The notes beneath the pieces were generated by a model. It saw only the letters and a program-made list of their open reading frames with translations, had not been told where the DNA came from and did no database searches. A DNA stretch of 64,000 nucleotides, taken from IMG/VR virus record IMGVR_UViG_3300042448_000816, positions 1 to 64,000 of that record; one strand, given 5' to 3'. Positions 1 to 64,000 of this stretch are shown in pieces. Both the position numbers and the translations under genes were made by a program. The DNA comes from a virus. Numbering within the stretch: the stretch's first letter is position 1; each line of letters starts with the position of its first letter.

Positions 1-223
1 AATGGAGGGGTTCGAGACTGGCTACTGGACTCCAGAGTCATTAGACGAGTTTGCTTCCGACCTTCTTGAGGAGGCTTGACAAGTCCCCTTCGGGGGGGGG
101 CGGCCCCCTGTGGATAACCTGTGCAGATCTTTGTTATGAAGTTGTTATGAAACCCCCCGAAAATCTGCCACAAATGTCGGTAGGGTGTGATAGGGTTTTA
201 GTAATCAGATGAAAGGAAACAAA

Positions 224-1060
224 ATGATACTAATTCAGGAAGTGATTTGGGCAGACGACCCAATGTTTGACGGAGAAGTTTACCTAAGCGAAAAGGAGAT
301 TGACTAATGGACAAGATGTGTGTTTATTGCGAAAGTGTTTATTCACCAGACACGATTGTTTGCCACTTTTGTAATGAGTATGACGGTCTAATGGAATTGG
401 ATAAAGCCATTGACTACCTAAACCTAGACCCTAACGACTTTTTATAAATGTCGGTAGGGTATGCTAAGTTGGAACTAACGAAAGGAAATGAAATGGAAAA
501 AGTAGAAACATTGGGAACTAGGGACTTGGTTGAGCTTGTAAAGGCAAAGACTGGTCTAACCGACATTGGCGGTTATTCTTATGCCCTGACCCTTGCTTGG
601 GAATTGGCAGACAACAAACTAAAGGCTAAGATTGTAAGACTAATTGAGGAGGACAACTAATGGAAACTTTAGAAGAGCGTTTTGATAACACGCTAGATGA
701 AGTTTATCCTATTTACATAATGGGACAAACATCATTCAGACCTTCAGAAATTCTAAAACAATGCGACCCTATCGCATACCGAATTAGTTTGTCAGAGTTT
801 GAGGAATTTTTTGGAGATGAAGATGACAACTAACGAATTGGAAATGTTGATTTATCAAATTGACCTAATGCTAACGGAAGATGTTGGCGAACTATTTACA
901 ACACCAGAGGAGAAATAAAATGGACTATCTTGTAATTGGAGTTATTGCTCTAGCCCTAATGATTGTTTTTGTTGGAACTCAACTAATGGCAATTTTGTTT
1001 TTGATGTCGGAAAACGAGAAGCTACAAGAAGAAGCAGAAAAAAACTTTCCACCGTTTTGA
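224..1060 (+). CDS. Chain of six micro-ORFs (224-307, 307-447, 493-660, 660-833, 823-918, 920-1060), putative early proteins of unknown function
   Basis: Translated by hand. Stop/start coupling (TAATG) and GAAAGGA SD sites; 307-447 has CxxC..CxxC; 920-1060 has a hydrophobic N-terminus. Confidence 0.6.
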
Positions 1061-1216
1061 TTTGACAAAGCCCCAGAAATGGGGGGCGGCATTTTATTGT
1101 AGATTTGTCAAGTGTTTTAAGAAGTGTTTTAAGATCTCCCCAAAAATTCCTCGTAGTTTTTAGTTGACAATGTCGGTGGGTAATGATAATCTTGTTTTAT
1201 CAACGAAAGGAACCCA

Positions 1217-1738
1217 ATGAACAGTTACTTTGAGATTTACCTAGACTTTGCTAAGAAGGCAAACTTTGGACAAGTGGAGCAAGCAAGTAAGTGGTATCTG
1301 GATGCAGAACGTGTTGCAGCAGAAGTTGCACGTAACCTAGACACTACTCTAGAAGTTGGTGCAAGTATTGTTAGTGCATTCTCACCTAGAGAGCGTTGGA
1401 CTAACAACGTTACTAAGGCGATTAGCTTTTCACTTGGTAATCGCATTCCTGGATTCAAAAACAACATGCTCATGGCTAACAATGCAATAGCCTTTGGGTA
1501 TGACGCTCTAAAGGGAATGAAGACTAATGCATTCGCCAGAGCTATTGCAGGAGACGAGAACGCTGTTGTGATTGACGTCTGGATGTTGAGAGCTGTTGGA
1601 ATTGAAAAGAAGACACCTAACCAAACTCAATACAAAGAATTGGCTAACGCTGTTACAAAAGTTGCTAATGAATTTGGAATGACACCTAGAGCAATGCAAG
1701 CCCTTATCTGGATTGTTGTTAGGGGTAGTGGTGAGTAG
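1217..1738 (+). CDS. Conserved phage protein of unknown function, possibly a DNA-interacting helical enzyme
   Basis: 173 aa with a WY..SP..W..N..K..AF..IDVWM pattern typical of a widespread phage family; GAAAGGAA SD and its own promoter. Confidence 0.6.
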   Translation: MNSYFEIYLDFAKKANFGQVEQASKWYLDAERVAAEVARNLDTTLEVGASIVSAFSPRERWTNNVTKAISFSLGNRIPGFKNNMLMANNAIAFGYDALKGMKTNAFARAIAGDENAVVIDVWMLRAVGIEKKTPNQTQYKELANAVTKVANEFGMTPRAMQALIWIVVRGSGE

Positions 1739-1913
1739 TGACGGCCTAGTATTTTTTGTGATAGCAGTTGTGATATTTTACTTTTTTATATATCAATAAC
1801 TTGACAGATCCCTCGAAAGAGGGTGCGGCCCGTTACCTAATTGTTATAAACTATTTTATGAAGGAGTGTTTTATTCCCCCGAAATGTCGGAGGGTAATGC
1901 TAAGATGAGTAGT

Positions 1914-3009
1914 ATGTTGGGAAAGAGAAACGAAGCCAGAAGAAAAGCTGAGTCTAAAGAATTATTTAGACAGCTAATGAAGTCGCCACACCTTGTCCAA
2001 CAGTCCAAGCAACACAAGCTAACAAGAAGCGAACAGAAAAGGAAGGCAATAAATGACGGATACTAGAAGCTTTTACAGTTGCGATGACTGTGAGTATTGG
2101 TTTACCGAGAAGCCACGCTACAGCTATGACCTCAAGAATGTCTGTGGCAGATGTTATGCTATTCATGCTAACCACCCAACAACTAGAAAGGCAGCTCATG
2201 TTTGAGAATGTAATCAACGAAGAGGCTATTGAAGCCCTAACCGAAGACCAAATTGATACCCTATTGGCAATGTTTGAGAAGGCAGGATACTAATGGACGA
2301 ACAGGCAATTGAGATTAGAGAAGCTTGGGCAGAATACCTAGCTAACCCTGAAGACTATACCTTGGAAGATATTGAAGAGATATTCCAAGACCGAGACCCT
2401 TTTGAGTTTATCTAATGTTAGGACAACTAAGCGTTCACTTTTGTGAAGTGTGTTGTGAGTTTGGTATGGTGTCGGTAGTCAATGGTAAACTAATGGTTCA
2501 GTATTGTGATTGTGAAGTAGAAACAGTAGAAGGAGAATAGCAATGGGAATGATGACAGCAATGGGAATTGCCGAAACAGAAGTATCACTAGAGCAACAGA
2601 TAGCTTGGCACTTGGCAGGTAATCACTATCCACCAATTCCAAAAGCAATGGTTCCAGTTTGTATTGAAGCTATTGACGCTTATTGGGAGATGGACTATGA
2701 CAGACTAATCCAATTACCAACTGATGGACTAGACCGTAATGGAGAGCCATTCCAAATTAGATGGCGTGATGGTTCAGACAAAGCTCCAGCTCACGCAATT
2801 ATTGAACACGCTCACCTAGACGCTTGGCTAGTTGATGACTATGAAGAAGAAGAGGAAGACTAATGGCGTATCTAACTAACACTTGGTATGTTGAGTATCA
2901 AGATGGATCGATTGAGCCCGTTGCTAATCTGGCTACTGCCAGGCACTTGGTGATGTCTAATGTTGCTATTAGAATTATAGACATAAACAGGATGTTAGCA
3001 ACACACTAA
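1914..3009 (+). CDS. Chain of small ORFs (1914-2066, 2053-2205, 2198-2293, 2293-2415, 2415-2540, 2543-2863, 2863-3009)
   Basis: Translated by hand; coupled stops and starts. 2053-2205 and 2415-2540 are Cys-rich; 2543-2863 matches the ORF track. Confidence 0.6.
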
Positions 3010-3203
3010 GCAATAAACTTGACAGGTACCCCGAAAGGGGGCCGCACCACCTTTGACCCCAAAAGTCAAGTTTAAGAAGATAACGATTTTTCCCCCAAAT
3101 CGTTATAAATAAATGGTCGTAAACACTTGATAATGTCGGTGGTCTTTGCTACAATGGGGGTATCAACAAAAGTTGGTAAAAATCAAATAGAAAGAAGCAG
3201 AAA

Positions 3204-3356
3204 ATGGAAAACACTCTAACTGTTGGCTCACAGTTCACAACCGCCAAGAGCAAGGTCTCTGGCATTATTCAGGAAGTCGTAGAAAACAAGAACGGCACTT
3301 TCCGTGTTCGTCTTGATGTAGCTGGTCAGCCACGCTGGACAACTGTAATCAAGTAA
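3204..3356 (+). CDS. Small hypothetical protein (MENTLTVGSQFTTAKSKV..., 50 aa)
   Basis: Open frame directly downstream of the promoter at 3127-3155. Confidence 0.65.
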   Translation: MENTLTVGSQFTTAKSKVSGIIQEVVENKNGTFRVRLDVAGQPRWTTVIK

Positions 3357-3380
3357 TCTCCACTCCTAAAACTGACGAAA

Positions 3381-3408
3381 ACTGCTGGGTATCAGTCTAA
3401 ACTACCCA
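3381..3408 (+). ncRNA. H-type pseudoknot repeat, copy 1
   Basis: ACTG-CT-GGGTA-T-CAGT-CTAAAC-TACCC. Confidence 0.75.
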
Positions 3409-3485
3409 CCCATAAATGTCGGTGGTATCCGATACAATAAGCAAGTAAACAAATAACCCTAACAAAGAAAAGGAAGCAATAAACT

Positions 3486-3932
3486 ATGGCAAGAACGCTG
3501 TCAGTAAAAATCCCAACAAGCAAACTAATCGCAGACATAGAAGCGTCTATCGCAAAGATTGACGAAGATGTTGAGGCGTATGCTGGATTGCGTAAGCAGT
3601 ATGAGCTAGATGTCAAAAAGTATCAAGATGACCTAGTTGCTCACGCTATCAAGGCACTATCAGACCCAAGCAACATTGGAACAGAATACGGAAGTCTGGT
3701 TCGTCTTAGCACAAATCACTATCGTAATGATGTGTCTGTTGAGTTTGACCCAGAGGGACTAGGTTTCCCAAAGAAGCCAGAAGAGCCAGTCAAGCCAAAC
3801 GACAAAACTCATTTTGGTAGAGAATACATCTCTCGTAAGGAATTGCTAACTCGCAATCTCCGTATCCTGAAGATGACAACCCAAGAGGAAGTATCAGCAA
3901 GTTCTTACTCTGCTGTTATTGACCTTATCTAA
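3486..3932 (+). CDS. Hypothetical coiled-coil protein
   Basis: 148-aa ORF with SD, downstream of box promoter 3416. Confidence 0.75.
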   Translation: MARTLSVKIPTSKLIADIEASIAKIDEDVEAYAGLRKQYELDVKKYQDDLVAHAIKALSDPSNIGTEYGSLVRLSTNHYRNDVSVEFDPEGLGFPKKPEEPVKPNDKTHFGREYISRKELLTRNLRILKMTTQEEVSASSYSAVIDLI

Positions 3933-3973
3933 CTTAGGGAAATACCCCTGCCTAGCAGGTTCAACGCCCGAAG

Positions 3974-4000
3974 CAACCTGAGCAAGTTGTAAAACTGCTT
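3974..4000 (+). ncRNA. H-type pseudoknot repeat, copy 2
   Basis: CAAC-CT-GAGCA-A-GTTG-TAAAAC-TGCTT. Confidence 0.75.
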
Positions 4001-4232
4001 CCACAAGTTGGCACAAATACTGAGTCTGTAAAGACCTAAAGCTGAAGCCAACTTTTCCCTGTGAAGTGATCTGGATAGATTGCTGGTAGCAGGGAAAAAG
4101 TGGGGCGGCCCTCCAGGCCACCCACATACCATTTACGAAGTCAATTAAGAATCTCCCAAAAATTTTCCCAAATAGTATTGATAATGTCGGTGGTTAGTAG
4201 TAAAATGGAAGCAACCAAGGAAAGGAATAATC

Positions 4233-4931
4233 ATGGCGTATGATGAAATCAAAAATGTAGGATACGTGTCCTATGACGGAAACTATGGTGAGCAAGCAGA
4301 CTTGCTTATCTTTGATAGCAATTCCCTTACCCCCCAGCAATGGGAAACCCTAGGTGAGGTAAACGACAACAGCAGGTATGAATACGTTGAAGCTATCTTC
4401 AATGGCAAAGACTTATCAGAATGGGAGCAGTAATGCCTAGATACTACGTAAAGATGAGAATTGACTTTGATGGAGAGATTGAAGCAGACTCAATGCAAGA
4501 AGCAGAACAGTTAGCTTACACCTCTTGGGGAGACAGCGTGACTGATGACATATCATATGATGGTGTCTACAGCATAGACCTTGAAGAGATTGAAGATGAA
4601 GAAGAAGATGAGGACGAAGAGTAATGTCGGTAGGTCTTGGTAAAATTGAAGAAAGAAAGGAAACTATGAAAAGCTGGCAAGTAGAGTATTCTGCTACCTA
4701 TTGGGTAAACGCAGAAACCGAAGATGAGGCAATTGAGCTGGGTATGGAGAAGCATTCCGAATTACCAGACGGAGATTGGAACGCCTTTATTGACCCCTAT
4801 GATAGCAACAACTTCAATACCCTTGGAGAAAAGTAATGGAACACGAATGCTATGGATACATAGACTTATTCAACATCAGCAATAACAAGAATATCAAGTG
4901 TGCTGAATGTGGAAAAGAGTTGGGAACCTGA
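4233..4931 (+). CDS. Four small ORFs (4233-4433, 4433-4624, 4666-4836, 4836-4931)
   Basis: Coupled ORFs. 4433 and 4666 share a (V/I)xAxSxxEAxxxA-like pattern also seen at 7319 and 7688. Confidence 0.65.
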
Positions 4932-5030
4932 TGTCGGTGGGTGACCTTATAATGATAGAGTGTCCTAGGCACGAAGGCAATTTCGATTGCACACCATTCT
5001 GCAATATATGTGAAGGAGAACAGGAATACA

Positions 5031-5543
5031 ATGGGAACTAGAGGACTAACTAAAGTAATCAAGAACGACAAAGTAGTTGTAGCACAGTATGGCCAATGGG
5101 ACCACTACCCAAGTGGACAAGGTCTAACAGCCCTAAGATTTTTGAGGGATGAGACTAACGTAGAGAAGCTAGACAAAGGTCTTTACTGGCTCTATGAAAC
5201 CACTGATGAAGACGTAGAGGAGACACTTGATAGAACTGGTGATAACTTTGCAACTGCTTATCCTAGTCTTACTAGAGATACAGGTGCAGGCATTCTCGAA
5301 CTCATTGCTAATGCTAAAGGTGCCTTGCCAGTCGTCTTGAAGACTGATTTTGAAAACGATGAACTATTTTGTGAGGGTGTATTTACAGTAGACCTAGACA
5401 AGAAAAGATTCATAACAAAAACTGATTTAGGTATAACTACATTGCCACTTGATTCACTAATAAACGTTAGTGATGAAATGTATCTGGAGCAGACAAGGTG
5501 CCCAGTACATGGATATCAAAAAAATGAAACAGCTGTAGCCTAA
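5031..5543 (+). CDS. Conserved phage protein of the MGTR...YxxWDxYP type
   Basis: N-terminal MGTRG and QYGQWDHYPSG motifs. Confidence 0.7.
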   Translation: MGTRGLTKVIKNDKVVVAQYGQWDHYPSGQGLTALRFLRDETNVEKLDKGLYWLYETTDEDVEETLDRTGDNFATAYPSLTRDTGAGILELIANAKGALPVVLKTDFENDELFCEGVFTVDLDKKRFITKTDLGITTLPLDSLINVSDEMYLEQTRCPVHGYQKNETAVA

Positions 5544-5583
5544 GCATGTTGGCCTAACCTTACTTCCTTTCTGTTAGGTCAAC

Positions 5584-5611
5584 CGTCCTGGACATGACGT
5601 CAAACTGTCCA
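5584..5611 (+). ncRNA. H-type pseudoknot repeat, copy 3
   Basis: CGTC-CT-GGACA-T-GACG-TCAAAC-TGTCC. Confidence 0.75.
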
Positions 5612-5768
5612 CCGTCTGGGCCGCACCCCATCCCTGGCCAAAAGTCAAGTCCTTTACGATCTATTTACGAAGACCCCGAAAAATCTCCCGAAAAATAGTC
5701 TTGACAAATGTCAGTGGTTCGTGTGATAATAGTCTTATCAAATCAAACACTAATGAAAGGTAATACCA

Positions 5769-6782
5769 ATGGCACATTTGCTAGAATCAGTAAACGGAGA
5801 AACCGCTTTCGCTTCCCTTCGTGAGCCAGCTTGGCACGGATTGGGAACAGTCTTCACTGAGGAAGTATCCACAGCCAAAATGCTAGAGTTGGCTAAACTA
5901 AATAAATGGGACGTTCGTCTTGAAGATGTAGCAATTCCAGCAGGCTTTGAGAGTGATAAGTCTTATTCATTCGTGACTAGGACTAACCCATTTGACACAA
6001 CCAAGAATGATGTTCTTGGTGTTGTTGGTGAGCGTTATGTTCCTCTCCAGAATGAAGACCTATTTGACTTTGCCGACAACTTGCTAGACAACGGTGGTCG
6101 TTGGGAGACAGCAGGTTCAATCAAGGGTGGTCGTGTTGTCTTTGGTGCCTTGGCATTGGAGAGAGAGACCGTCATTGACCCGAATGGTGTTGGAGATAAA
6201 GTAAACACTTATCTTCTAGTAAACACTAGCCACGACGGCTCTGTTGCTATTCAGGCTAGTATTACTCCCGTTCGTGTTGTATGTGCCAACACCCTCAACC
6301 TAGCATTAGGTAATCGTGGTCGTGGTGGTTCTGTCAAGCAGTCATTCAAGATTAGACACACTCAGACAGCAAGTGGTAAAGTTCAGATTGCTCGTGAGGC
6401 ATTGGGCTTGGCTAACGCATACATTGACGAGTTTAGTCTAATGGCAAACAAGATGATTCAGACTGAGGTTAGCAAAAAGAAGTTTGATGAAATTGTTTCG
6501 GCATTGTATCCACAGCCAAAAGAAGATAGCAAGAAAGTATCAGCAACCAAGTATGCTAACAAGATTGACCTTATCAACGAAATCTATGTTGGTGATTTCA
6601 ATAACACAATTACTGGAACAGCTTGGGGTGTGGCTAACGCTCTCACCGAAAGACTAGACTGGTATCGTTCGGGTCGTAAGGGCAAGACAGAATCTATCTT
6701 GGCTTCTGCTTCTGGCTTTGACCCAATCACAAACGCAGAGAAGAACAGAATCTTCAAGGCGGTTCAGTTGGCAACAGCCTAA
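5769..6782 (+). CDS. DUF932 family (TIGR03299-like) phage/plasmid protein
   Basis: PAWHGLG, Y.PLQN, ETAGS..GG, NTSHDGS, TPVRVVCANTL, RHT and GTAWG motifs. Confidence 0.9.
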   Translation: MAHLLESVNGETAFASLREPAWHGLGTVFTEEVSTAKMLELAKLNKWDVRLEDVAIPAGFESDKSYSFVTRTNPFDTTKNDVLGVVGERYVPLQNEDLFDFADNLLDNGGRWETAGSIKGGRVVFGALALERETVIDPNGVGDKVNTYLLVNTSHDGSVAIQASITPVRVVCANTLNLALGNRGRGGSVKQSFKIRHTQTASGKVQIAREALGLANAYIDEFSLMANKMIQTEVSKKKFDEIVSALYPQPKEDSKKVSATKYANKIDLINEIYVGDFNNTITGTAWGVANALTERLDWYRSGRKGKTESILASASGFDPITNAEKNRIFKAVQLATA

Positions 6783-6789
6783 AAACAAA

Positions 6790-6816
6790 ACACCTGAGCA
6801 AGTGTCAAAACTGCTC
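6790..6816 (+). ncRNA. H-type pseudoknot repeat, copy 4
   Basis: ACAC-CT-GAGCA-A-GTGT-CAAAAC-TGCTC. Confidence 0.75.
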
Positions 6817-6939
6817 CCCAAAATGGGGTGCGGCTACTTTACATAATAAAATAATTAACAACAAAAATAACTTTAAGAAGATCCAAAATATTTTCCCGAA
6901 TTCCTTGATAATGTCGGAGGGTATCAGTATAATATACTC

Positions 6940-7332
6940 ATGAACGTAAAAATGATTGATACAGAAAAAGCAGAAATCCTTCTAGGCATGACTAAAGAAG
7001 GGCATTGGGTTGCTCCTCATGCTGTTGTAAATACCCCCAAAGGTTTAGCAACCGTATGCTATGAAGGTGTAGGTTGGTTTGAATTCGAGGGTATGTACAG
7101 TATCCTTGTTGGAGACGACTATAGAGATTGGACTAAGCTAATTACTAAAAAGGAATTACTTAGTATTATCTCTAATGAGGAGACCACTCTTCATAAAATG
7201 ATTGACCCACATAACGATAGGACTAGATCCAATCTGTTTACTTGGGAGAATCAAATCAAGAATACCCCACAAAATGTCGTAGGGTCAGACTATAATGGAA
7301 CCGAGAGAGAGGTGGCAAATGCCATTGTATAA
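6940..7332 (+). CDS. Hypothetical protein, probably leaderless
   Basis: 130-aa ORF; ATG lies 6 nt after TATAAT (6928-6933). Confidence 0.65.
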   Translation: MNVKMIDTEKAEILLGMTKEGHWVAPHAVVNTPKGLATVCYEGVGWFEFEGMYSILVGDDYRDWTKLITKKELLSIISNEETTLHKMIDPHNDRTRSNLFTWENQIKNTPQNVVGSDYNGTEREVANAIV

Positions 7333-7498
7333 AGTCCAAAGAGAATACATCAACTGGGAAGAAATTACTATAGAAGCTGATTCTAAGGAAGAAGCTTTGT
7401 CTAAAGCAGAAGATGACGAGGTTGTTTGGGAGTATTCTCATGATGTTAGTACATACTACTACACTGGAGAGATGTGGGTAGGAGAAGCAGATGAGTAA
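7319..7498 (+). CDS. Small acidic hypothetical protein
   Basis: GAGGTGG SD before the ATG at 7319; downstream of box promoter 7274. Confidence 0.65.
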   Translation: MPLYKVQREYINWEEITIEADSKEEALSKAEDDEVVWEYSHDVSTYYYTGEMWVGEADE

Positions 7499-7687
7499 GA
7501 AGCATGTTCATTACTATGCATATGGAGCATGTGCATTCTGTGGCAAGACAGTAAACAAAGGACTAGGCGTAGACCTATACAAAGGGAAGGTAGTCTAGTG
7601 GAGCTTATTATAATAATACTAACAATACTACTGGTAGCTGGTAGTCCAAACATGTTCTTTTCAAACGACAAAAGGTGGTAGGTTATA

Positions 7688-8206
7688 ATGCACGTATTGC
7701 AATGGATAGCTGTTCAGGCTGAGAACGATGACGAAGCAATGAAGTTGGTTGAGGGCAAGCTACAAGCTGAGTTAGGTAGTAATGAGTTTGCTACTAACTC
7801 TTGGTTTGATTGGTTTGTAATTGGTGGGGGTAGATTCAATCCTGACCAAGACCCATATCAATCTTCATCTAATATGATTATCTCTAGTAAAGATAGGGAT
7901 AAGTTTGATAGAACTATCGTTGATGTAATGACATCTAGAGTTGATGAGTTCAATAGCTACCGAAAATCTTTCGAGGCTAAAGACCTAGACCTAAGTGCTA
8001 AGTTAGATAGTTATACAGGTGAGATGAGATATGACTTTGAGTTGTATGAGCTGAAGAAGATGATTGACATGTATCAAGGGGAATGGGATATGAACTCCTA
8101 CTTCTTTGATATTCACCATGAGAGCACCAACGTAAATCATATGCAAAATGACCTTGACTTGAACCCCGATATGTGGTATCTTGTTCCTGTAGACTTTCAC
8201 TTTTAG
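7688..8206 (+). CDS. Hypothetical protein (WFDWFVIGGGRF...VPVDFHF type)
   Basis: 172-aa ORF with a motif pattern typical of phage proteins. Confidence 0.75.
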   Translation: MHVLQWIAVQAENDDEAMKLVEGKLQAELGSNEFATNSWFDWFVIGGGRFNPDQDPYQSSSNMIISSKDRDKFDRTIVDVMTSRVDEFNSYRKSFEAKDLDLSAKLDSYTGEMRYDFELYELKKMIDMYQGEWDMNSYFFDIHHESTNVNHMQNDLDLNPDMWYLVPVDFHF

Positions 8207-8528
8207 GGAGGAGAGACAAATGACAATGAACCAACTAATGGAGCAAATCTTGGCAATCCTGCCAAACGCTGTATTTGGAGAAGAAGACAACGGAGAAATC
8301 CTAATCGCAACAGGACTAGTTGAAGTTGATGCTGGTAGCAATCTAGTAGAGCTAGACTAATAAGATGAATATAGATACAAGATATGTAACAGGTAACCTA
8401 GCCAAAGACATACAGTTCCTAAAAGATAATCTAACTATGGAGGATGCTGATATGTTCAGAGCTCAGGTGCAGTTTATAATGTCGGTAGGTAATGATACAA
8501 TCAAACCCAACGAACAGGAGAAACCCCA

Positions 8529-8933
8529 ATGACAGTAAAACCCATTGAGATACCAGAACCCACATATACAGAATACCAAGGTTGGGACAAGTGGGCAGAG
8601 AAGTTCAAGCCTATCCACAATCACTTTAGCAATGACCCAGACCAAGATATGTTTGAGACCTATGGTGAAGAAGTAGACTATGTCACCAAGGCAGACAACA
8701 AGTATATCTGGACTTGGATACAAGGAGATATGTCTGACCTTATTGTGGCAGGGTATCACTATGTAAATAGATTAGGATACTACATTACCGAAGTTCCTTG
8801 GGACGACGAGTATGACTATGCCTTGTTATCTGTTGAGATAGAGTGTGAGTGCTATGACGAAGAGACTGGTGAAGGTAAGGACGAATGTCCTGAATGTGAA
8901 GGATATGGATTGGTGACTAAGTATGTTGACTAG
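8529..8933 (+). CDS. Hypothetical protein with C-terminal Cys cluster
   Basis: FETYGEE and GYHYVNRLGYYITE motifs; CECY...CPEC at the C-terminus. Confidence 0.75.
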   Translation: MTVKPIEIPEPTYTEYQGWDKWAEKFKPIHNHFSNDPDQDMFETYGEEVDYVTKADNKYIWTWIQGDMSDLIVAGYHYVNRLGYYITEVPWDDEYDYALLSVEIECECYDEETGEGKDECPECEGYGLVTKYVD

Positions 8934-9270
8934 AAGCAAGGCTGATAGCCTAACCCCGTACGTGTACGACCTGAATATATTTCAAAGAGAGTTGCTAGAC
9001 TCATCTGGCCAGTACAGGCATGCTGGTCCGTGGTACATTCATATCTATGAATATAACGACGGTAACGTTGAAGAGCTCAGCAACCCTATACAGCTAACCT
9101 GGGATGAGTATAATAGTCTTATTGCTAATGACCCATACTTCCAAGACCATGAGCCAGACCTATGGTATGGCCTAGAGGGGTTTATGTTTGAGAAGTGGGA
9201 TGTCATGTCAGATGGACTGAAGCTGGTATTTGAAAGTCTACCAAAGTATAAAGAAGAAGTGTTGTTTTAA
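8923..9270 (+). CDS. Hypothetical protein
   Basis: 115-aa ORF overlapping the previous gene. Confidence 0.7.
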   Translation: MLTRSKADSLTPYVYDLNIFQRELLDSSGQYRHAGPWYIHIYEYNDGNVEELSNPIQLTWDEYNSLIANDPYFQDHEPDLWYGLEGFMFEKWDVMSDGLKLVFESLPKYKEEVLF

Positions 9271-9440
9271 TAGCTTGGGAGCGATCCTACTAAAATAGCG
9301 GGAAGGTTGTGGGTAACACATACTTCACTGCACTGATGCTAGGTTAATGGGTTTTCCTAGCCAATCAGTAAATGACGGGGAGAGGGTACCAGAATTGGGT
9401 CTTGTATCCTCTCCCTGTATCTGGTATAATGAGAGGACTT

Positions 9441-9650
9441 ATGAGAAGAATACAAACTAGAGAAGAAAAGGCAGCAACTAAAATAGCAACAATCGTAAAC
9501 GACATAACATTGGATTTAGATTTTGTCGGTATTTATCTGGCAAGAACAGCACCAACAATTTCATACAATCGTTTACTACTAATAGCAGAATCAGCAGAGT
9601 TTGAGAAAGAGAGTGTAGATGTCAGAAACAGCCACAACCCCCTTTTCTAA
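9441..9650 (+). CDS. Hypothetical protein
   Basis: Start moved to 9441, downstream of TGGTATAAT (9422-9430). Confidence 0.6.
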   Translation: MRRIQTREEKAATKIATIVNDITLDLDFVGIYLARTAPTISYNRLLLIAESAEFEKESVDVRNSHNPLF

Positions 9651-9918
9651 TAGGGTTGCTATCCTAGCAGAATTATGGATAGACTTCCGAGAAGAGCCAG
9701 GGTATACAGATTTGATAGAGTATGGAGATTTGGGATTCCCACTTGCCTATGCTATTTACAACGAGATAGCCAAGCCAACAGAGCTAGCAGAAAAATACAT
9801 TGATGAGCTTTGGGACTTGCTCCTTGCTGGATTAGACCTTGAGGATTCTGGGGATTTTGAAATCCTAGGTAACTTGTTTGACGCTTCTGAAACTCGTGGA
9901 AAGTTTATTCAAGACTAG
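9619..9918 (+). CDS. Hypothetical acidic protein; last gene of the + strand block
   Basis: 99-aa ORF with DLGFPLAYAI motif. Confidence 0.7.
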   Translation: MSETATTPFSNRVAILAELWIDFREEPGYTDLIEYGDLGFPLAYAIYNEIAKPTELAEKYIDELWDLLLAGLDLEDSGDFEILGNLFDASETRGKFIQD

Positions 9919-9932
9919 CCCCCTCCTCCATC

Positions 9933-9955
9933 CTGTCCTAGCAATAGGGCAGTTT
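9933..9955 (+). terminator. Hairpin, probable terminator
   Basis: CTGTCCTA-GCAA-TAGGGCAG followed by TTT, after the last + gene. Confidence 0.55.
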
Positions 9956-10008
9956 GGGGCCGCACCATATCTTTTACCAAATGTCAAATACTATATCAAA
10001 TAATAGTA

Positions 10009-10320
10009 TTAAGAACATCCAAATATTTTTCCCAGATTTTGGGTATTACGATCTCCAAATAATATTTCCCAAATGATTGTATATCTACTTATAGGGATAT
10101 TGGTGTATCTTTTATATACCCTGGAAAAATAGGCAAATAACCAAATAGTAATTATCCTATTTTTATATACCCATTACGATCCCCAAATATAATTTCCCAG
10201 AAAAGGTACATTGTATTTGTCTATAGGTATTACGATCCCTCTTCTAAAAATCCCCGAAAGTTTTGCAGCGAAGCTGCGGCCCGAAGGGCCAGGGTATTAC
10301 GAAGATACCCAAATACCCCT
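10009..10320 (+). repeat. Direct repeats TTA(C/A)GA(T/A) followed by C- and A/T-tracts
   Basis: Copies at 10009, 10046, 10174, 10230 and 10297. Confidence 0.7.
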
Positions 10321-10595
10321 AGTATAATATACACAAATACTTCTTGGTGGATATCAGCAAATAAGGTATATGTTTTATCAAATTTGATATAAGTTATTTG
10401 ATATTTGTTAACAAAATAGATATAATATCGTATGTTTTTTATGGTGGAAACCTACAAAGAATATAACAATTTGATAACATATTTGGATATCAGGATTTGA
10501 CAATTTGATCAAAGTATGGTATAGGGGAGCCTTCCGCAAAAAAAGATTAAGAACGCCCTCTATAAATGGGCCCAATTACCCATATACAAATTGAC

Positions 10596-10669
10596 TTATC
10601 CACACATAATGATATACAAATAGGATTAGTAAGATATATTATCCACAGATGTGTATAACCTGTGCATAA
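10596..10669. promoter_or_regulatory. Cluster of four DnaA boxes (TTATNCACA)
   Basis: TTATCCACA at 10596 and 10639; TGTGTATAA at 10650; TGTGCATAA at 10661. Confidence 0.75.
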
Positions 10670-10859
10670 CTTTGGGGGTATTTAGATCAACCCAATGGGG
10701 CTATTGGGGATATGAGGATATCGGGATTTGGTTATTTACGAATAGAATTAATCAGATATGCTGCTATGAAGCAAGCTATCCCAAAGATGATTTCCATGTA
10801 TTCTTTCTATAGTGTTTGTTTATACTAGGGATTACGATGGAGCTTCTCATACCCCGAAA

Positions 10860-11308
10860 TTATTGAGCTACTGTTCCTGGAACTATAATCCTATATTCTT
10901 TACGTGATCTAGACAAAGACTTAAAGCAAGCAGAATGGACTGATATGTCTGTCCTAAGCTTCTTCTTGATATGCTTTCTTCTATAGGTCACTGTAGGCTC
11001 TTGGAGCTCTTTATTACAGTACCAGCAAGGATTACGATCCATTAGTTTTTATCCCTAAATTAGGACTTAGCCTGAGCCCTTTCGTTTCTTTGTCTAACGA
11101 TGTGGTCATACATATCTAGGTTCTCTGTAAGCTTCTTGTCTACCCAGTTTAATGCTCCATGGTTCTGAGCTAGATCAAAAATGGAGATGTCTCTGTCGTC
11201 ATACATATCCAATAGCTTTGCCATCTTCTTTTGAATGCTGTCAGCTAGAAATCCATATTCCTGATGATAGTCTGTGTTCATAACTTTCTTTTGTGCTTCT
11301 GTTGCCAT
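10860..11308 (-). CDS. Two small hypothetical ORFs (10860-11042, basic with CWYC; 11060-11308)
   Basis: ORF track; SD sites upstream. Confidence 0.55.
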
Positions 11309-11321
11309 ACCCGTTCTCTCC

Positions 11322-11789
11322 TTATTTTTCGTTATGTGTTACCCAGTAATACTGACACTTATCACAGCAAGGATTAGCCTTATCGTGAACAAAATCTATA
11401 TAGAATTCTGGGTCTTTTCTGTATAAGTTTGCCCTGTGTGATTCTGTTAGTCTATTTACTATGGATTCGTTATTGATCCAGAAGGGTTTCTTGGTACCCC
11501 AGTTTTGTACAGTGGCATTACGAAGGACCCTAATATTTTCCAGATTTTTGTCTGTCTTTATGCCTCTGGCGGAGGCTACGCCAGCCATAGAGAGGACATA
11601 CTCATACAGAGTAGTCTCTGCACCTCTCCACATCTTAACGGCTGGATGGTTCCTCCAAGCGGCTCTAGGGTCATCACTATTTAGAACCTTAAGGATCTGA
11701 TAGCCTTCTAAGATTTGCTTGTTTAGACGCTTATTGTCTAGTACCTCTGCAGACTTAGTAAAGTCTATGTAAGGTAGAAATGTTTGCAT
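11322..11789 (-). CDS. Pyrimidine-dimer DNA glycosylase / T4 endonuclease V-like protein
   Basis: True start MQTFLPY; LD.KRL.KQ.LE..QIL, W.NHPAVKMW.G and SHRANLYRKDP motifs. Confidence 0.85.
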   Translation of the reverse strand: MQTFLPYIDFTKSAEVLDNKRLNKQILEGYQILKVLNSDDPRAAWRNHPAVKMWRGAETTLYEYVLSMAGVASARGIKTDKNLENIRVLRNATVQNWGTKKPFWINNESIVNRLTESHRANLYRKDPEFYIDFVHDKANPCCDKCQYYWVTHNEK

Positions 11790-11998
11790 TAGTTTGTTTC
11801 CCAATCTTTGGCATACCCATAGCATACCCCACCAGTGGTCATGTCCCAGACAGCGATCTCTCCTGGTTCTAGATATTTGACCTGATTTGGGGTTGTAATG
11901 TGGAATAGCCACTTACCCTCTGGAACGAGATATTCTATGTCAGAATTGCTCATTCGGTTAATGTATGTATCTCTTTTAGCTGTAGCAAATTGACTCAT
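11789..11998 (-). CDS. Hypothetical protein, probably leaderless
   Basis: ATG 6 nt after TATAAT; stop overlaps the glycosylase start. Confidence 0.6.
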   Translation of the reverse strand: MSQFATAKRDTYINRMSNSDIEYLVPEGKWLFHITTPNQVKYLEPGEIAVWDMTTGGVCYGYAKDWETN

Positions 11999-12275
11999 AT
12001 ATAAATTATACTGGGGATACTAGAGAATGTCAAGCACCTTGTGCTTGTATTGATCTCTTATTTACCGCCGAACTTTACCTTCCAATAATAGATAACAAAA
12101 TTTCGTCGAACTCATCGCTTACAGCGAATGGTAGGGCTACTACAAAGATAAACAGGATAGCTACAATAAGTGCACCTATCTTAAGGCTGTCTTTAATAAT
12201 CTGATTTCTCATATTAATCTACAAACATTTCTTCTAGAATTTCAGCAATCTCTGCACCCTCTAGATCTTCGTCAG

Positions 12276-12863
12276 TTAGTCCCTCTGCGTGGAGGCTTGC
12301 CATTTTGGCCATCTTTCCATACCTTTCTTTAGCTTATCTGGATTTTCTTCAAAGAACCAATGGTCTGGCTCAACAAAATGAAAAAAGACCATGCCAACCT
12401 TTTGAGTATCTGGATTTGGATATGCCTCTCTCCAATGCTCTTGTTCCTCTCCCAGGAAAGCGAGTCCCTGGTTTGGGTATAGAGTGTAAGGCTTATCTTC
12501 TACGTAAATGTCCCAAGGCTCTGTTTGGTATAGGCACATGTCAAGTGTGTATGTACAGGCGTTAGAATCTTTATGCTTATGTAGGTTTGCATTGGGTCCC
12601 TCATAATGAGAGAACAAGGAGTAGGACAGCAAAAGAGTTTCACTGTTAAAGATCTCTCTGGCTAATGGAACTAACTTTTCCCCATACTCTTCTATTACTT
12701 TATCTGCATAAAGATGTCTTCCAAGCCCAGGATCGGCAGAAAGAAAAGTGCCAGACTCTTCATCGCCCCAGTCAGACTCCTTATTTAAATTAAACAAATG
12801 TTCATAAAGGGTGTCATAATCTTCTTTAGAGAGCAGGTTATCAATAATCTTAGGCTCAGTCAT
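12276..12863 (-). CDS. 2OG-Fe(II) oxygenase-like protein
   Basis: HxD in LHKHKD; distal His in EHWRE; VFFHFV strand. Confidence 0.75.
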   Translation of the reverse strand: MTEPKIIDNLLSKEDYDTLYEHLFNLNKESDWGDEESGTFLSADPGLGRHLYADKVIEEYGEKLVPLAREIFNSETLLLSYSLFSHYEGPNANLHKHKDSNACTYTLDMCLYQTEPWDIYVEDKPYTLYPNQGLAFLGEEQEHWREAYPNPDTQKVGMVFFHFVEPDHWFFEENPDKLKKGMERWPKWQASTQRD

Positions 12864-13098
12864 TTAAATCCTCTTGTCTAATAAGTTTGGTCAGATCGTC
12901 CCAATCTAATCTGCCCAGATTTTTATCCAATAGCTGAATAATACGTTCACGCTCTAGCTCAGCACCGTGGGACATTCCTTCTTGATAAAACCTAGCCCTA
13001 CTGCGTGTGATACGCTCAGCCCAGTCTGGCTTTTCACGGACGTTACTTTTACTTAGCTGGGTATCAAAGTAGTCGTCAACTGCATCATTATTATTCAT
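12856..13098 (-). CDS. Hypothetical protein with ERERII motif
   Basis: Start moved to MNNND, 6 nt after TACAAT. Confidence 0.6.
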   Translation of the reverse strand: MNNNDAVDDYFDTQLSKSNVREKPDWAERITRSRARFYQEGMSHGAELERERIIQLLDKNLGRLDWDDLTKLIRQEDLND

Positions 13099-13129
13099 AC
13101 CTATATTGTACAGTATGTGGGGCTTGATG

Positions 13130-13606
13130 TCAAGAGGCTGTGATGTAATCGCCAGCAATGTGGAAGTTATCTGCCGTTGTCAAAGTGGCTGGGCTATCAT
13201 GGTCAAAGGCAGCATCCCTACCGTTTGAGTCAGTATAGTTTAACAGCATTTGAGAGTTTCCAGCATAAACATGTCCACCAATAGCATACTGTCTACCAGT
13301 AGAAATATCATGGAAACAACCATTCTTAAACTGATATCCATATTTCGGGGTAAATGGAAGGTCCATGTAATACTGACCAGTTCCAAAGTTTGTAATGTTA
13401 TCCATGTCTACTTGGATTTGAAAGTGTACCAGTGGTCCATTTTTTACATAGCTACCGCTGAATAGTGGTGCTCCAGTGAAGGTTGGCTGAGTGCCAAGTG
13501 TTCCACCATTTACTGTAAAAGAAGTTTCGGTTCCTAGTGTAGCGTCTGCACCAGCAGGTCCTTGTGGGCCAGGAATACCATCTGTATGATTGGTAAACCT
13601 GGCCAT
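13130..13606 (-). CDS. Virion fibre or decoration-like protein with a short collagen-like segment
   Basis: GIPGPQGPAGAD; beta-rich C-terminus (GSYVKNGPLVHFQI, LPFTP). Confidence 0.55.
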   Translation of the reverse strand: MARFTNHTDGIPGPQGPAGADATLGTETSFTVNGGTLGTQPTFTGAPLFSGSYVKNGPLVHFQIQVDMDNITNFGTGQYYMDLPFTPKYGYQFKNGCFHDISTGRQYAIGGHVYAGNSQMLLNYTDSNGRDAAFDHDSPATLTTADNFHIAGDYITAS

Positions 13607-13887
13607 TATACGCCAGACTCAAGATTAGTTTTTAATACTGCAAGCTTGGAGCTGTTGGTATCAGTAGTAGCATAAAGATCGTCTTTTCCAGGAAGCTCAA
13701 AAGAAATAGCGTGTCCAGGTGCAATCCTGTATCCGTAGTCAGAGGATGTTACCGTAGAGCCGCCAACAAAAACATAAGCCTCATCGTCAACATTTTGAAG
13801 CGTGATGTCCATTCCTGAATGAATTCCTGGGGGAGTTAAACGGGTAGCAGAAGAGCTACTAAGTGTTAAAAAAGAGTGGGTTGTCAT
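13606..13887 (-). CDS. Small beta-rich hypothetical protein, possibly virion-associated
   Basis: LQN...VFVGG..VT...YG pattern. Confidence 0.6.
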   Translation of the reverse strand: MTTHSFLTLSSSSATRLTPPGIHSGMDITLQNVDDEAYVFVGGSTVTSSDYGYRIAPGHAISFELPGKDDLYATTDTNSSKLAVLKTNLESGV

Positions 13888-13907
13888 AGTCTTATTATAA
13901 CATTCTT

Positions 13908-14639
13908 TTAATTGTTAGTCTCTATAATACGAGTATAGACTACTTCACTATTACCGTTATCTTCTTGCCATCCACTGATAGAACGAATCTCTGTTCTGTC
14001 CCCTGGTTTTCCACCAGAGTGCAGCATCTCATCTGGTCCAACATAGATTCCAATGTGGTATGCGTTCTTCCAACCTCTATGATTAAAGGATACAAGGTCC
14101 CCAATCTTTGGTTCTGTTACGATAGTTCCAGATGTTCTTTGGGTTGTGGCACTGTGTCTAAGCTCTATTCCTAAGTGGGCGTAGGTCCATTTGACAAGTC
14201 CTGAGCAGTCCCAAGCTCTTGGGGTAGAGCCACCTAAAACCCATCTAGTTATACCAATTTGATTCTTAACTAAAACTAATGTTTCATTTAGGGTTGCAGT
14301 GTCATCAGCAATCTTTTTTAGCCTAGCAATTTCTGCCTCTAGCTCTGCCTGTGTTTGCTGGGCTTCAGACTCAAGCTGATCTCTTTCAGCTTTTTCCTGT
14401 GCCATCCAGTCATGAGACCCAACCAAAGGAGGGGCTGATTTAAAGATTGGTCCTGCAGATATCTGGGGAGTTTGAACAGGTCCAGAAATGATAACTTCTT
14501 TTTTTACCTGCGTTACTAATTGGGTTTTGCTTTCCTGAGCATTTTCATTAGCCTCTAGGATGGCACCGAAAGCTTGTCCAGTACCGATAGTCAATACTAG
14601 TGCAATTGCACTAATCGGAATTAACCTGTTTCTTTTCAT
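13908..14639 (-). CDS. Secreted NlpC/P60 peptidoglycan endopeptidase
   Basis: Signal peptide, coiled coil, WDCSGLVKW, IGDLV.F and HIGIYVG..MLHS motifs. Confidence 0.9.
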   Translation of the reverse strand: MKRNRLIPISAIALVLTIGTGQAFGAILEANENAQESKTQLVTQVKKEVIISGPVQTPQISAGPIFKSAPPLVGSHDWMAQEKAERDQLESEAQQTQAELEAEIARLKKIADDTATLNETLVLVKNQIGITRWVLGGSTPRAWDCSGLVKWTYAHLGIELRHSATTQRTSGTIVTEPKIGDLVSFNHRGWKNAYHIGIYVGPDEMLHSGGKPGDRTEIRSISGWQEDNGNSEVVYTRIIETNN

Positions 14640-14791
14640 TTAGCGACCTACCTTTCCTTGGTAGTTAGTACTCGGTCGTTGAGTGTTAGTGGGGGGTTCC
14701 CCTATTAAGTTATAAACCTCTATGTCTGGTATTTATTACAAACAAAAAGGTACTACTATTTTACCATAAATTATAATAATAAAACTATTAT

Positions 14792-15284
14792 CTATCTTTT
14801 TACTCTTTTAGGCTTTTTTGAATTAAGCTTCTTTAGCCAAGGCTTGTCTGCATACTTAGCCCATTCGTATACAAAGATACACAAAGCGATAAGAAACCCT
14901 AGGGATCCAGACTGTACGATGTAGTATGGTGTTGGGTCAATTAGGTAGGTGTCCCATGGGAATGTGTAGGCCACTACTGGCAAAGCAATAGCATTACCGA
15001 ATACTGCAGATATTACGATACTCTTGTAGATGTTCTTCAATTGTTCTCCTATTATTGTTCAGCCTATATTATAGTGCATTAGGCAGGGTAATGTCAAATC
15101 ATTCTTCTGACAGGTATTTCATAAATACCCTTAATATCTCAACGGTGTACTTCTCATACTCAATTTCAATCAGGGTATTCTCTTGATCTACCCTATGTAT
15201 CTTAATCTCTTTACCAAGATTAAATAAGATATTGTTTATCTCTTTTTCTAAGTCCACACTAAAGTATAGCAGATTAATAAACAT
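14792..15284 (-). CDS. Two small ORFs (14792-15040, membrane protein; 15099-15284)
   Basis: ORF track; two hydrophobic helices in the first. Confidence 0.5.
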
Positions 15285-15414
15285 TGGTAGAATTGATTAT
15301 GCTCTATAAATGTGTTTGCGGAAAGATCCATGTTCTGGCATTAGATCTTTATTTTGATATCATTAAGCATAAAGAGTATTGCTATTGTGATATTATAGAG
15401 GCTTCTAAGGAAGA

Positions 15415-15443
15415 TTGACATACCGCCATTTTTTTGGTATCAT
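15415..15443 (+). promoter_or_regulatory. SigA-type promoter TTGACA-N17-TATCAT
   Basis: Exact spacing; ATG 6 nt downstream at 15450. Confidence 0.75.
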
Positions 15444-15449
15444 TTGTTC

Positions 15450-15638
15450 ATGAGTAAATTTGAAAGACAAGAAAAGCGAAAGCTGGATAGGCAGACTAAG
15501 GCTGTTATTAAGAAGGCTAAGCAAGATATGCAGACTTACATAGAAACCCTTGGAGAGCTTCCCTCGGAAGCAGAGGTAAGGGCCTGGCAGGCTGGATATA
15601 TTTCTGGTATCAATCGAATGGCTGAGGACTACCTTTGA
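15450..15638 (+). CDS. Small hypothetical protein
   Basis: Leaderless start; AWQAGYISG motif. Confidence 0.65.
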   Translation: MSKFERQEKRKLDRQTKAVIKKAKQDMQTYIETLGELPSEAEVRAWQAGYISGINRMAEDYL

Positions 15639-16036
15639 ATTTTCAGGCAGAGTCTAGGCGTTCTGGCGATGAGTTTGAGTCTAAGGTACTGATAGACCTA
15701 TCTAGATTTGGAACAACCAACATAACTAAGAATGTTATCGTAGAGGATACTGGCTGTGAGGTTGATTTTGCTTATGACAATAGAGGAACTCAGGTTTATG
15801 TTGAAGCTAAGGGTGGTTTGCAGGGGGAGAAGAAGCGTCCTGGAGCTAAGAGAACAGACAACGTAAAGAAAGCTATAGCCAACGCAGCTTTGATTAAATC
15901 TTTAAACCCAGACACCCAGTATATCGTTTACTTCTCAGACTTACCCAAGTACGGATCATCTTCTCATAAGATGCTGAAAGCAGCAATTAGAGCTGGCTTT
16001 ATTGATAATGTTCGATACTTAATCGACATGAAGTAA
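15635..16036 (+). CDS. PD-(D/E)xK restriction-endonuclease-like nuclease
   Basis: G.EFE, EVDF, YVEAKG and RTDNVKKAI motifs. Confidence 0.7.
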   Translation: MNFQAESRRSGDEFESKVLIDLSRFGTTNITKNVIVEDTGCEVDFAYDNRGTQVYVEAKGGLQGEKKRPGAKRTDNVKKAIANAALIKSLNPDTQYIVYFSDLPKYGSSSHKMLKAAIRAGFIDNVRYLIDMK

Positions 16037-16038
16037 AA

Positions 16039-17199
16039 CTAAATTAGTCTTGTTACTGAGGTATAATCTTTACCAAAGTCAGAGAATAAGGCTTTATCTG
16101 CTTCTCTTTGTGCAATTCTGCGAGACCAAGAGAATCCTGCATCTCCACCCCACGCTAGCCACATAATATATCCGTTAGATGGGTTAGCCTGGTTTCCCCA
16201 GTCCTTGCCCTTCTTGTCTACCTCGTGGCGAGAGAAGTAAGAGTACATACGCTTAACAGTGCTTAGCGAGAGTGTCTCTCCATTAGCCAGTTGTCTAGCT
16301 CTTGTCCATCCAACTGCAGTTCCTGCTCCTGTAGCTTTGCCGTCTTCCTTGAACTTGATAGCCCTACGAGCAGCAGCCCTAGCCCCAGCAGGAGGAGAGT
16401 AGCCTTCAGCTTTGTCCATGTATTCATCGTAATCATCGTCCTCTTCATAATCTTCTAAACTAATATTTGGCATGTTAATTCTTTCAACGTCTGACATTAA
16501 TGCACCAATTGAATATGGTGTGTAGTAGTAGACTCCATCGTCTTCTTCTAGAATTCTAATAGCTACCGCTGGATTTTCTGGAGTAGACTCAACGGAGTAA
16601 GGGTTTTCTGGCTCACCATATCTACCACCTTCACGCATGACGTGCTCTACCTGACCAACAACCATGCCCTCTGTAGTCCTTGCACTTACAAAGTCCCCCT
16701 CAGTAATTCTTGCTTCGGCTTTAGATACTGGAATACAGTTAGGAACCATGCGTCCGTTGTCTCCTGGCTTCATTCCCCTTTGGGTGTATCCGTCCCAACA
16801 AGGAGCAACCTTTTCATCTGCTTTAGTTCCCATGGATGTTCCGCCATTTGTAGTTGAGATTGCACCAGTAGAATCTCCACCAGCACCGCCAACCCTAGTC
16901 TTTGGTTTTTTCTTAGGATCTTTTAGTGCAGAAGGTTTCTTTGATGCTGGTTCTGGCTGTCCAATGGCAGACCCCATGCCATCTTTGTCTGTTGCTGCTT
17001 TTATAGCAGTTCCTGGCCACTCTTCTGGATTTTTAATACCAACGCCAGCTTCAATGTTTCCTTCAGACTGGTTGATTGCATAAATTTGATTGGCAGCTTC
17101 TTCAGCTGTTGTGTGGCAACCCATTACGGTTCCATCGTCTTTAAGGGCAGGGTAGCCTGAGCAACCGTAAGATCCTTTTTCTCCAACATGATATGGCAT
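16039..17199 (-). CDS. Multi-domain phage protein, possibly head-associated
   Basis: CWDGY..VPNC module; C-terminal GT.VGW.RARQLA...TVKRMYSYFSRHE...WGGDAG domain common in tailed phages. Confidence 0.6.
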   Translation of the reverse strand: MPYHVGEKGSYGCSGYPALKDDGTVMGCHTTAEEAANQIYAINQSEGNIEAGVGIKNPEEWPGTAIKAATDKDGMGSAIGQPEPASKKPSALKDPKKKPKTRVGGAGGDSTGAISTTNGGTSMGTKADEKVAPCWDGYTQRGMKPGDNGRMVPNCIPVSKAEARITEGDFVSARTTEGMVVGQVEHVMREGGRYGEPENPYSVESTPENPAVAIRILEEDDGVYYYTPYSIGALMSDVERINMPNISLEDYEEDDDYDEYMDKAEGYSPPAGARAAARRAIKFKEDGKATGAGTAVGWTRARQLANGETLSLSTVKRMYSYFSRHEVDKKGKDWGNQANPSNGYIMWLAWGGDAGFSWSRRIAQREADKALFSDFGKDYTSVTRLI

Positions 17200-17226
17200 A
17201 TAAACATTATACCACAGGTATTGTTA

Positions 17227-17254
17227 TAGGCCTTTTAGCAACATGCCTAGGTTG
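17227..17254 (-). ncRNA. H-type pseudoknot repeat, copy 5 (3' of Hsp20)
   Basis: Minus strand CAAC-CT-AGGCA-T-GTTG-CTAAAA-GGCCT-A, with one mismatch in stem 2. Confidence 0.65.
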
Positions 17255-17310
17255 TCTCCCCAGGTAGCGGTCCTCGGAAAATCAAGCTACCTAAAGGATA
17301 TCATCGTTTT

Positions 17311-17709
17311 TTAGCGGATCTTAATTGATTTTGGTTTTTTCTCTTCTGGAATGTTTCTTACCAGATGAACATACAGAATACCGTCCTCAAATCCAGCCGA
17401 ATCTACTTCATAGTATTCAGGTAGTGAGAATGAGCGAGTAAACTTCCGAGCAGCAATACCTTTATGTAGGTATTTCTTATCGTCAGCATCTGGCTTTTCT
17501 GCTTTTATAGATAGGACATTTTTTTCAGTAGTAATACTGATATCATCCTTCTTGAATCCAGCTACTGCAAACTCCATTACGATCTTGTCGTCGTTAATCC
17601 TGACAACGTTATATGGTGGATAGGTGTTTGCTGCTGGGGTAGTGCTAAAGAATTTGTCAATATCTAGACCAAATCCTGAAAATGGTGTTGTAATAACCAT
17701 GTATATCAT
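17311..17709 (-). CDS. Small heat-shock protein (Hsp20/IbpA-like)
   Basis: YPPYNV, AVAGF, YLHKGIAARKFTRSF and DGIL motifs. Confidence 0.93.
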   Translation of the reverse strand: MIYMVITTPFSGFGLDIDKFFSTTPAANTYPPYNVVRINDDKIVMEFAVAGFKKDDISITTEKNVLSIKAEKPDADDKKYLHKGIAARKFTRSFSLPEYYEVDSAGFEDGILYVHLVRNIPEEKKPKSIKIR

Positions 17710-17816
17710 CTCCTTATATTAAGCGAGTTAATGCCCCCCAATTGGGCAGGCTTAATAATTATAGCATATATCCTGGCCTTGCTATCCACAAACTTTAGTG
17801 GTATAATTGATGCATT

Positions 17817-18407
17817 ATGAGTAATCCTATGTCATTTAGAAGAAGGCAAAAAGTTCTTGCCGATAAAGTAAACAATCCGAATAGTCAGGAAGCCGTTGTG
17901 CGACGTGTAGAAGACACCAAAAGACAAAGGTATGAGCTCCAAGAATCAAAGCGAGCTCCTAAGATTCAGATTGACCAGAAGCTTGTTCTTTGGACATGGC
18001 TAACTGGTATCGGAATTGCCTTTATATCCTCAGCTATTGTTTCTTTTAACGGTATCACTGCAGTCGCACAGTTTGTTGGTCTTTCTCAAGACTGGATGGC
18101 TGGACTATTCTTTTTCTTTATTGAGCTCATGTATCTTCTGTTCTTGGTTGCCTACTTAGTTCTTGCTTCTCGAATGAGAGAAGACGGCAAGCCTGAAAAA
18201 ACTTTTGGTGCCATTCTTGGTATGTTAATGTTTGGTGGCATTGCTGTTTTGGCTAACGCTTTTCACACCCTTGACTTTTGGGACTGGGAATATCTAGAGC
18301 CACGCATGTGGGCAGGAACAATCCTAAGTATTGCTGCACCAATCGCAATCATTGCCGCATCTAAGATGGCGTCTAGAGTTGTATTCGCTAAGGCTATCCG
18401 CCTGTAG
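17817..18407 (+). CDS. Four-helix membrane protein
   Basis: Four hydrophobic segments; TGGTATAAT promoter upstream. Confidence 0.7.
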   Translation: MSNPMSFRRRQKVLADKVNNPNSQEAVVRRVEDTKRQRYELQESKRAPKIQIDQKLVLWTWLTGIGIAFISSAIVSFNGITAVAQFVGLSQDWMAGLFFFFIELMYLLFLVAYLVLASRMREDGKPEKTFGAILGMLMFGGIAVLANAFHTLDFWDWEYLEPRMWAGTILSIAAPIAIIAASKMASRVVFAKAIRL

Positions 18408-18421
18408 GGTAAGGTTATCCT

Positions 18422-19363
18422 GTGGCAAAAATAACTTTTTTAGGAAACTTTAGAGTAGACTTTACTAGCGAGTCTCATCACTCAAAAACTTTAGAGTCTT
18501 TAGGACATGAAGTAATTAGATTGCAAGAAAGTGAAGCCACCACCGAGATGGTTTTACAAAACGCAATGGACAGTTCTCTTTTTATTTGGGTTCATACTCA
18601 CGGATGGAACACCATCGGAAGATTTACAATGGAAGATGTGTTGTTAGAACTAAAAAAGCATAAAATTCCTAGCATGACCTACCACCTAGATCTTTGGTTT
18701 GGGTTAAGAAGACAAAAAGATCTGCGTCGTAAACCAGTCTATCAATACATAGATCACTTCTTTACTGTGGATAGGAAGATGGCTGACTGGTTTAATTCAA
18801 ATACATCTGTAAAGGGTCACTACTTGCCAGCTGGGGTTTATGACAAGGAATGTACCTACACCCCAGCCATTGCAACAGAAGAAGTTATCTTTGTTGGAAG
18901 CAAAACATACCATCCAGAGTGGCCGTATAGACCAAAGCTTATTAACTTTTTAAACCAAGCTTATGGAAAAAGATTTAACCTTTACGGAAGAGAAGGGGTT
19001 AAGATGGTGAGAGGACAAGAGTTAAATAATCTTTATGCTGCTACTAAGGTGGTTGTTGGAGATACTCTATGCCCAGACTTTGCTTACCCAGATTATTGGT
19101 CAGACAGGATTTATGAAACTATTGGTCGTGGAGGCTTTCTAATTCATCCATATATTAAAGGTCTTGAAAAAGAGTTTGAAGATAAGAAGCACGTGGTGTT
19201 TTACGAATACAACAACCTGGATCAGCTAAAAGAATTAGTAGACTATTACCTAGAACATGACGAAGAGCGTGACCAGATTAGAAGGTCTGGTCATGAACTT
19301 GTAAAGAATAACTACACATATAAAAATAGATGGCAGACAATACTTAAGGAACTAAGCATATGA
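18422..19363 (+). CDS. Glycosyltransferase, GT-B fold, CgeB-like
   Basis: FVGS, WSDRIYETIGRGGFL, and E.R..IR..G...V...YTY..R motifs. Confidence 0.85.
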   Translation: MAKITFLGNFRVDFTSESHHSKTLESLGHEVIRLQESEATTEMVLQNAMDSSLFIWVHTHGWNTIGRFTMEDVLLELKKHKIPSMTYHLDLWFGLRRQKDLRRKPVYQYIDHFFTVDRKMADWFNSNTSVKGHYLPAGVYDKECTYTPAIATEEVIFVGSKTYHPEWPYRPKLINFLNQAYGKRFNLYGREGVKMVRGQELNNLYAATKVVVGDTLCPDFAYPDYWSDRIYETIGRGGFLIHPYIKGLEKEFEDKKHVVFYEYNNLDQLKELVDYYLEHDEERDQIRRSGHELVKNNYTYKNRWQTILKELSI

Positions 19364-20100
19364 CTGATTATCTTATTGTTATACCAGTATACAAGGTACA
19401 CGAAAGAACTATTAAGTGCTTAAAATCAATAAAAGATTACGAACACGTTCTTTTGGTAGACAATACTGGCACAGGAGAATGTGAAAAACTTATAAACGAA
19501 TACCCAGGAATCAGGGTTTCTGTTCAAACCGAAAACATTGGTGTTTCTCGTGCATGGAATATTGGAATAGATGAAGGTCATGACTGGACCTTTATTGTTT
19601 CTAGTTCTATGATTTTTAAGGGTGGCTTCAAGCAAATTGCAGCAATGGTAGAAAATTATGATGGCCCAGTTTTTAGAACAGACCATGCTTGGCATTGCAT
19701 TGGTATATCTAAAAAAGCTGTTGAGGTTGTTGGTAGATTTGATGAAAACTTTTATCCAGGTTATCTTGAGGATTGCGACTGGGACTTTAGATCTAGTTTG
19801 GCAAAACAAAAAGAATATGATAATTTTAAAATCAATGCAACCTGTCAAGTAAATGGTGGAGCAACAATAGACGGGGCCTACGTTATGATAGCCCCTTTGC
19901 GTAAATACTTTGTTGAAAAGTGGGGTGGACCAGAGCTGGATGAAAAAGAAGGCGAACCGTTTTTTGGAGTTCCTATTATTTGGACAAGAGCAGAAAACAT
20001 TTATTCTAAACCATTTAACAATAAAAATAATGAGTTAAGCTATTGGGAACAAAGAAGCATAGAAGAACTAAGAGAAAAATACGGATTTAATAATCTATGA
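19360..20100 (+). CDS. Glycosyltransferase family 2
   Basis: IVIPVY, LLVDN, NIGVSRAWNIG and VGRFDENFYPGYLEDCD motifs. Confidence 0.88.
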   Translation: MTDYLIVIPVYKVHERTIKCLKSIKDYEHVLLVDNTGTGECEKLINEYPGIRVSVQTENIGVSRAWNIGIDEGHDWTFIVSSSMIFKGGFKQIAAMVENYDGPVFRTDHAWHCIGISKKAVEVVGRFDENFYPGYLEDCDWDFRSSLAKQKEYDNFKINATCQVNGGATIDGAYVMIAPLRKYFVEKWGGPELDEKEGEPFFGVPIIWTRAENIYSKPFNNKNNELSYWEQRSIEELREKYGFNNL

Positions 20101-21125
20101 GAATAGGCTTAATTGCTAGATCGGATAACTCTGGGTTGGGTAATCAGACAAGAGAGCTAGCCTACATGCTTAATCCAGACAAAATTTTATTAATAGACTC
20201 TACACCATTTAATCAAAACACACAAAATGTAGAGTGGTATAAAGACTACAACGTCACTAAAAATATTGGATTTATCAAAGACAAAACAGCCCTAGATTTT
20301 TTGAAAGACTTGGATGTAGTTATAAGTTGTGAAATCTTTTACAACAAAAAATTTCCAGTATTTGCAAAACAGGCTGGTGTTAAAACAGTTTTGCAGTATA
20401 ACTATGAGTTTTTAGATAATTTACAGAACCCAGAACTATCATTGCCAGACATTTTGCTATCTCCAAGCACGTGGGGCCTTGAAGACGTTGTTTCAAAATT
20501 TGGAAAATCTTGTAGTGTTATTCATTTGCCACCTCCGACAAGGCATGAGCTATTTAAAAATGCTAGAGACTTGAATTCAAAACCAAACAGAAAACTTTTA
20601 CACATTGCTGGAAAGGTTGCTATAAAGGATAGAAATGGTACAGATACAGTAATTGAAATGATGAAACATTCAAAGCAAGACTTTACCTTAGAGATTAGAT
20701 CTCAGGTAAAACTTAACTATAGCATAGATGATGATAGAATTAAGATTATTACTGATGATATTAAAAACCAGGAAGATCTATACTCTGGTTATGATGCAAT
20801 GGTTCTCCCCCGAAGATATGCTGGGCTATGCTTACCGATGAATGAGGCCCTCCTGAGCGGCTTGCCAGTCTTCATGACTGATATATCACCAAACAACCAG
20901 GTTCTGCCCTCAGAATGGCTTGTAGCGTCTTACAAGACAGATCAGTTAATGACAAGGACCATGTTGGATGTCTATTCAGCTGACCCAAAGCAGCTTGCTG
21001 CCAAGATAGACTTTTACATGTCCTCTGACCAGACAGCAGCAAAAGCTTTAGCTTTTGATATTGGATATTCAAACTTTTCTAGTGAATCTTTAAAACAAAA
21101 ATACTTAGATATTATTAAGTTATAG
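20097..21125 (+). CDS. Glycosyltransferase, GT-B fold (GT4-like)
   Basis: SGLG and PRRYAGLCLPMNEALLSGLPVFMTD motifs. Confidence 0.88.
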   Translation: MRIGLIARSDNSGLGNQTRELAYMLNPDKILLIDSTPFNQNTQNVEWYKDYNVTKNIGFIKDKTALDFLKDLDVVISCEIFYNKKFPVFAKQAGVKTVLQYNYEFLDNLQNPELSLPDILLSPSTWGLEDVVSKFGKSCSVIHLPPPTRHELFKNARDLNSKPNRKLLHIAGKVAIKDRNGTDTVIEMMKHSKQDFTLEIRSQVKLNYSIDDDRIKIITDDIKNQEDLYSGYDAMVLPRRYAGLCLPMNEALLSGLPVFMTDISPNNQVLPSEWLVASYKTDQLMTRTMLDVYSADPKQLAAKIDFYMSSDQTAAKALAFDIGYSNFSSESLKQKYLDIIKL

Positions 21126-21830
21126 TTTCCAGCCCAGGCTTACAAGCTTTCTTAGAAAAACAGCCTTATTGTGTTCTGCAGATCTAACCACTTTGCTTAG
21201 AGCAACGCCGTCCTGGCCGCCAATAACTAATCCCTCTATGGGGTTATATCCAAGCTTCCATTTAAGAACATGGCTAGCGTAATAAGACATCCATAGGTCT
21301 TCTACCATATATGCTTCTTTTGGAGCAAGAAAAATTCCGTCTTCTAAGAATAGCTTGGCATCTGCCATGGCAACGGCAGTTCCGCAATAATCAACTCTTA
21401 AGTTTGAATTGGTTACTTTAAATCTTCTTCTGTAATAGTTCTGACCACGTTGCGTGAATTGCCAGGCATAAGCAGATCTAAAAGACTCTGGTTCAAAATA
21501 AGACAGGCACTGATCAACATAGGTTGTTGGAATAATTACATCATCATCTAAAAATAGTATTACATCAAATCCTTGCAGGGCAAGCTCTTTACCTATATAT
21601 AGTCTTCTAAAAGCATACATATCGTTGTTGTCGTGCATGAGTATTATATTTAGCTTATCAATAAATGGGGTTACATAAGTCTCTACCGTGGTCATTTCGG
21701 GAATATTTGAGTTTGATATGTAAGTTGTAAAATCTTTATTTGTTTGATTTGAAAGCATCTCCAAAGACCGTGGAAGACTATCCAGTCTTTTCCACGTTAG
21801 CATTACGACGGCAACTTTAATATTGGACAT
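21120..21830 (-). CDS. Glycosyltransferase family 2
   Basis: VVMLTWKR, FLDDD (DxD) and EDLW motifs. Confidence 0.8.
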   Translation of the reverse strand: MSNIKVAVVMLTWKRLDSLPRSLEMLSNQTNKDFTTYISNSNIPEMTTVETYVTPFIDKLNIILMHDNNDMYAFRRLYIGKELALQGFDVILFLDDDVIIPTTYVDQCLSYFEPESFRSAYAWQFTQRGQNYYRRRFKVTNSNLRVDYCGTAVAMADAKLFLEDGIFLAPKEAYMVEDLWMSYYASHVLKWKLGYNPIEGLVIGGQDGVALSKVVRSAEHNKAVFLRKLVSLGWKL

Positions 21831-21897
21831 ATCTGATCAATTCTATCATACAAAGAACAGGCCACCAAAAAGATGACCTGTTCCTTGTCTTGTTCAA

Positions 21898-22212
21898 TTA
21901 CTTCTTTTTTGAAGCTGGCTTCTTCTTTGCAGGAGCCTTCTTAGCAGCCTCTGAGAGCTTCTTAGAGACCTCTTTAGTGGCCACCTCAGCAATTAGTCCA
22001 AAAGCTGGATCTTGCTTGTTTACGTAGCGTAGAATGGTTGGTACGGCTGCAGCCCACAGACCATTAGCAACAGTAAGCCACTCTCCAGTGCCAAAGTCTA
22101 GCGGTGAAGCCAGCCCAGAGTTTGCCATGGTAGTTGTGATTAGTGCTAGTGCAACACCTAGCAGGTTACGTAGATAAGAATCTAGTACTGCTTTGATTTC
22201 TTTTGTATTCAT
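21898..22212 (-). CDS. Putative holin
   Basis: SYLR, two TM helices, P.ILRY.N..DPAFG and a very basic C-terminus. Confidence 0.65.
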   Translation of the reverse strand: MNTKEIKAVLDSYLRNLLGVALALITTTMANSGLASPLDFGTGEWLTVANGLWAAAVPTILRYVNKQDPAFGLIAEVATKEVSKKLSEAAKKAPAKKKPASKKK

Positions 22213-22256
22213 TTTTCTCCTTGTTTTTACTTTTTCTATACTTTTGTATAGAAACC

Positions 22257-22685
22257 TTAATTCTTTTTATCTTCTTGAGGTAAAGCCTCACTGATTAATT
22301 TTCTGTAAGCCTTTTCAATTTTTTTAAAGGACTTTAGAGAAAGGTTGTCTCCAGTTGCTGTACCGTAAGTAAGCATATAATCTATTTCTGGATCTACCTC
22401 AGCCCGAAACTTAACCAAAGAATCTTGCACCTTTTCGATGTATTCAAAGGCCAGGTCCCTGGACTCAGAAATAAACTTTAAGAATCCATCAGTTTTTTCT
22501 ATTGAAACTTCTTCTTTTTTCTTAAGCTCTTCAGCAAGCATTGTTAAAGTTATGTTGTTATCTATGCTTGACTGAAGAAGCTCTTTAGCCAGTCTCCTAT
22601 GACGTATTTTTAAGTTTATGATGGTAATAATTAAACTAACTATAACTACTATTAAAAACGTAAAAGCAATAAAATCTAAATTCAT
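22257..22685 (-). CDS. Membrane-anchored hypothetical protein
   Basis: N-terminal TM helix; FLKFISESRD.AFEYIE motif. Confidence 0.7.
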   Translation of the reverse strand: MNLDFIAFTFLIVVIVSLIITIINLKIRHRRLAKELLQSSIDNNITLTMLAEELKKKEEVSIEKTDGFLKFISESRDLAFEYIEKVQDSLVKFRAEVDPEIDYMLTYGTATGDNLSLKSFKKIEKAYRKLISEALPQEDKKN

Positions 22686-22921
22686 TCTTCTCCACCTTCT
22701 CGAACAATCAAAACAATCGCTCCATTATCTTCTAGGGCCTTTTTAACCCTGATCATATACTCAACAGCCTGACGCTTACCGTCGGTAGTTAGAAGCATAA
22801 ACATTTTTTCTTGTGCCTTAATGGTAATGAAGTGTTGATTATCAATTACCTGTAGGTAGAAACCTTTTGGGGCAAAATGTGCTAGGGAATGAAAGGCCCT
22901 CTTCATTGCGTCAGTGTACAT
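22682..22921 (-). CDS. Hypothetical protein (MYTDAMKRAFHS...)
   Basis: Start moved to the ATG with a GAGG SD. Confidence 0.65.
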   Translation of the reverse strand: MYTDAMKRAFHSLAHFAPKGFYLQVIDNQHFITIKAQEKMFMLLTTDGKRQAVEYMIRVKKALEDNGAIVLIVREGGEE

Positions 22922-23135
22922 TAGCATCCTCTTTCCAGTGTAGGTAGGACTTAATATATACCGCCGCATATGCGATAGCAGAAACAATAAAGCCATACTG
23001 CTCAGTAACTACTGCATAAACAATCCAAATTACTTCATTGAACAACAAAACAAACCAACCCCAAAGCGTTTTTCTTCCAACAAAGTAAATGCCTGCCACT
23101 CCAATAATGGCAAGACCCCACGACCAAAGCTCCAT
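22911..23135 (-). CDS. Small 3-TM PnuC/SemiSWEET-like membrane protein
   Basis: 74 aa; W.GW..N..WIVY..QYG..Y..W pattern. Confidence 0.6.
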   Translation of the reverse strand: MELWSWGLAIIGVAGIYFVGRKTLWGWFVLLFNEVIWIVYAVVTEQYGFIVSAIAYAAVYIKSYLHWKEDANVH

Positions 23136-23422
23136 TACTTATCCTCCATAGTCAGACTCTTCCAAGTTTCAGCCCACTGATCCTTGCTTCTGTGCTTTGA
23201 AAACTCTCTAGAAATTTTTCCATTCTCAAGAAAAATACCTCCCCAGACGCCCCACTCTTTTTGAGAAACCCCAACGGCGAAGCATTCTCTGGATACTGGA
23301 CATCCAGCACAGAGTTTGTCTATTGCAGGACGAAGGGCAAGATCTTCTTCATATTTATCAAAAAATAAATTTGAGTCAAAGCCTTTACAGGAGCCTTCGT
23401 CTTTCCACTCATGCCTTCCCAT
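23135..23422 (-). CDS. whiB: WhiB-family Fe-S transcription factor
   Basis: W....C, FF, CAGCPV..EC and GVWGG motifs. Confidence 0.92.
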   Translation of the reverse strand: MGRHEWKDEGSCKGFDSNLFFDKYEEDLALRPAIDKLCAGCPVSRECFAVGVSQKEWGVWGGIFLENGKISREFSKHRSKDQWAETWKSLTMEDK

Positions 23423-24393
23423 TAGCAACAATGCTTTCTGGAATAACCCAGCCATCAATACCAGGAACAAACCTTTCCTGGATTAGCCACTGTCCTTTAA
23501 TGCAAACACCATTAGGAGATGTTCTAGCCTTATCAGACTTGTAAGTTCTTACAACAGTCCAGCCGTCCCAGGAAAAACTTTTGTTTGATGAAACAAACTT
23601 TTCCATTTCGTCAATTGTTTTGATGACCATGATCTTTTCTTTCTTTATTTAATAGCGATAGATTCCGACTTTAGCATCTTTGCTTTCTGCATATGACACT
23701 ATATCCGACACTGCTTCTTTAGGCTTACTAAAGAATGCAAGGTAATCTATGCTATGTACGTTTTCTTTTATCCAGCTTGGTGGTACTCTTATCATTTTTA
23801 TTTTAATTCCCCGTGCTTTGAGACTTCTCTCAGAGACTCCAGAAAACTCCAGGGCCATAGAATTTATCTGTGCTGGACCTGCGGAATAGAGATAGAACTC
23901 TTTATCTTCATCTGGTAGATTTGAGAGGGCTACACCCATAGCTCGCAAGAATACTGGGTATAGGTCAAAAGCCTTTGTTCCCTGTATAGCCACGATCATT
24001 TTTGTTTCCCTCGTTCAAGACATCTACGATGTAGATTAACTTCTCTAATTGTACACCATTCATACCCATTGTGTCAACTCTCCTAGCTGTGTCTTCTTTT
24101 ACGATACCGTCTTCCTGATCCGCAATAAACAGGGCATTTTCTTTAATCCAATAAGCTTCTTTATCTATAAAAAGAACCTTAACGTTCATGACTTTTTCAC
24201 AATTAGCAGATTGGGTTGGCTTTTTGATAGGATGAAACATTGATTCTGGAATGTTGTATTTTATAATTTCATGTATGTGAGTTTGGCTATAGCGTACACT
24301 ATTACCAAAATCTTTTGAAATCATCTTGGGAGCAATTAATCTAAAGAATAGAAACATTCCGATTGCTACTAAAAACCCTAAAAGATAGTCCAC
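23409..24393 (-). CDS. Three hypothetical ORFs (23409-23630; 23649-23999, possibly SLOG-like; 23965-24393, membrane-anchored)
   Basis: ORF track; coupled co-directional genes. Confidence 0.65.
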
Positions 24394-24416
24394 GTTTATC
24401 CAATATAATCTTAAGA

Positions 24417-24821
24417 CTAAGAGTTTTTTGCTCTAGCCTTAGCCAGTACTTCGAAGTCTTTAACCTTGGTGTCTCCAAGATATCCCCAGGCGTAACCTTT
24501 TTCAATCATTTCCATGTTAATCGAGTTGCCTTCACCGTCAAGGTATAGCCATCCAAGAATGCGTCCATACTTTTCAGACGAATCCATCTTTTCAGTTTTA
24601 ATAACAACAGTCTTTGCTGCCTTGATACGATCTGCCAAATACTTCTTGGACTCTAGGCCCAGGGTTTTCTCTGCCTTATCCTTTGTACGACTTTCTGGGG
24701 TATCAATGCCAGCCAACCTTACACGTGAAGTAAAGCTAATATCAAAACCTAAATCAATAACAACGTCAATGGTGTCTCCATCTACTACGTTGACAACTTG
24801 TTTTACATAATACTCAAACAT
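24417..24821 (-). CDS. Thermonuclease (staphylococcal nuclease family)
   Basis: VVDGDT, RVRLAGIDTPE, EKYGRIL and N..MI.KGYA motifs. Confidence 0.93.
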   Translation of the reverse strand: MFEYYVKQVVNVVDGDTIDVVIDLGFDISFTSRVRLAGIDTPESRTKDKAEKTLGLESKKYLADRIKAAKTVVIKTEKMDSSEKYGRILGWLYLDGEGNSINMEMIEKGYAWGYLGDTKVKDFEVLAKARAKNS

Positions 24822-25061
24822 TTAATCATCCGCCTTTAGTCTATTCTCAATAAGTCTTTCTCGTTCGTCAACAACCTCTATGGCAAACTTCATCATTTTG
24901 TCATACCCCACAGCATTTGCCATAATTTCTTCATAGTGGTGTGCACAAAACAACAGGTCTCCATCTAGTCCTTTAGCCCAAATATAGGCCTGTGCATTGC
25001 ATCCAGAATCACAACGATCGTTGGCGTTTAACAGCCACTCTTTTTCTTTAGTTTCTACCAC
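24822..25061 (-). CDS. Small Zn-binding hypothetical protein
   Basis: DRCD.C...LLFCAHH motif. Confidence 0.7.
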   Translation of the reverse strand: MVETKEKEWLLNANDRCDSGCNAQAYIWAKGLDGDLLFCAHHYEEIMANAVGYDKMMKFAIEVVDERERLIENRLKADD

Positions 25062-25237
25062 TATTTGTCCGTTCTATAGAATCCGCTACCATTAAACGTA
25101 ACGGCTCCTAATGAGTATACACGAGCAAGGTTCAAATTGCAAGTTTCACATTCGTAGCCAGGATCTTCTTCATTGATTCCTCGGCTAAACGTATAACGTT
25201 CTTTACAATCTGAACACTCATACTCGTATATTGGCAT
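25061..25237 (-). CDS. FmdB-like zinc-ribbon protein (58 aa, below the ORF-track cutoff)
   Basis: Hand translation: MPIYEYECSDC...CETC...FNGSGFYRTDK. Confidence 0.8.
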   Translation of the reverse strand: MPIYEYECSDCKERYTFSRGINEEDPGYECETCNLNLARVYSLGAVTFNGSGFYRTDK

Positions 25238-25248
25238 TTTTTATAAGT

Positions 25249-26013
25249 TTAGCCTAGTTTAGACCAGGTTAGAGGACCAACAACACCGTCTGCAGTTAGC
25301 TTGTGCTTCTTTTGAAAAGCAACAACGGCAGCGTGAGTCTTAGGCCCGAATGGACCGTTTGGGCTTACGCCTAGCTTGTTTTGTAGGTACACAACAGCTG
25401 GAGTTTGTGGCTCCCCCTGCTTCAAAAGCTTACCTCCGTATGGCATTGTTCCGTTTTTACTTACTTTGCCGTGCACTGGAGCTGGAGCAGCTGGAGCATC
25501 GACAGGAGTTTCTTGCTTAGCAGTTCCCTTAATTCCCTCTAGCTTCATAAGAGCGTCAAAGAAAGCTGTTGGTTCGATAAAGTTCAAGCCAGTGGCACTC
25601 CATTCATATTTCTTGCCCTTGTGCAATTCCCAGTGCAAGTGCTTGCCAGTTGACATACCAGTTGTCCCCATCTTGCCTAGCGGTGTGCCAGCTTCGATCT
25701 TTTGACCAACCTTAACTTTGATGCTGTCGTCTTGCATGTGAGCAAAAAGTGTTGTGTAGTGCTCTCCATTGATTACATGATGGACCATTACAAAATTACC
25801 AAATCCGCCACCAGCGGCAGTTGACTTTTTGGCCTCTGTTACAACACCGTCAAAAGGTGCTTCGATCCAGCAGGGCTCGTGTGGTGACCAAATATCTGTT
25901 CCGTTGTGGTGCTTAGCCACATTTGTTACTGGGTGGATACGGTTACCCATGATGCTGGTGATTTTCCAGTCTTTGCCTTGTACCCCGTCAATTGCCTGTT
26001 GTGCTCTTGCCAT
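25249..26013 (-). CDS. Endolysin: M23 peptidase plus peptidoglycan-binding domain
   Basis: HNGTD, FAHM and STGKHLHWE motifs; C-terminal FQKKHKLTADGVVGPLTW. Confidence 0.92.
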   Translation of the reverse strand: MARAQQAIDGVQGKDWKITSIMGNRIHPVTNVAKHHNGTDIWSPHEPCWIEAPFDGVVTEAKKSTAAGGGFGNFVMVHHVINGEHYTTLFAHMQDDSIKVKVGQKIEAGTPLGKMGTTGMSTGKHLHWELHKGKKYEWSATGLNFIEPTAFFDALMKLEGIKGTAKQETPVDAPAAPAPVHGKVSKNGTMPYGGKLLKQGEPQTPAVVYLQNKLGVSPNGPFGPKTHAAVVAFQKKHKLTADGVVGPLTWSKLG

Positions 26014-26074
26014 AATACTTCTCCTTATAAAATTTAGTATGCTATTAGCATAATCTTATTATACCATTTATTAG

Positions 26075-26147
26075 AGCCTCCAACAGGACTTGAACCCGTC
26101 ACCTACGCATTACAAGTGCGTCGCTCTACCAGATGAGCTATAGAGGC
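26075..26147 (-). tRNA. tRNA-Thr(UGU)
   Basis: Cloverleaf; anticodon arm ACGCA-CTTGTAA-TGCGT; TTCAAGT T-loop; CCA not encoded. Confidence 0.92.
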
Positions 26148-26151
26148 ATTG

Positions 26152-26895
26152 TTATTTAATTTTACCATTCTTGCCACCAAAAATCAAGTTTGTAATGTGA
26201 TTTTTAATACTAACCTTTTCTCCAGACGCCTTTGTGCCACTTCTGTAAAAGTTTTGAAATACTGGCTTTGTTATTGGAACAGAAATTGCCTCTATTCTTT
26301 TACGATGATAGTCTTGAAAATCTTCTAGCAGCTCAGGATCGTTCTCTACTCTAGATTCTTTTAGCTGAAAGTTTTCTACGGTGCCCCTTTCAATTGGAAA
26401 GAATACAAACAATGGCTCACCTTTTTTAAAGTTATAGCTGCCAGGTTCTGTAAGCAAAAAATTATAGGTAAAAGTATAAGATAGCCAGTCAGTTTCGACA
26501 ATAGCATCTAATGGCTTAAGTCCTTGCTTTGTTTCATTTGGAACTCCACGAATATATGTTGAAAAACCTTCTGGAGTTCTTATAATAAAGTCTACGTGTA
26601 TTGTAAAAGTCCCGCCGCCAAAATAACTGTGGAGGTGATCTTTAAAATATTCTTCTTCAGATGTTACATGAAAGTCAACGTCTTTCTCTTCTACACCACC
26701 ATACCAGTCTAGGGTAAAGTCTGCTGGACACAAGACTGCATAGCCGTACTGATTAGCAATGTTTAAAGGAATACACTTATAAGCAAACTTTTCTCGAGAC
26801 TCGTTCATCCATTTTCTTTTTGCAGTTAATGGAACTACTGGAAATATTGGAGGGCCAGGCAACAACCTGTTAAGTATTATTTCTTGCTTAGCCAT
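26152..26895 (-). CDS. DUF6065-like protein
   Basis: RKWM..FAYKCIPL.IANQYG, SYFG.G.FT, IVETDW.Y.FT.N and F.KGEP motifs; start moved to MAKQE. Confidence 0.75.
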   Translation of the reverse strand: MAKQEIILNRLLPGPPIFPVVPLTAKRKWMNESREKFAYKCIPLNIANQYGYAVLCPADFTLDWYGGVEEKDVDFHVTSEEEYFKDHLHSYFGGGTFTIHVDFIIRTPEGFSTYIRGVPNETKQGLKPLDAIVETDWLSYTFTYNFLLTEPGSYNFKKGEPLFVFFPIERGTVENFQLKESRVENDPELLEDFQDYHRKRIEAISVPITKPVFQNFYRSGTKASGEKVSIKNHITNLIFGGKNGKIK

Positions 26896-26914
26896 CTTTA
26901 CTCTTTCTGTTTTG

Positions 26915-26988
26915 CGACTCTGACCAGACTTGAACTGGCGACCCCTACCGTGACAGGGTAGTGCTCTAACCAACTGAGCTACAGAGCC
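26915..26988 (-). tRNA. tRNA-Asp(GUC)
   Basis: Cloverleaf; anticodon arm CTACC-CTGTCAC-GGTAG. Confidence 0.93.
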
Positions 26989-27039
26989 TGGTGTCCACTT
27001 TTATCCTTGTCTCTTTAGGAGTGGTGTAGACTAAACCAT
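26989..27039 (-). ncRNA. Structured tRNA-spacer element A (pseudoknot plus hairpin)
   Basis: TGGT-TTA-GTCTAC-ACCA-C-TCCT/AGGA-TAAAA-GTGGAC-ACCA. Confidence 0.65.
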
Positions 27040-27042
27040 TAG

Positions 27043-27113
27043 AGCGACTAGCGAGAATCGAACTCGCACATTAACCTTGGCAAGGTTACGCACTACCACT
27101 ATGCAATAGTCAC
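27043..27113 (-). tRNA. tRNA-Gly(GCC)
   Basis: Cloverleaf; anticodon arm TAACC-TTGCCAA-GGTTA. Confidence 0.9.
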
Positions 27114-27163
27114 TGTTGTCCATTTTTATCTCATACCCGTGAGAGTGGTATGGACCACACCAT
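27114..27163 (-). ncRNA. Structured tRNA-spacer element B (pseudoknot plus hairpin)
   Basis: TGGT-GTG-GTCCAT-ACCA-C-TCTCA/TGAGA-TAAAA-ATGGAC-AACA. Confidence 0.65.
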
Positions 27164-27166
27164 TAG

Positions 27167-27238
27167 CTGACCCACCTGGATTCGAACCAGGAACCTTAGA
27201 GTTAACAGCTCTCTGCTCTGCCGTTGAGCTATGGATCA
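27167..27238 (-). tRNA. tRNA-Asn(GUU)
   Basis: Cloverleaf; AGAG-CTGTTAA-CTCT anticodon arm; TTCGAAT T-loop. Confidence 0.92.
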
Positions 27239-27244
27239 TTTTCG

Positions 27245-27352
27245 CTACCTGTTTACCAAACGACGCTTAATTGCATCGAAGATCTTTGGCCGTTTCTTTT
27301 CTGCCTTACCATTAGGGCGATTGTCATTTCTGTTACCTTTTGCTTTTGCCAT
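27245..27352 (-). CDS. 35-aa highly basic peptide (MAKAKGNRNDNRPNGKAEKKRPKIFDAIKRRLVNR)
   Basis: Hand translation; AGGA SD upstream. Confidence 0.55.
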   Translation of the reverse strand: MAKAKGNRNDNRPNGKAEKKRPKIFDAIKRRLVNR

Positions 27353-27367
27353 TATATTTTCCTATCC

Positions 27368-28246
27368 TTACTTCAGCACATCTACATATCGCTTGACCGT
27401 CATTGTGGAGGCAATCTTGGCATAGGTTTCAAAGTAGTTGCCGTTAGAAACTTTGCTCCAGTGACCAGCAAATGAGGCTGTAGAAGCGGAGGTGGATTCA
27501 GCTACTTTGCCACCAACAGTTGTAAAGTTTCCATAAGTATAAAAGTCCGTAGCTGGACCAGAATTAGTCCCAAAGGTTTCTTTGTAGGTAGAGAAGTCTA
27601 GGGGCCTGTAGTTCTGGGAGTAAATACCACTAACCGCAACTGCTTCTGAGATGCAAGCTGGGTAGTTAACATTTGTTTTATTCCTAGCATTGCCAGCTGC
27701 AATTACTGTTGCAACTCCAAGGTTCTGAAGAGTAACTATCTGGTTTTGAGTAGTTAGGTCTACAGGACAGGTTGCTGAAGTTTTAGTCCAAGTGCTTTGT
27801 CCACGAGAGAAGGAAACAGCTGTGATGTTGTATCTTTCTGTATTTTGGATTACCCAGTCCATGGATAGGTTGAATTCTTTGATGCCGCCAATGTTTACAG
27901 CACCACGGCTGTTTACGAAGGCGTTTCTGATAAAGATTAGATTTGCATCTGGATTAATCTGTCTAACGATGTCAGCCATAATTGTTCCGTGATTCCACTC
28001 TGCCTGGCCGCTTCTTGACATAACAGCATTTGCATTAGAAGATCCGACTGACTCATCAAAGGTCGTGCCGTTAGGGCAAAACTTTAATGTTAAGACACAT
28101 ACTTCAGCAATAGGTGTCACTTTAGAGGTGTCAAAGCCACTGTCGATGATTACTACTGTTGGTTTTTCAGATGCGTTGGCTGGAACAATTCCTACCATCG
28201 CAATTGCTATAGATAAAAATACTGCTAATTTTTTCATGTTTCTCAT
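27368..28246 (-). CDS. Secreted subtilisin-like (S8) serine protease
   Basis: Signal peptide; IIDSG (Asp), HGT (His), AAGN (oxyanion Asn) and STS (Ser; usually GTS). Confidence 0.85.
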   Translation of the reverse strand: MRNMKKLAVFLSIAIAMVGIVPANASEKPTVVIIDSGFDTSKVTPIAEVCVLTLKFCPNGTTFDESVGSSNANAVMSRSGQAEWNHGTIMADIVRQINPDANLIFIRNAFVNSRGAVNIGGIKEFNLSMDWVIQNTERYNITAVSFSRGQSTWTKTSATCPVDLTTQNQIVTLQNLGVATVIAAGNARNKTNVNYPACISEAVAVSGIYSQNYRPLDFSTYKETFGTNSGPATDFYTYGNFTTVGGKVAESTSASTASFAGHWSKVSNGNYFETYAKIASTMTVKRYVDVLK

Positions 28247-28262
28247 ACCTCTACTTTGTTGT

Positions 28263-28508
28263 TTATAATTTAAAACCAGCGTTAGTCGCTCTCCATACGG
28301 ATGGAGAATGGTTTTCCTCTACTGCATTTTTTGTTTCTTCATCTTCGTATAGTCTAATGATGTGAATGCAAGGATCGCTTCCGTCATCAAACTCCTGCTC
28401 TTCTGAAAGAGTCAGTGGCAGTCCGTCGTGTGGATAACATATTGCTGGGCCACAAAAGTTAAGGTCTAGGCCTTCTTGTAACCATTCGTCAAAAGTTTTT
28501 TTACTCAT
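28263..28508 (-). CDS. Hypothetical Cys/His protein
   Basis: CGPAIC..HDG.P...DPCIHIIRLY motif. Confidence 0.7.
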   Translation of the reverse strand: MSKKTFDEWLQEGLDLNFCGPAICYPHDGLPLTLSEEQEFDDGSDPCIHIIRLYEDEETKNAVEENHSPSVWRATNAGFKL

Positions 28509-28524
28509 ACCCAATATTATACTC

Positions 28525-29055
28525 CTAAGTGGAAAGAATGTCAACTGTGCCAGAGCAAGTTGGCGAGAATTTAATTGCGACTTTTACTGCACCCTCTACC
28601 ATTTTTTCTGGTGGTGTTTTAGTAGAGGATACTGCTGATAGATACCCCATTGCAAATGGTGCACCTGATCCAATAGACAAGAAGTGTGAAGAAAATTCAT
28701 TCATAGACATGTCTGAAGAGCTATGCTCATACAGCTTATCTTCAATTGAAATTAACATTTCTAACTCACCATCTTTTGATGTTTCAATCCACCATTCATC
28801 ATAAAAGTCTTTTAGGTATTTAAGAAATGTTGTGTGCATAAAAACATCTAGGTCTTCTTCTGGGTGTGGTCTTGGTGGGTCAAAGCTATACTGAATCTTT
28901 TGACCTTCCATTGTTCCTGCATACCCAATTAGGTATGGGCCAATAGTCTTAATCTTGGGTTTAGATATGTGCATGATGCTGTCATCCGTGGATGCACCAC
29001 GATCACCAGCCATATATACCTTGCCGTTAGCCTTCAAAGCGGCTATACAGGTCAT
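28525..29055 (-). CDS. Ntn-hydrolase, HslV/proteasome-beta-like protease
   Basis: N-terminal (M)TCIA; GD, K, GYAG and IGSG...AMG motifs. Confidence 0.8.
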   Translation of the reverse strand: MTCIAALKANGKVYMAGDRGASTDDSIMHISKPKIKTIGPYLIGYAGTMEGQKIQYSFDPPRPHPEEDLDVFMHTTFLKYLKDFYDEWWIETSKDGELEMLISIEDKLYEHSSSDMSMNEFSSHFLSIGSGAPFAMGYLSAVSSTKTPPEKMVEGAVKVAIKFSPTCSGTVDILST

Positions 29056-29128
29056 AAGAAAGTCCCCTCTAGATTTTGTATAAGTTCATTATACACTACC
29101 CAGAGGGGGCTGTCAATAGGGTTTTTGC

Positions 29129-29602
29129 TTACTTATCTGAGTTCTTATCTACCTTGGCAAAGGCAGCGTTGATCTCTTCTAGGCTGAGCTTGCCATCGTC
29201 CAAGAAGGATCTGGCTAGTCTTTCAACTACTGTTGCTACTCCTAGAATACCAGCCATAAATACAGCAGAAATTAGGTCTACGCCTACAACTGCTCCTGCA
29301 CCCAGGACAGTAAGTCCAGATGCTGCAAATACTGCTAGAATTCTCCAGAAGATGTTCTTGATGGTGGCAAAGCCACCTGCTACTGCTTGTTCTTCCATTT
29401 TTGGGTTTCCTATCTACTAGTTATCTTCTTTTTCATAACGAAAAATCGGAAATGTTACGATCCATATTAATAGGGTAATTAATATGAGGTTTCCTGTGAG
29501 CTCCTTGGCGGATCCCTCCAGGACAAGCCAAGCAACTACCATACCAAGCAATGTCCATGCCTGCTCTATGACGTCCTTAGCTAATGCTATTAAAAATTTC
29601 AT
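29129..29602 (-). CDS. Two small membrane proteins (29129-29398 with EF-hand-like DDGKLSLEEIN; 29417-29602)
   Basis: Two TM helices each. Confidence 0.65.
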
Positions 29603-30991
29603 TTATGCTCCGTTCCTTATATTTACTGTTGTTGCTATACCGCTTATAGAAATTGCTGATAGTGCTGCTTGCACTGCAACAATTGCTGTTACTACTACTT
29701 TTTCTGAGTCTTCTCTAACTTCTGGACTCATGTCTGCCCCCGCATTTCCAAGAAAGTTAACAAGCTCTGTTGCTCCACCAAGAACATCTCCAAGAAGCGG
29801 GATGGCTGCTAAAGCCTCATCTAGGACAATGTCATCTGCAGAAGCTGCTAAGAACAAGGCATCAAGGGCTTGTTCATATTCTTCAGAGCCTGGCTCTGCT
29901 GTCTCAAATACTTCTAGGGCTGCTTCAATAAGTGCATCTACCTGAGCTTCAGAAAGATCCGTTGCTTCAATTTGATCTAAGTCTATTTCTAAAAGTTCTT
30001 CTGAAGAAATGTCTACTGGTAAATCTTCAGCAGATGTGATAGAATCTTCTTCTGGTTCTATAATAGAAGGAGTTGGTTCAGGTGAAGGTTCTACAGATTC
30101 TTCAGGTTCTTCAGTTGGCGGGATTGCTTGTTCTGGTTCCTCTGGCTGTATTACTGGCGGCACTATTGGCTCAGGATCCTGAGAGGGTTCTGGTTCTGGG
30201 ACTACTGGGTTGGTTGGCGGCACGACAGGTTCAACGGGCACGACAGGGCTTGGAGTAGGTTCAGGCGTAGGCTCTGGGGTAGGCTCTGGCGTTGGTGAAG
30301 GGCTTGGGGTAGGCTCAGGTGTTGCACTTGGCTCAGGTGTTGCACTTGGCTCAGGGGTAGGGCTAGGAGCTGGGGGAACTACGGGGGCTGGTGCTGGTGG
30401 TTCAGTTATTGTTTGAATGTTTAAAGGAAAAACTTCTCCACCCTGAGTATAACGAACACCATATCTAGCACCTGCTGGAGCACTAGAGCTTACTTGGTAA
30501 GTAGGTGTCCAAGTATGGTTTACTGGATTTACTTCTGCAATTAATCTTATATAAACTGGGCTTCCAGAAGACTGGCCCCACGGCAAAACTTTCCAATCAA
30601 CACAGATAGAAGTTGCTGTTGATCCATACCTTACGTATAAATCTTGTCCAAGGCCCCATCCTGGATTCCACCCACCCTGATTCATTTGATTCGGAAAAGC
30701 GTGGTAGTCCCAAGAAGCTATGGAGATTGATGGAGTTTGAGGATAGTCCCAAAACGTAAAGTCACCTTGACCAAAAGTCATTGTTCCCTTTGGACTTACA
30801 TAGATGTTACCATTATATACAGTGCCACCAAATTCTAGTGGGGTATTTAGGTTCATTAAGAATGCTTGATCGCCACCATTAACTTGATAGGTGTCACACA
30901 CTGCAGTTGTAGATGCTTTAGCAGCTGCTGGCCAAAGCAATGATACAAACATTATAGCTACGGCCACAGCAAAATATAGGGTTTTTTTAAT
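29603..30991 (-). CDS. Exported, membrane-anchored protein with a Pro/Glu/Thr-rich stalk; probable AUU start
   Basis: In-frame ATT 5 nt after AAGGAG gives a [13 protein letters not shown] signal peptide; beta-rich domain, PEPT repeats, hydrophobic C-terminus. Confidence 0.75.
30170..30400 (-). repeat. Coding low-complexity repeats (PEPSAT x2, PEPT, PVVP)
   Basis: 18-bp tandem GGCTCAGGTGTTGCACTT x2 plus degenerate 12-bp units. Confidence 0.8.
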
Positions 30992-31047
30992 TTTTTCTCC
31001 TTGTTAGCAGGGTTAGTTCTAACAAGACTATTATAACATTTTATTTT

Positions 31048-31299
31048 TTAGCTAAATAGATTAAGTAGTTTTTCTTCTGTTGCAATTCCAGTATGTCTAG
31101 AAACTTCTTTGCTATCAACAAGTGCAATAAAAGTTGGGACACCTTTAACGCCGTACTCAACTGCTGGATCAAACTCATCGCTTACATCAACTTTGTCATA
31201 ATTTATATCTAAATTTTCTGAAACAAATTTTGCGATTAGCGGTTCCATTTGTTTACATGGCTGACACCAAGTTGCTGTAAAGTGTAGAAGCTGTTTCAT
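31048..31299 (-). CDS. Thioredoxin
   Basis: FTATWCQPCK and GVPTF motifs. Confidence 0.93.
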   Translation of the reverse strand: MKQLLHFTATWCQPCKQMEPLIAKFVSENLDINYDKVDVSDEFDPAVEYGVKGVPTFIALVDSKEVSRHTGIATEEKLLNLFS

Positions 31300-33344
31300 T
31301 ACTTTGCTCTCTTGTCTGGAATCTTAATTTCACAGTAGTCTGTTGTACAGTATGATTCTCCAAGTGCTTCTAGATTATCTACACCGTCGTAAATTGCAGA
31401 GAAATCAATCTTAGCAATACGTCCGATGTAGTAGTCATACTCATCTTCTGTAATTTCTGTGTATGGTTGCTGTGGGTATACTGTGTTACCCATTGGCAAG
31501 AATGATACAGCCTTTAGCTTACCCTCATACATATTAAGAACGGATGCGACATGCTGCTTTTCTGTTTCCTTGTCAAAGGATAGGGTTACGGATACACCGT
31601 TGTCTGACCAGTACTCTTGAGCTGTGGCAGCAAGAGACATCTTTTCAAACAAAGATACCTGCTTTTCGCTACGCTTTTGCCCAGACTTAATTGGGAAGTA
31701 TACAACCGTAGTGTTTGCTGATACTACATCGTCTTCACACTTATACCCTGCAGCTTTAAATAGGTGAAGCATTGGGTCTGTGTTACCAAAACGAATGGCA
31801 CGTAGGTAGAAGGCTCCGCCTGGTCCCCAGTGAACTCCAGGTGTTGCACCTGAGAGCAAGGACACTGAGCCAGATGGTTTTACGGTAGTCACACGAATTG
31901 ACTCACGAACACATAGCCATTCAGAATACTTTTTGTCATAGAAACGAATCTTGTTGTATCCTTCATCCATCCAATTTCGTACAGTTGGAAGACCCTTTTC
32001 ATCTGCAAAAGATGCAATTCCAGTTAGGGATGTTCCAATGCGACGGTTACGTTGCATGATTCCGTTAGTTTGCTGCCAGTGAGTTGGAAGAAGTGTTACG
32101 GTCTTTCCATATAGATAAGCAAACTTTAGAGTGCGTAGGAAGTCTTCCTTAGACTCGTGACGGTTTAGGTGTACCTCAACTAGGGTACATAGCTCGTAAG
32201 ACTCTAGTGGCTGTTCTGCACATGGATTAAAGCCTACTACACGGTAGTCTGCACCGTCTGGCTGATCTGCCAAACGTCCGTAGTTACGGGCAACGTCTAG
32301 CCAAATAAAACCTGGCTCACCATTGTCTACAATGCGATCTACATACTTTGAGTAATCCATTCCCACAGTAGCAGAGATAGAGTTGTTGCTCATCCATGCC
32401 CATCCTGGAGCATCTGGGTCATAGCTGTTACGCTCTGGGAAAGCTTCTGCATTTTTTAGATTTAGGAAATCATCATCACCCTCTACACCTAAAGCTAGTG
32501 TTGCGGAACGACGTACGTTTCCAGAAACAACACATGTTCCAATTAGATTAATAATATCTACAATAGCTCTTGAGTCTAGTGTCTCTCCAGCACGTCCACC
32601 AATTACTTTACGAATCTGCTCGTGAAGTTGCTGTAATGGTGCTGGCCCAGAAGCAGTTCCTCCAAATCCCTTGATTGGTGCACCCAAAGGTCTAATAAGT
32701 GAGTAGTCTAGCTCTTGCAAATTTTGGTTTGGTCTTAGGAATGAATTAAGAAGAAGTCTTGTTGCCTCTACCCAACCTTCACGAGTGTCTGGGATCTCAT
32801 AGACTGTCTTTGGTTCTACAGGTGCATGAATTGGCAAGGCCTTGTCTTGTCCAAGGGTATCAAATCCAACACCAATGCCAAGCATAAGAGCATCCATTAC
32901 CCAAGCAAACAATGCACCTGGATCATTCTTGTCTAAGTCTTTTGTGGATACGACAGCACAGTTTTGTAGGGCTGCAGAGTTACGCTTTTCCATTGTGAGT
33001 GGTGTTCCAAATGTCCACATACCACGGCCTGGGGGAGTCCACTTTAAGTTGAACATACGGTCAAAAGCCTCTTGTGCTGACTTCTGAGCCTTGTAGTCAT
33101 TCCATGGAAGACGGTTGTCCTTAGCATGATTCTTCTGAACAGAGTACATACCCTCAATAACTCTCTTACAAACTTCATACCAGCGTTCCTTCGTTCCATC
33201 TTCTTTGATACGAGAATAGGTTCTAGCAAAAGTAATTTCTCCAATGGAGTTTTCTCCCGCATCTCTGAAACCAAATGGTGCCTCTACAGTGCTGTATTTT
33301 TCAACAAAATCTGTTGGTAGGCTGAAGGAGAAAAAGTCGGACAT
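31299..33344 (-). CDS. nrdJ: Class II (adenosylcobalamin-dependent) ribonucleotide reductase
   Basis: PPGRG, NC, GNVRRSA, NPCAEQ.L..CTL and VKPSG motifs; C-terminal CTTDYC; no beta subunit nearby. Confidence 0.93.
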   Translation of the reverse strand: MSDFFSFSLPTDFVEKYSTVEAPFGFRDAGENSIGEITFARTYSRIKEDGTKERWYEVCKRVIEGMYSVQKNHAKDNRLPWNDYKAQKSAQEAFDRMFNLKWTPPGRGMWTFGTPLTMEKRNSAALQNCAVVSTKDLDKNDPGALFAWVMDALMLGIGVGFDTLGQDKALPIHAPVEPKTVYEIPDTREGWVEATRLLLNSFLRPNQNLQELDYSLIRPLGAPIKGFGGTASGPAPLQQLHEQIRKVIGGRAGETLDSRAIVDIINLIGTCVVSGNVRRSATLALGVEGDDDFLNLKNAEAFPERNSYDPDAPGWAWMSNNSISATVGMDYSKYVDRIVDNGEPGFIWLDVARNYGRLADQPDGADYRVVGFNPCAEQPLESYELCTLVEVHLNRHESKEDFLRTLKFAYLYGKTVTLLPTHWQQTNGIMQRNRRIGTSLTGIASFADEKGLPTVRNWMDEGYNKIRFYDKKYSEWLCVRESIRVTTVKPSGSVSLLSGATPGVHWGPGGAFYLRAIRFGNTDPMLHLFKAAGYKCEDDVVSANTTVVYFPIKSGQKRSEKQVSLFEKMSLAATAQEYWSDNGVSVTLSFDKETEKQHVASVLNMYEGKLKAVSFLPMGNTVYPQQPYTEITEDEYDYYIGRIAKIDFSAIYDGVDNLEALGESYCTTDYCEIKIPDKRAK

Positions 33345-33470
33345 AAAGTTATTACCTTTCGAGAGTGGGATAGAAATCTATTATAGCACAGTGTTTTTAG
33401 AAACACAAAACGCTCCTTAAAGTTTTACTTTAGAGTTTTGTAAAAACAAAAACTGTTAACAAAAAGAGCG

Positions 33471-35243
33471 TTAAATTAAATCATACCCTTGTAGATATTC
33501 TTCTACTTCTTTTGGCATTGGCTTATATTGTATCACATTCTTGGGAAGATCCTCTGTTCTTTTTGACCTGTCCCTAAACGTATGAATCTCTACCTCAGAA
33601 TTGTTATCTTTTACAGTGTGACTAATTGCTCCAAAGATTGCACCACAAACAGCATCAGCTAAGTCCTTAGAGCTTTTTCTAGGATGATCTACCCTGTTGT
33701 TTTTCATTATCTTAAGTTCTGTAAGTTCTTCAAAGAGTAATTCAATTGCTGGCATAGCTAGTCTTTCTTCATACATAAGCATTGCCATGTCTTCGTAATG
33801 CTTCTTTGCCACTGATACTGTTTCAGTTCTAATACCCACAGATTTTAGCTCATTCTGTATATCAAAAGACTGCCAACGGTCAAAGCTAACCATTCCAATA
33901 TCAAAGCCCTGTCTACGCAGGTTTTGAATCCACTGCTTTACTTCCGAAAGATTTACTGGGCCTTCAACCTTTGGCTCCCAATAGACAACTGCATCCACGA
34001 TAACCATAGGGACAACCTGCTCATAATCTTTCATAACTTGAACTGATACCCACTTCTCTACGTGAGCAATTGCCACTGCACACTTGTCATGCTTCTGTGC
34101 AAGGTCAGCATGAACAAAGTATTTCTTATTTGGATCTGGGGTGAATGTCTCGTCAAATCTTTTTGAGGAATCAATCGGATTCCTGATTGTCATACAAGCC
34201 CTAACCTTTTCACGCTGCTTAAAGAATGCGTCAGATGCAAAAGTTGGAACGCAGGCAAACCTTTGCATAGCATCTCCTATGTCTGTATAGAAGGCCAGCT
34301 TAAAGTCGTCGATAGTTCTTGTCGGATTTACTACCCATGTTGGTCTTTTTAATGCAAAGACTCCTGGATATTTGTATGATGTGATGATGTCTTCATCCCA
34401 TTCTATTTGAAGAGAATTTCCCTCAGCCTCTTCTGGCAAATCTGGATTCATTATGAACGTATGTTTTTGACTAATGCTTTCTTTTTCAGCAATAACAGAG
34501 TCATACCTTTGTGAAATAAAGTCTCCAGGGAACCGTGGGAAAGATAGTAGAGCTACCTTTCCTAGGTCTGGAAATCGAGAGTCTACAGAAGCACGAAAAG
34601 CTTTGTAGATGTTGTCAGCCGTCTTACCCTGGTCGTTACCCCCACCAATTTCTTGTGCGAATCCAGAGATCTCATCTAGCACTGCTAGGATAAGGTTAAG
34701 TCCCTCATGAGACTCACGCTCAGAGTGTCCAGAGTAAACTGTAATAGCTTTATCAAATTCAATAGACTCTGCTTTTGCATAAAACTTTCCAGCAAACCAA
34801 GGAGATCTTTCTATTTTATTTTTAAATCCTTTGAAGAAAACGTTCTTAGCTTGCTGAGCATTAATCGCCACGTTAATGATATCAATCGCATCGCCAGCTG
34901 GTTTTCCGAAATATCTCGCTGGGTCCTTAAGACAAAGGAGCTTGTATACGATGTAAGAACAAGCAACAGTAGACGTAAAATCCTTGCCAGATCCTTTGCC
35001 AAGCTGCAGAATAACTTCGTTTTTTGTATATTTTTTATAATATTTTGTCCCTTCTTCCTGTCCCATTAAATTAATTAAATCTTCTAGCTTATAGATTTGA
35101 CTCATAGCCTCAACAATGTCGTATTGAACATCTGACAATGGTGGCTGGGCCAGGTAGTCTTCGCCCTCTACAAATGTTTTTGCATCAACTGGTGTCTCGT
35201 CAAAGTTACTATCTTTTAAGACTTCTAAAAATTCATCAAACAT
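33471..35243 (-). CDS. terL: Terminase large subunit
   Basis: Walker A GKGSGKD; Walker B VLDE; nuclease motifs HADLA..HD, FDRWQS and DHP..SKDLADA. Confidence 0.9.
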   Translation of the reverse strand: MFDEFLEVLKDSNFDETPVDAKTFVEGEDYLAQPPLSDVQYDIVEAMSQIYKLEDLINLMGQEEGTKYYKKYTKNEVILQLGKGSGKDFTSTVACSYIVYKLLCLKDPARYFGKPAGDAIDIINVAINAQQAKNVFFKGFKNKIERSPWFAGKFYAKAESIEFDKAITVYSGHSERESHEGLNLILAVLDEISGFAQEIGGGNDQGKTADNIYKAFRASVDSRFPDLGKVALLSFPRFPGDFISQRYDSVIAEKESISQKHTFIMNPDLPEEAEGNSLQIEWDEDIITSYKYPGVFALKRPTWVVNPTRTIDDFKLAFYTDIGDAMQRFACVPTFASDAFFKQREKVRACMTIRNPIDSSKRFDETFTPDPNKKYFVHADLAQKHDKCAVAIAHVEKWVSVQVMKDYEQVVPMVIVDAVVYWEPKVEGPVNLSEVKQWIQNLRRQGFDIGMVSFDRWQSFDIQNELKSVGIRTETVSVAKKHYEDMAMLMYEERLAMPAIELLFEELTELKIMKNNRVDHPRKSSKDLADAVCGAIFGAISHTVKDNNSEVEIHTFRDRSKRTEDLPKNVIQYKPMPKEVEEYLQGYDLI

Positions 35244-35769
35244 CGCTGACAATCGTAATTACCTCTTTGTCTTTTGAAACAGCAGATAGCCTACGCATAA
35301 TCTCGTCTCGTATTTGTGGATGCTCTGAAGCAATGTCTTTAAGAATGTTTACTAGGACGTCTTGCTTTCTTTCAATCTCTAGCATCTCTTCTGCTAGTTC
35401 TTTGTTTTCTAGCAGTCCAGCTTTTTGTAGCATATCAATTCTTCTTGCCTCAATGTCAAGAACTAACTTAATAGCAGCTGTCTTTGCACTTAGGTTTGCA
35501 GTTGTGGTAGCATCATCGATAACCTCATAAGCTTTACTGATTAGCTTATTATAGTGTGTGTCTGCTCCAACTAAAGCTTCCTTGGCCCTTGCACGAATAG
35601 CGGCATTGTCGGAAGCCATCTGCTTCCATTCATTAATATAACCAACGACCTTTTGTCTGGGGATATCAAGCTCTTTGGATATCTGGGTTGCTTCGCTACC
35701 CTTAAGGTATTCTTCTACGACCCTATTCACCTTGTCTAGGTGTTCAATTAGGTTATCTTCAGTTGACAT
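35236..35769 (-). CDS. HTH protein, probable terminase small subunit
   Basis: N-terminal HTH plus coiled coil; directly upstream of terL. Confidence 0.6.
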   Translation of the reverse strand: MSTEDNLIEHLDKVNRVVEEYLKGSEATQISKELDIPRQKVVGYINEWKQMASDNAAIRARAKEALVGADTHYNKLISKAYEVIDDATTTANLSAKTAAIKLVLDIEARRIDMLQKAGLLENKELAEEMLEIERKQDVLVNILKDIASEHPQIRDEIMRRLSAVSKDKEVITIVSDV

Positions 35770-36061
35770 TCTTCTTACCCCTTTTTATTGGCATTAGTTT
35801 AATTCTATCAGATCTGAACGATCTCCATCCAGAAACTACTCCTTTGCTTAATTCAAAGCAGTCTACCCACTGAACCCCAGTCTCTTTGTTAGTAACAAGA
35901 CTATCAAACTTAAACTTTGAACCATACTCTCCAGCTATCTTGATGACTTCTCCAGAAACAAGGACCCTGTTGCCAATTTGCATTTCTTTTACCTTTTCAA
36001 ATTTAGTCTCTTGTACTGGTGCAAGCCTTCTTTTATTCACTAGGAGCTCTCTCTTTGGCAA
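35759..36061 (-). CDS. Hypothetical protein
   Basis: WVDC..RSF..DRI motif. Confidence 0.65.
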   Translation of the reverse strand: MPKRELLVNKRRLAPVQETKFEKVKEMQIGNRVLVSGEVIKIAGEYGSKFKFDSLVTNKETGVQWVDCFELSKGVVSGWRSFRSDRIKLMPIKRGKKNVN

Positions 36062-36305
36062 TCTTAAGAAGTATCAGGTAACCAAGCAGGTCATCAATCT
36101 CATTATCCCCTGGCCAGTCATGGCCATTCTGTATTCTTGAAAGCTTGTCATCAATACGTACCAGCAACTGCTCAACGTTATCAGACTTAGAAAATATTCT
36201 TGAAGGATGCAGGGCGGAGTCTCCGTAAGACCTATTCTTGGAAATTAGCAAATCTCTAACCTGATCTGAAACTCTTGCAATATCTTTTTCTGTTTGTGCA
36301 CTCAT
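36033..36305 (-). CDS. DUF1599-like nucleotide-modification-associated protein
   Basis: KN.SYGDS, VRIDDKLSRI and DLLGYLIL motifs. Confidence 0.75.
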   Translation of the reverse strand: MSAQTEKDIARVSDQVRDLLISKNRSYGDSALHPSRIFSKSDNVEQLLVRIDDKLSRIQNGHDWPGDNEIDDLLGYLILLKIAKERAPSE

Positions 36306-36315
36306 TTTTTAGTCC

Positions 36316-36843
36316 TTAATCTTCCTTGATCTGGTCTGTTCGCCAGGTACCTTTCCATTTTTCATAAAGCTTGTTTACAGAAACTTGGTTCTCTCTACCA
36401 TGCCTGTAGATAGTTTCAATCACCTCATGATCAATCTGAATTGGATGAGAGAACTTATCGCATTTGCTTATGTAATTTTGAGTCCAGTCAATTTCTTGCT
36501 GCACTGCTTCTAGTTTACTAGAAATTTCTGGAATGTCAAGTTGGCTCAAGGTATTACGCTCATAAAGCCCTAGATATGACCCAAAGCATCTTGGCCCGCA
36601 CATAATGCATGAGGACCCATCTGTATCAAATAAACTCATCAAAAGATCGTTATCTCTAATAACAATGCTGTCTTGTAGGAAAATAAATCTATCTATGTTT
36701 GTATTTTCATACACCCACTTAATTTTTCCAAGCTCTTGGCCAGGCCCTGAAACTACAATGGCTGGAACACTTAGCGAAGACAAGCAGTCGTTCACCCAGT
36801 GTGCCCTGCCTGGCGAGGTTGCAATAACAATTGCTTGCTTCAA
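36316..36843 (-). CDS. Hypothetical protein, possibly glycosyltransferase-like
   Basis: FIFLQDS motif; coupled to the cytidylyltransferase. Confidence 0.5.
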   Translation of the reverse strand: MKQAIVIATSPGRAHWVNDCLSSLSVPAIVVSGPGQELGKIKWVYENTNIDRFIFLQDSIVIRDNDLLMSLFDTDGSSCIMCGPRCFGSYLGLYERNTLSQLDIPEISSKLEAVQQEIDWTQNYISKCDKFSHPIQIDHEVIETIYRHGRENQVSVNKLYEKWKGTWRTDQIKED

Positions 36844-37268
36844 TTCTTTATCCTATTCTTAATTGCTGTTGTTGAGACATGCCTGGTGTAAGGAACATAG
36901 ACCAGGCCAATGCCTCTGGCATCTAGCCAGTCTTGACTAAAGCTCATCTGGCTGTAATAATCTTTTTTTGCCCAGTCAGAACCGATGACTATATAGTCAG
37001 GATCTGAAATCTGAATAGAAATTTTTGAATCGGTTCCCCCCAGGTTTGGTACTACGGAATCTACGTACTGACAAGCTTCTAACACTGCTTTTCTTTCTTC
37101 GTATGTACAAGCTGGATTTTTTCCTTTATATTCAAAGATAAACTCATCAGTGTTTAGCGAAACAATAACTGTTCCATCTAATCCAGCAATATCCTTGCAC
37201 CTTTTTAAAAGATTTACATGGCCAGAATGAAAGAGGTCAAAGGTTCCCCCTGTATATACAACGCTCAT
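36840..37268 (-). CDS. TagD-like cytidylyltransferase
   Basis: GGTFDLFHSGH (HxGH), GSDW and STT.IK motifs. Confidence 0.92.
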   Translation of the reverse strand: MSVVYTGGTFDLFHSGHVNLLKRCKDIAGLDGTVIVSLNTDEFIFEYKGKNPACTYEERKAVLEACQYVDSVVPNLGGTDSKISIQISDPDYIVIGSDWAKKDYYSQMSFSQDWLDARGIGLVYVPYTRHVSTTAIKNRIKN

Positions 37269-37420
37269 CTTCTACTTTTCCTTAGTCCAAACTTTGCCAG
37301 ATAGACATATATAGTCTCTACACTTGTTCCACACTCTTTAGCGATGTCTTCAGGACTCTTTTTGTCTAGCCAGTACCTCTTCTTAAGCCAGGCCTCGCTG
37401 GTGTATAGCTTTGCTGCCAT
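37265..37420 (-). CDS. Small HTH DNA-binding protein
   Basis: WL..RY...SPEDIAKECG.S.ETIY..L.KFGL. Confidence 0.75.
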   Translation of the reverse strand: MAAKLYTSEAWLKKRYWLDKKSPEDIAKECGTSVETIYVYLAKFGLRKSRR

Positions 37421-37421
37421 T

Positions 37422-37997
37422 TTATAAACCAAGCTTTCCTGGATTGTTGACCGCATAGTGTCCAATTGCTACAGCATCCGCAACATCATTGTCATCTATT
37501 TTCTTGTCGTAATAAGTGTTTACAAACTTGATTGTTCTTTGCTTTCTAAACTCTCTCTCGATTGTTTTTAGGGTAGACGGAGCTTTATTCGGGTTGTTCT
37601 TTGCTACCTCTAGTTTTTCAGGAGTGGTAAGTTTTTTATTTCCTATAAAATTTTGCCAAGTAATGGGGCTGACTGATCCAAATCTTTTTACCCCAACAAT
37701 TCTAGCTGCTCCAAGAAGGCCACCCTGAACTAGAGCAAGATCTGCAGCAGTCTTTGGACTATTCATAAACACTGTGTGCTCAATTACAATTGCATCAATA
37801 TCAAACTTTTCAAAGAAAGCTACTGACTTTCTTGCAGCATCCCCTACTTTAGAGTAAGTGTCTGAACCCTTAAAGTTAATCTTGCCACAGGCAACTAAAG
37901 ACTTGTCACTAAAAATGGCAAAGGCTAAACTATTGGTGCTGGCATCTATAGCACAAATATTTTTAGGAGTATCTATTAATAGATTAAGATTTACCAT
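37422..37997 (-). CDS. RuvC-like resolvase
   Basis: AIDAS, IVIE and DVADAVAIG motifs. Confidence 0.85.
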   Translation of the reverse strand: MVNLNLLIDTPKNICAIDASTNSLAFAIFSDKSLVACGKINFKGSDTYSKVGDAARKSVAFFEKFDIDAIVIEHTVFMNSPKTAADLALVQGGLLGAARIVGVKRFGSVSPITWQNFIGNKKLTTPEKLEVAKNNPNKAPSTLKTIEREFRKQRTIKFVNTYYDKKIDDNDVADAVAIGHYAVNNPGKLGL

Positions 37998-38268
37998 TAG
38001 ACAACCTCTTTATATCCTTCAGAGCAATGGAGATGTCAACAGGATTAATTAAACATTTGCTACAGATTGGATCGTCATTATAGATTGACAAGTTTTGATC
38101 ACACTTCTTGCACTTTCTAACTTTACCAGTCCTACGACTAATTCTAGAAAGCTGATATCTTTCTGCAATCTTTTGTTTAGTTGCTCCGTCCCTACATTCA
38201 GGAGAGCAATATATTTGATAGGAAACCTTAGTTTCAAAACTTAGGTCACACCATTGACAGTGCTTCAT
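37984..38268 (-). CDS. Zinc-finger protein
   Basis: CQWC, YCSPEC, CKKC and CSKC. Confidence 0.75.
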   Translation of the reverse strand: MKHCQWCDLSFETKVSYQIYCSPECRDGATKQKIAERYQLSRISRRTGKVRKCKKCDQNLSIYNDDPICSKCLINPVDISIALKDIKRLSNGKS

Positions 38269-39052
38269 CTAGCGGCTCCAGGGACTTAATCTTTATCTCC
38301 CCAGTTCCCGCCACATCACAAGTTGCCCTGATAGGACAAGTCTTGCAAATTTTTGAATTGGACCTATAGTTTTTCTCTGGCAGGGTTTTATTTTCCCAAG
38401 CCTTCCTAACTGTTCTCATCCATTCAAAAGCGTTCTCTACCCACTTAAAAGAATACTCATTTAATTCTACAGGAAAAATCAATAGCTCGTGATTGTTTTT
38501 ATTTTCATAAATCATCACAGCCTTGCTCTTATTTAAAATCTTCATATAAATAAGTAACTGAATCAGATGTCCTGATTTTGGCTTTCCTGCAATTTTTCTA
38601 TACTCAAAACCTTCGTTGGGCATAGTCTTGATCTCACCAAGAAGATCCTGACCATCCCAGTCTAAAACAACATCTCCATAGCCAAAGATCGGTGGATCAG
38701 AGTATGTAATCTTAAACTCTGAATCTTTAAGGATGCCAGCATCGCCCATGGCTTTCTGAATTCTTTCATGAGACTTTGTTCCAGCCGTCATGTTTGCACC
38801 GCCGTAGGCATCTGCATTGTCTGTAAACATTGCACCCTCAAAAGCTAGATACCAATATCTAGGACATTCTCCGTGAGAGTATGCAATGGTTGATGGAGCA
38901 AAGCTTGTTTTTTTAGTAAACTTATCTACACGATTAACAATGTAGCCACTCTTAATTTTTTCAATAAGTGCTGCCTGGTCCAAAAAGGATGGCCTTGAAA
39001 GAATCTTTTGCTCTGTCTTTATCATTACTTGCTGCAGCAAACTTTTTGTCAT
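38246..39052 (-). CDS. Cas4-like PD-(D/E)xK exonuclease
   Basis: PS..CPR, GT..H, GD, EIK and Q..IY motifs; C-terminal CKTCP...C. Confidence 0.85.
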   Translation of the reverse strand: MTKSLLQQVMIKTEQKILSRPSFLDQAALIEKIKSGYIVNRVDKFTKKTSFAPSTIAYSHGECPRYWYLAFEGAMFTDNADAYGGANMTAGTKSHERIQKAMGDAGILKDSEFKITYSDPPIFGYGDVVLDWDGQDLLGEIKTMPNEGFEYRKIAGKPKSGHLIQLLIYMKILNKSKAVMIYENKNNHELLIFPVELNEYSFKWVENAFEWMRTVRKAWENKTLPEKNYRSNSKICKTCPIRATCDVAGTGEIKIKSLEPLDEALSMV

Positions 39053-39086
39053 TGTTAAGCTCTTCTCTATATCCTTCTAGTATACA

Positions 39087-39392
39087 CTATCTGGCGATAT
39101 ATTTCAAGGCAGAGACCAAGTTATTAATGGCTTCTGCAGCAGTGTAGTATAGATTTTTCTTCCCACGATCTGACTTGTCCACATTAGCCATCCAAGTGGC
39201 TTTAAAGGCCATCTTAGCAGCTATTGCTTGTAGTCTTACTATTTCAATGGTGACTACATTGATAGGGATATCTGGCTTAATAATTACCTTGGCAATAAAG
39301 GTCAGGGCTGTATTTAGCTCCTCATCCTGCATATACTCTGCAATTTCAGATAGTCCGTTGATTGAGTCGATGGTTGTCTGCTGTTGTTCCAT
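39087..39392 (-). CDS. Hypothetical protein
   Basis: 101-aa leaderless ORF. Confidence 0.7.
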   Translation of the reverse strand: MEQQQTTIDSINGLSEIAEYMQDEELNTALTFIAKVIIKPDIPINVVTIEIVRLQAIAAKMAFKATWMANVDKSDRGKKNLYYTAAEAINNLVSALKYIAR

Positions 39393-39399
39393 GAGAATA

Positions 39400-40014
39400 T
39401 TATACCTCAGATTCCTTATCGTATCCAGAGATGGCTAGCTTTTCTTTTGTGGTTGCACTTCCCTTACCCACAAACCAAGGAAGCAATTCATGATAAAGGT
39501 CTACCAGAAGATTTACGTCCTGAATCTGGTACTCTTTCATTTCCTTCCAGGCCTTTTTGTCGCCTTCCATGCAGCGAATCCATAGCTTAAATCCAGAGTG
39601 CTTCACCTTGGCCCCAACGTCTAGTTTTTGTGCAACATAGTCTAGCTTGTTCGATGGGAACAAGAAGTTAGCCTTTGTGATACTCATAAGGTCTAGATCT
39701 TTTGTAGGTGATGGTGGTGCCATCCTGTTCTCCAAAAACTCTCGATTAATATGCTTGTGGTCAAAAGCTGCAGAGTTCCAGCCGACTAGCAAGTCTGCTT
39801 CGTCCATTAGCTTGTGCAACTCTTTTAGCATTTCCTTTTTACCATCGTGGTAAACAGACTTAAAAATTACTTTCTTTCCGTCTAGCCACCTTGCACCAAA
39901 GCATAGCATCTCTGTGCTTTTGATGATTTGATCAATGCTAATGTTCTGGTCCCAAAGGCCCCATGCATAAACCTGCATTGGTGTTGTTTCTATATCTAGT
40001 AGTAATATTTTCAT
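39400..40014 (-). CDS. DnaQ/RNase H-fold 3'-5' exonuclease
   Basis: LDIET, WN..FD, DL, KLDYV and Y..QDV motifs. Confidence 0.88.
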   Translation of the reverse strand: MKILLLDIETTPMQVYAWGLWDQNISIDQIIKSTEMLCFGARWLDGKKVIFKSVYHDGKKEMLKELHKLMDEADLLVGWNSAAFDHKHINREFLENRMAPPSPTKDLDLMSITKANFLFPSNKLDYVAQKLDVGAKVKHSGFKLWIRCMEGDKKAWKEMKEYQIQDVNLLVDLYHELLPWFVGKGSATTKEKLAISGYDKESEV

Positions 40015-40017
40015 TTT

Positions 40018-40299
40018 TTATTTTCCTGTCAGTTCTTCTAGTATTGATAATTCTATAATTGCTAATCTTGTTTTCATTCCAGACTCTCCTAGCACGACTA
40101 CGATTGCTGGATCGTTGTTATTCTTAATCGCATCCGTAGTTGCTTTAGCCCATACATCTTTATTTAAGGTAAATGATTTACCGACTTCTTTAAAATCAAC
40201 AGTAAAGTTTTCCCACGAAGCATCACCTTTGTGAATGCCTCTGCCAGAATTCTTGTGCTGTTTAGCACCAAGCCTTTTGCTCTCACTTCTCTCGCTCAT
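40018..40299 (-). CDS. Small PD-(D/E)xK Holliday-junction-resolvase-like protein
   Basis: NSG..KGD..VDFKE motif. Confidence 0.7.
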   Translation of the reverse strand: MSERSESKRLGAKQHKNSGRGIHKGDASWENFTVDFKEVGKSFTLNKDVWAKATTDAIKNNNDPAIVVVLGESGMKTRLAIIELSILEELTGK

Positions 40300-40459
40300 A
40301 GTCCCTCTTTGTCTTTGGTTTTAAGCTTACGTTTGTGATATGTTTTTCTGAACACATCCAGCTAAGCAGCTTATCCTCTCCATAACAGCGTAAAGACGTG
40401 ACTTCTTCTTTACAGGTATGGCACTTAAACTTGCCACTAATAACTATATACTTAGACAT
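40283..40459 (-). CDS. 58-aa Zn-ribbon protein
   Basis: Hand translation: MSKYIVISGKFKCHTC...WMCSEKH. Confidence 0.6.
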   Translation of the reverse strand: MSKYIVISGKFKCHTCKEEVTSLRCYGEDKLLSWMCSEKHITNVSLKPKTKRDYEREK

Positions 40460-41459
40460 CTAGCTTACTTCTAATTGAGGCCTCTAGATCTTTGTCTTCT
40501 TTTACCTTATTGACAAATCCGTCCCTGCCCTGGACCTTAGACCCGTCTGGGAGGATGTACCAGGCCCCAGAACGCTCTACAATTCCTAAAAGCTCTGCAG
40601 TGTCCACTAGGTCCCCAATGGCGTCTATACCGATTGTGTCGCCTCTGAAGTAGAAGTCATATTCCCCAGCATCTCCTGGGGCAGAGGTCTTAGAGTTTTG
40701 GACTTCCCAGAGGACTCTTCTACCCATCTTTTGCTCAATCAGCTTATCCCCAACCTTAATCTTTCCCTTAATAGCCTTAGAGTCTGAGCTAGAAGAAAAC
40801 AGCTTAACTATTGTAGAAGACATGAACTGAGTAGTCAGTCCTCCAGTGGGAACAGACTGTGTATACATGGCTTGAATGTTGTTTCTGGCTTGAGAAATGG
40901 CAATTATTAGAGCTGGCTTTTCACGATTGTTAGCGTAGTTTAGCATCAGCCAGGCATGCTTCAGGTCTTTAGACTCTGCACCAATTTGTTTGGTCTGGTC
41001 TAAAGCCTTTAGCTCATCAGAATCTTTCTCAAAGTATACGGCTGGAAGAAGAGAGCTAATACTATCAATCACAATAATGTCTACACCTGCGTGAAGAAGT
41101 GCAACACCAACGTCTACCATATCGTTTATACTTCTAGCTTCAGAGTATATTAGCTTAGATGTATCTACCCCAAGCTTTTTTGCCCAATCTTCATCATAGG
41201 ACATCTCTGCATCTACCCAAGCACAGAGCTTTCCCTCTTTTTGTGCCATAGCAATTGTTTGCAAGCAAAGAGAAGATTTTGCACTGGACTTGCTTCCCCA
41301 AAGAAGAACTTGTCTTCCATACGGAAATCCGCCGCCAAGTGCTCTGTTAAGACCCACGCTTGGGGTAGGCTGTAGTTCTGTTTTAACACCTACTCCAGAA
41401 CCGATTCTTTTTCTAATCTTTGGATCTAAAAGTGCAAAAGCTTCTTCTATAGTTGTCAT
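40452..41459 (-). CDS. RecA-like recombinase
   Basis: LGGGFPYGR, GSKSSAKS, VDAE, IDSI and SQAR motifs. Confidence 0.92.
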   Translation of the reverse strand: MTTIEEAFALLDPKIRKRIGSGVGVKTELQPTPSVGLNRALGGGFPYGRQVLLWGSKSSAKSSLCLQTIAMAQKEGKLCAWVDAEMSYDEDWAKKLGVDTSKLIYSEARSINDMVDVGVALLHAGVDIIVIDSISSLLPAVYFEKDSDELKALDQTKQIGAESKDLKHAWLMLNYANNREKPALIIAISQARNNIQAMYTQSVPTGGLTTQFMSSTIVKLFSSSSDSKAIKGKIKVGDKLIEQKMGRRVLWEVQNSKTSAPGDAGEYDFYFRGDTIGIDAIGDLVDTAELLGIVERSGAWYILPDGSKVQGRDGFVNKVKEDKDLEASIRSKLDV

Positions 41460-41785
41460 TAAAACTTTACTCCATGTCTTTCTGGTCGTGACTTATTAAA
41501 ACTAGTCTTATTGTTTAGAGCTACCTGTAGCTCTTGGTCGACATATCCATTATCCACCAATCCTTGGTATAAGTCAAGTGTTCTGATTACAATGTCTGCC
41601 ATTTCGTCAGCGACTTCTTGCTTTCCCTTATTTTTACGAATGGCTTCCATGACCTCTACTGCTTCTGACACAATCATCATTAGCTGTTTAGTAATAAAAA
41701 TATCGTCTACCTTCTCAGGCCAGAAGCCTTTTTCTACTGCAGTAGTATGAATTTCTTTTGCCATATCGTCTAGCCTGTTATACAT
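41459..41785 (-). CDS. MazG-like nucleotide pyrophosphohydrolase
   Basis: SE..E..EA.RK..EMAD.VIR.LD..N.SR..RHG motif. Confidence 0.85.
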   Translation of the reverse strand: MYNRLDDMAKEIHTTAVEKGFWPEKVDDIFITKQLMMIVSEAVEVMEAIRKNKGKQEVADEMADIVIRTLDLYQGLVDNGYVDQELQVALNNKTSFNKSRPERHGVKF

Positions 41786-44700
41786 CTTTTACATCCTCCA
41801 TAATTATTGTTCCATCTTTTGTTTTTCCGAAAGAGAAGCTATATGCAGACCCCTCTTGAACTTTCATATATGCCTTTGGAAAGGCTGTTGGGAATACCGT
41901 TACTGAGTGCAGGTTTCTAGAACTATCTGCAAGTGTTAGTGAGGCCATCTTCTTGCCAGCCTTGGTGATCCTTGGCTTAAAGGAAACAACAAACATGTCA
42001 TCATCTTTGTAAGGTAGCTGCTTGTATCCCAAAAACTTTACAAGGGCATTACTGGATTGTTTAATTTCATCCACAGGGATAGCAGTAACAATCCTATTGT
42101 TATCGCATAGAAGGAGGTAACTCCTACCAGCCTCAATAGTGGTTTGCTCTTCATCAAATATTCCTACGCTTCCAGTCTTATCTAAGACTTCTACACGTGA
42201 CCAACCTTTTCCACGCTTAATAGATTTTACCATACCCATCAAGACAAATGCTCCCTTTTCTTCAAACTCTTCTATTGGATTAATGAAGGCATAGTAGTGA
42301 GAAGGAACCGTGATGTTGAACTCTGGAAGGTTCAAAAACTCATAAAGATTTTCCTTAATCTCTTCTTCGTTTCTTGGATTGTCTTCAAAGGTAGCTGCAC
42401 CAATTACACGCAACGCCTGTAGAGATCTAGTGTTTACGCCACTACCCTTGGCAAGAGTAAACTCTTCCAAATGCTTATAGCTTTTGAATGGTCTTTGAGC
42501 AATGTACTTTGCAGCAATGTTATCAGAGATAAACTTAATAGCAGTTAGCCCAAAACGAATTCCCTTACCCTCAATCTTAAAGTCTGCATCAGAGTCGTTA
42601 ACGTGAGGTAGCTTAACAGAGATACCCATACGCTTAGCTTCAATAAGATACTCTGTTCTAGTATCCTTATCCTTTTCATTCTTTAGCAAAGAATACATAA
42701 ACTCTAGTGGGTAGTAATACTTCAACCATGCTGTCCAATATGAAAGAGTCGAGTAAGCCACAGCGTGAGACTTGTTGAAGGAATAGCCTGCGTGTGCCTC
42801 AAAGTCTTGCCACAAATCTCTTGCAGAGTTAGGAGCCATAAACTTAGAAGCTCCATCAATAAACTTATCCTTAAACTTGTCAAACTCTTTGGCGTCCTTC
42901 TTCTTACCGATGATCTTACGAACTTGGTCTGCCTCTGCCATCGTCATTCCGCCAAGCTCTGTACAGGCTTGCATAACCTGTTCCTGGTACAAGATACATC
43001 CGTAGGTCTCCTGAGTAAAAGCTTTCATGACCTGGTGGTGGTAACTAATATTTTGTTTACCGTGCTTACGAGCAATGTAATCTTTACCAATAGTATTCAT
43101 AGCACCTGGACGAACTAGAGCGTTGGATGCAGCTAGCTCAGCAAAGTTTTTAATACCCATCTTTACAAGCAGGTTAGTATAGGGAGTGGCTTCACACTGG
43201 AACACACCCTTCGTATATCCAGAAGAAAGCATTTCATAAACTTTTTGGTCTTCCATATTTACAGAAAGCAGCTCAAGCTTTTTGTTATGCCTTTGCTCAA
43301 TAATTTTAAGTGTGTCCTGAAGAACACTAAGAGTCTTTAGTCCTAGAGCATCAATCTTAATTAAACCAATACGCTCTGCCTCTGCCATGTCTACTGCAAC
43401 TACAGGAATTCTTTCGTCTGATCCAGGAGATGATCTGGTTTCCATTGGTGCATACCTAAAGATTGGCTCCTTGGATGTTACAACTCCAGCTGCATGAATT
43501 CCCGTACCACGAATTCTTCCACGAAGCTGTTCTCCGTATCTTTCAATCTCTGGATACTTCTCACGAAACTCTGCAGTAGACTTTGATGTGCAGTATTCAT
43601 CCCAAGTGTCTACAAGCTTCATAACCTTGTTTACGTCTGGAAGAGGAATGTTTAGCACACGGGCAATGTCTCTCACAACACCCTTATCTTTGAAAGATAG
43701 GAAAGTTGCAATAGATGCAACGTGACGATATTGGCGGACAAGATAATCTTTTACTTCCTCACGACGGTTGTCCTGAATGTCCGTATCAATATCTGGGAAG
43801 TCGTTACGTTCTGGATTAATAAATCGGAAGAACAGTAGTCCGTGTTTGATTGGATCAATATCTGTAATCCCAAGAGTGTAGCAAAGAAGTGAGCCAGCAG
43901 AAGATCCACGTCCTGGACCAACCATGATGTCTTCTTTCTTTGCCCACGCAATCATAGAGCGTACGACAAGGAAGTATGGTCCAAAGTTTTTATCTTTGAT
44001 AACCTTAAGCTCTTCGTCTAATCTTTCTAGATACTGTGGGTCTGCCTCTAGTCCTCTAGCCTTTAAACCTTCTAGGGCTAGTGTCTTTAGCTCTTTGTCT
44101 GGGTCTTTGTATTGAACTGGCAAAAGGTTCATGTGGTCTTGGATGTTATAATCCTCGATCTTATTAGATATCTCAATTGTATTTTCATACATGTCATCTC
44201 TATCAATACCCTGAGCCTCCATGGCAGAACGCATCTCTTCATTAGATAGCAAGTGAATATCAAACTTGTTAAAACTCATCTGTCTGTCTGCACCATACAG
44301 ATAATCTAGTCTGTCCATAAGGTTATCAAACTTTTTAGACTTGTCGTATGTAGCATCCTTTTCAACCTTGTTAGAGTAAGTGTTAAGGATAAGCTTTAGC
44401 TCTTGAATTTCTTTTTGCTCTGGACCTGAGTGGTGACAGTCTGGAGTTACTACGGGCTTGATGCCAAATTCATCTGCCAATTCTAAGATTGTTTTGTTCA
44501 TCTCTGGTGGATTGTGTGGCATTACCTCAAGGTAATAGTCATCACCAAAAGTATCTTTACACCACTTGATATGTGTTTTAGCAAAGGCTAGGTTTCCTGC
44601 CTCAATTGCCTTAGCCAATACTCCACTAAGACATCCAGAGGTGACTACGATACCCTCTTTATACTGTTCTAAAACTTTCCAGTCAATTCTTGGTTTCTTG

Positions 44701-45056
44701 AAAAATCCCTCAGTCCAAGCAATCTCATTTAGTTTGTTTAGGTTTTCTAGACCTTTAGGATTCTTGGCAAGAAGGACAAGGTGGTTATAAACAAGGTCTA
44801 GTGGCCCTGTTCTCTCGTCTTTATCACGACGGTCAAAACGATCCTCCGTTATATATCCTTCTACGCCAAGTATTGGCTTGATGCCCTTTTCTTTTGCAGC
44901 ACGGTACATCTCTCTGTGACCAGACAAAGAACCGTGGTCAGTGATTGCAATAGCGGACATCCCTAGTTCAGATGCACGATCTACATACTCTTGTGGAGTT
45001 GCGATTCCATCAAAGAGTGAGTAGTGCGTGTGAACGTGTAAGCCAACATACCCCAT
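41778..45056 (-). CDS. dnaE: DNA polymerase III alpha subunit
   Basis: PHP domain (HVHTHYSLFDG, ITDHG); GRGS, PDIDTD, HAAGVV, KIDALGL, YQEQ and FNKSH motifs. Confidence 0.96.
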   Translation of the reverse strand: MGYVGLHVHTHYSLFDGIATPQEYVDRASELGMSAIAITDHGSLSGHREMYRAAKEKGIKPILGVEGYITEDRFDRRDKDERTGPLDLVYNHLVLLAKNPKGLENLNKLNEIAWTEGFFKKPRIDWKVLEQYKEGIVVTSGCLSGVLAKAIEAGNLAFAKTHIKWCKDTFGDDYYLEVMPHNPPEMNKTILELADEFGIKPVVTPDCHHSGPEQKEIQELKLILNTYSNKVEKDATYDKSKKFDNLMDRLDYLYGADRQMSFNKFDIHLLSNEEMRSAMEAQGIDRDDMYENTIEISNKIEDYNIQDHMNLLPVQYKDPDKELKTLALEGLKARGLEADPQYLERLDEELKVIKDKNFGPYFLVVRSMIAWAKKEDIMVGPGRGSSAGSLLCYTLGITDIDPIKHGLLFFRFINPERNDFPDIDTDIQDNRREEVKDYLVRQYRHVASIATFLSFKDKGVVRDIARVLNIPLPDVNKVMKLVDTWDEYCTSKSTAEFREKYPEIERYGEQLRGRIRGTGIHAAGVVTSKEPIFRYAPMETRSSPGSDERIPVVAVDMAEAERIGLIKIDALGLKTLSVLQDTLKIIEQRHNKKLELLSVNMEDQKVYEMLSSGYTKGVFQCEATPYTNLLVKMGIKNFAELAASNALVRPGAMNTIGKDYIARKHGKQNISYHHQVMKAFTQETYGCILYQEQVMQACTELGGMTMAEADQVRKIIGKKKDAKEFDKFKDKFIDGASKFMAPNSARDLWQDFEAHAGYSFNKSHAVAYSTLSYWTAWLKYYYPLEFMYSLLKNEKDKDTRTEYLIEAKRMGISVKLPHVNDSDADFKIEGKGIRFGLTAIKFISDNIAAKYIAQRPFKSYKHLEEFTLAKGSGVNTRSLQALRVIGAATFEDNPRNEEEIKENLYEFLNLPEFNITVPSHYYAFINPIEEFEEKGAFVLMGMVKSIKRGKGWSRVEVLDKTGSVGIFDEEQTTIEAGRSYLLLCDNNRIVTAIPVDEIKQSSNALVKFLGYKQLPYKDDDMFVVSFKPRITKAGKKMASLTLADSSRNLHSVTVFPTAFPKAYMKVQEGSAYSFSFGKTKDGTIIMEDVKDV

Positions 45057-45069
45057 ATATTTTTACCTA

Positions 45070-45726
45070 CTACCAGTCAATATTGGTAGCTGATGTTGAT
45101 GATGGAGAGTCAAAGCCCAAGTAAAAAGCTTCCTGCTCTGCATACGGAATATTCCTTAGAGCTAGCTCTAGTGGGAACGCTTCTACTCCAGACCAGTTGT
45201 ATGGCTCTGTGTCAGGTCCAGATGGGAACAACGTGTAAGTTGTTTCTGTACCCTGGCCACTACGCTTTAGCTTCCAGCTTAGGTTTGAAATGCTTCCAGT
45301 CTCTAGTGCATACTCACGAATTGTGTTGAATGCAGACTGCTTACTGATACCCATAGACCAGATTGCGACATACGGATCTTCTATTCCGTCGTCAACTAGG
45401 ACGTTGCAGTAAAAACGAAGACGTGCTTTCCAGCCAGCCTTTGGATCTTTACGGTGCATCTCTTCTGCCCAGTCACGGCCTTCTGTTTCCATTGTGTCTA
45501 CAGCCTTACGCTTGTAGTCCTTTGGATTTGTGTGCTCTTTTACTACAATTGCTAGACCACGCTTTTCATCATAGTTTGATGAATCTTCGTCTAGCTCTTC
45601 AATAAAGCGGATCTTTACAGCCTGTCCGTCAGCTAGCTTTAGCCAGCGAACCTTGCTTCCAGTTCCTTCGTACTTTGGTTTGTCAAGCAGGGCGTTGATA
45701 TCTTTTAGTCCCTTTGTTACGCTCAT
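45070..45726 (-). CDS. Single-stranded DNA-binding protein (gp32-like)
   Basis: Between primase and DnaE; KR.GQGTETTY motif; tail ending in IDW. Confidence 0.7.
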   Translation of the reverse strand: MSVTKGLKDINALLDKPKYEGTGSKVRWLKLADGQAVKIRFIEELDEDSSNYDEKRGLAIVVKEHTNPKDYKRKAVDTMETEGRDWAEEMHRKDPKAGWKARLRFYCNVLVDDGIEDPYVAIWSMGISKQSAFNTIREYALETGSISNLSWKLKRSGQGTETTYTLFPSGPDTEPYNWSGVEAFPLELALRNIPYAEQEAFYLGFDSPSSTSATNIDW

Positions 45727-45758
45727 ATTTATTCTCCTATATTTTGATTGTTACTTTT

Positions 45759-46703
45759 TTATTTTAGCATATTAGCAATAGTATTGTCAAACTTAGAGTC
45801 TAATGACTTTATATCTTCGTCTGACATATCACCAATGTCTTTGTATTTATTATCTAGTTGTATTACAGAAACACGAGAGCCAAGCTTATCCAAAAGCTTT
45901 TTCTTCATATTGCCGCCTGCTTCATCATTATCTGCAATAACAATAATGTTATTGAAATACTTTTGAAGAAGTTCTATTTGCATACTAGAAACATTTGCTC
46001 CTAGTGTGGCTACTGCTGCTAGGCCGACTTGGTCTAGCCTAATTGCATCAAAGGATGATTCTACCACATAAACCTGCTCTGCAGTTTTTACACGGTTTAT
46101 GTTAAACAAAGTTTTGCTCTTAGGCAGGCCTGTACTATTTTTAAACTCTTTGCCCTCAATAGATCTTCCAACAAACCCTAAAAGAATTCCGTCTGGTGAG
46201 TGAACTGGGACAGTCACCATATCAAAATTTGCTGAAAAACCTAGTCCAAATTTTATCATAGATTCTTTATTAATTTTTCTGCCATTAAAGTAAGTGCTGG
46301 CTCTTGGAGAATCCATGGCTTGCAAGTGAAGTTTTTTAATTTGAAGCTCATCATATGCTACATACTCTTGCCTGGTGTGCAACTGACGAGTCATCTCTTG
46401 TTCTAGATCTGTTTCTTGTTCTTTGCTTTTAATAAAACGAACTGACTCAAAGTATGTTCTGCCAGAAGTAAACATTGTAAACTCAACAAGGTCAGAAGTT
46501 TTTTGACAGGAAAAGCAAAAGAATATGCCACTGTCTTTATTTATTTCTCCAGCTGGACTGCGGTGGTTATTATGAAACGGACAAAAAATTATAAAGTCAG
46601 AATCTAGCTCAGTCTGAACCTCTATACCCGATCCCGCAAGAACTCTTCTAACTTGCTCTTTTGTGTATAGATTACCTTTGTTCCGTCTAGTCCTATTATC
46701 CAC
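45759..46703 (-). CDS. DNA primase (CHC2 Zn finger plus TOPRIM)
   Basis: CPFH..CFSC, VVESSFDA, DNDEAG and KDIGD motifs. Confidence 0.92.
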   Translation of the reverse strand: MDNRTRRNKGNLYTKEQVRRVLAGSGIEVQTELDSDFIIFCPFHNNHRSPAGEINKDSGIFFCFSCQKTSDLVEFTMFTSGRTYFESVRFIKSKEQETDLEQEMTRQLHTRQEYVAYDELQIKKLHLQAMDSPRASTYFNGRKINKESMIKFGLGFSANFDMVTVPVHSPDGILLGFVGRSIEGKEFKNSTGLPKSKTLFNINRVKTAEQVYVVESSFDAIRLDQVGLAAVATLGANVSSMQIELLQKYFNNIIVIADNDEAGGNMKKKLLDKLGSRVSVIQLDNKYKDIGDMSDEDIKSLDSKFDNTIANMLK

Positions 46704-46948
46704 TGTGTTTTTTTCTTTCCTACGTATATTCCATATGTCGTTAATTTAAATTCAAATATTTGTGCTTCTTTATTATACCGTATTGTGAAGTCTGGGTCAA
46801 TGTCTAGTCTTGGCACATACCCCAGAGTTTCCATCTCAATTACTAATAGCTTTATATATTCTGTTTTTAGTCGTGCAATTGTTGAGTCGTCGTAAATGCT
46901 TCCATCTAACGAAAAACTCTTAATCGGTTTATGGTGTAAATTGTCCAT
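46622..46948 (-). CDS. Hypothetical protein
   Basis: Leaderless start; GYVPRLDIDPDF motif. Confidence 0.65.
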   Translation of the reverse strand: MDNLHHKPIKSFSLDGSIYDDSTIARLKTEYIKLLVIEMETLGYVPRLDIDPDFTIRYNKEAQIFEFKLTTYGIYVGKKKTQWIIGLDGTKVIYTQKSKLEEFLRDRV

Positions 46949-46960
46949 AAACCATTATAA

Positions 46961-48181
46961 CTACTTATCTTCATAATCCTTGTACTTGTACCAGCCTTTG
47001 TCAAAGTCTGCCTGCACAAGGAAGTCTCCCATAAATCCATTACGGTTCTTTCTGAAAACACATTCTAGGATATCGCTATTAGCTGCTCTACCCATTGCTA
47101 GCACCCAGTCAGCATCGTAGGCAATCTGGCGTGACCAAGCTGTCTGTCCCAGCGTAGGTACGGTATCAAGTTTTGTAACGTCGTCTGGTGTTGCAGACGA
47201 GATAGCCATGATTGGAACCTCTTCTCCAATAGCCATAAGCTTTAGTTCACGAGACAGGTTTTTCATTCTCACAGTTTCATTATCTGACTTTTGGTTAGGG
47301 CTCATTAGCTGTAGGTAGTCAACAATGACAAAGTCTGGCTTATACTGATCTATCTTTCCACGAAGAACTGACGGAGTAATGTCTCCACCAGTATCATTAG
47401 ATATGATATGAAACTCTGGCTTACCCTCAACATTGACCTTGTGCCAACGCTTTAGGTCATCAATATTTATTTCTCCGTTACTTATCTTACGGTGTGACCA
47501 AAGGCCTTCACCCATAATTGTAAACACACGATTACGAACTTCTGTCTCTGACATCTCAAGGCTAATAACCATGGGAGACTTACCCTGTTTCCAAGCCTGA
47601 ACGGCAAAGTACAGGGATAGCCAAGACTTACCAATACCTGGGTAGGCAAGAAAGACTCCTAGTTGCCCTGGCATAATTCCAGAAGGTAGGTAGTTATCGA
47701 AGCCTGGTAGCCCAGTCTTAATTCCTAGTATACCTAATGCTTTTTGCTTCTGAACATTTTCAAAGTAAGCTACTGCAGAATCAATATCTGTAACATCAAT
47801 GTCACGAATAACTGCCGTGTTCTTTTTTAGCTCTGAGGTTTTTGTAATTAATTCTTCTAGGGCTTCTGGTCCCTTACCTCCCTGGACATCAGCAGCTGTT
47901 GTCATAAGAATATCTTTTAGGCTAGAGTTAAGATACTCTGCTTGCAATTCTTCTAGGTGGTGCTTTGTTGATCCCACGTCTTCTGTAGTAGTAAAGTCTC
48001 TAAACTTTTCTAAGACTAGGCTTACTGGAGGCACAGATGCGTTTACTTCAGAATACTTTCTGATAAACTGCCAAACATCAGTATGAGTACGTAATAGGTT
48101 TTCTACGTTTGCCTGTAGCAAAACATGAACCTGTTTGTCTTTTAAGACTGCAGATATTAGTTTTGCTTCTACGTTACTCAC
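46961..48181 (-). CDS. dnaB: DnaB-like replicative helicase
   Basis: PGIGKS, SLEM, VDYLQLM, SRELK, DAD and KNRNG motifs. Confidence 0.93.
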   Translation of the reverse strand: MSNVEAKLISAVLKDKQVHVLLQANVENLLRTHTDVWQFIRKYSEVNASVPPVSLVLEKFRDFTTTEDVGSTKHHLEELQAEYLNSSLKDILMTTAADVQGGKGPEALEELITKTSELKKNTAVIRDIDVTDIDSAVAYFENVQKQKALGILGIKTGLPGFDNYLPSGIMPGQLGVFLAYPGIGKSWLSLYFAVQAWKQGKSPMVISLEMSETEVRNRVFTIMGEGLWSHRKISNGEINIDDLKRWHKVNVEGKPEFHIISNDTGGDITPSVLRGKIDQYKPDFVIVDYLQLMSPNQKSDNETVRMKNLSRELKLMAIGEEVPIMAISSATPDDVTKLDTVPTLGQTAWSRQIAYDADWVLAMGRAANSDILECVFRKNRNGFMGDFLVQADFDKGWYKYKDYEDK

Positions 48182-48697
48182 TTAGCCACTCCTTTGCTTG
48201 TTTTCTTCTCTCGGCACGTTCTCTTAAATCTTGTACTAATCTTTCCCTGGAAGTTATAATAGTGTCTGCATAGTTTGCAAAATATTTCCAGTTAGGGTTT
48301 GGGCTTACCTCAAAGTAATAGTCTAACATATCATAGCAGACCTCTAGAGTGAAAGACTCTATTAAAGCATCTGCTGCCCACTGCTCTACGTTTAGATTGA
48401 CAATAGGCTTTTCTTCATACCTGGCTTTGTGTAGCTTAGCGTACCTGCTAAGTAAAGCCATTCGGTATTTACGTTCGGCCATTACTTGCTGTCAATTTCA
48501 GAAGAGGCTTCTTTAACCTTTTCTGCTAGCTTGTTTTCTACAAATTCATAGACACGCTCAAAGGCTTCGCCAGTGTTTTCGTTGTCTCGCTTGCTATCTG
48601 ACACTTCTAGGTCAATCCTTAGTGATTGAAAATTGCCAAGATTAAGCGTGTATCCTAGTCCAACTTTTACTCTAGTGCTTTCGTTTTCCATACCCAT
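48174..48697 (-). CDS. Two hypothetical ORFs (48174-48482; 48482-48697 with TLNLGNFQSLRID)
   Basis: Coupled to the helicase gene. Confidence 0.7.
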
Positions 48698-48706
48698 ATC
48701 TTTCTA

Positions 48707-49249
48707 TTAAATGGACTCAGACCAAATAGGAATAAATCTTCCGTCTTCTGTCTTCGTATAAGTCAGTATACCATCTCCCATACGCCTTGTCAACTCCTGT
48801 CGACTAGGGGTTATGTCATTAGTAATTAACTTATCATTTCTTGGTCTACCCATGTGGTAGGTAGCCAGTATATCACGAATTTCTTTTACTTGTGATTCTG
48901 AGTAATAGGATCTAACCTGCCACCCAGTTTCCCCACCTTTTTGAGATCCAGTGGGGTGAGGGATAATTCCACGCTTCATTAAGCTGGGCATATATTTTTT
49001 GTGACGATTTACAAGTTCTGCTGTTTGGCCAACAGTGTAGGCTCTTTGTCTATTTTTCTTAAAGTCTGAAATTAGGCAGCTTTCAATTCTGTCTTTTACT
49101 ATATTAAAAACCGACATAATTCCATTAGATTTATTTAGGTGGTGTACTCTTACTAACTCACCGTTTAAGAACCAAACCTTTTTATTTCCTGGTATAGATG
49201 GAAGAGCATTATACTCTGCCATGTCTACCTGGCCGTGTCTCTTGGTCAT
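48707..49249 (-). CDS. MerR-like HTH DNA-binding protein
   Basis: YTVGQTAELVNR..G.IP.P..YYSE..V.EI motif. Confidence 0.7.
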   Translation of the reverse strand: MTKRHGQVDMAEYNALPSIPGNKKVWFLNGELVRVHHLNKSNGIMSVFNIVKDRIESCLISDFKKNRQRAYTVGQTAELVNRHKKYMPSLMKRGIIPHPTGSQKGGETGWQVRSYYSESQVKEIRDILATYHMGRPRNDKLITNDITPSRQELTRRMGDGILTYTKTEDGRFIPIWSESI

Positions 49250-49251
49250 TG

Positions 49252-49695
49252 CTAGTTTGGAATACCCACAGCAATAATGTGAACTTTGACAGCTAGCTGT
49301 CCTGCTGTATTGAATCGAACAATACCATTTACCCCTGAGTTAGTCACGCTTGAAATAACTACAGAAACATCTTTTCCAGAAGACGTTCCTTCAATAAGAA
49401 CTGGGGTAGCAGTAACAATAGGAGGATATTTGTACTCACCTTTAAAGGAGTATGAAAAAGCTTGATCTGTTTCTGCCGTCACTGTTGTTAGTGTTGGATA
49501 GATGATCTCTTCTCCAGCAACAACCTTAGTGTCTGTTAATAGTGTACTTTGTTTTCCTTCTGCTGTATCTATAGATGCATACTTATATCTTGCAGAAGAA
49601 ATCTGAGAAGACAAATCATTAATCGCTTCAACTATTTGATATACATAGTTTACGTCTAGAGGCTGTCCTCTATCTGGTGTTGGTATTCTGGCCAT
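49252..49695 (-). CDS. Putative virion protein
   Basis: F...Y..PPIVTAT...HIIAVG beta-sandwich pattern; lies at the end of the tail module. Confidence 0.6.
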   Translation of the reverse strand: MARIPTPDRGQPLDVNYVYQIVEAINDLSSQISSARYKYASIDTAEGKQSTLLTDTKVVAGEEIIYPTLTTVTAETDQAFSYSFKGEYKYPPIVTATPVLIEGTSSGKDVSVVISSVTNSGVNGIVRFNTAGQLAVKVHIIAVGIPN

Positions 49696-49733
49696 AATTA
49701 ATTATACCACTTATTCCGCTAAAAATCTACCAC

Positions 49734-49922
49734 TTAAGCTGGTGGGTTTAGCTCTAGGTCTGGGAACTCTTGTTCTCTTAAAACTTCACAAAAAACAATT
49801 GTATATCCGCAAATACCACAGGGGTGTGAGGTACTTGACCTTTCAAACCAAAAAGATGTTGCCTGTTCAAATGTAGGGCATTCTGTGTTTGTGCACTTCA
49901 TGCTTAATAAATATTTAACCAT
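49734..49922 (-). CDS. Small Cys-rich protein, possibly a fibre chaperone
   Basis: CTNTEC and CGICG; follows the fibre gene. Confidence 0.5.
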   Translation of the reverse strand: MVKYLLSMKCTNTECPTFEQATSFWFERSSTSHPCGICGYTIVFCEVLREQEFPDLELNPPA

Positions 49923-49929
49923 TTTTTCC

Positions 49930-50742
49930 TTATATCTTAATTATATAGTTTACCACAACGTATGGCTGTAATACGTTTACTGGAACTACTCCGCCAAGTC
50001 CATCTCCGCCTACAGAACTTGTTGTAAAAGCGTGATCGTGCGATGCACTTCTTCCATTGGTTGTGCCAGAGTGGCTGTGGGTGTGGACCCAGGCGTCGTA
50101 TGACGCAGCTCCAGCAATGTTTGAGCCGCCAGAACGGTATGAGCTTCTAAAACCAGAACCAGCACCAGACCCAGAGCCTCCAGCAATAACAGAAGCTGAG
50201 CCAGCACCATGAATATTTAATATTGCCTGGTCACTGCTTGTACCAAACGTGTGGGTATGCTCCTGAGTTTCTGCAGCTGTTGTTCCTGTGTGATTGTGAG
50301 ATGGTATATTTGTAGCTGTTAGAGATACGGCTTTGGCACCACCAGTTTCTCCAAGAACATCGAATTCAGCATCTGTTCCCCTACCCACAGGAATTCTGTT
50401 TTGCAAATTTGGCAAATTAAAAGTTGTAGTTCCATTTCCAGCACCGTAGGCTATTCCAATAGTAGTGAACAAAGAGCTGTATGTTGTTCGTGACACTGCT
50501 GCTCCATCACATAAAAGATATCCTGGGGGTGCTGTTGCACCAGCAAATTGAGAAATAATTCCAGGAGCACCACCGCCAGTTGCGAGAGAAATCCCCTGAA
50601 GACTTGACCACGGAGTAGTTCCAGTTCCCACTTTCAAAATTTGATTTGTGACATCAAACCCCGCTTCGCCAGCTGCAAGGACTGTGTTTTTTGTAGCCCA
50701 ATTTGCAGCAGTATCATTTCTAAACTGTATTAAATAGCTCAT
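49930..50742 (-). CDS. Tail fibre with tail-collar domain
   Basis: PPGYLLCDG.AVSRTTY..LF, FNLPNL, HxH repeats and QPY.VVNYIIK. Confidence 0.88.
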   Translation of the reverse strand: MSYLIQFRNDTAANWATKNTVLAAGEAGFDVTNQILKVGTGTTPWSSLQGISLATGGGAPGIISQFAGATAPPGYLLCDGAAVSRTTYSSLFTTIGIAYGAGNGTTTFNLPNLQNRIPVGRGTDAEFDVLGETGGAKAVSLTATNIPSHNHTGTTAAETQEHTHTFGTSSDQAILNIHGAGSASVIAGGSGSGAGSGFRSSYRSGGSNIAGAASYDAWVHTHSHSGTTNGRSASHDHAFTTSSVGGDGLGGVVPVNVLQPYVVVNYIIKI

Positions 50743-51212
50743 GCACTACCACCGCTAATGCTTGGCTGTAAAGATTTTTCAGCTGTAGATATTGTGAGGG
50801 TAGGGCTCTCAATCTTTTCTGTTCCAGCTAGCTGTATGGCAATTCTTATATCTGTAGCTCCGTAGCCAATTGCAGTTAAGCTAAGTGGCTGTAAGAATCC
50901 GTATGTGTGTATTGGGGAGGATCCTTTAAAAAAGTAATCCCCCCACGTACCGCCAATTTTATAGCTAACAAAAATATCATATAATGCTGCCTTGTTTGCA
51001 TCTCCCCAGGTTACAATGATGTCTGATGGAGTAACCTCAATATTAGAAGTAACAGTTTTAATAAGACTTGTTGCATTTAGGGTATAAATGGGAGACCAAT
51101 GAGACGTTCTGTTCCTGTCGTTTGAAATAATCCTATATCTAATTAAGTATTTTCCATCTGGAGTTAATGGTGGAAGATCCTTTTTTTCGATAGTTACTTT
51201 TTTAGCTGGCAT
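50739..51212 (-). CDS. Minor tail protein
   Basis: Position in tail module; RYRIIS.D.NR.SHWSP motif. Confidence 0.65.
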   Translation of the reverse strand: MPAKKVTIEKKDLPPLTPDGKYLIRYRIISNDRNRTSHWSPIYTLNATSLIKTVTSNIEVTPSDIIVTWGDANKAALYDIFVSYKIGGTWGDYFFKGSSPIHTYGFLQPLSLTAIGYGATDIRIAIQLAGTEKIESPTLTISTAEKSLQPSISGGSA

Positions 51213-52371
51213 TGTCAATGTCCAAATCAACGTCTAGTGCAAATCGAAATTCTACTAGATTTGAAGTATTCGAAACTTTTACTACAGGAAGAGAGTCTTG
51301 AGACTTCACTACAGAATAACCTGTCATTCCGTATAAAGGGTTGATAGATGATACGTTTTCTAGTCTAATTGCGTCAAGAGCTACGTAATAGTCTGAGGTC
51401 GGTGTTCCGCCAGCCCCCAAAACAGATGCCCAAATTTTTACAACATTAACTGAGTTCCATGTAAAGATTGTACTTTTTACTAGCTCGTCTAGCCTTTTGG
51501 TAGCAACAACATATCTATTGGTTGAAAAGTCGTGCTGACCTTCACCAGTTCCATTAGTTAGATCAACTTGAAGCTGGGCATAACTTGTTGCTTCGCCAGC
51601 GTCGTTGTCTGCAAATTCAACTAGAACTTTTACACGAGATGGGTGAACTTCGTTTGAGGCATCTTTGCTGACAACAGAAAATGCAAGCTTTAGCTCGTCC
51701 ATTGCTGAGTTTTTGTTAAGATCAATACTTGCTGCAAGCAAATGTATGTGATTAGACCCAGAGCTGGCTACCATTTTTGATCCTGAAGGAATTGATAATG
51801 TTGACTCATCTCCAGATATAAAAATACTGTTATTAAGATATCTGCAGGACTCGTATCTTTCTAGCCTCTGAATGTCCAGCAAAGTTTTATTATCTGCATT
51901 AGTTTGAAAAACTTTAGAGTCCTGAGTAATTATTTCTGGATCTGTAGTAGCTAATGGTACGTTAATTATAGGAATTGCTGTAGCATTTGTTGCTGTGTGA
52001 TGTTCCCAATTTTCTGTTGTTGAAAAAGAATATACCATTTTGCTATCATAGGCTCCCGCTGTTGGGTTTGATGCAGCAGAGTAAACACCTATTTCTGTAA
52101 TCTCATATCTTTCAACTGTTGGCAACTCTGCAGTCAAAACAATCTTAGACGCACCGTCTTCATTTACATATCCTTTTGAGCTAATGGGAACACGAAACAT
52201 TTCAAACTCTAGATTTTTCTTTTCTAGTATAGAAGAAATTTCATTATTGTTGGGTTCGTGATCTGCTGAATTTGGTTTAGTTCCACAGCCAATAGCAATG
52301 TGTGTTGCGTATGCTGGAGCTTGACCAATAAGGTATTTGGCTAGCAAGTTTTTTCCAACGTTTGTAATCAT
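51202..52371 (-). CDS. Minor tail/baseplate protein
   Basis: MITN.G..IAIG.G...ITEIGVY motif. Confidence 0.7.
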   Translation of the reverse strand: MITNVGKNLLAKYLIGQAPAYATHIAIGCGTKPNSADHEPNNNEISSILEKKNLEFEMFRVPISSKGYVNEDGASKIVLTAELPTVERYEITEIGVYSAASNPTAGAYDSKMVYSFSTTENWEHHTATNATAIPIINVPLATTDPEIITQDSKVFQTNADNKTLLDIQRLERYESCRYLNNSIFISGDESTLSIPSGSKMVASSGSNHIHLLAASIDLNKNSAMDELKLAFSVVSKDASNEVHPSRVKVLVEFADNDAGEATSYAQLQVDLTNGTGEGQHDFSTNRYVVATKRLDELVKSTIFTWNSVNVVKIWASVLGAGGTPTSDYYVALDAIRLENVSSINPLYGMTGYSVVKSQDSLPVVKVSNTSNLVEFRFALDVDLDIDNAS

Positions 52372-53336
52372 GAGCTATAGTCCTCCATATATATTGTAGC
52401 ATCAAAAACTTTTCCAGAAGAGACCATTTGAACCTCTATTTCGTAATCTGCCTTAATGTTAACCACATCAATTATAACATTTTCTGTAGCTGAATCAATG
52501 TATGCAACCAGGGGCGGTAGTTCATTTGTCGTTTGCTGTATGTGATTTTCTAGCTTGATTGGAAAATTCTTAAAGTACGAGTCCGCAGAATCTGGCATCT
52601 TTACCATATTTTGTGGATTATAATCAATAGCTAACTGAGAAATGTTTTTTATTGGTCTGTAGACTATGTTCTGTCCATTGACTGTATCATGTCTAACTAG
52701 ACTAATTAGCTCTAATCCCCCAATTTTTTCTAAAGTTAATTTAAGTATTAGATCAACTGGCAAGTCGTTTATATCAATTAAAACATCTGATGGCGTTGCG
52801 TACTTAACTGGCTCCCTTGCAGAAACCACTAGGGGTTTAGGCATTCTAGCAATTGCTTCTTGCCTTGCTTGCTCTGCAGCTGCTGCCGCAGCTTGCCTAT
52901 CTCTTTCTTCTTGCTCGGCTCTTTTTCTATTTGCTTCGTCTATAGCTGCCTGAGCTGCTGCATTTGCAGCTGCCTGAGCTGCTGCCTGGGCTGCTGCATT
53001 TGCTGCTGCCTGAGCTGCTGCATCTGCTGCTGCCTGAGCTGCTGCCTGGGCTGCTGCATTTGATGATGTTGTATTTGCTGCTTCCTGAGCTGCTTTGGCT
53101 GCTGTTAGCCTATTTTGAGCAGATGTCACAGCCCCGAGATAAAATTTTCTATCGCTAGAATCTTGAGTCTTTTTTGCAACGTAAGCCGCTTCTGCACGTT
53201 CTATGGATCTTTTGTTTTTTGATGCTATGGCACTGTCAAGTGCAGCTTTAAGAGATGATAAAGGGGCGTCAAATCTTCTTAATTGAGCTTGAGCATTATC
53301 AAGCATTTGCTGTGCTGCGGCAACTTCTGCACTCAT
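52368..53336 (-). CDS. Minor tail protein with Ala/Gln-rich coiled-coil N-terminus
   Basis: AAAQ/AAAN repeats at 52940-53070; globular C-terminus. Confidence 0.65.
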   Translation of the reverse strand: MSAEVAAAQQMLDNAQAQLRRFDAPLSSLKAALDSAIASKNKRSIERAEAAYVAKKTQDSSDRKFYLGAVTSAQNRLTAAKAAQEAANTTSSNAAAQAAAQAAADAAAQAAANAAAQAAAQAAANAAAQAAIDEANRKRAEQEERDRQAAAAAAEQARQEAIARMPKPLVVSAREPVKYATPSDVLIDINDLPVDLILKLTLEKIGGLELISLVRHDTVNGQNIVYRPIKNISQLAIDYNPQNMVKMPDSADSYFKNFPIKLENHIQQTTNELPPLVAYIDSATENVIIDVVNIKADYEIEVQMVSSGKVFDATIYMEDYSS

Positions 53337-53338
53337 TT

Positions 53339-56300
53339 TTACACCTCACTCAAATATAAACTCATGCTTGGTCCAGAGCTATCTTTTTTATAATCTATGC
53401 TATAAACAACAAATCTTTTTTCTGGATCAAAAGTTACTTCATCAGAACTATCAGAATAGTCTATGGACACGATATCTCCTAGCTGTATTGTTGGGTTAGC
53501 AAAAATGCTAACGCCTACGGACCTTCTCGGTTTCATAATTTTTGATATTAACCATTTCATTAAGTTGTTAGCTGCATCAGCACTTTGTATATATATAGAG
53601 TCCAACAAAAACTGATTTCTTCCATATGTTATTCTACTAGATTTAATGTCATTATACAATTCTTTTTGTGTTCCTGGAGACAGGATGGTTAGGTCTTCTT
53701 TTAGTTGTGGATTTGAAAAGTTTGAAGTTTTTTCAAAATAATTATCAACAGTTAAATCATAGCGAGAATCTTGAGTAAATGTTATTCCTTGAATTCTTAA
53801 GTAGTTTCCAACTGTTTCATCTAAGAATAAGAATGTGTCTGTAGCGTTAAAGATTAAGAACTCTGCACCATATGCTCCAGCAAAGAATCCAGAAACCGTG
53901 TATCCACGAAGCTTGTTAAATGTTGGAGATATTGATGCGTATAAGGCTGGATAAGCCTTGTCATACTTTACATTAAAGTATGCCATCTCCCTAAAGATAC
54001 TGCCGAACTCTTCATAAAACATGTTATATTTTGGTGGCTGAGATGGGTCTATTCCAGAAAGGTATGTAGGTTGAACAATACCATTGATCGAATATTTCCT
54101 AAATGCTTCATTAGATGATATGTCAGATTTGTTTGTAAAAATTTCATTTGCAATTGGGCCCAGAGAAACGTCAGAGTTTTGACTATAGTTGTTAGTTAAA
54201 GCATAAACATTTTCAAACATGCAGTGAGACGCTCCACGAACAAACAGTGCCACATTGTTTACATTATTTAGGGGGAGTGGGTCTGGATCGTCAACTACCG
54301 CTATCTGAGTATCATTTAGGTATAAGAAAAATCTTCTAGAATTTCCTACTGGTTGATACTCTATAGCTAGATCATAAACAGTTGTCAGCTCTTCAGCCAC
54401 TACCCTTGACTGGCCAGCAAAGTTTCCATCATCAACAATAATAGAGGATAGACCGCTCCAAAGCTTAACTGGTATTCCGTCTTCATCTCTTGTCAAAACC
54501 CATTTTGAGTTTTCTGATCCTGGCGTTGTTAGCGTATAATATCCATTTTGAGAAGGATCTTTTTGTCCAATTAAAGAAACTCTTTGACCAACTTGAACAA
54601 TGGATGGTGCTATTCCTCCAGACGGCAGGATAAGTTCTCCATCCTGAGAAGCTGTTATAGTAGTAGGCGTTGCGGCACCAGGCAAGTTATTGTCTAGGGT
54701 CAGGCTTGTTGCTGTTGGCGTTGGGTCTTTTGTCGGATCTCTTAGAGGAGTCTGAATGTCATAGCTTGTGTTTTTTAATATTTTATAGAAAAATACATTA
54801 GCCACTCCGTCTAAGTCAAAGGTAGAAGGAAGCAGCGATATGTTTTCGGTCTGATTGATTCCAGTGGTGTCTTCAACTGTAAATCCAAATCCAGATATGG
54901 TTACTGCTGCTGATGTTGCCCCAGTTACGGTCCAGGTTCCGAGTGCATATGTAGGCAGATTTACAGGACTAGAGCTAGCTGGCTTTCCAGAATCAAGAAT
55001 AATTTTAGATCCGACTGGGTAGCTTTTACTTGCTGAGCTAACGTACACAACAGCAGAGTTAGAGCTAGTGGCGTTAAATCGTGTAACATTTTTTCTAACT
55101 CTAGAGCTATTTAGCTTATACTTATCTATATTTTTTTCTGATAAAGCTGCTATCTCAAAGTAGTATCCGTTGTTATTTTCTGGATTTAAAAGTGTCGCAA
55201 TTCCACCGCTTCCACCAGAAATAGTTTTATTTTCATCTGGGGTTGTGGTTTCCACATTAAAGTATGTTGTTGCTCCTGAAGCATTCTGAATTGACTTATC
55301 ATTGTTTTCAATTTTTCCGATAATTCTCATTCTTGTTCCAAAATGTTTAAAAGAATTATTTAATGGTTTATTTACGTAAGAAATAAAATCTATTGGAGAA
55401 TCTTCTGAAGAAAACGATGGTCCATTAAATACCAGGGCTGATGCCTGAACAGTTTCTGATGTAGAGGAAAGCTGATTCTTGCTAGATAGCTCTTCGTTGT
55501 GAGAAAAAGATAGATAGTTTTTTATTACGCTAGACCTTGAAGACTGAGTAGCTAAAGACTTTCCTACTCCAGCTGATCCTGTGCTAATGTCCCCAGTAAA
55601 TGCAAAATTTCCAAACAAGTAGTTTGACTTCATTTTACATCCATAAACATTGTCGTTGCTTGTCCACTCAGGGCTTAGTCCTGCAACGTGAGGCACGATC
55701 TTTGTACCAAATTGTTCTCTGCCGTGTTTAGCTACCTCACCGTTGGACATTCTGGTTATGCCATTAAAAGTTTCGTAGTTTGGCTCTGCATAAATTCTTA
55801 CACGTCCAGTTGGATAGATTTTTCCATTAAATGATAGCTTAGAGAAATAGTCTTCGTATTCTTGTGGACTTGTTATCCAAACGTTTCCTCCAGTAAAAGT
55901 AGATCCTGTTACGCTTGATGGCAAAACCGAAACGTTATACTCTACTGCATCATACCTTATAACTTCTCCAGCAGAATAAAAATATCCATTGTATCTTCCG
56001 ATAAACAAAACTCCATCTCCAAAGTCAATAATGTTATTGACAATTTCATGATTTACGACCCTAGGTATTTGATCATTCAAATCTGAGTTCAATGGAATAG
56101 CTGCTAATGCGTATTTGTTTCCAGTTGCTGTTTGTCCATTTGTAGGCTTTATATTTTCTGTTCCTGAAACTTCCCAAAGCAATGCTGGCTTGTATATCCA
56201 GGAAATATTTTTATCTGCAACAAAGGCTTGCTTTAGAGACCCCATAGATTTCTGAATGTACCTTGCTATATAACTTATCTTGCCGTCGTTAAAAACATTA

Positions 56301-58261
56301 TTGTCCTCTGAGGCTATATCTATAATATTTTCTTTATCTGGAATGTTTGTATCTTTGTTAGAGCCGAGCAACACTATATCCGTAGCTCTTTCCTGTTCCG
56401 TTGGCAAAGAGTAGTTTCGACTCATCATAACAAAATTATTATATTCATCAAAGTACATTGCTGTTTGTGTAGCTATAGCAAGATTGTTTAACACTTCTGC
56501 AATAGTCTCTTCTGGGGAAACAAAGAAATACGGAATTATTGGATCACTTTCTCCATCCACTCTTTTGAAGGAATAGTTGCTAAAACCTATGCTATCAAAA
56601 ATTGTTGCAAGTGCATAAGACAACGAAACATTTGGAATTAAAAGTTCTGGGGCCAGCTGCGACTCAAAGTAAAAGAAGAGGTCTCTTAGTGATAATCTAA
56701 GCTCTCTTGTTTTAAGATTAGTCTGAGGGAAAGATTCTGAGTATAAAGTTTTTATTGGTACATAAAAACTTTTCTTAAATCTGTTATTGTTGTTATCTAA
56801 GATTTCAACGTCTGAAATTATCTCATAAAACTTTATTTGAATATTTTTATTTATGTATTTTGATACAATACTTCCCTTTCCAGTTTTTGGGTTCCAAACG
56901 TTGTTTGGGTTAAAGGACTGGTCATAATCGAATAAGGATAAGTCTCCAGTAGATGCTAGTAATTGACCTACTGGTAAACCACTTACCCCTAGGTCCGAAG
57001 CATTTTTAGTTACTGAGTATGAGATTGTTTTTTCTGTTAGGTCAACGGCAAGTCTTGGGGAAAGTTCTATTAGATCAAAGGTTGACCCAAACTTATTCAT
57101 TGTATCTACGACAAGCCTAATTCCAGAAATAAAAATAAATTCTTCATATCCTAGTACTCCAGCTTGTGCTGTGCTATATTTTTTAGGAGTCGTAGTGTCA
57201 GTTACGAAGTTTGTTAGCTGGTCTACATTTTCATCTACCACATACCACCCATACTCTGGGGTGAATTCAAGATACCGATCGTTTTCCCAAATATAGTATT
57301 TTCCAATATCATTTGAGCTTCTTTTAACCAGGTAAGCCTGGCCGTTTTCATTATTTGGTGGAAGAATAGTTGTAGAAGCTACAACTCCATTGCTTATAAA
57401 GTTTACCCTGAATCTTTCTGGCACAATAAGCCCGTAGCCAACTTCTAGATATCCATCTGTACCGATTATTGGCTGGCCATTACTTCGAATAGAATTATTA
57501 TCAAAAGATATTGCGTCTACCCAAACATTATTTTTTAGATACTGAACCTTCCATTTTACTGGAGTTGTTTTATTCTGTTCTCCAAATAGTGGGTCTGTAA
57601 AGAATCCAGCTGGTCCAGAGAATGGCCCTAGGTCAACACTGCCTACCCCAGTTTGCATTTTTACAACAACCCTGTTTACTGGAATTTCTTCCTTGTACAC
57701 AACATAAGGAGCAACGTCTTCTATGTTATGGTTGTTATTAATAGTATTATTTGCAATTCCATACTCTTTTCCATCTTCAGTTCTATAAGAGGTCCAGTAT
57801 TTAAAGTTATCGTTTTTGTCTGGCATGTAGTATCTTGGTCTATTAAACATGTCAACATTGCTATGATGAAGATATTTTCCAGTAATTCCATACCTAAGTT
57901 TATTAATTCCAGATCTAGGTCTAAACTTACCAAAGCAATCTTCCAGGGAAAACAAAAGCTTTTCTTTTTCTTTTTTGGGTTTAAAGATAACTGGTGTTTG
58001 CCCGTCCTCTTTAAATCCTCCATCAACTAGTATGTCTGCATCGGTTGCCCCAGTGTAAAAATTTCCTACGTCTTTAGGGTCGTAGATGTTTGGAATTGAT
58101 CCGTATTTTTGAGTAACTCCTAGTAGAGGTCGGTAGCGATAGTTTCCAATATCAGCGATGTTTTCAAAAAAATTCATGTTCCATTCAGCAATGACTGCAG
58201 CACGAGATTTGATTGTTGAAGATGTTTTTAAATGATCGCCTAACTCTTTGCTGTCAAACAT
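53339..58261 (-). CDS. Large minor tail protein (hub or central fibre)
   Basis: 1640 aa; FDEYNNFV and NP.IQLGDIV.I motifs; second gene after the TMP. Confidence 0.75.
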   Translation of the reverse strand: MFDSKELGDHLKTSSTIKSRAAVIAEWNMNFFENIADIGNYRYRPLLGVTQKYGSIPNIYDPKDVGNFYTGATDADILVDGGFKEDGQTPVIFKPKKEKEKLLFSLEDCFGKFRPRSGINKLRYGITGKYLHHSNVDMFNRPRYYMPDKNDNFKYWTSYRTEDGKEYGIANNTINNNHNIEDVAPYVVYKEEIPVNRVVVKMQTGVGSVDLGPFSGPAGFFTDPLFGEQNKTTPVKWKVQYLKNNVWVDAISFDNNSIRSNGQPIIGTDGYLEVGYGLIVPERFRVNFISNGVVASTTILPPNNENGQAYLVKRSSNDIGKYYIWENDRYLEFTPEYGWYVVDENVDQLTNFVTDTTTPKKYSTAQAGVLGYEEFIFISGIRLVVDTMNKFGSTFDLIELSPRLAVDLTEKTISYSVTKNASDLGVSGLPVGQLLASTGDLSLFDYDQSFNPNNVWNPKTGKGSIVSKYINKNIQIKFYEIISDVEILDNNNNRFKKSFYVPIKTLYSESFPQTNLKTRELRLSLRDLFFYFESQLAPELLIPNVSLSYALATIFDSIGFSNYSFKRVDGESDPIIPYFFVSPEETIAEVLNNLAIATQTAMYFDEYNNFVMMSRNYSLPTEQERATDIVLLGSNKDTNIPDKENIIDIASEDNNVFNDGKISYIARYIQKSMGSLKQAFVADKNISWIYKPALLWEVSGTENIKPTNGQTATGNKYALAAIPLNSDLNDQIPRVVNHEIVNNIIDFGDGVLFIGRYNGYFYSAGEVIRYDAVEYNVSVLPSSVTGSTFTGGNVWITSPQEYEDYFSKLSFNGKIYPTGRVRIYAEPNYETFNGITRMSNGEVAKHGREQFGTKIVPHVAGLSPEWTSNDNVYGCKMKSNYLFGNFAFTGDISTGSAGVGKSLATQSSRSSVIKNYLSFSHNEELSSKNQLSSTSETVQASALVFNGPSFSSEDSPIDFISYVNKPLNNSFKHFGTRMRIIGKIENNDKSIQNASGATTYFNVETTTPDENKTISGGSGGIATLLNPENNNGYYFEIAALSEKNIDKYKLNSSRVRKNVTRFNATSSNSAVVYVSSASKSYPVGSKIILDSGKPASSSPVNLPTYALGTWTVTGATSAAVTISGFGFTVEDTTGINQTENISLLPSTFDLDGVANVFFYKILKNTSYDIQTPLRDPTKDPTPTATSLTLDNNLPGAATPTTITASQDGELILPSGGIAPSIVQVGQRVSLIGQKDPSQNGYYTLTTPGSENSKWVLTRDEDGIPVKLWSGLSSIIVDDGNFAGQSRVVAEELTTVYDLAIEYQPVGNSRRFFLYLNDTQIAVVDDPDPLPLNNVNNVALFVRGASHCMFENVYALTNNYSQNSDVSLGPIANEIFTNKSDISSNEAFRKYSINGIVQPTYLSGIDPSQPPKYNMFYEEFGSIFREMAYFNVKYDKAYPALYASISPTFNKLRGYTVSGFFAGAYGAEFLIFNATDTFLFLDETVGNYLRIQGITFTQDSRYDLTVDNYFEKTSNFSNPQLKEDLTILSPGTQKELYNDIKSSRITYGRNQFLLDSIYIQSADAANNLMKWLISKIMKPRRSVGVSIFANPTIQLGDIVSIDYSDSSDEVTFDPEKRFVVYSIDYKKDSSGPSMSLYLSEV

Positions 58262-59029
58262 TTAAACCTCTTCTAGACTTACGCTAATATTCCATAAATC
58301 ATGATTAGAGCTACCACGTTTTTCAACTGAGTATGTAAAGCTAGAAATATACATTTCAATAATTTCATTGTACTGTTTTAATCTAGAATATTTTTCTGGG
58401 TCATTATTAGAAAATTCTGTATACTTATCGTAAGCAAGGTATACATAAAAAGACCCTTTGTAAGAATTGTACCAGTCTAGTATTTCTAGACCACCTGCTC
58501 CGCCGTCAGACGTAAACTGCTGATCTTTGTAGTATGGAGAGCCGCTGAATTGCTCTACAATCTTTTTTGGTGTTAGGGAATTGTTGTCGTGATCTATTTC
58601 TCTAACCAGAAGCTTGTCTGGTGTTGATGGATTCTTATCGTGGTCTACAGATTCTACTAAGCCTTCCGCTTTTCCAAACTCATTAAATCCTGGAAAGTTT
58701 GAAAAAGATCTAGATGGTAGCATAGTCCAGGATGTGGAAAGCTCTATCTTATCTGCAACATGATAAGACCTCATTCTTCCATTTATCATTCTTTCTCTTT
58801 TTTCAATCCTTAATGAATTAAATTGCAAGGAAGATCTGTTGTCATCTGATAATATTAAAAACTCACCAATTAGTTCTTCTTCTGTTGCATCTGTAGGTCT
58901 AATTTGACCAACTTCAAATCCTGAAGGAATATACAAGCCTTGCTCAGAAATACCTGGATTATTTGCCCAAAGCATAGCTTGTGGACGACCGTATTTTTTT
59001 CTATTAGTCATGTATGCATTAGTTGCCAT
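58262..59029 (-). CDS. Distal-tail-like protein
   Basis: Directly follows the TMP; ERMING.MR..W..LPS..WNIS.SLEEV motif. Confidence 0.65.
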   Translation of the reverse strand: MATNAYMTNRKKYGRPQAMLWANNPGISEQGLYIPSGFEVGQIRPTDATEEELIGEFLILSDDNRSSLQFNSLRIEKRERMINGRMRSYHVADKIELSTSWTMLPSRSFSNFPGFNEFGKAEGLVESVDHDKNPSTPDKLLVREIDHDNNSLTPKKIVEQFSGSPYYKDQQFTSDGGAGGLEILDWYNSYKGSFYVYLAYDKYTEFSNNDPEKYSRLKQYNEIIEMYISSFTYSVEKRGSSNHDLWNISVSLEEV

Positions 59030-62000
59030 CAGAACCTATTGCTCCTTATTCTTTGAGAATCAATGTTGCGAATCTGCCCCATTACAGTTTGTGCAATTGC
59101 GTTAGGGTCTGACTGAGAAGCAACATTTACGCTCAAGTTATAATTATACACTGAACTGGAAGATATTGGGGTAACTTGACTTGATATTACAGAACCCTGG
59201 CTAATTGAAACTGGAGAAACTTGAGTATTAAAGCTTGGAGAGCTAAAGTTTTGTGCAGTAGGCCCCCCTGAGAATGATCCCGCTGAGAATGAGCCAGAGT
59301 TAATACTATCAAACAGCTTGGTTCCAAGTTCTTTGACTCTTTGAGATTTTACAACATATTCTCCTGGAGAAAGCATTGCTGGAATTGTGTCTGTGCCCCT
59401 GCTTACTAGGCCTCCATTAGCAAAGTATCTTGGCATCCATTCTGAACGATTTTGGTAGCCACCAAGGCCAGGTACGCTTTGACGATATGATGGAGTAAGA
59501 TCAGGTCTTCCTTCACGAATTAAACCATCTATCATTTCTCTATTGTAGTCTTTACCTTTTAATTGCTGGAATCCAGTTTTTGCTCTTATACCTTGACCAA
59601 TATCAAAGTGATAGATTTTCTGACCCGTTGCTCTATCGGTTGTTACTCTCACAAGCTTCATGTTTTGACCTCTTGCAAGAAGTCCATCTACTACGTTAGA
59701 AGCTGGCGTTGGAAGTATTTTATTTATGTCTTCTACACCTGGAATGTCTGACTTTACGTTAAACTTATACAATGGGTAAAGCGGTAATCCATTACCTCCA
59801 CGTCTTCCTCCAGTTTGAACAGTTCCTTTAGCCATTCCCTCTAAAAACTCTTTACTTGAAGCAGTTGTAACTGACATAAACCTATCTAGGGTAACTGACT
59901 GACCTGGTTTTAAAAGTTTTAAAATTTCAGCATCTGACTCATTGGCCACTCTAACTAGAGGAGTTCCCTTTGAAATTCCAAGACTATTAGATTTAATTAT
60001 ATTGTCAATGAAGGCTCTGTTGCGATCATAGCTACCAAACAATGTGTGTGCAGCGTTGCGAACATAGCCATCCATTGTTGCTATTTCATCTGGGTCTTTA
60101 AGAACTTGGGGATTTGGGTTACGCTTAAAGTTTATAAAGTTTTTTAATGCAGATGTATTCTTGGTTGCTTGTGTTACAGCTTTAACTCCTGTTGAAACAC
60201 CCCTTCCTCCAGGAATAAAGTTTAATGCTCCCAGTCCAAGAACCATAGCGTCTGCTGATGTAGCTTTTCCTTGACCTACATTTATTAGAGATTTTGTAAT
60301 GTCAATGCCTTCTTTTGCCATTGAAATAAGGGGAGAAATTTTTGCTCCAAAGTCTAAAGCTTTTTCAAACATAGATGGTTTAGGTGTTGCTGCTGGTGGT
60401 GGGGTGTCGTAACCTCTGCCTGATGGTTTTGCAGCTAATGCCCTTCTTTCAGCTGCATCTGCTGAAATCCTACCTACTGGTTTTGCTGGGGTAGACTTAG
60501 AAGATCTACCACCATCTCTCATCATTCCACCCATCTTAAATCCTGGAAGCTCTCCAGAGTTAATAGAGTCTAAGAATCTTTGACCAAATTTGTTTACAGA
60601 AGCAGCCTTAATTACGTATTCACCATTAGAAAGCATAGCTGGAATTGAATCGGAAGTTCCCGTTCCTGGTCCAGAAATAAGACCGCCAGCGGCGTACCTG
60701 TTTCCGTAGGGATCAAACATTGCCCCTACTCCTATTTCACCGCCCCAAGGTCCGAAAGATGGGTTCCAAACATCGGGAGGAAGGGATGAAACTGAAAGAG
60801 CTATAAGTCTGTCAGCTTCAGCTTTTGTTACTTTTGAAAGAAACTGTGCAAGTCTTCTGTCTCTTGCATCGGCACCGCCGCTATCTGCCCCAGCAGCCTT
60901 TAAGGCTCCAGCCATAACTGGGGGATGAATATTCATTTGTGCTCTAAGTCTTCTTCCGTGAGAATTTGGTTCTGGGAAGGTAATAGTAGGCTTATCAGGA
61001 ATAATTTCATCTTCTTCTTTGCCACCATCGTTATAGGTAGTTGCGGGAGGAACCGCACCGTCAGTAACAGTCTGTACTGTTAGGGTAACAACTTTACTTT
61101 GAATTCCTGCCCAAGCATCCTTTACGTCTTGAACAACTGCAAGGGCTTTATCCATATCATCTTTGTATCCAGCACTGCTTATTCTTGCTAGATCAATACC
61201 ATTTTTTATGTTTTCCCATTCAGCCTTTGTTCTTCCCAAAACTTTTTCTTCTTCGAGTTTTGCTTCTAGCTCTAGATCAGCCAGCCTGACTCTTTCTGCT
61301 GCTGGCTCCAGAGCACTCTCTTCAATTTCAAGTATTTGATTTGTAAGCTGTTCAATTCTTTCTTCTATTTCAATTCTGGATAGTCCAGCTTTTCCTCTAA
61401 TTGATTCAAGTAATGATTGTCTACCCTCGTTAAGTGCGTCAGTCTGACCTGTAAAGTATGAAGAAGCTGAGCTCTCTCTTACATCTTGAACCGCTCTTGC
61501 AGCAGCAGCAAGGTCTCCACGAGTAATTGCTTCTGCTACTGAAAGCTTGCCCTTTTCTTGGTCTAGTACTTGCTGGTTTGCCTTACGAACCCTCTCTAGT
61601 GCCTCTAGCTTTTCATCGTAGGTTTTATTAATAGCATTCTCTTGATCTTCAATACCTCTAAGATCTGCATCATAGTCATCAAGCTGGTATCTTATTGCAT
61701 CTATTTGGTTTTGAGCGTTTTCAATAATTGCTTGGTCATTAGCTATCTTGAATTCGTATTCTAGAGTTAGCTTTCTTTCTCTAACATCAAAAGATTCCAT
61801 TGCCCTGTTAAAGCCTTCTTCAAATACATCTTGAAGTCCTTCTGGGGTTAGTCTTGCAGCTTCTTCCATAGCTGCTTTAGCATTTCTAAGCTCAGCAAGC
61901 ATTGTGTTAAGCTGATCTCTAGTTACGTTTCCAGTTGCCACTGCAGAAGCTACGGCTGCGTCTTCTACGGCTTCATAGGCTTCTGCAGCAGAGAATCCAG

Positions 62001-63999
62001 CAGCTCTTAGTTGATTAAAAGCTAGTACTTGGTTTCTTGATTCCTTTGCAGATTTTTGCTGATTGCTAACATACTGTCCTAAAGCAACTGCAGCCAAAGC
62101 CTTGCCAATATTTTGTAGCTGTGCTTTAAATCCTATAATTTCTCCAGTTTGCTTGTCAAAGTTAAACAGGGTATTCTTTTGTTTTTCAAAGTCTTCTGGG
62201 CTCATTCCAGCTATTAGGCTAATTAGATCTTCTTCGGCACCTAGCCTTCTCATGTCGTTTTCAATACCGCTGAAAAGATTAATTCCAGCTCCGCCACCAA
62301 AGAGTTTGTTGATGGCATCAGCCGAAGCCTCAAAGCCCTTTGCTACAGAAATTTGGTTTTTACGAATGTCTCTTAGCTTCTTTAGAATGTCATCTAGAGA
62401 AGACGCTGCTGGCCCACCGCTACCGCCACCAGGATCTAAGTCTTCATCTATAGGAGCTGTAGTATTATCTTTTTCTGTTTCGGTAGTTATAAAACCACTG
62501 TCTAAAGCAAAATCTGTAAATTCTTTATCTTTATTTCCTGGTTCGTTTAGCCACTCTCTATACTGGTCCATCATGGCTTCGTCGCCCTGAAGAAGCATTG
62601 TTGTAACAAATTGGGTCATAAAGGTTTTTTGAAAATTGTCTGGCAGCCCATTGAAATATTGTTCATATTCTTTGAAGTTGTCCATATTTTCTTCACCGAT
62701 AAGATCGGTAATAACATCCATGCCCATTTTACCGTCAACAGAGTCTATGATCTCTTTCATTTCCAACATCTTGTCGGCGGCACCTTCATTTTCATTTAGG
62801 TATGTTAGAACTATTTCTGCATCTAGCACCCTAGATACTGACTCAAACATTTCTAGATATTTTCTAGCTTCTTCTGGAACATCGGATTTTGCAGCAATAT
62901 TTGCCACAAAGTTTGTTTGCTGATCTAGAAGTGGCTCACCATTTTCATCTTTAAACATTTTCATTACGTTAAGGGTTCTGTTGGTATCTGCGTTGCCCAG
63001 ATTATCCATTAGAGTAAAGGTTTTTGTCATCATGTCTGCGTCTGATCCAAAAACGTTCATAAGTTCTGAAATTACTAGAGGGTCTAGGTCACTGGCTAGT
63101 CCGACAGTAAGCATGTATTCTTGAGTCTCGTTTAGTCCACTTGCATCAATTACTTGTTGTCTGGCTCCCATAGCAAGAGCTAGACCTTCGGGATCGTCTG
63201 CAAACCTATTTTCTATACTCTTTTTTGCAGCATCTTGTAGGGCCATTTTTCCAGAAAAGTCTGCACCCTCAAAAGAGCTGGCTATAGCTGCTCGTGTTTC
63301 TGCTCCTTGTTCCAGCAAAGCTGATCTGTCTATCATATACTGGTTTGTAAGACGTTCAGCTTTTGCTAAGTCTCCTGCAGCTTCTGCTATAGAAATTCTT
63401 TTTTCATAGTCTAGGTCTAGTGAGTCCAAAAGTTGCTGCTGTTGCTGTAATGCCATTTTTGAGCTTGCCACAACAGCTGCAGAAGCAGTTCCCATGTTGG
63501 CAAAAGCACTAACAACTTTTGGTCCAGTGATTGCAAGACCCGCAATGGTTCCTGCAACTCTACCGATAGTAGCACCTATTGCAGTTCCTGGACCTGGAGC
63601 AATTGCTGTTCCTATTGCTGCACCCGCAATAGATCCACCCTGCATCATAGCCCCAGTTGAAAGGGCTGCATAGCCCAATTCTTCAAATGGATTTGGAAGT
63701 TCTTGTAGTTTTTGTGCTACAATACCTATCTGTTTTTCACTATCTTGAGCAAGATTTAGTCTGATGGTTAATGGGTCTTCTAAAAGGTTTTCCCCGTTTA
63801 TTCCAAGAAGCTGTACGAGCCTTGCATTTACATTTAATCCAAAAGAAGTATCTCCAATTTCTTTTGCTATGTTAGAAACAATACTTCTTGCCTGTCCAGC
63901 ATCTAAAGCTCCAGAAGATACGGCATTAACAAGCTGAGTAACTAGCTGATCCTCTGTAGCAGCTCTTCCAAGCTTAGAAATGTTTTCTCTAGTTGCAGC
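59029..63999 (-). CDS. Tape measure protein (5' end outside the window) with a C-terminal ADP-ribosyltransferase-like cassette
   Basis: Frame checked open to the window edge; long helical coiled coils; two GGL..GT.D.IPAMLS.GEYV repeats; precedes the tail-tip genes. Confidence 0.88.
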   Translation of the reverse strand, partial: AATRENISKLGRAATEDQLVTQLVNAVSSGALDAGQARSIVSNIAKEIGDTSFGLNVNARLVQLLGINGENLLEDPLTIRLNLAQDSEKQIGIVAQKLQELPNPFEELGYAALSTGAMMQGGSIAGAAIGTAIAPGPGTAIGATIGRVAGTIAGLAITGPKVVSAFANMGTASAAVVASSKMALQQQQQLLDSLDLDYEKRISIAEAAGDLAKAERLTNQYMIDRSALLEQGAETRAAIASSFEGADFSGKMALQDAAKKSIENRFADDPEGLALAMGARQQVIDASGLNETQEYMLTVGLASDLDPLVISELMNVFGSDADMMTKTFTLMDNLGNADTNRTLNVMKMFKDENGEPLLDQQTNFVANIAAKSDVPEEARKYLEMFESVSRVLDAEIVLTYLNENEGAADKMLEMKEIIDSVDGKMGMDVITDLIGEENMDNFKEYEQYFNGLPDNFQKTFMTQFVTTMLLQGDEAMMDQYREWLNEPGNKDKEFTDFALDSGFITTETEKDNTTAPIDEDLDPGGGSGGPAASSLDDILKKLRDIRKNQISVAKGFEASADAINKLFGGGAGINLFSGIENDMRRLGAEEDLISLIAGMSPEDFEKQKNTLFNFDKQTGEIIGFKAQLQNIGKALAAVALGQYVSNQQKSAKESRNQVLAFNQLRAAGFSAAEAYEAVEDAAVASAVATGNVTRDQLNTMLAELRNAKAAMEEAARLTPEGLQDVFEEGFNRAMESFDVRERKLTLEYEFKIANDQAIIENAQNQIDAIRYQLDDYDADLRGIEDQENAINKTYDEKLEALERVRKANQQVLDQEKGKLSVAEAITRGDLAAAARAVQDVRESSASSYFTGQTDALNEGRQSLLESIRGKAGLSRIEIEERIEQLTNQILEIEESALEPAAERVRLADLELEAKLEEEKVLGRTKAEWENIKNGIDLARISSAGYKDDMDKALAVVQDVKDAWAGIQSKVVTLTVQTVTDGAVPPATTYNDGGKEEDEIIPDKPTITFPEPNSHGRRLRAQMNIHPPVMAGALKAAGADSGGADARDRRLAQFLSKVTKAEADRLIALSVSSLPPDVWNPSFGPWGGEIGVGAMFDPYGNRYAAGGLISGPGTGTSDSIPAMLSNGEYVIKAASVNKFGQRFLDSINSGELPGFKMGGMMRDGGRSSKSTPAKPVGRISADAAERRALAAKPSGRGYDTPPPAATPKPSMFEKALDFGAKISPLISMAKEGIDITKSLINVGQGKATSADAMVLGLGALNFIPGGRGVSTGVKAVTQATKNTSALKNFINFKRNPNPQVLKDPDEIATMDGYVRNAAHTLFGSYDRNRAFIDNIIKSNSLGISKGTPLVRVANESDAEILKLLKPGQSVTLDRFMSVTTASSKEFLEGMAKGTVQTGGRRGGNGLPLYPLYKFNVKSDIPGVEDINKILPTPASNVVDGLLARGQNMKLVRVTTDRATGQKIYHFDIGQGIRAKTGFQQLKGKDYNREMIDGLIREGRPDLTPSYRQSVPGLGGYQNRSEWMPRYFANGGLVSRGTDTIPAMLSPGEYVVKSQRVKELGTKLFDSINSGSFSAGSFSGGPTAQNFSSPSFNTQVSPVSISQGSVISSQVTPISSSSVYNYNLSVNVASQSDPNAIAQTVMGQIRNIDSQRIRSNRF

Positions 64000-64000
64000 T

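Follow-up and report, generated by a model that had tools for sequence, protein, structure and literature searches.

The early gene units of a 112-kb phage are marked at their edges by a boundary element of about 50 bp, which contains a short GC-rich near-palindrome (the GC word) that is exchanged as a whole for a different one at the same places in close relatives. Our tentative interpretation is that the word serves as an operator, bound by a lineage-specific DNA-binding factor through which the early units are insulated or shut off. The source is an uncultured phage of actinobacteria, an apparently lytic siphophage of an actinobacterium, recorded as a virus contig of 112,370 bp whose ends overlap by 218 bp; the window analysed here comprises positions 1–64,000 of this record. 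The early region consists of host-takeover transcription units, with the element at their edges. Ten units of about 170 bp, each combining a stem-loop and an early promoter, are repeated between the early genes, and the element has a fixed position inside them. The order at a boundary is an optional −35-like TTGACA, a short hairpin, the GC word of 9–11 bp and an optional inverted TGTCAA(G), followed on the 3' side by TTAWGAAG and TCCCCSAAA boxes and then by the next PafBC-type promoter.

The boundary element

The first-pass annotation had described six TTGACW-N17-KGCGGC sites, at 76, 1062 and 1801 on the + strand and at 3069, 5648 and 9987 on the − strand. All six are present, and the spaced dyad is clearly enriched (6 in the window against 0.00 expected from 100 shuffles). 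The conserved GC part exceeds the hexamer: GGKGCGGC is found in 10 copies against 1.07 in shuffles (maximum 5), its exact copies being restricted to the early region and all intergenic. The hexamer is thus part of a 9–11 bp near-palindrome, GGKGC-S-GCMCC, with about 11 copies, only in the early region, eight of them one way round and three the other. The hexamers previously listed without a partner, at 4104, 6829 and 10275, are all present, but the last belongs to a different, tandem hairpin pair and is not a member. The elements of the window, and the promoters that serve the units, are the following.

76–107, + strand: boundary element, fourth of the early region; TTGACA at 76–81, hairpin CCCC-TTCG-GGGG, word GGGGCGGCC(CC) at 97–107
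1062–1111, + strand: two-flank boundary element; TTGACA at 1062–1067, inverted TGTCAA at 1106–1111, hairpin CCCCA-GAA-TGGGG, word GGGGCGGCA at 1083–1091, RNA fold z = −2.44
1801–1830, + strand: boundary element; TTGACA at 1801–1806, hairpin CCCTC-GAAA-GAGGG, word GGTGCGGCC at 1822–1830
3019–3069, unstranded: symmetric boundary element; TTGACA at 3019–3024 and AGTCAA at 3064–3069, both gaps 15 bp, hairpin CCCC-GAAA-GGGG at 3029–3040, word GGCCGCACC at 3040–3048, RNA fold z = −2.67
4102–4123, unstranded: word pair; GGGGCGGCC at 4102–4110 and a degenerate inverted copy, GGCCACCC, four bases on, no TTGACA box
5586–5648, unstranded: unit ahead of the DUF932 gene; word GGCCGCACC at 5619–5627, right box AGTCAA at 5643–5648
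6816–6835, + strand: element with hairpin CCCCA-AAA-TGGGG and word GGTGCGGCT at 6827–6835, no TTGACA box
9933–9987, unstranded: last early-region element; 8-bp hairpin with GCAA loop at 9933–9952, word GGCCGCACC at 9958–9966, right box TGTCAA at 9982–9987, RNA fold z = −2.79
174–8501, + strand: 13 real early promoters, (TTGAYA)ATGTCGGTRGG-N7-TAnnnT, at 174, 448, 1170, 1884, 3133, 3416, 4184, 4624, 4931, 5708, 6911, 7274 and 8479

Three further + strand copies lie upstream, across the assembly junction, at genome positions 111049, 111525 and 111934, where the spacing is 16, 16 and 15, respectively. The spacing of exactly 17 nt therefore holds for the six sites as read in the window but not for these upstream copies, and at site 76 it is either 16 or 17, because the G run has nine G in one assembly copy and eight in the second. 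In homologous regions of relatives the spacing is kept, with gaps of 13–17.

The pattern is indeed seen on both strands, as previously noted, but not as separate reversed units: it results from a single symmetric element, in which a near-palindromic word has a TTGACA box on one or both sides, 13–15 bp away. The − strand TTGACW is a conserved box, WGTCAAG, which most units carry 13–15 bp rightward of the word, and both flanking boxes are found at 3019–3069. Of the 11 early sites, 9 have TTGACA or TTGACT on one side or both. The earlier proposals of a bipartite signal at the DNA level and of a location at the ends of gene units are both supported, and the small GC hairpins noticed beside several sites have a consistent place, since the word lies directly 3' of the hairpin, at the end of an early operon and 58–97 bp upstream of a real early promoter.

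Several minor features accompany single elements. The TTGACA at 76–81 includes the stop codon of a small upstream ORF, and a DnaA box, TGTGGATAA, is found at 109–117, just after the word at 97–107. GTTAC/GTTAT repeats lie 3' of the element at 1801–1830, and the T-carrying half of the word at 3040–3048 is on the − strand.

Exchange of the word between related phages

G001 and G005 are syntenic relatives whose early proteins are 42–97% identical to those of this phage. Their flanks align with those described above, with exactly the 7–11 bp word replaced (for example by GCCCWGGGC) at 7 of 7 comparable boundaries, the G001 comparison spanning only about 40% of the genome. The exchange takes in the second, inverted copy at 4115, both copies of the 4102–4123 pair being swapped together in G001, and the units orthologous to 1062–1111 carry CCCTGGGGC in both relatives. 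That the word is swapped as a unit between aligned flanks argues for a sequence-specific reader rather than for mere GC-richness, and the presence of a different word at the same places in such close relatives suggests that a sequence-specific factor probably reads it. Word type does not track overall relatedness, the word of this phage being common to the more distant G003, G002 and G004.

Across more than 70 related contigs, about ten word types are found in this position, most of them with palindromic arms. In six related lineages the word is found without any TTGACA box; the −35-like half is hence accessory rather than part of the core. In five others (X, Y, Z1, Z3 and Z7) a box is found at 13–17 bp, on either side, with the word over the −10 position; this arrangement is found on 47 of the 149 word sides, whereas a reversed-hexamer control gives 0.

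Relation to the early promoters

The geometry is promoter-like, as first described, in that the word covers the −10 position relative to the −35-like hexamer. However, TTGACW-N17-KGCGGC is not a stand-alone promoter. No TAnnnT hexamer is found 16–18 bp downstream of the box, its place being taken by KGCGGC or by the word of the lineage, with neither an A at position 2 nor a T at position 6, and the element itself lacks the PafBC-dependent pattern tGTCgg-N10-tAnnnT. The real promoters that follow an element are 58–97 bp 3' of the word, with the TTAWGAAG and TCCCCSAAA boxes in between, and their core, ATGTCGG-N10-TAnnnT, matches the published PafBC consensus of actinobacteria, tGTCgg(N10)tA(N3)T (PMC8635444). 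The distances between word and promoter are not phased with the helical repeat, and this speaks against an activator confined to one face of the DNA.

A promoter for an alternative holoenzyme, one of the three options of the first-pass annotation, finds no support, given the position of these promoters and a gene content without sigma region 2, sigma region 4 or a T7-like polymerase. The sigma factor that was to be looked for in the rest of the genome was not found: PF04542 and PF04545 gave no match, and PF08281 matched only a 66-aa HTH protein, at 15.8 bits. PF00940 gave no match either, a weak result, as its control was silent in every control genome. Nor does the 3458-aa ORF supply an N4-type virion polymerase, being a tape measure protein.

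A candidate operator and its alternatives

Among the earlier options, a site for a phage protein or a roadblock insulating modules fits best. In the mechanism that we propose, the hairpin would act in RNA, forming or stabilising the 3' end of the upstream transcript, and the GC word would act in DNA, as the operator of a putative lineage-specific and probably dimeric factor, either phage-encoded or delivered in the virion. Bound at all of the approximately 11 boundaries, this factor would block read-through between units, shut off the early region late, or both, an arrangement reminiscent of mycobacteriophage L5 stoperators or of KorB sites on IncP plasmids. The TTGACA boxes 13–15 bp to either side would be an accessory of this subclade only, possibly contacted by sigma-A region 4 or by a second domain of the factor.

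Several points stand against the operator. It leaves unexplained why the word lies exactly at the −10 position of both TTGACA boxes, some word types (GGTCGGGC and TGCGGGC) are not palindromic, and a scan of about 110 proteins yielded no reader, with no clear HTH, RHH, ParB, methylase or HNH match. A small HTH protein (37265–37420, − strand) is an unlikely reader, its recognition helix being invariant across phages with at least five other word types, and none of WhiB, the SNase-like nuclease, DUF7178 and the 148-aa early family sorts by word type. No DNA-binding protein co-varying with the word was found among the candidates compared; many of the small proteins are uncharacterised.

The −10 coincidence would be accommodated if host sigma-A RNA polymerase docked on TTGACA without being able to melt the GC word, the parked enzyme then insulating the unit as a roadblock or serving as a local polymerase store, with help from PafBC in some relatives. 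We consider this unlikely. It is consistent with the 13–17 bp placement in five lineages described above, with an upstream GGCGTGTCG box that three sites have in common with real promoters, and with the leftmost element of L093, L061 and L099, where a −35 and a full PafBC box are followed by the word in place of the −10. Nevertheless, any unmeltable GC sequence would serve such a decoy, whereas each phage keeps its word constant and close relatives have it exchanged whole, and in six lineages there is no TTGACA beside it. RNA polymerase closed complexes are, moreover, short-lived and hence poor roadblocks.

An element acting entirely in RNA is comparably improbable. Hairpin and near-palindrome, the latter able to fold as a second tiny hairpin, would jointly terminate transcription, stabilise the 3' end or mark a site of processing, and would be recognised either through base pairing among the copies or by an RNA-binding protein or nuclease particular to the lineage. 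The hairpins directly 5' of the word have covarying stems (CCCTC/GAGGG, GCTCC/GGAGC and CCCCA/TGGGG against CCCC/GGGG) and stable tetraloops, always GAAA or TTCG on the + strand, of GNRA or UUCG type on the transcribed strand, in contrast to the word, which is found either way round, a difference that also speaks for the operator. At 5586–5648, a conserved 3'-UTR hairpin, TGGACA...TGTCCA, covaries in relatives. Several units have folds more stable than those of shuffled sequences (z from −2.4 to −3.1), with TTGACA/TGTCAA as the closing stem; the Z2 phages have the word as the 3' arm of a genuine hairpin, and in L016 and L035 it lies inside a T run that follows the hairpin. On the other hand, T-containing variants fold poorly (GGUGCGGCCCC is mismatched) and some units show no gain in stability over shuffles (z = 0.47 and 0.78). 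The U tract of an intrinsic terminator is absent directly 3' of the hairpin, where the GC word would give a GC-rich hybrid, the opposite of what such a terminator has; a T run is found only at site 1062, 3' of the word. Canonical terminators are not enriched in 1–11000 (7 against 7.0 expected), and those of the late region are of the ordinary hairpin-plus-T kind, without the word. The first element, at genome position 111049, has divergent promoters on its two sides and lacks an upstream operon; it receives no transcript from that side and so cannot be only a terminator.

We give rather little weight to the possibility that the units are recombination junctions of mobile regulatory cassettes, providing homology for the shuffling of small early genes, with short-patch conversion keeping the word uniform and no dedicated reader. 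A stem-loop and early promoter between small orphan genes is the description of promoter-early stem-loop (PeSL) cassettes (PMC4122927), and a few gene gains and losses relative to G001 and G005 adjoin units, as with ORF 2863–3009 and with the left box that G001 lacks. Copies within the genome nevertheless vary so widely in the hairpin and in the spacers on either side of the word that conversion tracts would need to be 7–11 bp, and the word changes between phages in orthologous units whose particular hairpin variants are retained.

A new class of promoter seems improbable, in which host sigma-A polymerase would recognise TTGACA while the GC word at −10 would be read in double-stranded form by a lineage-specific adaptor, as a −10 counterpart of PafBC sigma adaptation, firing rightward and, from the inverted box, leftward (antisense). 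PafBC is a precedent for adaptor-mediated promoter recognition in actinobacteria (PMC8635444), five lineages keep the promoter geometry to either side of the word, and the hybrid elements of L093 and L061 have a PafBC box followed by the word. If true, each phage lineage would have a private transcription code. Against this, adaptor, sigma factor and polymerase genes were not found in the genome, every unit already has a good promoter downstream of the element, the word is found without TTGACA in six lineages, and no conserved start region lies 3' of it.

Finally, a lineage-specific nick or base modification of virion DNA, for example one exposing single-stranded DNA beside PafBC-dependent promoters on entry, is highly improbable: the words are short, GC-rich and restriction-site-like, they change as nuclease or methylase specificities do, and single-stranded DNA is reported to activate PafBC (PMC11804915), but the proposal is wholly inferential, the phage proteins yielded no nickase, HNH or methylase domain, and the genome-wide frequency of the word shows neither avoidance nor enrichment pointing to such an enzyme.

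Comparison with known systems

At the KorB operators (OB) of IncP plasmids, palindromes about 13 bp long that centre on an S base and are repeated about a dozen times, one dimeric protein controls many operons from variable distances to their promoters. The element resembles them in its repeated near-palindromes with a central S base and in its variable promoter distance. KorB, however, is the ParB-family reader of a plasmid system, and no ParB domain was found in this phage.

The stoperators of Cluster A mycobacteriophages (L5 gp71 type; PMC9283540, PMC6550527) are also short sites, present in many copies in short intergenic spaces, some of them tied to a −35 region, with a sequence that differs between related phages and the same proposed action on elongating polymerase. 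Yet they are asymmetric 13-mers bound by a monomeric immunity repressor in temperate phages, genome-wide and oriented with transcription, whereas the word is near-palindromic, restricted to the early region and found either way round in an apparently lytic phage, with no co-varying repressor among the candidates compared. The PeSL cassettes of T4-type phages (PMC2839356, PMC4122927) share the composite stem-loop and early-promoter unit, and its repetition between small variable early genes, and may share the gene gains and losses at units. Their promoters are ordinary sigma-70 early promoters instead of PafBC-type ones and, in the descriptions compared here, they have neither a lineage-specific word nor −35-like boxes framing one. 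In Cluster O mycobacteriophages, 17-bp dyad repeats (TGTTCGG-N3-CCGAACA; PMC4351075) likewise have invariant inverted-repeat arms with a variable centre and tens of copies at gene junctions, but they are spread genome-wide and uncoupled from hairpins or −35-like boxes, and a sequence switch between close relatives is not reported for them. PafBC-dependent promoters (PMC8635444) correspond to the real unit promoters of this phage, and the PafBC box is kept in the boundary element of some relatives; the element of this phage has neither TAnnnT nor tGTCgg.

If the word is an operator, abundant freshwater actinobacterial phages would run their host-takeover genes through a private, lineage-exchangeable DNA code, layered on promoters borrowed from the host DNA-damage activator PafBC. 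The exact swap at every boundary is a natural experiment that provides matched site sets for finding the reader and an example of how scattered regulatory sites evolve along with the factor reading them. In practice, the element marks unit boundaries and aids the annotation of early regions composed almost wholly of orphan genes.

Every word type is compatible with the 4-bp palindromes avoided by its phage. Word types may thus change between lineages partly through the need to avoid host-restricted palindromes, which suggests that host restriction shapes regulatory sites besides coding sequence.

Structure of the boundary element

The record is 112,370 bp long, the window being its first 64 kb, and its ends overlap by 218 bp: window 1-218 corresponds to genome 112,153-112,370 (genome coordinates are those of the whole record), the two copies differing by one base in a G run. 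All six sites of the form TTGACW-N17-KGCGGC reported in the first-pass annotation were recovered at their positions in the window, against none in 100 shuffles. Across the junction there are three additional + strand copies, at genome 111049 (spacing 16), 111525 (spacing 16) and 111934 (spacing 15). The site at window 76 lies inside the overlap, and its spacing is either 16 or 17 because the G run contains nine G in one copy and eight in the other. The GC part exceeds the hexamer; GGKGCGGC occurs 10 times, compared with 1.07 in shuffles (maximum 5), and its exact copies are all intergenic and all within the + strand block of small genes extending from about genome 110,900 round to 10,300.

The order of the elements was derived from the alignment of ten full intergenic units, the stretches that carry the GC-rich word. 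A unit begins with an optional GGYGTGTCGA box, followed by TTGACA, a hairpin of 4-5 bp whose loop is GAAA, TTCG or similar, and the word GGKGCGGCC. TGTCAAG or AGTCAAG is found 13-15 bp past the word, and then TTAWGAAG, TCCCCSAAA and a promoter of the type dependent on PafBC, the actinobacterial DNA-damage activator, with 58-97 bp between word and promoter. Both boxes in that interval, TTAWGAAG / TTACGA(W) and (A)TCCCCSAAA, are conserved in every unit and from one phage lineage to another, and some -35 boxes are preceded by a GGCGTGTCG box (window 134-6905 and relatives, in both cases). The word is a near-palindrome, GGKGC-S-GCMCC, whose apparent orientation reflects merely which half has the T. 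The pattern had been described as occurring on both strands; the sites are real, but they are not separate reversed elements, the three on the - strand being the same element with its conserved right-hand box read as TTGACW. Both boxes are present at 3019-3069, each 15 bp off the word. With a near-palindromic word and boxes on both sides, the element is thus roughly symmetric, TTGACA-N14/15-word-N13/15-TGTCAA. It usually starts at, or just past, the stop codon that closes the preceding unit's last gene. The exception is the first copy, which is flanked by divergent promoters, one leftward and of PafBC type, the other rightward at genome 111162, so that it has nothing upstream to terminate.

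Early promoters and host

Seventeen early promoters on the + strand follow (TTGAYA)ATGTCGGTRGG-N7-TAnnnT. They fit the PafBC-dependent consensus of actinobacteria, tGTCgg(N10)tA(N3)T (PMC8635444), and many lack a -35 box. Upstream of the middle and late genes are extended -10 promoters of the TGnTATAAT type lacking the ATGTCGG box, which puts the number of promoter classes used by the phage at two or more.

Promoters and host-related gene
Window 174-8501 (13 copies) and genome 111162, 111643 and 112029, + strand: PafBC-type early promoters
Genome ~110,935-110,957, - strand: leftward PafBC-type promoter
Window 15041-15098, 17200-17310 and 30968-31047, genome 69747-69800 and 100319-100421, - strand, intergenic: examples of TGnTATAAT-type promoters
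Window 23135-23470, - strand: WhiB-family protein (PF02467, E = 6e-12), 92.6% identical in G001, a close syntenic relative

The phage encodes DnaE, DnaB, a class II ribonucleotide reductase, terminase, RecA, a DnaG-type primase and the WhiB-family protein, the last of which supports an actinobacterial host. DnaE and the DUF932 protein are closest to those of Streptomyces BE-cluster phages, the nearest cultured relatives (~55% identity). Together, the PafBC-type promoters, the BE-cluster relatives and WhiB make an actinobacterium of low GC content very probably the host, most likely a freshwater one; a cyanobacterial host, considered for the GATC-rich and HIP1-like strings in relatives, was rejected in its favour. 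The first 14 kb of the Streptomyces phage Jay2Jay contain no PafBC-type promoters, and it was therefore unusable for promoter comparison. A scan of viral contigs with the ATGTCGG motif returned more than 90 IMG/VR stretches, many of them multi-copy and strand-biased, which suggests that a large phage group drives its early genes via PafBC of the host. The DUF932 gene of the early region is located in the long terminal repeat of Jay2Jay, at two places in that record; this and the 218-bp end overlap raise the possibility that the early block as a whole represents a collapsed terminal repeat.

The word is replaced as a unit among relatives

Relatives with the promoter motif carry a GC-rich word at the same position, its sequence differing by lineage: GCCCWGGGC, GGTGCGCCCC, TGCGGGC, GGCGCC, GGTCGGGC, GGGGCACC, CTGCGCAG, GGCGGGCC, TTGGGCAA and TTGCGCAA. 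The GGTGCGCC type occurs in the contigs L099, L026 and L050 (GGCGCACC and GGGACGTC, from two other genomes, are leads only). G001 (57 kb) and G005 are syntenic with the studied phage, their early proteins being mostly 42-97% identical. Against these two, the flanks align base for base and the 7-11 bp word alone is replaced, at seven of the seven comparable boundaries; a degenerate, inverted second copy before ORF 4233 is swapped too. The more distant G003 (complete, 112,245 bp), G002 and G004 have the same word as the studied phage despite proteins only 45-75% identical.

The spacing to the TTGACA box is conserved in homologous regions. In lineages X, Y, Z1, Z3 and Z7, 47 of 149 word sides have a TTGACW at a distance of 13-17 nt, compared with none for a reversed-hexamer control, and, where the box is present, the word always occupies the -10 position. 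The leftmost element of L093, L061 and L099 retains the -35 and the PafBC box, with the word in place of the -10. In six other lineages, including the largest, TTGACW never occurs near the word. What is universal is therefore the word, with the promoter-like frame an accessory of the studied subclade.

Restriction avoidance and the choice of word

Not one GCGC, CCGG or CGCG is present in the genome (112,152 bp), for expectations of 61, 82 and 27.5, respectively. Throughout the family (~70 related loci), CCGG and CGCG are almost always at zero, and GCGC, GGCC, GATC and AGCT are at zero in particular lineages. Every word type is compatible with the avoided set of its own phage: phages devoid of GCGC have words without GCGC, those devoid of GGCC have words without GGCC, and those lacking both use GGTCGGGC, GGGGCACC or TTGGGCAA. 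The word of the studied phage differs from the GGTGC|GCCCC word by a single additional G, which abolishes GCGC. This fit indicates that restriction pressure is probably behind part of the changes in word. The difference between the studied phage and G005 is left unexplained by it, since both avoid the same sites. The idea that the word is itself a restriction or methylation site was rejected, as GCSGC is not avoided (56 observed, 47 expected).

Hairpins and terminators

The hairpin stems show compensating substitutions between orthologous and paralogous units (CCCTC/GAGGG, GCTCC/GGAGC, and CCCCA/TGGGG compared with CCCC/GGGG); these were read by eye, as an ungapped alignment put the stems out of register. 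The loop reads the same way on the transcribed strand in every case. The compensating stems and the constant sense of the loop give the hairpin the look of an RNA feature and the word that of a DNA feature. The early region shows no enrichment of canonical terminators (7 observed, 7.0 expected), and an Rfam search of 1-11000 gave no match of note. Late genes have ordinary hairpin-plus-T terminators without the word.

A proposed dispersed operator and its alternatives

The word is invariant within a phage amid varying flanks and is replaced as a unit in a close relative, a combination hard to explain without a sequence-specific factor that would read it. A dispersed operator fits best: the arms are palindromic, the word is confined to early intergenic regions, one copy stands between divergent promoters, and the distance to the next promoter is unphased. 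On this view a single putative factor on the dispersed copies would insulate the early units or shut them off. We hold this reading tentatively. It agrees with a bipartite protein site or insulator, which the first-pass annotation had listed among its proposals and which is, by inference, the best supported of them. The element is a variation on the dispersed operators and boundary elements described in actinobacteriophages and in phages of the T4 type; what stands out in it is the promoter-shaped frame and a lineage-specific word constrained by restriction avoidance.

A parked, non-melting polymerase would account for a GC-rich word at the -10 position behind TTGACW, a frame missing from six lineages, and is unlikely. 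An RNA-level terminator or processing site is similarly doubtful: the hairpin speaks for it, the first copy, with nothing to terminate, against it. Recombination junctions like the promoter-early stem-loop (PeSL) cassettes of T4-type phages, working with no reader, seem quite unlikely. These readings are not all mutually exclusive, and a recombination role could join any other. A real promoter read via a -10 adaptor finds a parallel in the elements that keep the -35 and PafBC boxes, and is improbable. The related proposal of promoters for an alternative holoenzyme was not borne out, as neither sigma region 2 nor region 4 was found among the encoded proteins, nor a T7-like polymerase in the genome, in a search run without a positive control. 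A nick or modification site is very improbable, the protein scans having yielded no clear methylase. N4-like hairpin promoters for a virion RNA polymerase were rejected, since the 3458-aa ORF matches tape measure families, identifying it as the tape measure protein, and there is no T7-like polymerase. Chi-like sites are ruled out by the palindromy and the fixed spacing to TTGACA.

Candidate readers of the word

Apart from a small HTH protein and an SNase-like protein, no clear candidate for a DNA-binding protein, methylase or nuclease emerged when ~110 proteins were scanned against Pfam or PHROG. Candidates were sought by contrasting the studied phage with G001 (close, different word; ~40% of the genome compared) and G003 (distant, same word); the outliers are the SNase-like nuclease and M23 endolysin block.

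Candidate loci
Window 24417-26013, - strand: SNase-like nuclease and M23 endolysin block
Window 37265-37420, - strand: small HTH protein of 51 aa, near the packaging genes

The nuclease and the endolysin are 88% and 58% identical in G003, and 67% and 43% in G001, and the block looks like a recent mosaic exchange. As reader, the nuclease was discarded, since a phage with a different word has a 92% identical copy and four complete genomes have none. The HTH protein recurs in eight further members of the family at 78-94% identity and may be either a small terminase-like protein or a conserved regulator. Its recognition helix does not vary in phages with at least five other word types, and the protein was rejected as reader. 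DUF7178, a basic early protein, and a widespread 148-aa family with an RHH-like N-terminus do not sort by word type, and the distribution of WhiB does not follow the word.

DnaA boxes and a conserved 3'-UTR hairpin

DnaA boxes (TGTGGATAA, TGTGTATAA) immediately follow the word in two units, the leftmost ones (window 109-117; genome 111084-111106), and likewise in L061, L026, L099, G002 and many Z2 phages. A cluster of DnaA boxes is also found at window 10596-10670, in the non-coding zone that ends the early region. They may mark a replication origin or a DnaA control point. Finally, a 3'-UTR hairpin ahead of the DUF932 unit (window 5586-5612), with loop TGACGTNAAAC, is kept at orthologous places in L026, L029, G001, G005 and G003, and its stems covary (TGGACA/TGTCCA, TGGCCA/TGGCCA, GAGC/GCTC).

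Follow-up and report, generated by a model that had tools for sequence, protein, structure and literature searches.

The closest known RNA to the element described here is coremin, an Xrn1-resistant motif of plant viruses that, as xrRNA-C and in a Watson-Crick variant (xrRNA-WCC), occurs in beny-, cucumo- and other eukaryotic RNA viruses (PMC10520033, PMC10321173, PMC6546385). Coremin has been proven to block a processive exonuclease as well as ribosomes (PMC10520033, PMC10321173), and small pseudoknots appended to the 3' end stabilise engineered guide RNAs (evopreQ1; PMC9456398). We report that a phage DNA window of 64,000 nucleotides (IMG/VR record IMGVR_UViG_3300042448_000816, positions 1 to 64,000) carries five copies of a compact H-type RNA pseudoknot of 27 nt, made up of a 4-bp stem (P1), a 2-nt loop (CU), a 5-bp stem (P2), a 1-nt junction and a 6-nt loop (NNAAAC). 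No Rfam family matches it, neither at the gathering score nor at E up to 10, in keeping with a preliminary description that had not recognised it as a named family; this gene-end fold, spread over phages and bacteria, is absent from the RNA catalogue.

The five copies share the register P1(4)-CT-P2(5)-W-P1'(4)-NNAAA[AC]-P2'(5), and all were located as first described, the minus-strand copy running from 17254 to 17228 (Table 1). P1 takes four sequences (ACTG, CAAC twice, CGTC and ACAC) and P2 likewise (GGGTA, GAGCA twice, GGACA and AGGCA), and the exceptions to pairing are, as had been noted, one G-U pair and one A-G mismatch. Every copy is in sense orientation with respect to its flanking genes, starts less than about 60 nt past a stop codon and is followed by a promoter-like site, while an extra hairpin separates stop codon and knot in three of the five. 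The loop of one such hairpin, 5' of copy 3, CUUACUUCCUUUCU, is complementary to the phage Shine-Dalgarno sequence GAAAGGA. We propose that the five copies are the closing elements of five early transcription units.

Table 1. Pseudoknot copies and neighbouring features in the window
Feature	Position	Strand	Sequence or property	Context
Pseudoknot copy 1	3381..3407	+	ACTG CT GGGTA T CAGT CTAAAC TACCC	24 nt past stop of ORF 3204-3356; promoter box at 3417 adjoins copy
Pseudoknot copy 2	3974..4000	+	CAAC CT GAGCA A GTTG TAAAAC TGCTT; outer P2 pair G-U	41 nt past stop of ORF 3486-3932, small hairpin 3947-3959 in between; structured RNA 4005-4125 on 3' side
Hairpin between stop codon and copy 3	5548..5583	+	11 bp, -12.9 kcal/mol, z -4.1	immediately 5' of copy 3
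Pseudoknot copy 3	5584..5610	+	CGTC CT GGACA T GACG TCAAAC TGTCC	40 nt past stop of ORF 5010-5543
DUF932 protein gene (phrog_1221)	5769..6782	+		upstream of copy 4
Pseudoknot copy 4	6790..6816	+	ACAC CT GAGCA A GTGT CAAAAC TGCTC	7 nt past stop of DUF932 gene
Pseudoknot copy 5	17228..17254	-	CAAC CT AGGCA T GTTG CTAAAA GGCCT; inner P2 pair A-G mismatch	56 nt past stop of Hsp20 gene, hairpin in between; TATAAT box, then ORF 16039-17199 on 3' side
Hsp20 gene	17311..17709	-		upstream of copy 5

A strict descriptor recovers these five copies from the window; in 30 dinucleotide-shuffled versions it gave 0.23 ± 0.42, with a maximum of 1. It finds no further copy in the remaining 48 kb of the 112-kb phage genome. 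The fold is strand-specific, with 134 gene-sense and nine antisense descriptor matches in 69 related loci. For P1 we used a pattern in which three of its pairs were left free, so that the stem under test was unconstrained; 74 of the 94 IMG/VR matches pair at all four positions (about 5% by chance) and the other 20 at three. With P2 free, 73/104 IMG/VR matches are fully paired at the four free positions (chance about 2%), and 31 different P2 types were recovered; more than 25 stem sequences are known for each stem. Both stems covary in these descriptor-independent tests and the fold is real. The invariant positions are C5, U6, A11 and A19-21.

The element is not specific to the window's phage. 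It is present in 56 of the 69 related loci searched, in more than 200 further IMG/VR contigs with a GC content of 29-59%, in the cultured cyanophage S-CRM01 and in bacterial genomes of many phyla. The genes upstream of it belong to at least 87 families, which indicates a generic role at the RNA level. The commonest is DUF932 (74 loci), behind which the element is kept at the same position in about 50 of 67 relatives, and it also stands behind the Hsp20 genes of unrelated phages (10 loci).

Its placement relative to stop codons is sharply defined. Of the ORFs with 60 codons or more, 299 end 5 nt or more before the element, three end closer and seven end inside it; the gap has its mode at exactly 5 nt (57 cases), followed by 6 (40) and 7 (16), whereas the antisense control shows no peak. 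Behind the DUF932 gene the knot lies 5-7 nt from the stop despite a spacer of about 150 nt to the next gene, and genome compaction alone is therefore insufficient to account for the closeness.

What lies downstream is more varied. Structured RNAs, i.e. tRNAs, hammerhead ribozymes and the DUF2800 RNA, often begin 0-13 nt 3' of the knot: a tRNA starts 2-13 nt past it in 28 cases, the DUF2800 RNA is often directly 3', and type III hammerheads follow six times where about one is expected. Complete hammerheads of this type (loci L090, L205, L228 and L231) start at +1 with cleavage at +6 or +7, and that of L231 (7541-7595) is confirmed by Rfam. A T-tract follows immediately after 10-14% of the copies outside the window, and in three relatives (L026, L030 and L072) an ordinary intrinsic terminator takes the place of the knot at the DUF932 site. 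About 40% of the copies fall in an unclassified downstream group, and for about a third only the ribosome-binding site of the next gene is found 3', with no visible 3'-end-forming feature; none of the five window copies is followed by a tRNA, ribozyme, canonical terminator or T-tract.

We tentatively regard the element as a mechanically robust cap protecting the 3' end of the upstream RNA, which is the best reading though one we hold at somewhat less than even odds. The knot would be transcribed within the message of the upstream gene, and the transcript would be cut or ended just downstream, by RNase P at a following tRNA, a hammerhead ribozyme, an endonuclease or termination, so that the knot ends up within a few bases of the newly made 3' end. 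In this position it would block 3'-to-5' exoribonucleases (PNPase, RNase II or RNase R, for example) and thereby spare the upstream coding region or tRNA precursor; the loop C in the P2 major groove and the loop adenines in the P1 minor groove may make triplex contacts. Consistent with such a cap, the position of the element is tied to where the upstream unit ends, the features 3' of it often generate an RNA 3' end (tRNA, hammerhead or T-tract), after such cuts the knot is retained on the upstream and not on the downstream RNA, and an intrinsic terminator substitutes for it at the same site in some relatives. Moreover, in S-CRM01 the knot also lies 2-4 nt after tRNAs, again just 3' of a functional RNA, and the pseudoknots that stabilise engineered guide RNAs provide a precedent. 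Among the three roles put forward in the preliminary description, the nuclease-blocking mRNA end fits the context best. Against a cap speak the third of the copies with no visible 3'-end-forming feature and the roughly 40% that are unclassified; the five copies in the window, where no tRNA, ribozyme or canonical terminator follows; a knot between two tRNAs in S-CRM01, which would be freed on both sides and which a simple cap explains weakly; the 9-bp knot itself, as a barrier not obviously superior to an ordinary hairpin; and coremin, the nearest sequence relative, which stops an exonuclease moving in the opposite, 5'-to-3', direction.

In an unlikely but still appreciable alternative, the knot is a prokaryotic counterpart of coremin and stalls a 5'-to-3' exoribonuclease arriving from the upstream gene, e.g. 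RNase J, which the likely hosts, actinobacteria and cyanobacteria, possess; a downstream cistron, tRNA, small RNA or 3' UTR-derived fragment would then be protected. The element closely matches the experimentally defined features of coremin (PMC10520033, PMC10321173). Specifically, both have a small 4-bp first hairpin, often GUC/GAC, closed by C:G (87% in the element), a loop that starts with a pyrimidine (100% C) and ends with A (100%) and a base other than C (96%), and then a spacer with AAAC-U; both pair loop and spacer (xrRNA-WCC with three Watson-Crick pairs), both usually lie just past the coding region in the 3' UTR, and sequence identity extends over as many as 11 consecutive bases (GACGUUAAACU). 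The frequent position directly 5' of structured RNAs would also suit protection of what follows. However, to resist Xrn1 coremin requires a second hairpin immediately downstream, and behind the phage knot such hairpins show no enrichment (14% vs 10-16% at control offsets); Xrn1 is not stalled by ordinary frameshift pseudoknots. A cut by RNase P or a hammerhead, furthermore, detaches the knot from the downstream RNA, which then cannot be protected by it, and each knot of the window is separated from the following gene by a promoter, so that the main downstream transcripts would lack it.

The spacing itself might instead point to the ribosome. With a stop codon in the A site the knot would be positioned where the mRNA enters the ribosome, and there it could modulate termination, halt post-termination ribosomes or insulate downstream folding from translation. 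The sharp minimum and mode at 5-6 nt past the stop agree with the distance seen for recoding pseudoknots. Knots of the coremin type cause scanning ribosomes to stall and, in an E. coli-based screen, induce -1 frameshifting, and among the bacterial copies there is a class in which a tiny ORF ends within the knot. We nevertheless consider a ribosome-directed device improbable, given that for 35-40% of the copies the distance to the stop exceeds 12 nt, often with another hairpin in between, and that no ribosome is involved where the S-CRM01 knot follows a tRNA. In addition, no slippery heptamer was seen in the upstream sequences inspected, the frame past the DUF932 stop of the window closes within five codons, and the preceding stops are mostly the strong UAA (116/165).

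Slightly less probable still is a transcription terminator or pause site, with the knot replacing the intrinsic terminator hairpin, or acting with a factor, to end early units. In the window's phage the knots do stand at the ends of transcription units ahead of promoters, and the T-tracts and substituting terminators found elsewhere would fit, but most copies lack a T-tract, and many are located in the narrow gaps of co-transcribed genes or just upstream of tRNAs that need to be transcribed. The T-tract counts in and outside the window speak neither for nor against the termination or antitermination role that had been suggested earlier.

The same low probability is given to the element serving as the target of a conserved protein or of a small ligand, or as a tRNA-like RNase P substrate punctuating polycistronic RNA. 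The invariant unpaired bases are typical of specific recognition and the cross-phylum distribution suits a universal partner, but no protein family was found to co-occur with the element, its 1-nt junction has no obvious pocket of the preQ1-I type, and it follows genes and is not found in 5' leaders. As an RNase P substrate, U6 would be position -1, G7:C27 the first acceptor pair and the G-depleted 3' flank A (about 60%), C (45-70%), C the discriminator plus CC. In TYMV RNA the acceptor arm, which is pseudoknotted, is cut by Escherichia coli RNase P. The A-C-C flank is, however, only partly conserved outside the window's clade, and it would be redundant to have a second site 2-6 nt upstream of a tRNA or a cut immediately ahead of a hammerhead.

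Finally, a ToxI-like (type III antitoxin) decoy against a host ToxN, AbiQ or CptN toxin has next to no likelihood: the resemblance of a phage-borne small pseudoknot with an A-rich loop is geometric only, no ToxN-, AbiQ- or CptN-like protein is encoded near the element, identical loops occur in bacterial genomes and in phages whose hosts span many phyla, a spread that together with the at least 87 upstream families is not expected for a decoy of one toxin family, and the strict post-stop placement has no role in such a model. The interpretation first given is partly supported: absence from Rfam was borne out, and its lead idea, the decoy, was not.

Compared with known systems, ToxI and other type III antitoxin RNAs are likewise small, pseudoknotted and tied to phage biology, but ToxI consists of 36-nt repeats arranged in tandem beside the gene of the toxin that cuts it, whereas the copies of the element are single, dispersed and without a toxin gene. 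The -1 frameshifting pseudoknots of luteoviruses and poleroviruses (BWYV, PEMV-1, ScYLV) are nearly the same in size (about 28 nt), in a 2-nt first loop starting with C, in a 1-nt junction, in an A-rich loop of 6-7 nt able to line the minor groove of stem 1 and in a typical distance of 5-9 nt from the ribosomal A-site codon. They differ in stems of 5+3 bp as against 4+5 bp and in lying inside a coding overlap; for the element, found after stop codons or tRNAs, neither slippery heptamer nor overlapping reading frame was found. The preQ1-I aptamer and evopreQ1, which protects the 3' ends of engineered RNAs, share the minimal H-type fold and the A-rich third loop, but the junction of the element has no ligand-pairing C, and Rfam gave no preQ1 match even at E up to 10. 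Relative to coremin, the loop is longer (8 nt vs 4-6 nt), the second stem is a canonical, covarying one of 5 bp, the second hairpin is not a general feature, the hosts are dsDNA phages and bacteria, which lack Xrn1, and protection may act in the reverse direction. Stabiliser hairpins, intercistronic or 3'-terminal, are known from bacteria and phages as REP elements, the RNase III-processed 3' hairpins of T7 and terminator stems. With these the element shares the gene-end or intercistronic site, replacement by canonical terminators in some relatives and the same proposed role as a barrier to 3'-to-5' exonucleases, but it is a sequence-constrained pseudoknot with invariant loop bases that is kept across phyla, whereas stabiliser hairpins are lineage-specific.

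Scanning the window with a strict descriptor of the register P1(4)-CT-P2(5)-W-P1'(4)-NNAAA[AC]-P2'(5), where P1 and P2 are the stems, recovered the five copies of the 27-nt H-type pseudoknot reported in the preliminary description, each where it had been placed, and no sixth, compared with 0.23 +/- 0.42 matches in 30 dinucleotide-preserving shuffles. The descriptor scan gave zero further copies in the remaining 48 kb of the 112,370-bp IMG/VR phage record, of which the window is the first 64 kb, and relaxed descriptors added none in the whole phage genome. The copies, which are spaced 0.6 to 10 kb apart, start 24, 41, 40, 7 and 56 nt after the preceding stop codon, within the distance of about 60 nt originally proposed; likewise, all five are in sense orientation relative to the flanking genes and have a promoter-like site downstream. 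Coordinates of these and other features are collected in the table.

Coordinates of the pseudoknot copies and of neighbouring or related features (window positions unless a locus or record is named; G000, whole genome record of the window's phage; L numbers, fetched loci)
Feature	Position	Strand	Remark
Knot, copy 2	3974-4000	+	Extra hairpin between stop codon and knot
Knot, copy 3	5584-5610	+	Extra hairpin between stop codon and knot
Knot, copy 5	17254-17228	-	Extra hairpin between stop codon and knot
DUF932 gene	5769-6782	+	Upstream of copy 4
Structured RNA	4005-4054	+	Follows copy 2
Two strong hairpins	4057-4125	+	Follow the structured RNA; -34.3 kcal/mol, z -3.3
Hairpin	5548-5583	+	11 bp, 14-nt loop CUUACUUCCUUUCU
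G+C-rich box, examples	4103-4120, 5618-5625, 6828-6834
Promoter-like sites (21)	175-8501; G000 110940-112370		Early region, wrap-around
End repeat	175-219; G000 112326-112370		Right end repeats left end
Cluster of four tRNA genes	26075-27238	-	None preceded by a pseudoknot
DUF2800 RNA (RF02960)	L095 257-445; L271 5404-5592; L308; L214		Begins 1-2 nt after knot
tRNA-like gene of S-CRM01	L317 39331-39414 (record 149330-149413)		Between tRNA-Arg and the knot preceding tRNA-Met

To extend the comparison, 69 related loci were retrieved via the DUF932 protein, and in these the descriptor matched 134 times in the sense of the genes versus 9 times in antisense, with at least one sense-strand copy in 56 of the 69. 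In an alignment of 95 distinct copies positions C5, U6, A11 and A19-21 are invariant and eight of the nine pairs show double changes; since this alignment had itself been selected by pairing, the covariation count was not relied on and two independent stem tests were run. For P1, an IMG/VR pattern with P2 and the loops fixed and three P1 pairs left free matched at least 119 stretches; among the matches listed, four of four positions were paired in 74/94 (chance ~5%) and three of four in 20/94, with more than 25 different P1 sequences. For P2, with one P1 and the loops fixed and four P2 pairs free, all four positions were paired in 73 of 104 unique matches (2% by chance), which together carried 31 different P2 sequences. 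Hence, the suggestion that pairing is kept while the stem sequences change is supported with the tested stem unconstrained, and the element is a pseudoknot of the H type, formed at the RNA level and constrained in its loop sequences.

The element is by no means confined to the window's phage. It is present in IMG/VR contigs of 2-260 kb with 29-59% G+C, and the cultured freshwater cyanophage S-CRM01, which infects Synechococcus LC16, has at least five copies in its tRNA region, at positions 129623, 130825, 136421, 149416 and 149524. Moreover, the P1-test pattern matched at least 119 stretches in bacterial genomes and MAGs; among the matches listed P1 was paired in 115/121, and these came from Saccharibacteria, Omnitrophota, Planctomycetota, Desulfobacterota, Firmicutes, Bacteroidota, Actinomycetota, Chloroflexota, Cyanobacteria and Proteobacteria, together with a few archaeal MAGs. 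Megablast of the element region against cultured phages gave no match, and in the Streptomyces cluster BE phage Jay2Jay, which is the nearest cultured relative when judged by the DUF932 gene, the corresponding region is without the element.

With respect to placement, an ORF of at least 50 codons ends no more than 150 nt upstream of the element in 325 of 343 cases, while the antisense control is flat. The gap between stop codon and knot has a hard floor at 5 nt, with smaller gaps almost absent (unique contexts: 57 at 5 nt, 40 at 6, 16 at 7, 11 at 8 and 20 at 9); among ORFs of at least 60 codons, 299 end at least 5 nt before the knot, three end closer and seven end inside it. Some 35-40% of the copies lie further from the stop codon, often with an extra hairpin intervening. 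By similarity, the upstream genes group into at least 87 clusters, including the families DUF932 (74 loci), an unknown 169-aa protein (52 loci), Hsp20 (10 loci) and ribonucleotide reductase (3 loci). Compaction alone is insufficient to account for the closeness, because at the DUF932 site the knot is 5-7 nt from the stop codon despite a spacer of about 150 nt to the next gene. The helicase activity of the ribosome lies about 11 nt from the first P-site base, and the 5-nt floor is compatible with a structure that a ribosome reaching the stop codon must not unwind. A test for the last feature before a convergent gene was left unused as too noisy: tRNAs and sense genes cast antisense ORF shadows that produced false calls.

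What follows the knot is more varied. A tRNA gene begins 2-13 nt downstream in 28 cases, and three of the S-CRM01 copies lie between tRNAs, 2-4 nt behind one and 3-6 nt ahead of the next. In four loci (L090, L205, L228 and L231) a complete type III hammerhead core begins at +1, with cleavage at +6 or +7, and one of these is Rfam-confirmed; altogether six hammerheads follow the knot where about one is expected. In four loci the next feature is the DUF2800 RNA. The ribosome-binding site of the next gene is no more than 70 nt downstream in about 30% of the copies, and at the DUF932 site a few relatives have a canonical intrinsic terminator where others have the knot. The common rule is that the knot stands directly 3' of a functional RNA unit and ahead of the next one.

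After an RNase P, hammerhead or terminator event the knot would stay with the upstream fragment, within a few bases of the new 3' end, and we tentatively prefer the reading that it acts there as a 3'-end cap. The knot would block 3'-to-5' exonucleases and thereby stabilise the upstream message or tRNA precursor. The geometry (stems of 4 and 5 bp with a 2-nt loop starting with C between them, a 1-nt junction and a 6-nt loop rich in A) would allow a compact triplex with a putative C+ triple, which we infer by analogy with BWYV-type knots, and small pseudoknots have been used to protect engineered RNA 3' ends (PMC9456398). The weakness of the cap reading is that many copies, including all five in the window, are without a visible 3'-end-forming neighbour.

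A serious rival is an xrRNA-like block to 5'-to-3' exonucleases, owing to the partial agreement with coremin GUCCGAAGACGUUAAACUAC in the closing pair, the loop bases and the spacer. Coremin is built of a 4-bp hairpin with a YGAD or YGNNAD loop, a spacer and an indispensable second hairpin (hp2); it brings Xrn1 and scanning ribosomes to a halt and also promotes -1 frameshifting, and its Xrn1 resistance depends on hp2 directly downstream (PMC10520033, PMC10321173). Behind the phage knot this hairpin is not enriched: of 537 copies, 14% have one starting at +0 to +3, compared with 10-16% at control offsets (26% in the window's clade). Since processing, moreover, cuts the knot away from the downstream RNA, we consider this block unlikely. 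The remaining rivals are weaker. That the knot is directed at the ribosome would suit the 5-nt floor, and we regard it as improbable. A role as transcription terminator appears slightly less probable still; a T-tract is found behind 10-14% of the copies outside the window and behind none of the five inside, and an intrinsic (Rho-independent) terminator, in which a U-tract directly follows a G+C-rich stem, was rejected on the latter count. We rate no higher a site for a protein, a ligand or RNase P as substrate. The ToxI-like (type III; ToxI/CptI/TenpI or phage pseudo-ToxI) antitoxin decoy put forward in the preliminary description is hardly credible, given that none of the five copies lies in or near an array detected by Tandem Repeats Finder, that PADLOC and PHROGs identified no ToxN/AbiQ/CptN-family gene, which a decoy does not require, among the eight flanking proteins, and that the distribution does not fit.

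As originally supposed, the element belongs to no named Rfam family: covariance-model searches found no Rfam 15 match to it at gathering or permissive thresholds. Four tRNAs are the only matches in the whole window at gathering score, and a permissive scan of 3300-7000 gave chance-level matches to unrelated families. The preQ1-I riboswitch (RF00522) was rejected, with no Rfam match at E up to 10; it pairs its ligand through a C in loop 2 and occupies 5' leaders, whereas loop 2 of the knot is a single A or U and the knot comes after genes. Rejected too was the luteovirid -1 frameshift pseudoknot, which calls for a slippery heptamer 5-9 nt upstream and an overlapping -1 frame, while the knot follows stop codons or tRNAs; the upstream sequences listed contain no X XXY YYZ site. 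In the searchable literature outside subscription journals, queries for the concept and for sequence strings returned no description of the element, and none is apparent in a 2023 phage structured-RNA survey or in a 224-motif paper.

Several other features of the neighbourhood were observed. The promoter-like sites have the form TGTC-R-G, a 10-nt spacer and TAnnnT, are often preceded by TTGAYA and are mostly followed by a GAAAGGA Shine-Dalgarno sequence; they resemble the actinobacterial PafBC/RecA-NDp motif, the concept of which is borne out by published work. This resemblance, together with the occurrence of DUF932 relatives in Streptomyces phages, suggests an actinobacterial host. The loop of the hairpin ahead of copy 3 is complementary to the phage's own GAAAGGA sequence and resembles the 16S rRNA 3' end; in relatives a UCCUUUCU loop is kept just ahead of a CGTC-type pseudoknot. 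The structured RNA after copy 2, also noted in L009, L019 and L028, has no Rfam match. In it a large internal loop, with the strands ACAAAUACUG and AAAGCUGAAG, joins an 8-bp stem to a short one that ends in a GNRA tetraloop; in relatives the two conserved strands of this loop have exchanged their 5' and 3' places, as in permuted forms of small ribozymes. On the minus strand, the second of the two hairpins that follow is intrinsic-terminator-like. Each related genome (window, L009-L077) has its own short G+C-rich box in all its early intergenic regions (e.g. GGCGGCC, GGCGCACC, GCCCGAGGGC or GGGGTACCCC), followed by TTTACGAA or TTAAGAA boxes upstream of promoters, a pattern that suggests concerted evolution of a genome-specific site. 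The end repeat implies that what is recorded as "linear" is a circular or permuted assembly, and the relative IMGVR_UViG_3300043438_002264 has the DUF932 region at each end, suggestive of a long terminal repeat. Finally, the tRNA-like gene in S-CRM01 has a long variable arm and is apparently unannotated.

In about 30 bacterial loci (MAGs L204, L212, L220-L222, L234, L241, L249, L256, L258, L279, L299 and L309 among them) a tiny conserved ORF of about 22-27 codons, with 3-periodic conservation and the consensus M-x-ITIKYMLRPVAHCKEGC-xxx-SWA, has its stop inside the pseudoknot, either UGA (positions 12-14) or UAA (positions 18-20). Conserved sequence before some bacterial copies had been considered as part of a larger RNA, which was rejected as it is this coding ORF. 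A gene beginning MKLITRD, the product of which is presumably Rrf2-like, is often downstream, and the tiny ORF and knot together may constitute a leader-peptide switch based on the same knot.

It is possible, if not yet probable, that the 27-nt element is the first prokaryotic roadblock RNA, i.e. a triplex pseudoknot akin in both sequence and fold to the coremin xrRNA of eukaryotic RNA viruses and a portable phage and mobile-element module that, across bacterial phyla, would stop processive RNA-degrading enzymes (or ribosomes) and define stable RNA ends. If so, phages and eukaryotic viruses would have one solution to exonuclease resistance, shared or twice invented. The RNA is tiny, its loop bases are invariant, and its conservation extends from actinophages and cyanophages to genomes of Saccharibacteria, Omnitrophota, Firmicutes and Planctomycetota, with a position behind stop codons that is precise to the single nucleotide; for RNAs of such kind a precise biochemical job is usually found. 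If it is a roadblock to exonucleases or ribosomes, the stability of mRNAs and tRNA precursors in phage gene expression would have a general, portable determinant, viral xrRNAs would have a prokaryotic counterpart, and synthetic biology would gain a ready-made 27-nt part for RNA stabilisation. For phage gene callers the knot is a new landmark of gene and transcript ends and, since S-CRM01 is cultured, the question is directly testable.

Among known systems, a 2024 xrRNA crystal structure was of a different class and uninformative as a guide to the coremin fold. Set against the first hairpin of the coremin xrRNA-C and xrRNA-WCC, the knot has a stem of 4 bp with a C:G closing pair in 87%. Where the coremin loop reads Y-G-(N)n-A-D, the knot has C-U-G-R-N-Y-A-W, in which the first Y (100%), the penultimate A (100%) and a last base other than C (96%) agree, but the loop, at 8 nt, carries an additional U ahead of the G and pairs canonically through five bases. 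The coremin spacer UUAAAC UAC, which contacts the loop, has its counterpart in the near-invariant NNAAAC-U, with covarying loop-spacer pairing; the AAAC-U spacer is common to both, and up to 11 consecutive bases are identical. In our view the element is a compact pseudoknot of the kind seen in coremin and luteoviruses, in this case carried by dsDNA phages and bacteria.

Follow-up and report, generated by a model that had tools for sequence, protein, structure and literature searches.

The window, i.e., the whole stretch of 64,000 nucleotides that was analysed (positions 1 to 64,000 of the 112,370-bp virus record IMGVR_UViG_3300042448_000816), contains four clustered tRNA genes on the minus strand, and two of the spacers between them are filled entirely by related elements, designated here as A and B. 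In the direction of transcription, the following features were identified:

27166..27238, minus strand: tRNA-Asn (GUU), found with ARAGORN and Rfam; it encodes the discriminator and C74, without CCA
27114..27165, minus strand: element A, the entire Asn-Gly spacer, 52 nt (covariance model, 78.1 bits)
27042..27113, minus strand: tRNA-Gly (GCC), found with ARAGORN and Rfam
26989..27041, minus strand: element B, the entire Gly-Asp spacer, 53 nt (covariance model, 65.6 bits)
26914..26988, minus strand: tRNA-Asp (GUC), found with ARAGORN and Rfam
26152-26895, minus strand: gene of a DUF6065 protein (197 bits), which splits tRNA-Asp from tRNA-Thr
26074..26147, minus strand: tRNA-Thr (UGU), the final tRNA in the cluster

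It should be noted that the gap between tRNA-Asp and tRNA-Thr is just 3 nt in many relatives, whereas in the window the DUF6065 gene is inserted there. The discriminator was followed by a single C and then by A/U-rich bases in all four tRNA genes of the window, with CUAAU in three of the four; the CCA ends of these tRNAs must be completed after transcription, and no gene for a CCA-adding enzyme is encoded in the phage genome. The CUAAU trailer was also found behind tRNA-Thr, where the element is absent; therefore, the invariant C and U preceding the element belong to the tRNA trailer and not to the element itself. No RNA-related gene was found near the spacers, the neighbours being those of a subtilase, a proteasome-like protein and the DUF6065 protein, none of which is a candidate partner gene. 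The window also contains a gene of a WhiB-like transcription factor (23234-23407, minus strand; PF02467, 47 bits), a family detected only in Corynebacterium among 14 control genomes, and thus the host of the phage is probably an actinobacterium. Actinobacterial hosts possess RNase J and many tRNA genes without encoded CCA. The phage belongs to an uncultured freshwater lineage, whose relatives come from IMG/VR and from freshwater metagenome contigs.

Both spacer sequences quoted in an earlier sequence-only reading of this DNA matched the minus strand exactly. According to that reading, each spacer element extended from a CTA trailer to position +1 of the next tRNA; the spacers are indeed filled up to this position, but UGGU is preceded by CUAA and not by CTA. 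The strand order in both copies was UGGU, 3 nt, a 6-nt strand, ACCA, C, a hairpin, UAAAA, a 6-nt complement and a 4-nt tail, and element A as a whole consists of 3 nt (UAA), the putative pseudoknot core (27162-27118) and the 4-nt tail. The individual parts are located as follows:

27159..27162, minus strand: element A, 5' strand of P1, UGGU, invariant
27156-27158, minus strand: element A, loop L1, 3 nt
27150..27155, minus strand: element A, 5' strand of P2, 6 nt
27145..27149, minus strand: element A, 3' strand of P1, ACCA (27149-27146), and an invariant unpaired C (27145)
27129..27144, minus strand: element A, embedded hairpin P3, 4-5 bp, with GGGUA within the loop
27118..27128, minus strand: element A, invariant UAAAA (27128-27124) and 3' strand of P2 (27123-27118)
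27038-27035 with 27025-27022, minus strand: element B, P1
27031-27026 with 26998-26993, minus strand: element B, P2
27020-27004, minus strand: element B, hairpin
27003-26999, minus strand: element B, UAAAA
26992-26989, minus strand: element B, tail

The 20-nt pattern shared by the two copies occurred at these two sites only, both in the window and in the whole virus record, and the covariance model likewise matched copies A and B only. A short ORF within the spacer was ruled out, since copy B stops after two codons.

Homologues were recovered by pattern scans of IMG/VR, by a search anchored on the neighbouring proteasome-like protein and by one metagenome scan. In the pattern scans, true matches had five or six of the six P2 positions complementary and were located behind a tRNA end, whereas chance matches had at most four complementary positions, except for one match with five that did not lie behind a tRNA. 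In total, 78 instances representing 45 distinct sequences were aligned by the covariance model, and these homologues show covariation in P2 and in the hairpin. Outside this lineage, blastn against GenBank phages returned tRNA similarity only and no relatives, and all the matches listed by the pattern scan for genomes of bacteria and archaea were chance hits, the best having five of six P2 pairs and none lying behind a tRNA. The Rfam 15 search matched tRNAs alone at E-values up to 10; when the spacer was searched alone, only the tobamovirus pseudoknot model UPD-PK2 was returned, without significance (13 bits, E = 2.8), and no covariance model of Rfam 15, including those of twister, pistol, hatchet, HDV, preQ1-I/II/III and manA, matched the element. 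Literature searches gave no report of the spacer element. Consequently, the sequence family is new with respect to Rfam, GenBank phages (blastn) and the searched literature, although its kind is already known, since phage tRNA arrays contain structured RNAs other than tRNAs as well as small pseudoknots.

The compensatory changes first noticed between the two copies in P2 and in the inserted hairpin extend over the whole family. Among the 45 distinct sequences, 99.6% of the P2 cells were paired, and both sides had changed at six of six pairs, in ten strand combinations; in the hairpin stem, pairing was 100% and two of the four pairs showed double changes. None of the column shuffles attained the observed covariation score, and when partner columns were slid out of register, pairing fell to 28-45%. 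RNAalifold independently returned P2 and the hairpin and left UGGU and ACCA unpaired. The G-U pairs observed (six in P2 and five in the hairpin) are compatible with the tRNA strand only. Thus, the spacer element is a genuine structured RNA. No variation was found in P1 (UGGU/ACCA), the bulged C, UC/GA or UAAAA, save for one A-to-G change that keeps a U-G pair, and roughly 24 bases are invariant; the constancy of P1 and UAAAA, previously seen in two copies, therefore holds across all 45 distinct members bar that single P1 change (locus L389).

The first scans fixed the letters of UGGU and ACCA, whereas P1 and P2 were both left free in two later scans, for which the T-loop of the tRNA, the trailer, CUC and GAUAAAA served as anchors. 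All genuine IMG/VR matches of these scans retained UGGU/ACCA, and in the metagenome collection all 26 matches were genuine and 25 retained it, the ACCA strand of L389 being replaced by GCCA, which pairs as U-G. P1 was pairing-compatible in 100% of the members, but it showed no compensatory change, only this one-sided transition from U-A to U-G, and, being invariant, it receives no support from covariation. The description of the element as a covarying pseudoknot is accordingly accurate for P2 and the hairpin, while for the knot the data are consistent with P1 pairing without proving it.

The pseudoknot is nevertheless favoured because of the fixed loop lengths, the weakness of the nested alternative and the presence of 27-nt H-type knots in the same genome. 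L1 (3 nt), P2 (6 bp), the gap between P2 and ACCA (0 nt), the single C and the five-nucleotide UAAAA were constant, and indels were confined to the hairpin loop and the tail. A tRNA-like NCCA 3' end was ruled out by the variability of this tail. In the nested alternative, UGGU would pair with the four nucleotides following P2; this pairing occurs in 78% of cells, its third pair is broken in 25 of the 45 sequences, and in many members these four nucleotides already belong to the next tRNA. An H-type pseudoknot formed by UGGU and ACCA is thus plausible and consistent with the alignment, although unproven by covariation, and we consider it fairly probable. The invariance of P1 could instead reflect recognition by a protein or tertiary recognition without pairing.

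The H-type knots of the same genome are 27 nt long and lie just after gene ends:

3381-3407, plus strand: 27-nt H-type pseudoknot
3974-4000, plus strand: 27-nt H-type pseudoknot
5584-5610, plus strand: 27-nt H-type pseudoknot
6790-6816, plus strand: 27-nt H-type pseudoknot
17254-17227, minus strand: 27-nt H-type pseudoknot

When the five copies were compared by eye, both stems differed among them and yet remained complementary, and the third loop consisted of C or U, then AAA, then A or C, the complete register being P1(4)-CU-P2(5)-W-P1'(4)-Y(0-2)AAA(A/C)-P2'(5). Four of the five passed a strict scan, in which shuffles yielded about one match, and in 2.3 Mb of viral loci the matches of the same scan were confined to two relatives belonging to this lineage (L161 and L199). 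A generic scan for H-type pseudoknots with an inserted hairpin in 2.7 Mb of unrelated loci gave 105 matches versus 46 in shuffles, mostly AT-rich ones, and was of no informative value. The spacer element and these mini-pseudoknots have in common a 4-bp P1 and a P2 in which the P1 loop pairs with a strand further downstream, and the third loop of the spacer element (C and UAAAA) fits the mini-pseudoknot pattern once the embedded hairpin is set aside. However, L1 of the spacer element is 3 variable nucleotides and not CU, nothing stands between P2 and P1', P2 has 6 bp and not 5, the third loop contains the extra hairpin, and P1 is invariant, whereas that of the mini-pseudoknots covaries; moreover, the spacer element is found behind tRNAs only and the mini-pseudoknots at gene ends. 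Overall, the spacer element may have descended from the small knot, of which it looks like a derivative with an additional hairpin in loop 3.

In every member, the element starts four bases past the tRNA discriminator, and it was found only directly behind tRNAs. In 53 distinct contexts, the upstream tRNA was tRNA-Asn in about 41, tRNA-Gly in 6 (copy-B type), tRNA-Met in 1 and an odd tRNA-like gene in 2; where no upstream tRNA was called, either the contig was cut or the odd tRNA-like gene was present. The latter gene (L068:2308-2377, also in L387, L394 and L401) was left unassigned by ARAGORN with a two-base anticodon call and scored 44-47 bits with the Rfam tRNA model; the pseudoknot element stands behind it in L394 and L401. 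A downstream tRNA follows P2 after 3-5 nt in most members but not in all: in L197, L213 and L378, the element closes the cluster and is followed by an AT-rich region and an ORF. Since some relatives have no tRNA after the element, RNase P cannot set its 3' end everywhere.

In related phages whose neighbouring protein is 64-73% identical, the element is missing behind tRNA-Asn, and in several close relatives the Gly-Asp gap is just 3 nt. The element is therefore dispensable for tRNA maturation, and an obligatory role as a tRNA-processing element, which the sequence-only reading had offered as its alternative, is unlikely.

The same spacers are occupied by other folded RNAs in the relatives. The Gly-Asp spacer contains copy B, an unrelated RNA of 46-53 nt, an RNA of about 90-190 nt, or only 3 nt, and in the Asp-Thr/Glu spacer an RNA of 67-76 nt or RNAs of 167-173 nt are possible. 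The unrelated 46-53-nt RNA (L004:2507-2558; same spacer in L017, L025, L028, L033, L035, L041, L055, L178, L208 and L392) has a covarying 9-10-bp stem around a conserved loop of 27-29 nt; its sequence is unlike that of the element studied here, and it gave no Rfam match. The 67-76-nt RNA (L023:2539-2605, L038:8570-8645, and 69 nt in the Asp-Thr spacer of L210) has the order P1, P2, P1', hairpin, P2', and both of its long helices differ over three copies while remaining complementary, with GUUUCGUC kept in the hairpin loop; it resembles HDV minus P3 and minus the conserved catalytic C. That tRNA-flanked slots are filled in such a modular way argues most strongly for the elements being independent RNAs, which would be excised by the tRNA-trimming enzymes.

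Longer spacer RNAs of about 90-192 nt were also observed in the Asp-Thr and Gly-Asp spacers of L169, L198, L212, L383 and L401, and several of these conserved RNAs matched no Rfam family. One group of 167-173 nt starts with UCAAAG or UCGAAG, and another of ~173 nt has a T-arm-like stretch. In two loci, a known RNA was found between tRNA-Gly and tRNA-Asp (Rfam gathering cut-off 55.2):

L212:4904-5088: manA RNA (RF01745), 75.8 bits
L068:2800-2980: manA RNA (RF01745), 61.8 bits

manA, an RNA of cyanophages, is an orphan riboswitch candidate (PMC2864571). Known from marine cyanophages, it is flanked here by tRNAs in freshwater phages whose host is probably actinobacterial.

It is tentatively proposed, with somewhat less than even confidence, that the spacer element is an accessory, nuclease-resistant small RNA or cap that is cut out by tRNA processing. 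On the tRNA strand, an RNA of ~46 nt would be folded such that the 6-bp P2 encloses an internal loop and the short hairpin P3, while UGGU at the 5' end and ACCA in the internal loop, both invariant, most likely pair with each other; an H-type pseudoknot would result, with its third loop (C, hairpin, UAAAA) alongside the 4-bp P1. Transcription within a polycistronic tRNA precursor would make the RNA the 3' trailer of tRNA-Asn (A) or tRNA-Gly (B). Its 5' side would be freed by a cut after the discriminator of the upstream tRNA, RNase Z being the enzyme expected for tRNAs without encoded CCA, and its 3' side by RNase P at position +1 of the next tRNA or, where no tRNA follows, by exonuclease trimming to P2, which would give a product of roughly 50 nt. 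The release of a small RNA by tRNA processing, suggested previously, fits this context. The compact knot of triple-strand type may keep the RNA stable, and the ~24 invariant bases may serve as a recognition surface for a partner, presumably a protein and perhaps a ribonuclease. The invariance of so many bases, while P1 covaries in the mini-pseudoknots of the same genome, argues for a specific partner rather than a mechanical role.

Among the described RNAs, the stable RNAs species 1 and 2 of the T4 tRNA cluster (rnaC and rnaD) are 120-140 nt long and have tRNA-like ends; they are encoded between the tRNA genes of the phage without being tRNAs, and are released from the precursors that also yield the tRNAs; to our knowledge, their function is still unknown. 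The spacer element resembles them in being conserved, structured and located between tRNA genes on the same strand. RNAs of the preQ1-II type are also H-type pseudoknots with a hairpin inserted in the third loop, and the neighbouring tRNA-Asn and tRNA-Asp are queuosine tRNAs; the likeness lies in the fold layout, whereas the element is located outside a 5' UTR and matched no preQ1 class of Rfam.

Compared with the proposed released RNA, a roadblock acting in cis against exonucleases and protecting the neighbouring tRNA precursors, like the xrRNA and coremin elements of RNA viruses, is a less likely explanation. It would stall a 5'-3' exonuclease (RNase J) arriving from the RNase Z cut or a 3'-5' exonuclease arriving from the RNase P cut. 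Its H-type architecture with an A-rich third loop recurs in the gene-end mini-pseudoknots, the WhiB gene indicates a probable actinobacterial host, and in the three loci where the element terminates the cluster it stands like a 3' cap; mechanistically, such a block is possible, since flaviviral xrRNAs block bacterial RNase J1 in vitro (PMC5760640). Coremin (xrRNA-C), its Watson-Crick variant (PMC6546385, PMC10321173) and the spacer element are all small and viral, with a short hairpin whose loop pairs downstream past an A-rich spacer. However, coremin requires a loop of the YGAD type, CUAC in the spacer and a hairpin downstream (PMC10321173), whereas the loop of the element has 9 nt, begins with G or U, is variable thereafter and contains neither YGAD/YGNNAD nor CUAC. 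The S2 stem of the element has 6 bp and not 3, and an extra hairpin lies inside the spacer before S2. In coremin, hp2 directly follows S2; in most members of the present family, but not in all, the acceptor stem of a tRNA begins 3-5 nt after S2. The resemblance to coremin is architectural only. Ordinary H pseudoknots of the frameshift type do not stall Xrn1 (PMC10321173), which counts against the roadblock and means, in general, that nuclease resistance is not to be assumed. In addition, the other junctions in the same clusters are 0-3 nt long and need no protection, and a generic roadblock should allow P1 to covary as it does in the mini-pseudoknots.

It is improbable that the element is a cis determinant of the 3' maturation of the upstream tRNA, which would position RNase Z or RNase E or prevent misfolding of the neighbouring tRNA. 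The distance to the discriminator, which is 4 nt throughout the family although that to a downstream tRNA varies or such a tRNA is absent, and the lack of encoded CCA agree with such a role; against it, the CUAA-type trailer also stands behind tRNA-Thr without the element, the same tRNAs are matured in relatives that have 3-nt spacers or lack the element, and copy B is replaced by unrelated RNAs in the same spacer.

Very improbable, judging from the sequences, would be a new class of self-cleaving ribozymes of ~46 nt, which would cut at or near its own 5' end and free the trailer of the CCA-less tRNA, thereby matching theta ribozymes in function but having a different and simpler fold. Theta ribozymes are minimal HDV-like ribozymes adjoining phage tRNAs, located within about 5 nt of a tRNA end. 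They depend on the HDV fold and on a catalytic C as the first J4/2 nucleotide (PMC10879173). The spacer element occupies the same niche directly 3' of phage tRNAs, being a small pseudoknotted RNA a few nucleotides from the tRNA 3' end (4 nt after the discriminator) with many invariant bases, and its strand order (P1, P2, P1', hairpin, P2') resembles HDV with P3 removed. In contrast to theta ribozymes, its P1 has 4 bp rather than 6-7, and P3, L3 and P1.1 are absent and do not fit, as zero nucleotides separate the 5' strand of P2 from ACCA in 45 of 45 distinct members; the equivalent of J4/2 is the invariant UAAAA, without C. No Rfam ribozyme model, including the HDV family, was matched, and, apart from the general tRNA trailer, no dinucleotide is conserved as a candidate cleavage site. 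The view of the sequence-only reading that the element is not a theta or HDV-like ribozyme was therefore borne out. A short stretch resembled one twister sequence; a twister-like reading was ruled out by the lack of an Rfam match and by the differing loop architecture. Finally, a DNA-level signal in the spacer, i.e., a promoter or recombination site instead of an RNA structure, is scarcely credible, because most family members have G in place of the key final T of the -10-like hexamer that, in copy A, overlaps UAAAA and the first P2' base, a promoter scan finds nothing in the spacers, and the compensatory changes and strand-specific G-U pairs point to RNA.

Codon usage or anti-defence is the role usually ascribed to phage tRNA clusters. 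Among the uncultured freshwater phages of this lineage, the inter-tRNA gaps appear as interchangeable slots for folded RNAs. If the element traps nucleases or is released as an RNA that resists them, DNA phages would gain a strategy so far known from RNA viruses, and the element would represent a very small and easily tested model RNA; if it is mere padding of the precursor, tRNA arrays would still be marked as places to hunt for new RNA families. A further feature of such an array was observed in L096 (3184-3231; also in L097, L175 and L206), where the element and tRNA-Asp are separated by a 43-nt hairpin and a subsequent U run, which resemble an intrinsic terminator within the tRNA cluster.

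Follow-up and report, generated by a model that had tools for sequence, protein, structure and literature searches.

The window analysed here is a stretch of 64,000 nucleotides (positions 1 to 64,000 of IMG/VR record IMGVR_UViG_3300042448_000816), taken from the metagenome-derived genome, rated complete, of an uncultured phage of about 112 kb. At its end lies part of a very long, mostly helical protein, P0036, whose reading frame is unbroken across 10.4 kb and whose features are collected in Table 1. The protein matched the PhageMin_Tail family of Pfam (PF10145, E 1.9e-23), PHROG tape measure protein (TMP) families matched as well, and a PDB profile search retrieved the TMPs 8zdo and 8rk3. Downstream of the gene come those for a protein of 255 aa, a minor tail protein of 1640 aa and fibres, and upstream are small ORFs. 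By family domain, length and its position among tail genes, P0036 is the tape measure protein of a long-tailed phage. The genome also encodes its own DnaE and DnaB replication machinery.

Table 1. Features of the tape measure gene and of the insert near its C-terminus (positions in the window unless marked as genome)
Feature	Position	Strand	Remarks
Whole TMP gene (P0036)	genome 59029-69405		encodes 3458 aa
TMP C-terminal 1656 aa	59029..64000	minus	ORF, 5' open, translation stop-free
Module B1, first copy of the conserved TMP C-terminal module	60547..60696	minus	GG..SGPGT.TSDSIPAMLS.GEYVIKA..V.KFG..FLDSINSG
Basic, Pro/Ala-rich linker, predicted disordered	60373..60546	minus	pLDDT <50, model residues 1-59
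Three-helix adaptor ('hairpin'), conserved	60202..60372	minus	helices across model residues 61-110; ends GLGALNFIPGGRGVS
ADP-ribosyltransferase-fold domain (predicted)	59503..60135	minus	model residues 140-350; P0036 aa 3091-3301
Arg3152 (LVRV), candidate NAD-binding Arg	59950..59952	minus	first strand, model strand 198-202
Ser3178 (F-M-S-V-T), candidate 'STS' Ser	59872..59874	minus	second main strand, model 226-230
Asp3240 (N-V-V-D-G-L-L-A-R-G), putative catalytic-Glu position of ExE/QxE	59686..59688	minus	directly before strand 290-292
Module B2, second copy	59293..59427	minus	located in the translation and by module HMM match
TMP C-terminal tail (...SVYNYNLSVNV...IDSQRIRSNRF)	59032..59292	minus	conserved among relatives

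A duplicated end-module encloses an insert

Near the C-terminus of P0036 the TMP end-module is duplicated, and the two copies, B1 and B2, enclose an insert of about 375 aa. The motif ...GGLISGPGTGTSDSIPAMLSNGEYV of B1 starts at 60696 and its counterpart ...GGLVSRGTDTIPAMLSPGEYV in B2 at 59427. This recurrence had been noticed in the original prediction, and the likeness was found to extend beyond the stretch first quoted, over about 48 aa, reaching ...FLDSINSG and ...LFDSINSG, respectively. In several PHROG TMP profiles a single module was matched by both copies (as two stretches), and a module HMM made in this analysis also matched both. The module has numerous invariant columns in the eight TMPs compared, is present in at least 509 IMG/VR contigs and, in 73 IMG/VR TMPs, is usually separated from the C-terminus by 60-90 aa. 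The full P0036 contains four copies, at residues 687, 1096, 2921 and 3341, the first two of which fall past the end of the window.

It had also been proposed that the flanking repeats permit swapping of the cassette between them. This was not borne out, as B1 and B2 are about 50% identical in protein, their DNA shares only a run of about 20 nt in place of a long repeat, and the swap junctions described below lie between the modules. With so short a shared run, the modules were rejected both as a recent DNA duplication and as a recombination substrate.

Linker, adaptor and C-terminal tail

Between B1 and the enzyme-like domain lie the linker and the adaptor. The adaptor is common to TMPs with ADP-ribosyltransferase (ART), DUF3626-like, ParB-like or unknown payloads, remaining constant while the payload behind it varies, and was absent from the 73 IMG/VR TMP ORFs scanned, which included the M23 peptidase carriers L041, L011 and L040. 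Judged by these comparisons of sequence, it is a family-specific segment. The DAMVLGLGAL string was indeed present at 60252, and the description of this segment as pre-toxin-like holds by analogy only: it had no Pfam match at E ≤ 10, recognised pre-toxin domains (PT-TG, PT-HINT, VENN and the like) included, and its Kyte-Doolittle value peaked at 1.09 in a 19-residue window, by which a classical transmembrane hairpin was ruled out.

Behind B2 the protein closes with the conserved tail. In phage Douge, the final 42 TMP residues fill the lumen of the hub (PMC13033339); by analogy, the tail of P0036 is probably a plug seated in the baseplate hub.

The insert has a predicted ADP-ribosyltransferase fold

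The domain behind the adaptor was recovered as an ART fold, with its split β-sheet core and N-terminal helices, by the predicted model and two structure searches, with which a protein-language-model atlas concurred. The best structural matches were all transferases; anthrax lethal factor (LF) was also among the matches, and those from BFVD included Alt-like proteins and 'Phage head morphogenesis' ART fusions. The modelling thereby supports an ART fold of R-S-E (C3/VIP2) type, as originally predicted. The strings quoted for the domain were all found in place (AFIDNIIK at 60015, TPLVRV at 59964, DRFMSVT at 59886, LYKFNV at 59772 and NVVDGLLARGQNMKLV at 59697), and only its size had to be revised, from about 165 to about 210 aa.

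Sequence and profile searches were conducted in parallel. By hmmscan, the insert had no Pfam match at E ≤ 10. The suggested check against PF03496, the C3/VIP2/iota Ia family to which the domain is about 12-16% identical, came out negative, with no match at E ≤ 10 anywhere in the genome in six frames, while C3 and T4 Alt as positive controls scored 186.5 and 126.9 bits. The insert was likewise unmatched in PHROGs, by PDB sequence search, and by megablast and tblastn in GenBank phages. Alignment of the family profile with the single C3 sequence by hhalign gave a probability of 0.4%, and PDB profile searches (A2, A3) retrieved only TMP modules and coiled coils, with no ART. A scan of viral contigs with ART-domain patterns confirmed no locus; the metagenome scan returned one, L092.

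Candidate catalytic residues

When 22 relatives were aligned, the Arg, Ser and acid positions that had been named as the catalytic triad were among the columns that this family conserves best. Only 14 of the 180 columns are near-invariant, and the three are among these, with sequences as little as about 30% identical included. The first strand carries the conserved Arg3152 (Arg in 21 of the 21 sequences covering the column), this equivalence to known ARTs, like the others, being drawn from strand order rather than from residue-level superposition. The column of Ser3178 holds Ser in all 22, and 19 of them have Phe or Tyr two residues upstream. The aromatic-x-S-T-S region as a whole reads F-M-S-V-T, with Val for the middle Thr and either Thr or Ala at the end. 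At Asp3240, 20 sequences have Asp and two have Glu, and two places earlier 19 have Val and one has Gln, so that a canonical ExE/QxE with catalytic Glu finds no match here. From strand order, and from the distances to the aligned C-terminal ends of C3, VIP2 and ExoS, Asp3240 would be the counterpart of the catalytic Glu. The domain may represent an R-S-D branch of the ART superfamily that is invisible to current HMMs and is predicted to be catalytic.

Exchange of payloads in the slot

The metagenomic TMPs P0004 and P0010 show 96-100% identity across about 1200 aa, fall to 16-37% only across the payload, and then return to 85-100%; the payloads themselves, an ART or a DUF3626/SopF-like domain that is a putative ART as well, are unrelated. 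Mapped at the protein level, the left swap junction is located just after the adaptor and the right one at the GG-rich stretch leading up to module B2; both are thus between B1 and B2, and the boundaries of exchange are domain edges, not modules. DUF3626 is a domain of SopF (PMC6682159), which is itself an ADP-ribosyltransferase (PMC8820735). In further relatives the slot holds a ParB-like domain or one of unknown kind (the payload of P0028 is roughly 400 aa), and L092 has a DUF3626-like domain and an ART in tandem within one slot. In unrelated TMPs, an M23 peptidase was found inside the same module bracket, starting 35 aa after the module (L041), or after the module (L011 and L040). The expectation that the contents of the slot vary among relatives was thus supported, by a clean swap and by several further payloads.

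Slot 1 of P0036 contains a DUF3626-like domain of its own (26.4 bits, cut-off 27, E 4.3e-6), with a support of 0.91 in the protein-language-model atlas; a PDB profile search gave no match for it, and its AlphaFold2 model, with a mean pLDDT of only 41.8, was set aside.

The family has a property of polymorphic toxins, namely a conserved carrier in which unrelated domains are replaced at a fixed junction. No cognate immunity gene was found next to the cassette, which forms an in-frame part of the TMP gene, itself followed by a tail gene; nor was a Macro domain or ARH hydrolase found in the genome. Overall, the sequence comparisons support exchange of the payload among related phages by recombination at domain borders. 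Since near-identical relatives have swapped the ART for other enzymes, the TMP is probably at the same time a carrier of exchangeable effectors.

Proposed mechanism and alternative explanations

TMPs leave the virion at infection and span the envelope, which is met by their C-terminal end, the part that exits first (PMC13033339). In the phage described here, the TMP would exit the tail lumen before the DNA, with its C-terminal end leading. We infer that the ART domain would enter the cytoplasm, be catalytic there and spend host NAD+ on modifying a target in the host, either for take-over or for counter-defence, and that the modification would precede any phage gene expression, as it does with T4 Alt from the head. 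The adaptor is too weakly hydrophobic for a classical transmembrane helix, which, as regards entry into the cytoplasm, counts against the mechanism. It is also to be noted, again on the opposing side, that three folded 23-kDa domains must fit, or unfold, inside the tail lumen. Further points against it are the absence of any profile match for the domain, the lack of a canonical ExE/QxE, the derivation of residue equivalence from strand order, and the failure to find a Macro domain or ARH hydrolase in the genome. Taking all parts jointly, we lean slightly towards P0036 being an effector carrier with a duplicated module, which injects an R-S-D mono-ART of C3/VIP2 fold and whose payloads are interchangeable.

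It is unlikely, in our view, that the ART fold is instead catalytically dead and works as a structural part, either of the tail tip or in the formation of a channel. Such a loss would agree with the Asp in place of the catalytic Glu, the missing first Glu, the change of STS to S-V-T and the failure of any ART profile to match the domain, and also with the presence among the structural matches of anthrax LF, which carries a degenerate VIP2-like domain. Dead domains, however, usually lose their triad residues, whereas the triad positions here are near-invariant even among the most distant relatives and the acid is Glu in two lineages. In addition, near-identical backbones accept unrelated enzymes in the slot, which argues against a fixed structural role, and an Asp need not be inactivating, as D175 of HopF2 is the catalytic residue of an active ART (PMC4263708).

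The domain might also be an NAD+ glycohydrolase rather than a transferase, hydrolysing NAD+ at entry and thereby, for example, blunting NAD-dependent host responses or excluding competitors. This appears improbable, as its best structural matches are transferases only, no more than three copies would be delivered per virion, and the loss of NAD+ would also hurt the phage, which is large and relies on a DnaE and DnaB of its own for replication.

An extracytoplasmic action at the surface of wall or membrane, in the manner of TMP peptidoglycan hydrolases, is very unlikely, considering that NAD+, the cofactor of ARTs, is intracellular, that the DUF3626/SopF-like and ParB-like alternatives likewise have intracellular substrates, and that the adaptor precedes these payloads and the ART but went undetected in the scanned IMG/VR TMPs, M23 carriers among them. 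What speaks for it is the M23 peptidase in the same bracket of other TMPs and the early contact of the TMP C-terminal end with the envelope (PMC13033339). Although the source record is metagenome-derived, an artefact of assembly or gene calling, such as a chimeric contig or a fused ORF, has a negligible chance, given the long unbroken frame, the complete rating of the genome, and the recurrence of module, adaptor, ART, module and tail in one frame in many independent metagenomic proteins and in L092, on which last ground chimeric assembly was rejected.

Returning to the TMP as a carrier of an injected R-S-D ART, a broader proposal can be put forward more tentatively, at somewhat less than an even chance: the TMPs of this large-siphovirus clade, possibly with low-GC actinobacterial hosts, would be multi-slot polymorphic effector injectors, in which slots bracketed by the duplicated end-module hold exchangeable, cytoplasm-acting enzymes (R-S-D ART, SopF-like ART, ParB-like and others) that are pushed in before the DNA so as to disarm the host or reprogram it. 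If so, the multi-slot injector would correspond, in phages, to the toxin delivery of T6SS, CDI or Rhs, built within the tail ruler. With an NAD-using effector in the TMP, the first protein out of the virion could bear pre-made take-over or anti-defence activities that evolve by cassette replacement. Such an effector would further offer a handle on how far TMP segments reach into the cell and on how the tail lumen houses folded domains, and would add to the ART superfamily an R-S-D branch missed by current HMMs.

Comparison with known systems

A literature search found no paper linking TMPs with ART domains. ARTs injected from the head (T4 Alt, MuF-VIP2) and wall-degrading enzymes in the tape measure are both known; an NAD-using effector in the TMP, exchanged among near-identical phages, would unite the two ideas. 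From the C3, VIP2 and iota Ia toxins, the TMP domain differs in having no HMM match, Asp instead of Glu, no upstream Glu or Gln, and S-V-T. With HopF2, AvrPphF and EspJ it would share activity based on a catalytic Asp; these, however, are effectors that plant and animal pathogens deliver by type III secretion, they are absent from the structural matches listed for the TMP domain, and no relation to it was detected. As regards the adaptor, the T6SS effector Tde1 has an N-terminal glycine-zipper that is needed to cross the target membrane and resembles C-terminal parts of Burkholderia TMPs (PMC10240207). Both have a short Gly-rich helical region before a toxin that acts, or would act, in the cytoplasm, but the hydropathy of the adaptor is modest and the likeness is one of architecture alone.

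Peptidoglycan hydrolase domains, M23 or lysozyme-like, are known to be embedded in siphophage TMPs, and there too the enzyme is inserted near the TMP C-terminus; the target of these enzymes is the cell wall, whereas ART, SopF-like and ParB-like domains need cytoplasmic substrates. T4 Alt is a virion-packaged ADP-ribosyltransferase that is injected from the head with the DNA. Like the domain proposed here, it is a phage mono-ART of R-S-E fold that is a virion protein acting before phage gene expression, but it is a separate, head-packaged protein that PF03496 readily detects, whereas the TMP domain is internal and in frame within the tape measure, has no profile match and carries Asp for the catalytic Glu. 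The MuF-toxin fusions, polymorphic toxins of phage heads such as the MuF-VIP2 ART of actinobacteriophages, also combine a virion protein with a VIP2-like ART, and their toxin varies among relatives (PMC7302621). No MuF (Phage_Mu_F) head domain was found in P0036, for which Pfam gives only PF10145 and a weak DUF3626. In the MuF fusions the carrier is the head protein and the toxin is C-terminal, whereas here the carrier is the TMP and the payload is internal, lying between duplicated modules, with at least two slots per protein.

An end-module duplicated within the tape measure protein

P0036, the full-length gene product whose C-terminal part is encoded in the window, is a tape measure protein (TMP): it matched Pfam PhageMin_Tail (PF10145, E 1.9e-23) and 14 PHROG families, mostly 'tail length tape measure protein', its family profile matched the solved TMPs 8zdo and 8rk3 in a PDB profile search, and a 255-aa protein, a 1640-aa minor tail protein and tail fibre or collar proteins follow downstream. 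The source IMG/VR record (112,370 bp) is rated 100% complete. Despite a G+C content of ~40%, kinship of its DnaE-like polymerase, one of the replication genes, to those of the Streptomyces siphoviruses Wakanda, Muntaha and BillNye (~121-130 kb; 56% identity to those of ~127 kb) hints at an actinobacterial host, any host assignment being a guess.

The TMP motif originally seen to recur is indeed present twice, with similarity extending over ~48 aa and thus beyond the extent first given. P0036 contains four copies of this module, arranged as two pairs (IPAML position at aa 687, 1096, 2921 and 3341), of which B1 and B2 form the second. It is a widespread TMP element, encoded in at least 509 IMG/VR contigs by pattern scan. 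When position and number were surveyed in 73 TMP ORFs, drawn from 80 of the module-bearing loci, the commonest state was a single module 60-90 aa before the C-terminus, while two or three were found in ~30. Two copies occur in gp16 of mycobacteriophage Douge as well; the sole resolved part of the Douge TMP, its final 42 residues, plugs the baseplate hub (PMC13033339). Short tandem peptide units (GG[LM]V.P.YFA / GGLATNKFA) precede B2 in our TMP (window 59401-59440) and in the metagenomic relatives P0004, P0009, P0010, P0011 and P0016, with one unit in the former and up to ~5 in relatives.

Features of the TMP and its relatives, and the DnaE-like polymerase gene
Feature	Location	Strand	Remarks
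TMP frame, window part	59029-63999	minus	single open frame leaving window
Whole TMP gene (P0036)	genome 59029-69405	minus	3458 aa
Module B1	60547-60696	minus	first copy bracketing ART insert
Module B2	59293-59427	minus	second copy bracketing ART insert
First-slot DUF3626/SopF-like domain	L002:8173-9234; genome 66172-67233, past window end	minus	between modules aa 687 and 1096
DnaE-like DNA polymerase III alpha	window 41778-45056	minus	54-56% identity to Streptomyces siphovirus homologues
First-slot-like domain	P0009, P0010, P0026 slot		E 1e-9 to 1e-12
ParB-like (...LVDGHHRLA...)	P0024 slot, aa ~554-609		behind common adaptor; Pfam ParB_N weak, E 0.006, below cut-off
Kind not recognised	P0028 slot		~400 aa
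Divergent ART version	P0029, P0033 slot
DUF3626-like domain + ART	L092 slot		in tandem, single slot
Peptidase_M23	L041:4100-4690		in B1-B2-type bracket, unrelated IMG/VR TMP; E 1e-27
Peptidase_M23	L011:4145-5335; L040:8684-9583		in or after bracket, unrelated IMG/VR TMPs

An ADP-ribosyltransferase fold in the second slot

The insert between B1 and B2, modelled from an alignment of 24 sequences, consists of a basic, Pro/Ala-rich linker with predicted disorder, a three-helix adaptor (model residues 61-110, pLDDT ~60-70; last stretch GLGALNFIPGGRGVS), and a confident globular domain (model residues ~140-350, pLDDT ~90). Structure searches with this model concurred on an ADP-ribosyltransferase (ART) fold, in agreement with the original reading. 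Foldseek returned 136 PDB matches at E<=1e-3 (best E 1.5e-8), the top ones being exclusively C3 exoenzymes, Certhrax, Plx2A, CDTa, iota Ia and VIP2; BFVD returned viral ARTs (Alt- and Mod-like, VIP2-like and head-morphogenesis fusions), none of them named tape measure. Independently of the structure model, a protein-language-model search placed PF03496 clusters nearest (score 0.95, 176 shared features). The kinship went undetected by sequence-based methods (Pfam, PDB sequence and profile searches, PF03496 against the genome, hhalign against C3), and the domain is therefore not a PF03496 member in the HMM sense. The domain almost certainly has an ART fold.

The adaptor was not found in the 73 other TMPs scanned, and its hydropathy was modest, peaking at 1.09 versus 1.67-1.77 in the two real hydrophobic segments of the TMP. 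In P0036, aa ~1690-1740 and ~1905-1985 (the latter in the window, ~63450-63700) are strongly Gly/Ala/Met-rich, hydrophobic and glycine-zipper-like; these mid-TMP stretches are the likely membrane-channel segments, and 19-aa Kyte-Doolittle values above 1.6 occur at aa 551 and 1718.

Candidate catalytic residues

The model shows the canonical succession of strands. Strand 198-202 bears Arg201 (Arg3152 of P0036) and is followed by a helix; strand 226-230 carries Phe225-x-Ser227-Val-Thr, then a helix, two strands and a loop; Asp289 lies immediately ahead of strand 290-292, after which come an A-R-G-Q turn and two long strands, an order paralleling the C3 segment Q-L-E-M-L-L-P-R-H... taken from the c-st phage record. 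The last aligned residue lies 31 residues beyond Asp289; from the catalytic Glu this distance would be ~30 in C3 and 33 in both VIP2 and ExoS, given the alignment ranges of the structure search. We infer from strand order and this distance that Asp289 is the counterpart of the catalytic Glu.

Among 22 family members, with identity down to ~30%, the Arg column was conserved in 21/21, the Ser in 22/22, and the acid was Asp in 20 and Glu in two; only 14 columns are near-invariant, and these three are among them. Two residues ahead of the acid stands Val (in one case Gln), so that ExE/QxE lacks its E/Q, which positions the acceptor. Asp can be catalytic, since D175 of HopF2 is needed for its ART activity (PMC4263708). 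The domain is best taken as an R-S-D variant, somewhat more likely active than not; it may instead be an NADase, or catalytically dead.

Exchange of slot contents among relatives

Only 30 insert relatives were retrieved by HMMER from 1.84 billion representatives, nearly all long TMPs or TMP fragments, several of which keep linker and adaptor without the ART payload. Three are small and module-less; two of these, P0025 and P0027, both terminate in ...MEDFP[KR]Y, which suggests a natural C-terminus, and they appear to be stand-alone ART proteins. The N-terminus of P0025 has a Gly-rich hydrophobic segment (LPLYFIPGVGQLL...GAGGRG) reminiscent of the adaptor.

Alignment of the relatives' C-termini agreed with the exchangeable slot originally proposed, ART, DUF3626-like and ParB-like payloads being found there. 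At the protein level, the cleanest evidence for slot polymorphism is P0004 versus P0010: they are 96-100% identical across ~1200 aa, only 16-37% in the payload, and again 85-100% through to the C-terminus, with junctions directly after ...GVKAARQG and directly before ...KGGLATNKF.... A second replaced region lies upstream (P0004 aa 351-765, P0010 aa 141-516; 15-43% identity, backbone 90-100%). Judged by sequence identity, our own TMP is a mosaic: it shares 93% linker identity with P0009, whose payload is another one, and 81% ART identity with P0004, whose B2 and tail are different. The slot is very probably polymorphic. The M23 matches ranged from E 1e-27 to 1e-19; Pfam found no match in the short brackets of loci L025, L037, L050, L056, L063 and L069. 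The one part of the original interpretation not upheld was that the flanking repeats permit cassette swapping: the longest DNA run common to B1 and B2 is only ~20 nt, and the duplication is therefore old and maintained at the protein level.

The first-slot domain (motifs RYKSVFET, YGY, TFTYGDS, FFEAQIMGG) scored 26.4 bits against Pfam DUF3626 (cut-off 27, E 4.3e-6) and 0.91 for DUF3626 in a protein-language-model atlas; its AlphaFold2 model was of too low confidence to use (pLDDT 41.8), and copies at 45-49% identity occur in five IMG/VR contigs. The Salmonella SopF domain is DUF3626 (PMC6682159), and SopF ADP-ribosylates ATP6V0C (PMC8820735); the TMP may therefore bear two different NAD-using enzymes, although the first-slot HMM score is borderline. 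Past the later module of the first pair, and outside the window, aa ~1135-1560 (genome ~64700-66000) comprise ~400 non-coiled aa without a Pfam match, which may be a third payload-like domain.

Proposed action and relation to known systems

These results document a duplicated end-module, an ART-fold domain whose R/S/D triad is conserved, and the replacement of payloads in close relatives. The TMP would leave the virion first, C-terminal end in front, as established in siphophages (PMC13033339). The payload would then enter the cytoplasm and, by analogy to T4 Alt, spend NAD+ on a host target ahead of phage transcription; the conserved adaptor may help in crossing the membrane, in the manner of the glycine-zipper region in the T6SS effector Tde1 (PMC10240207). 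Cytoplasmic delivery stands at about an even chance. A search of the genome for Macro and ARH domains revealed no immunity or reversal gene, which fits a host-directed effector and not a toxin-immunity pair. Our literature search returned no paper connecting TMPs with ART domains; the closest described systems are MuF-VIP2 fusions (PMC7302621), T4 Alt and wall hydrolases embedded in TMPs, and the TMP-borne ART is a variant of these themes.
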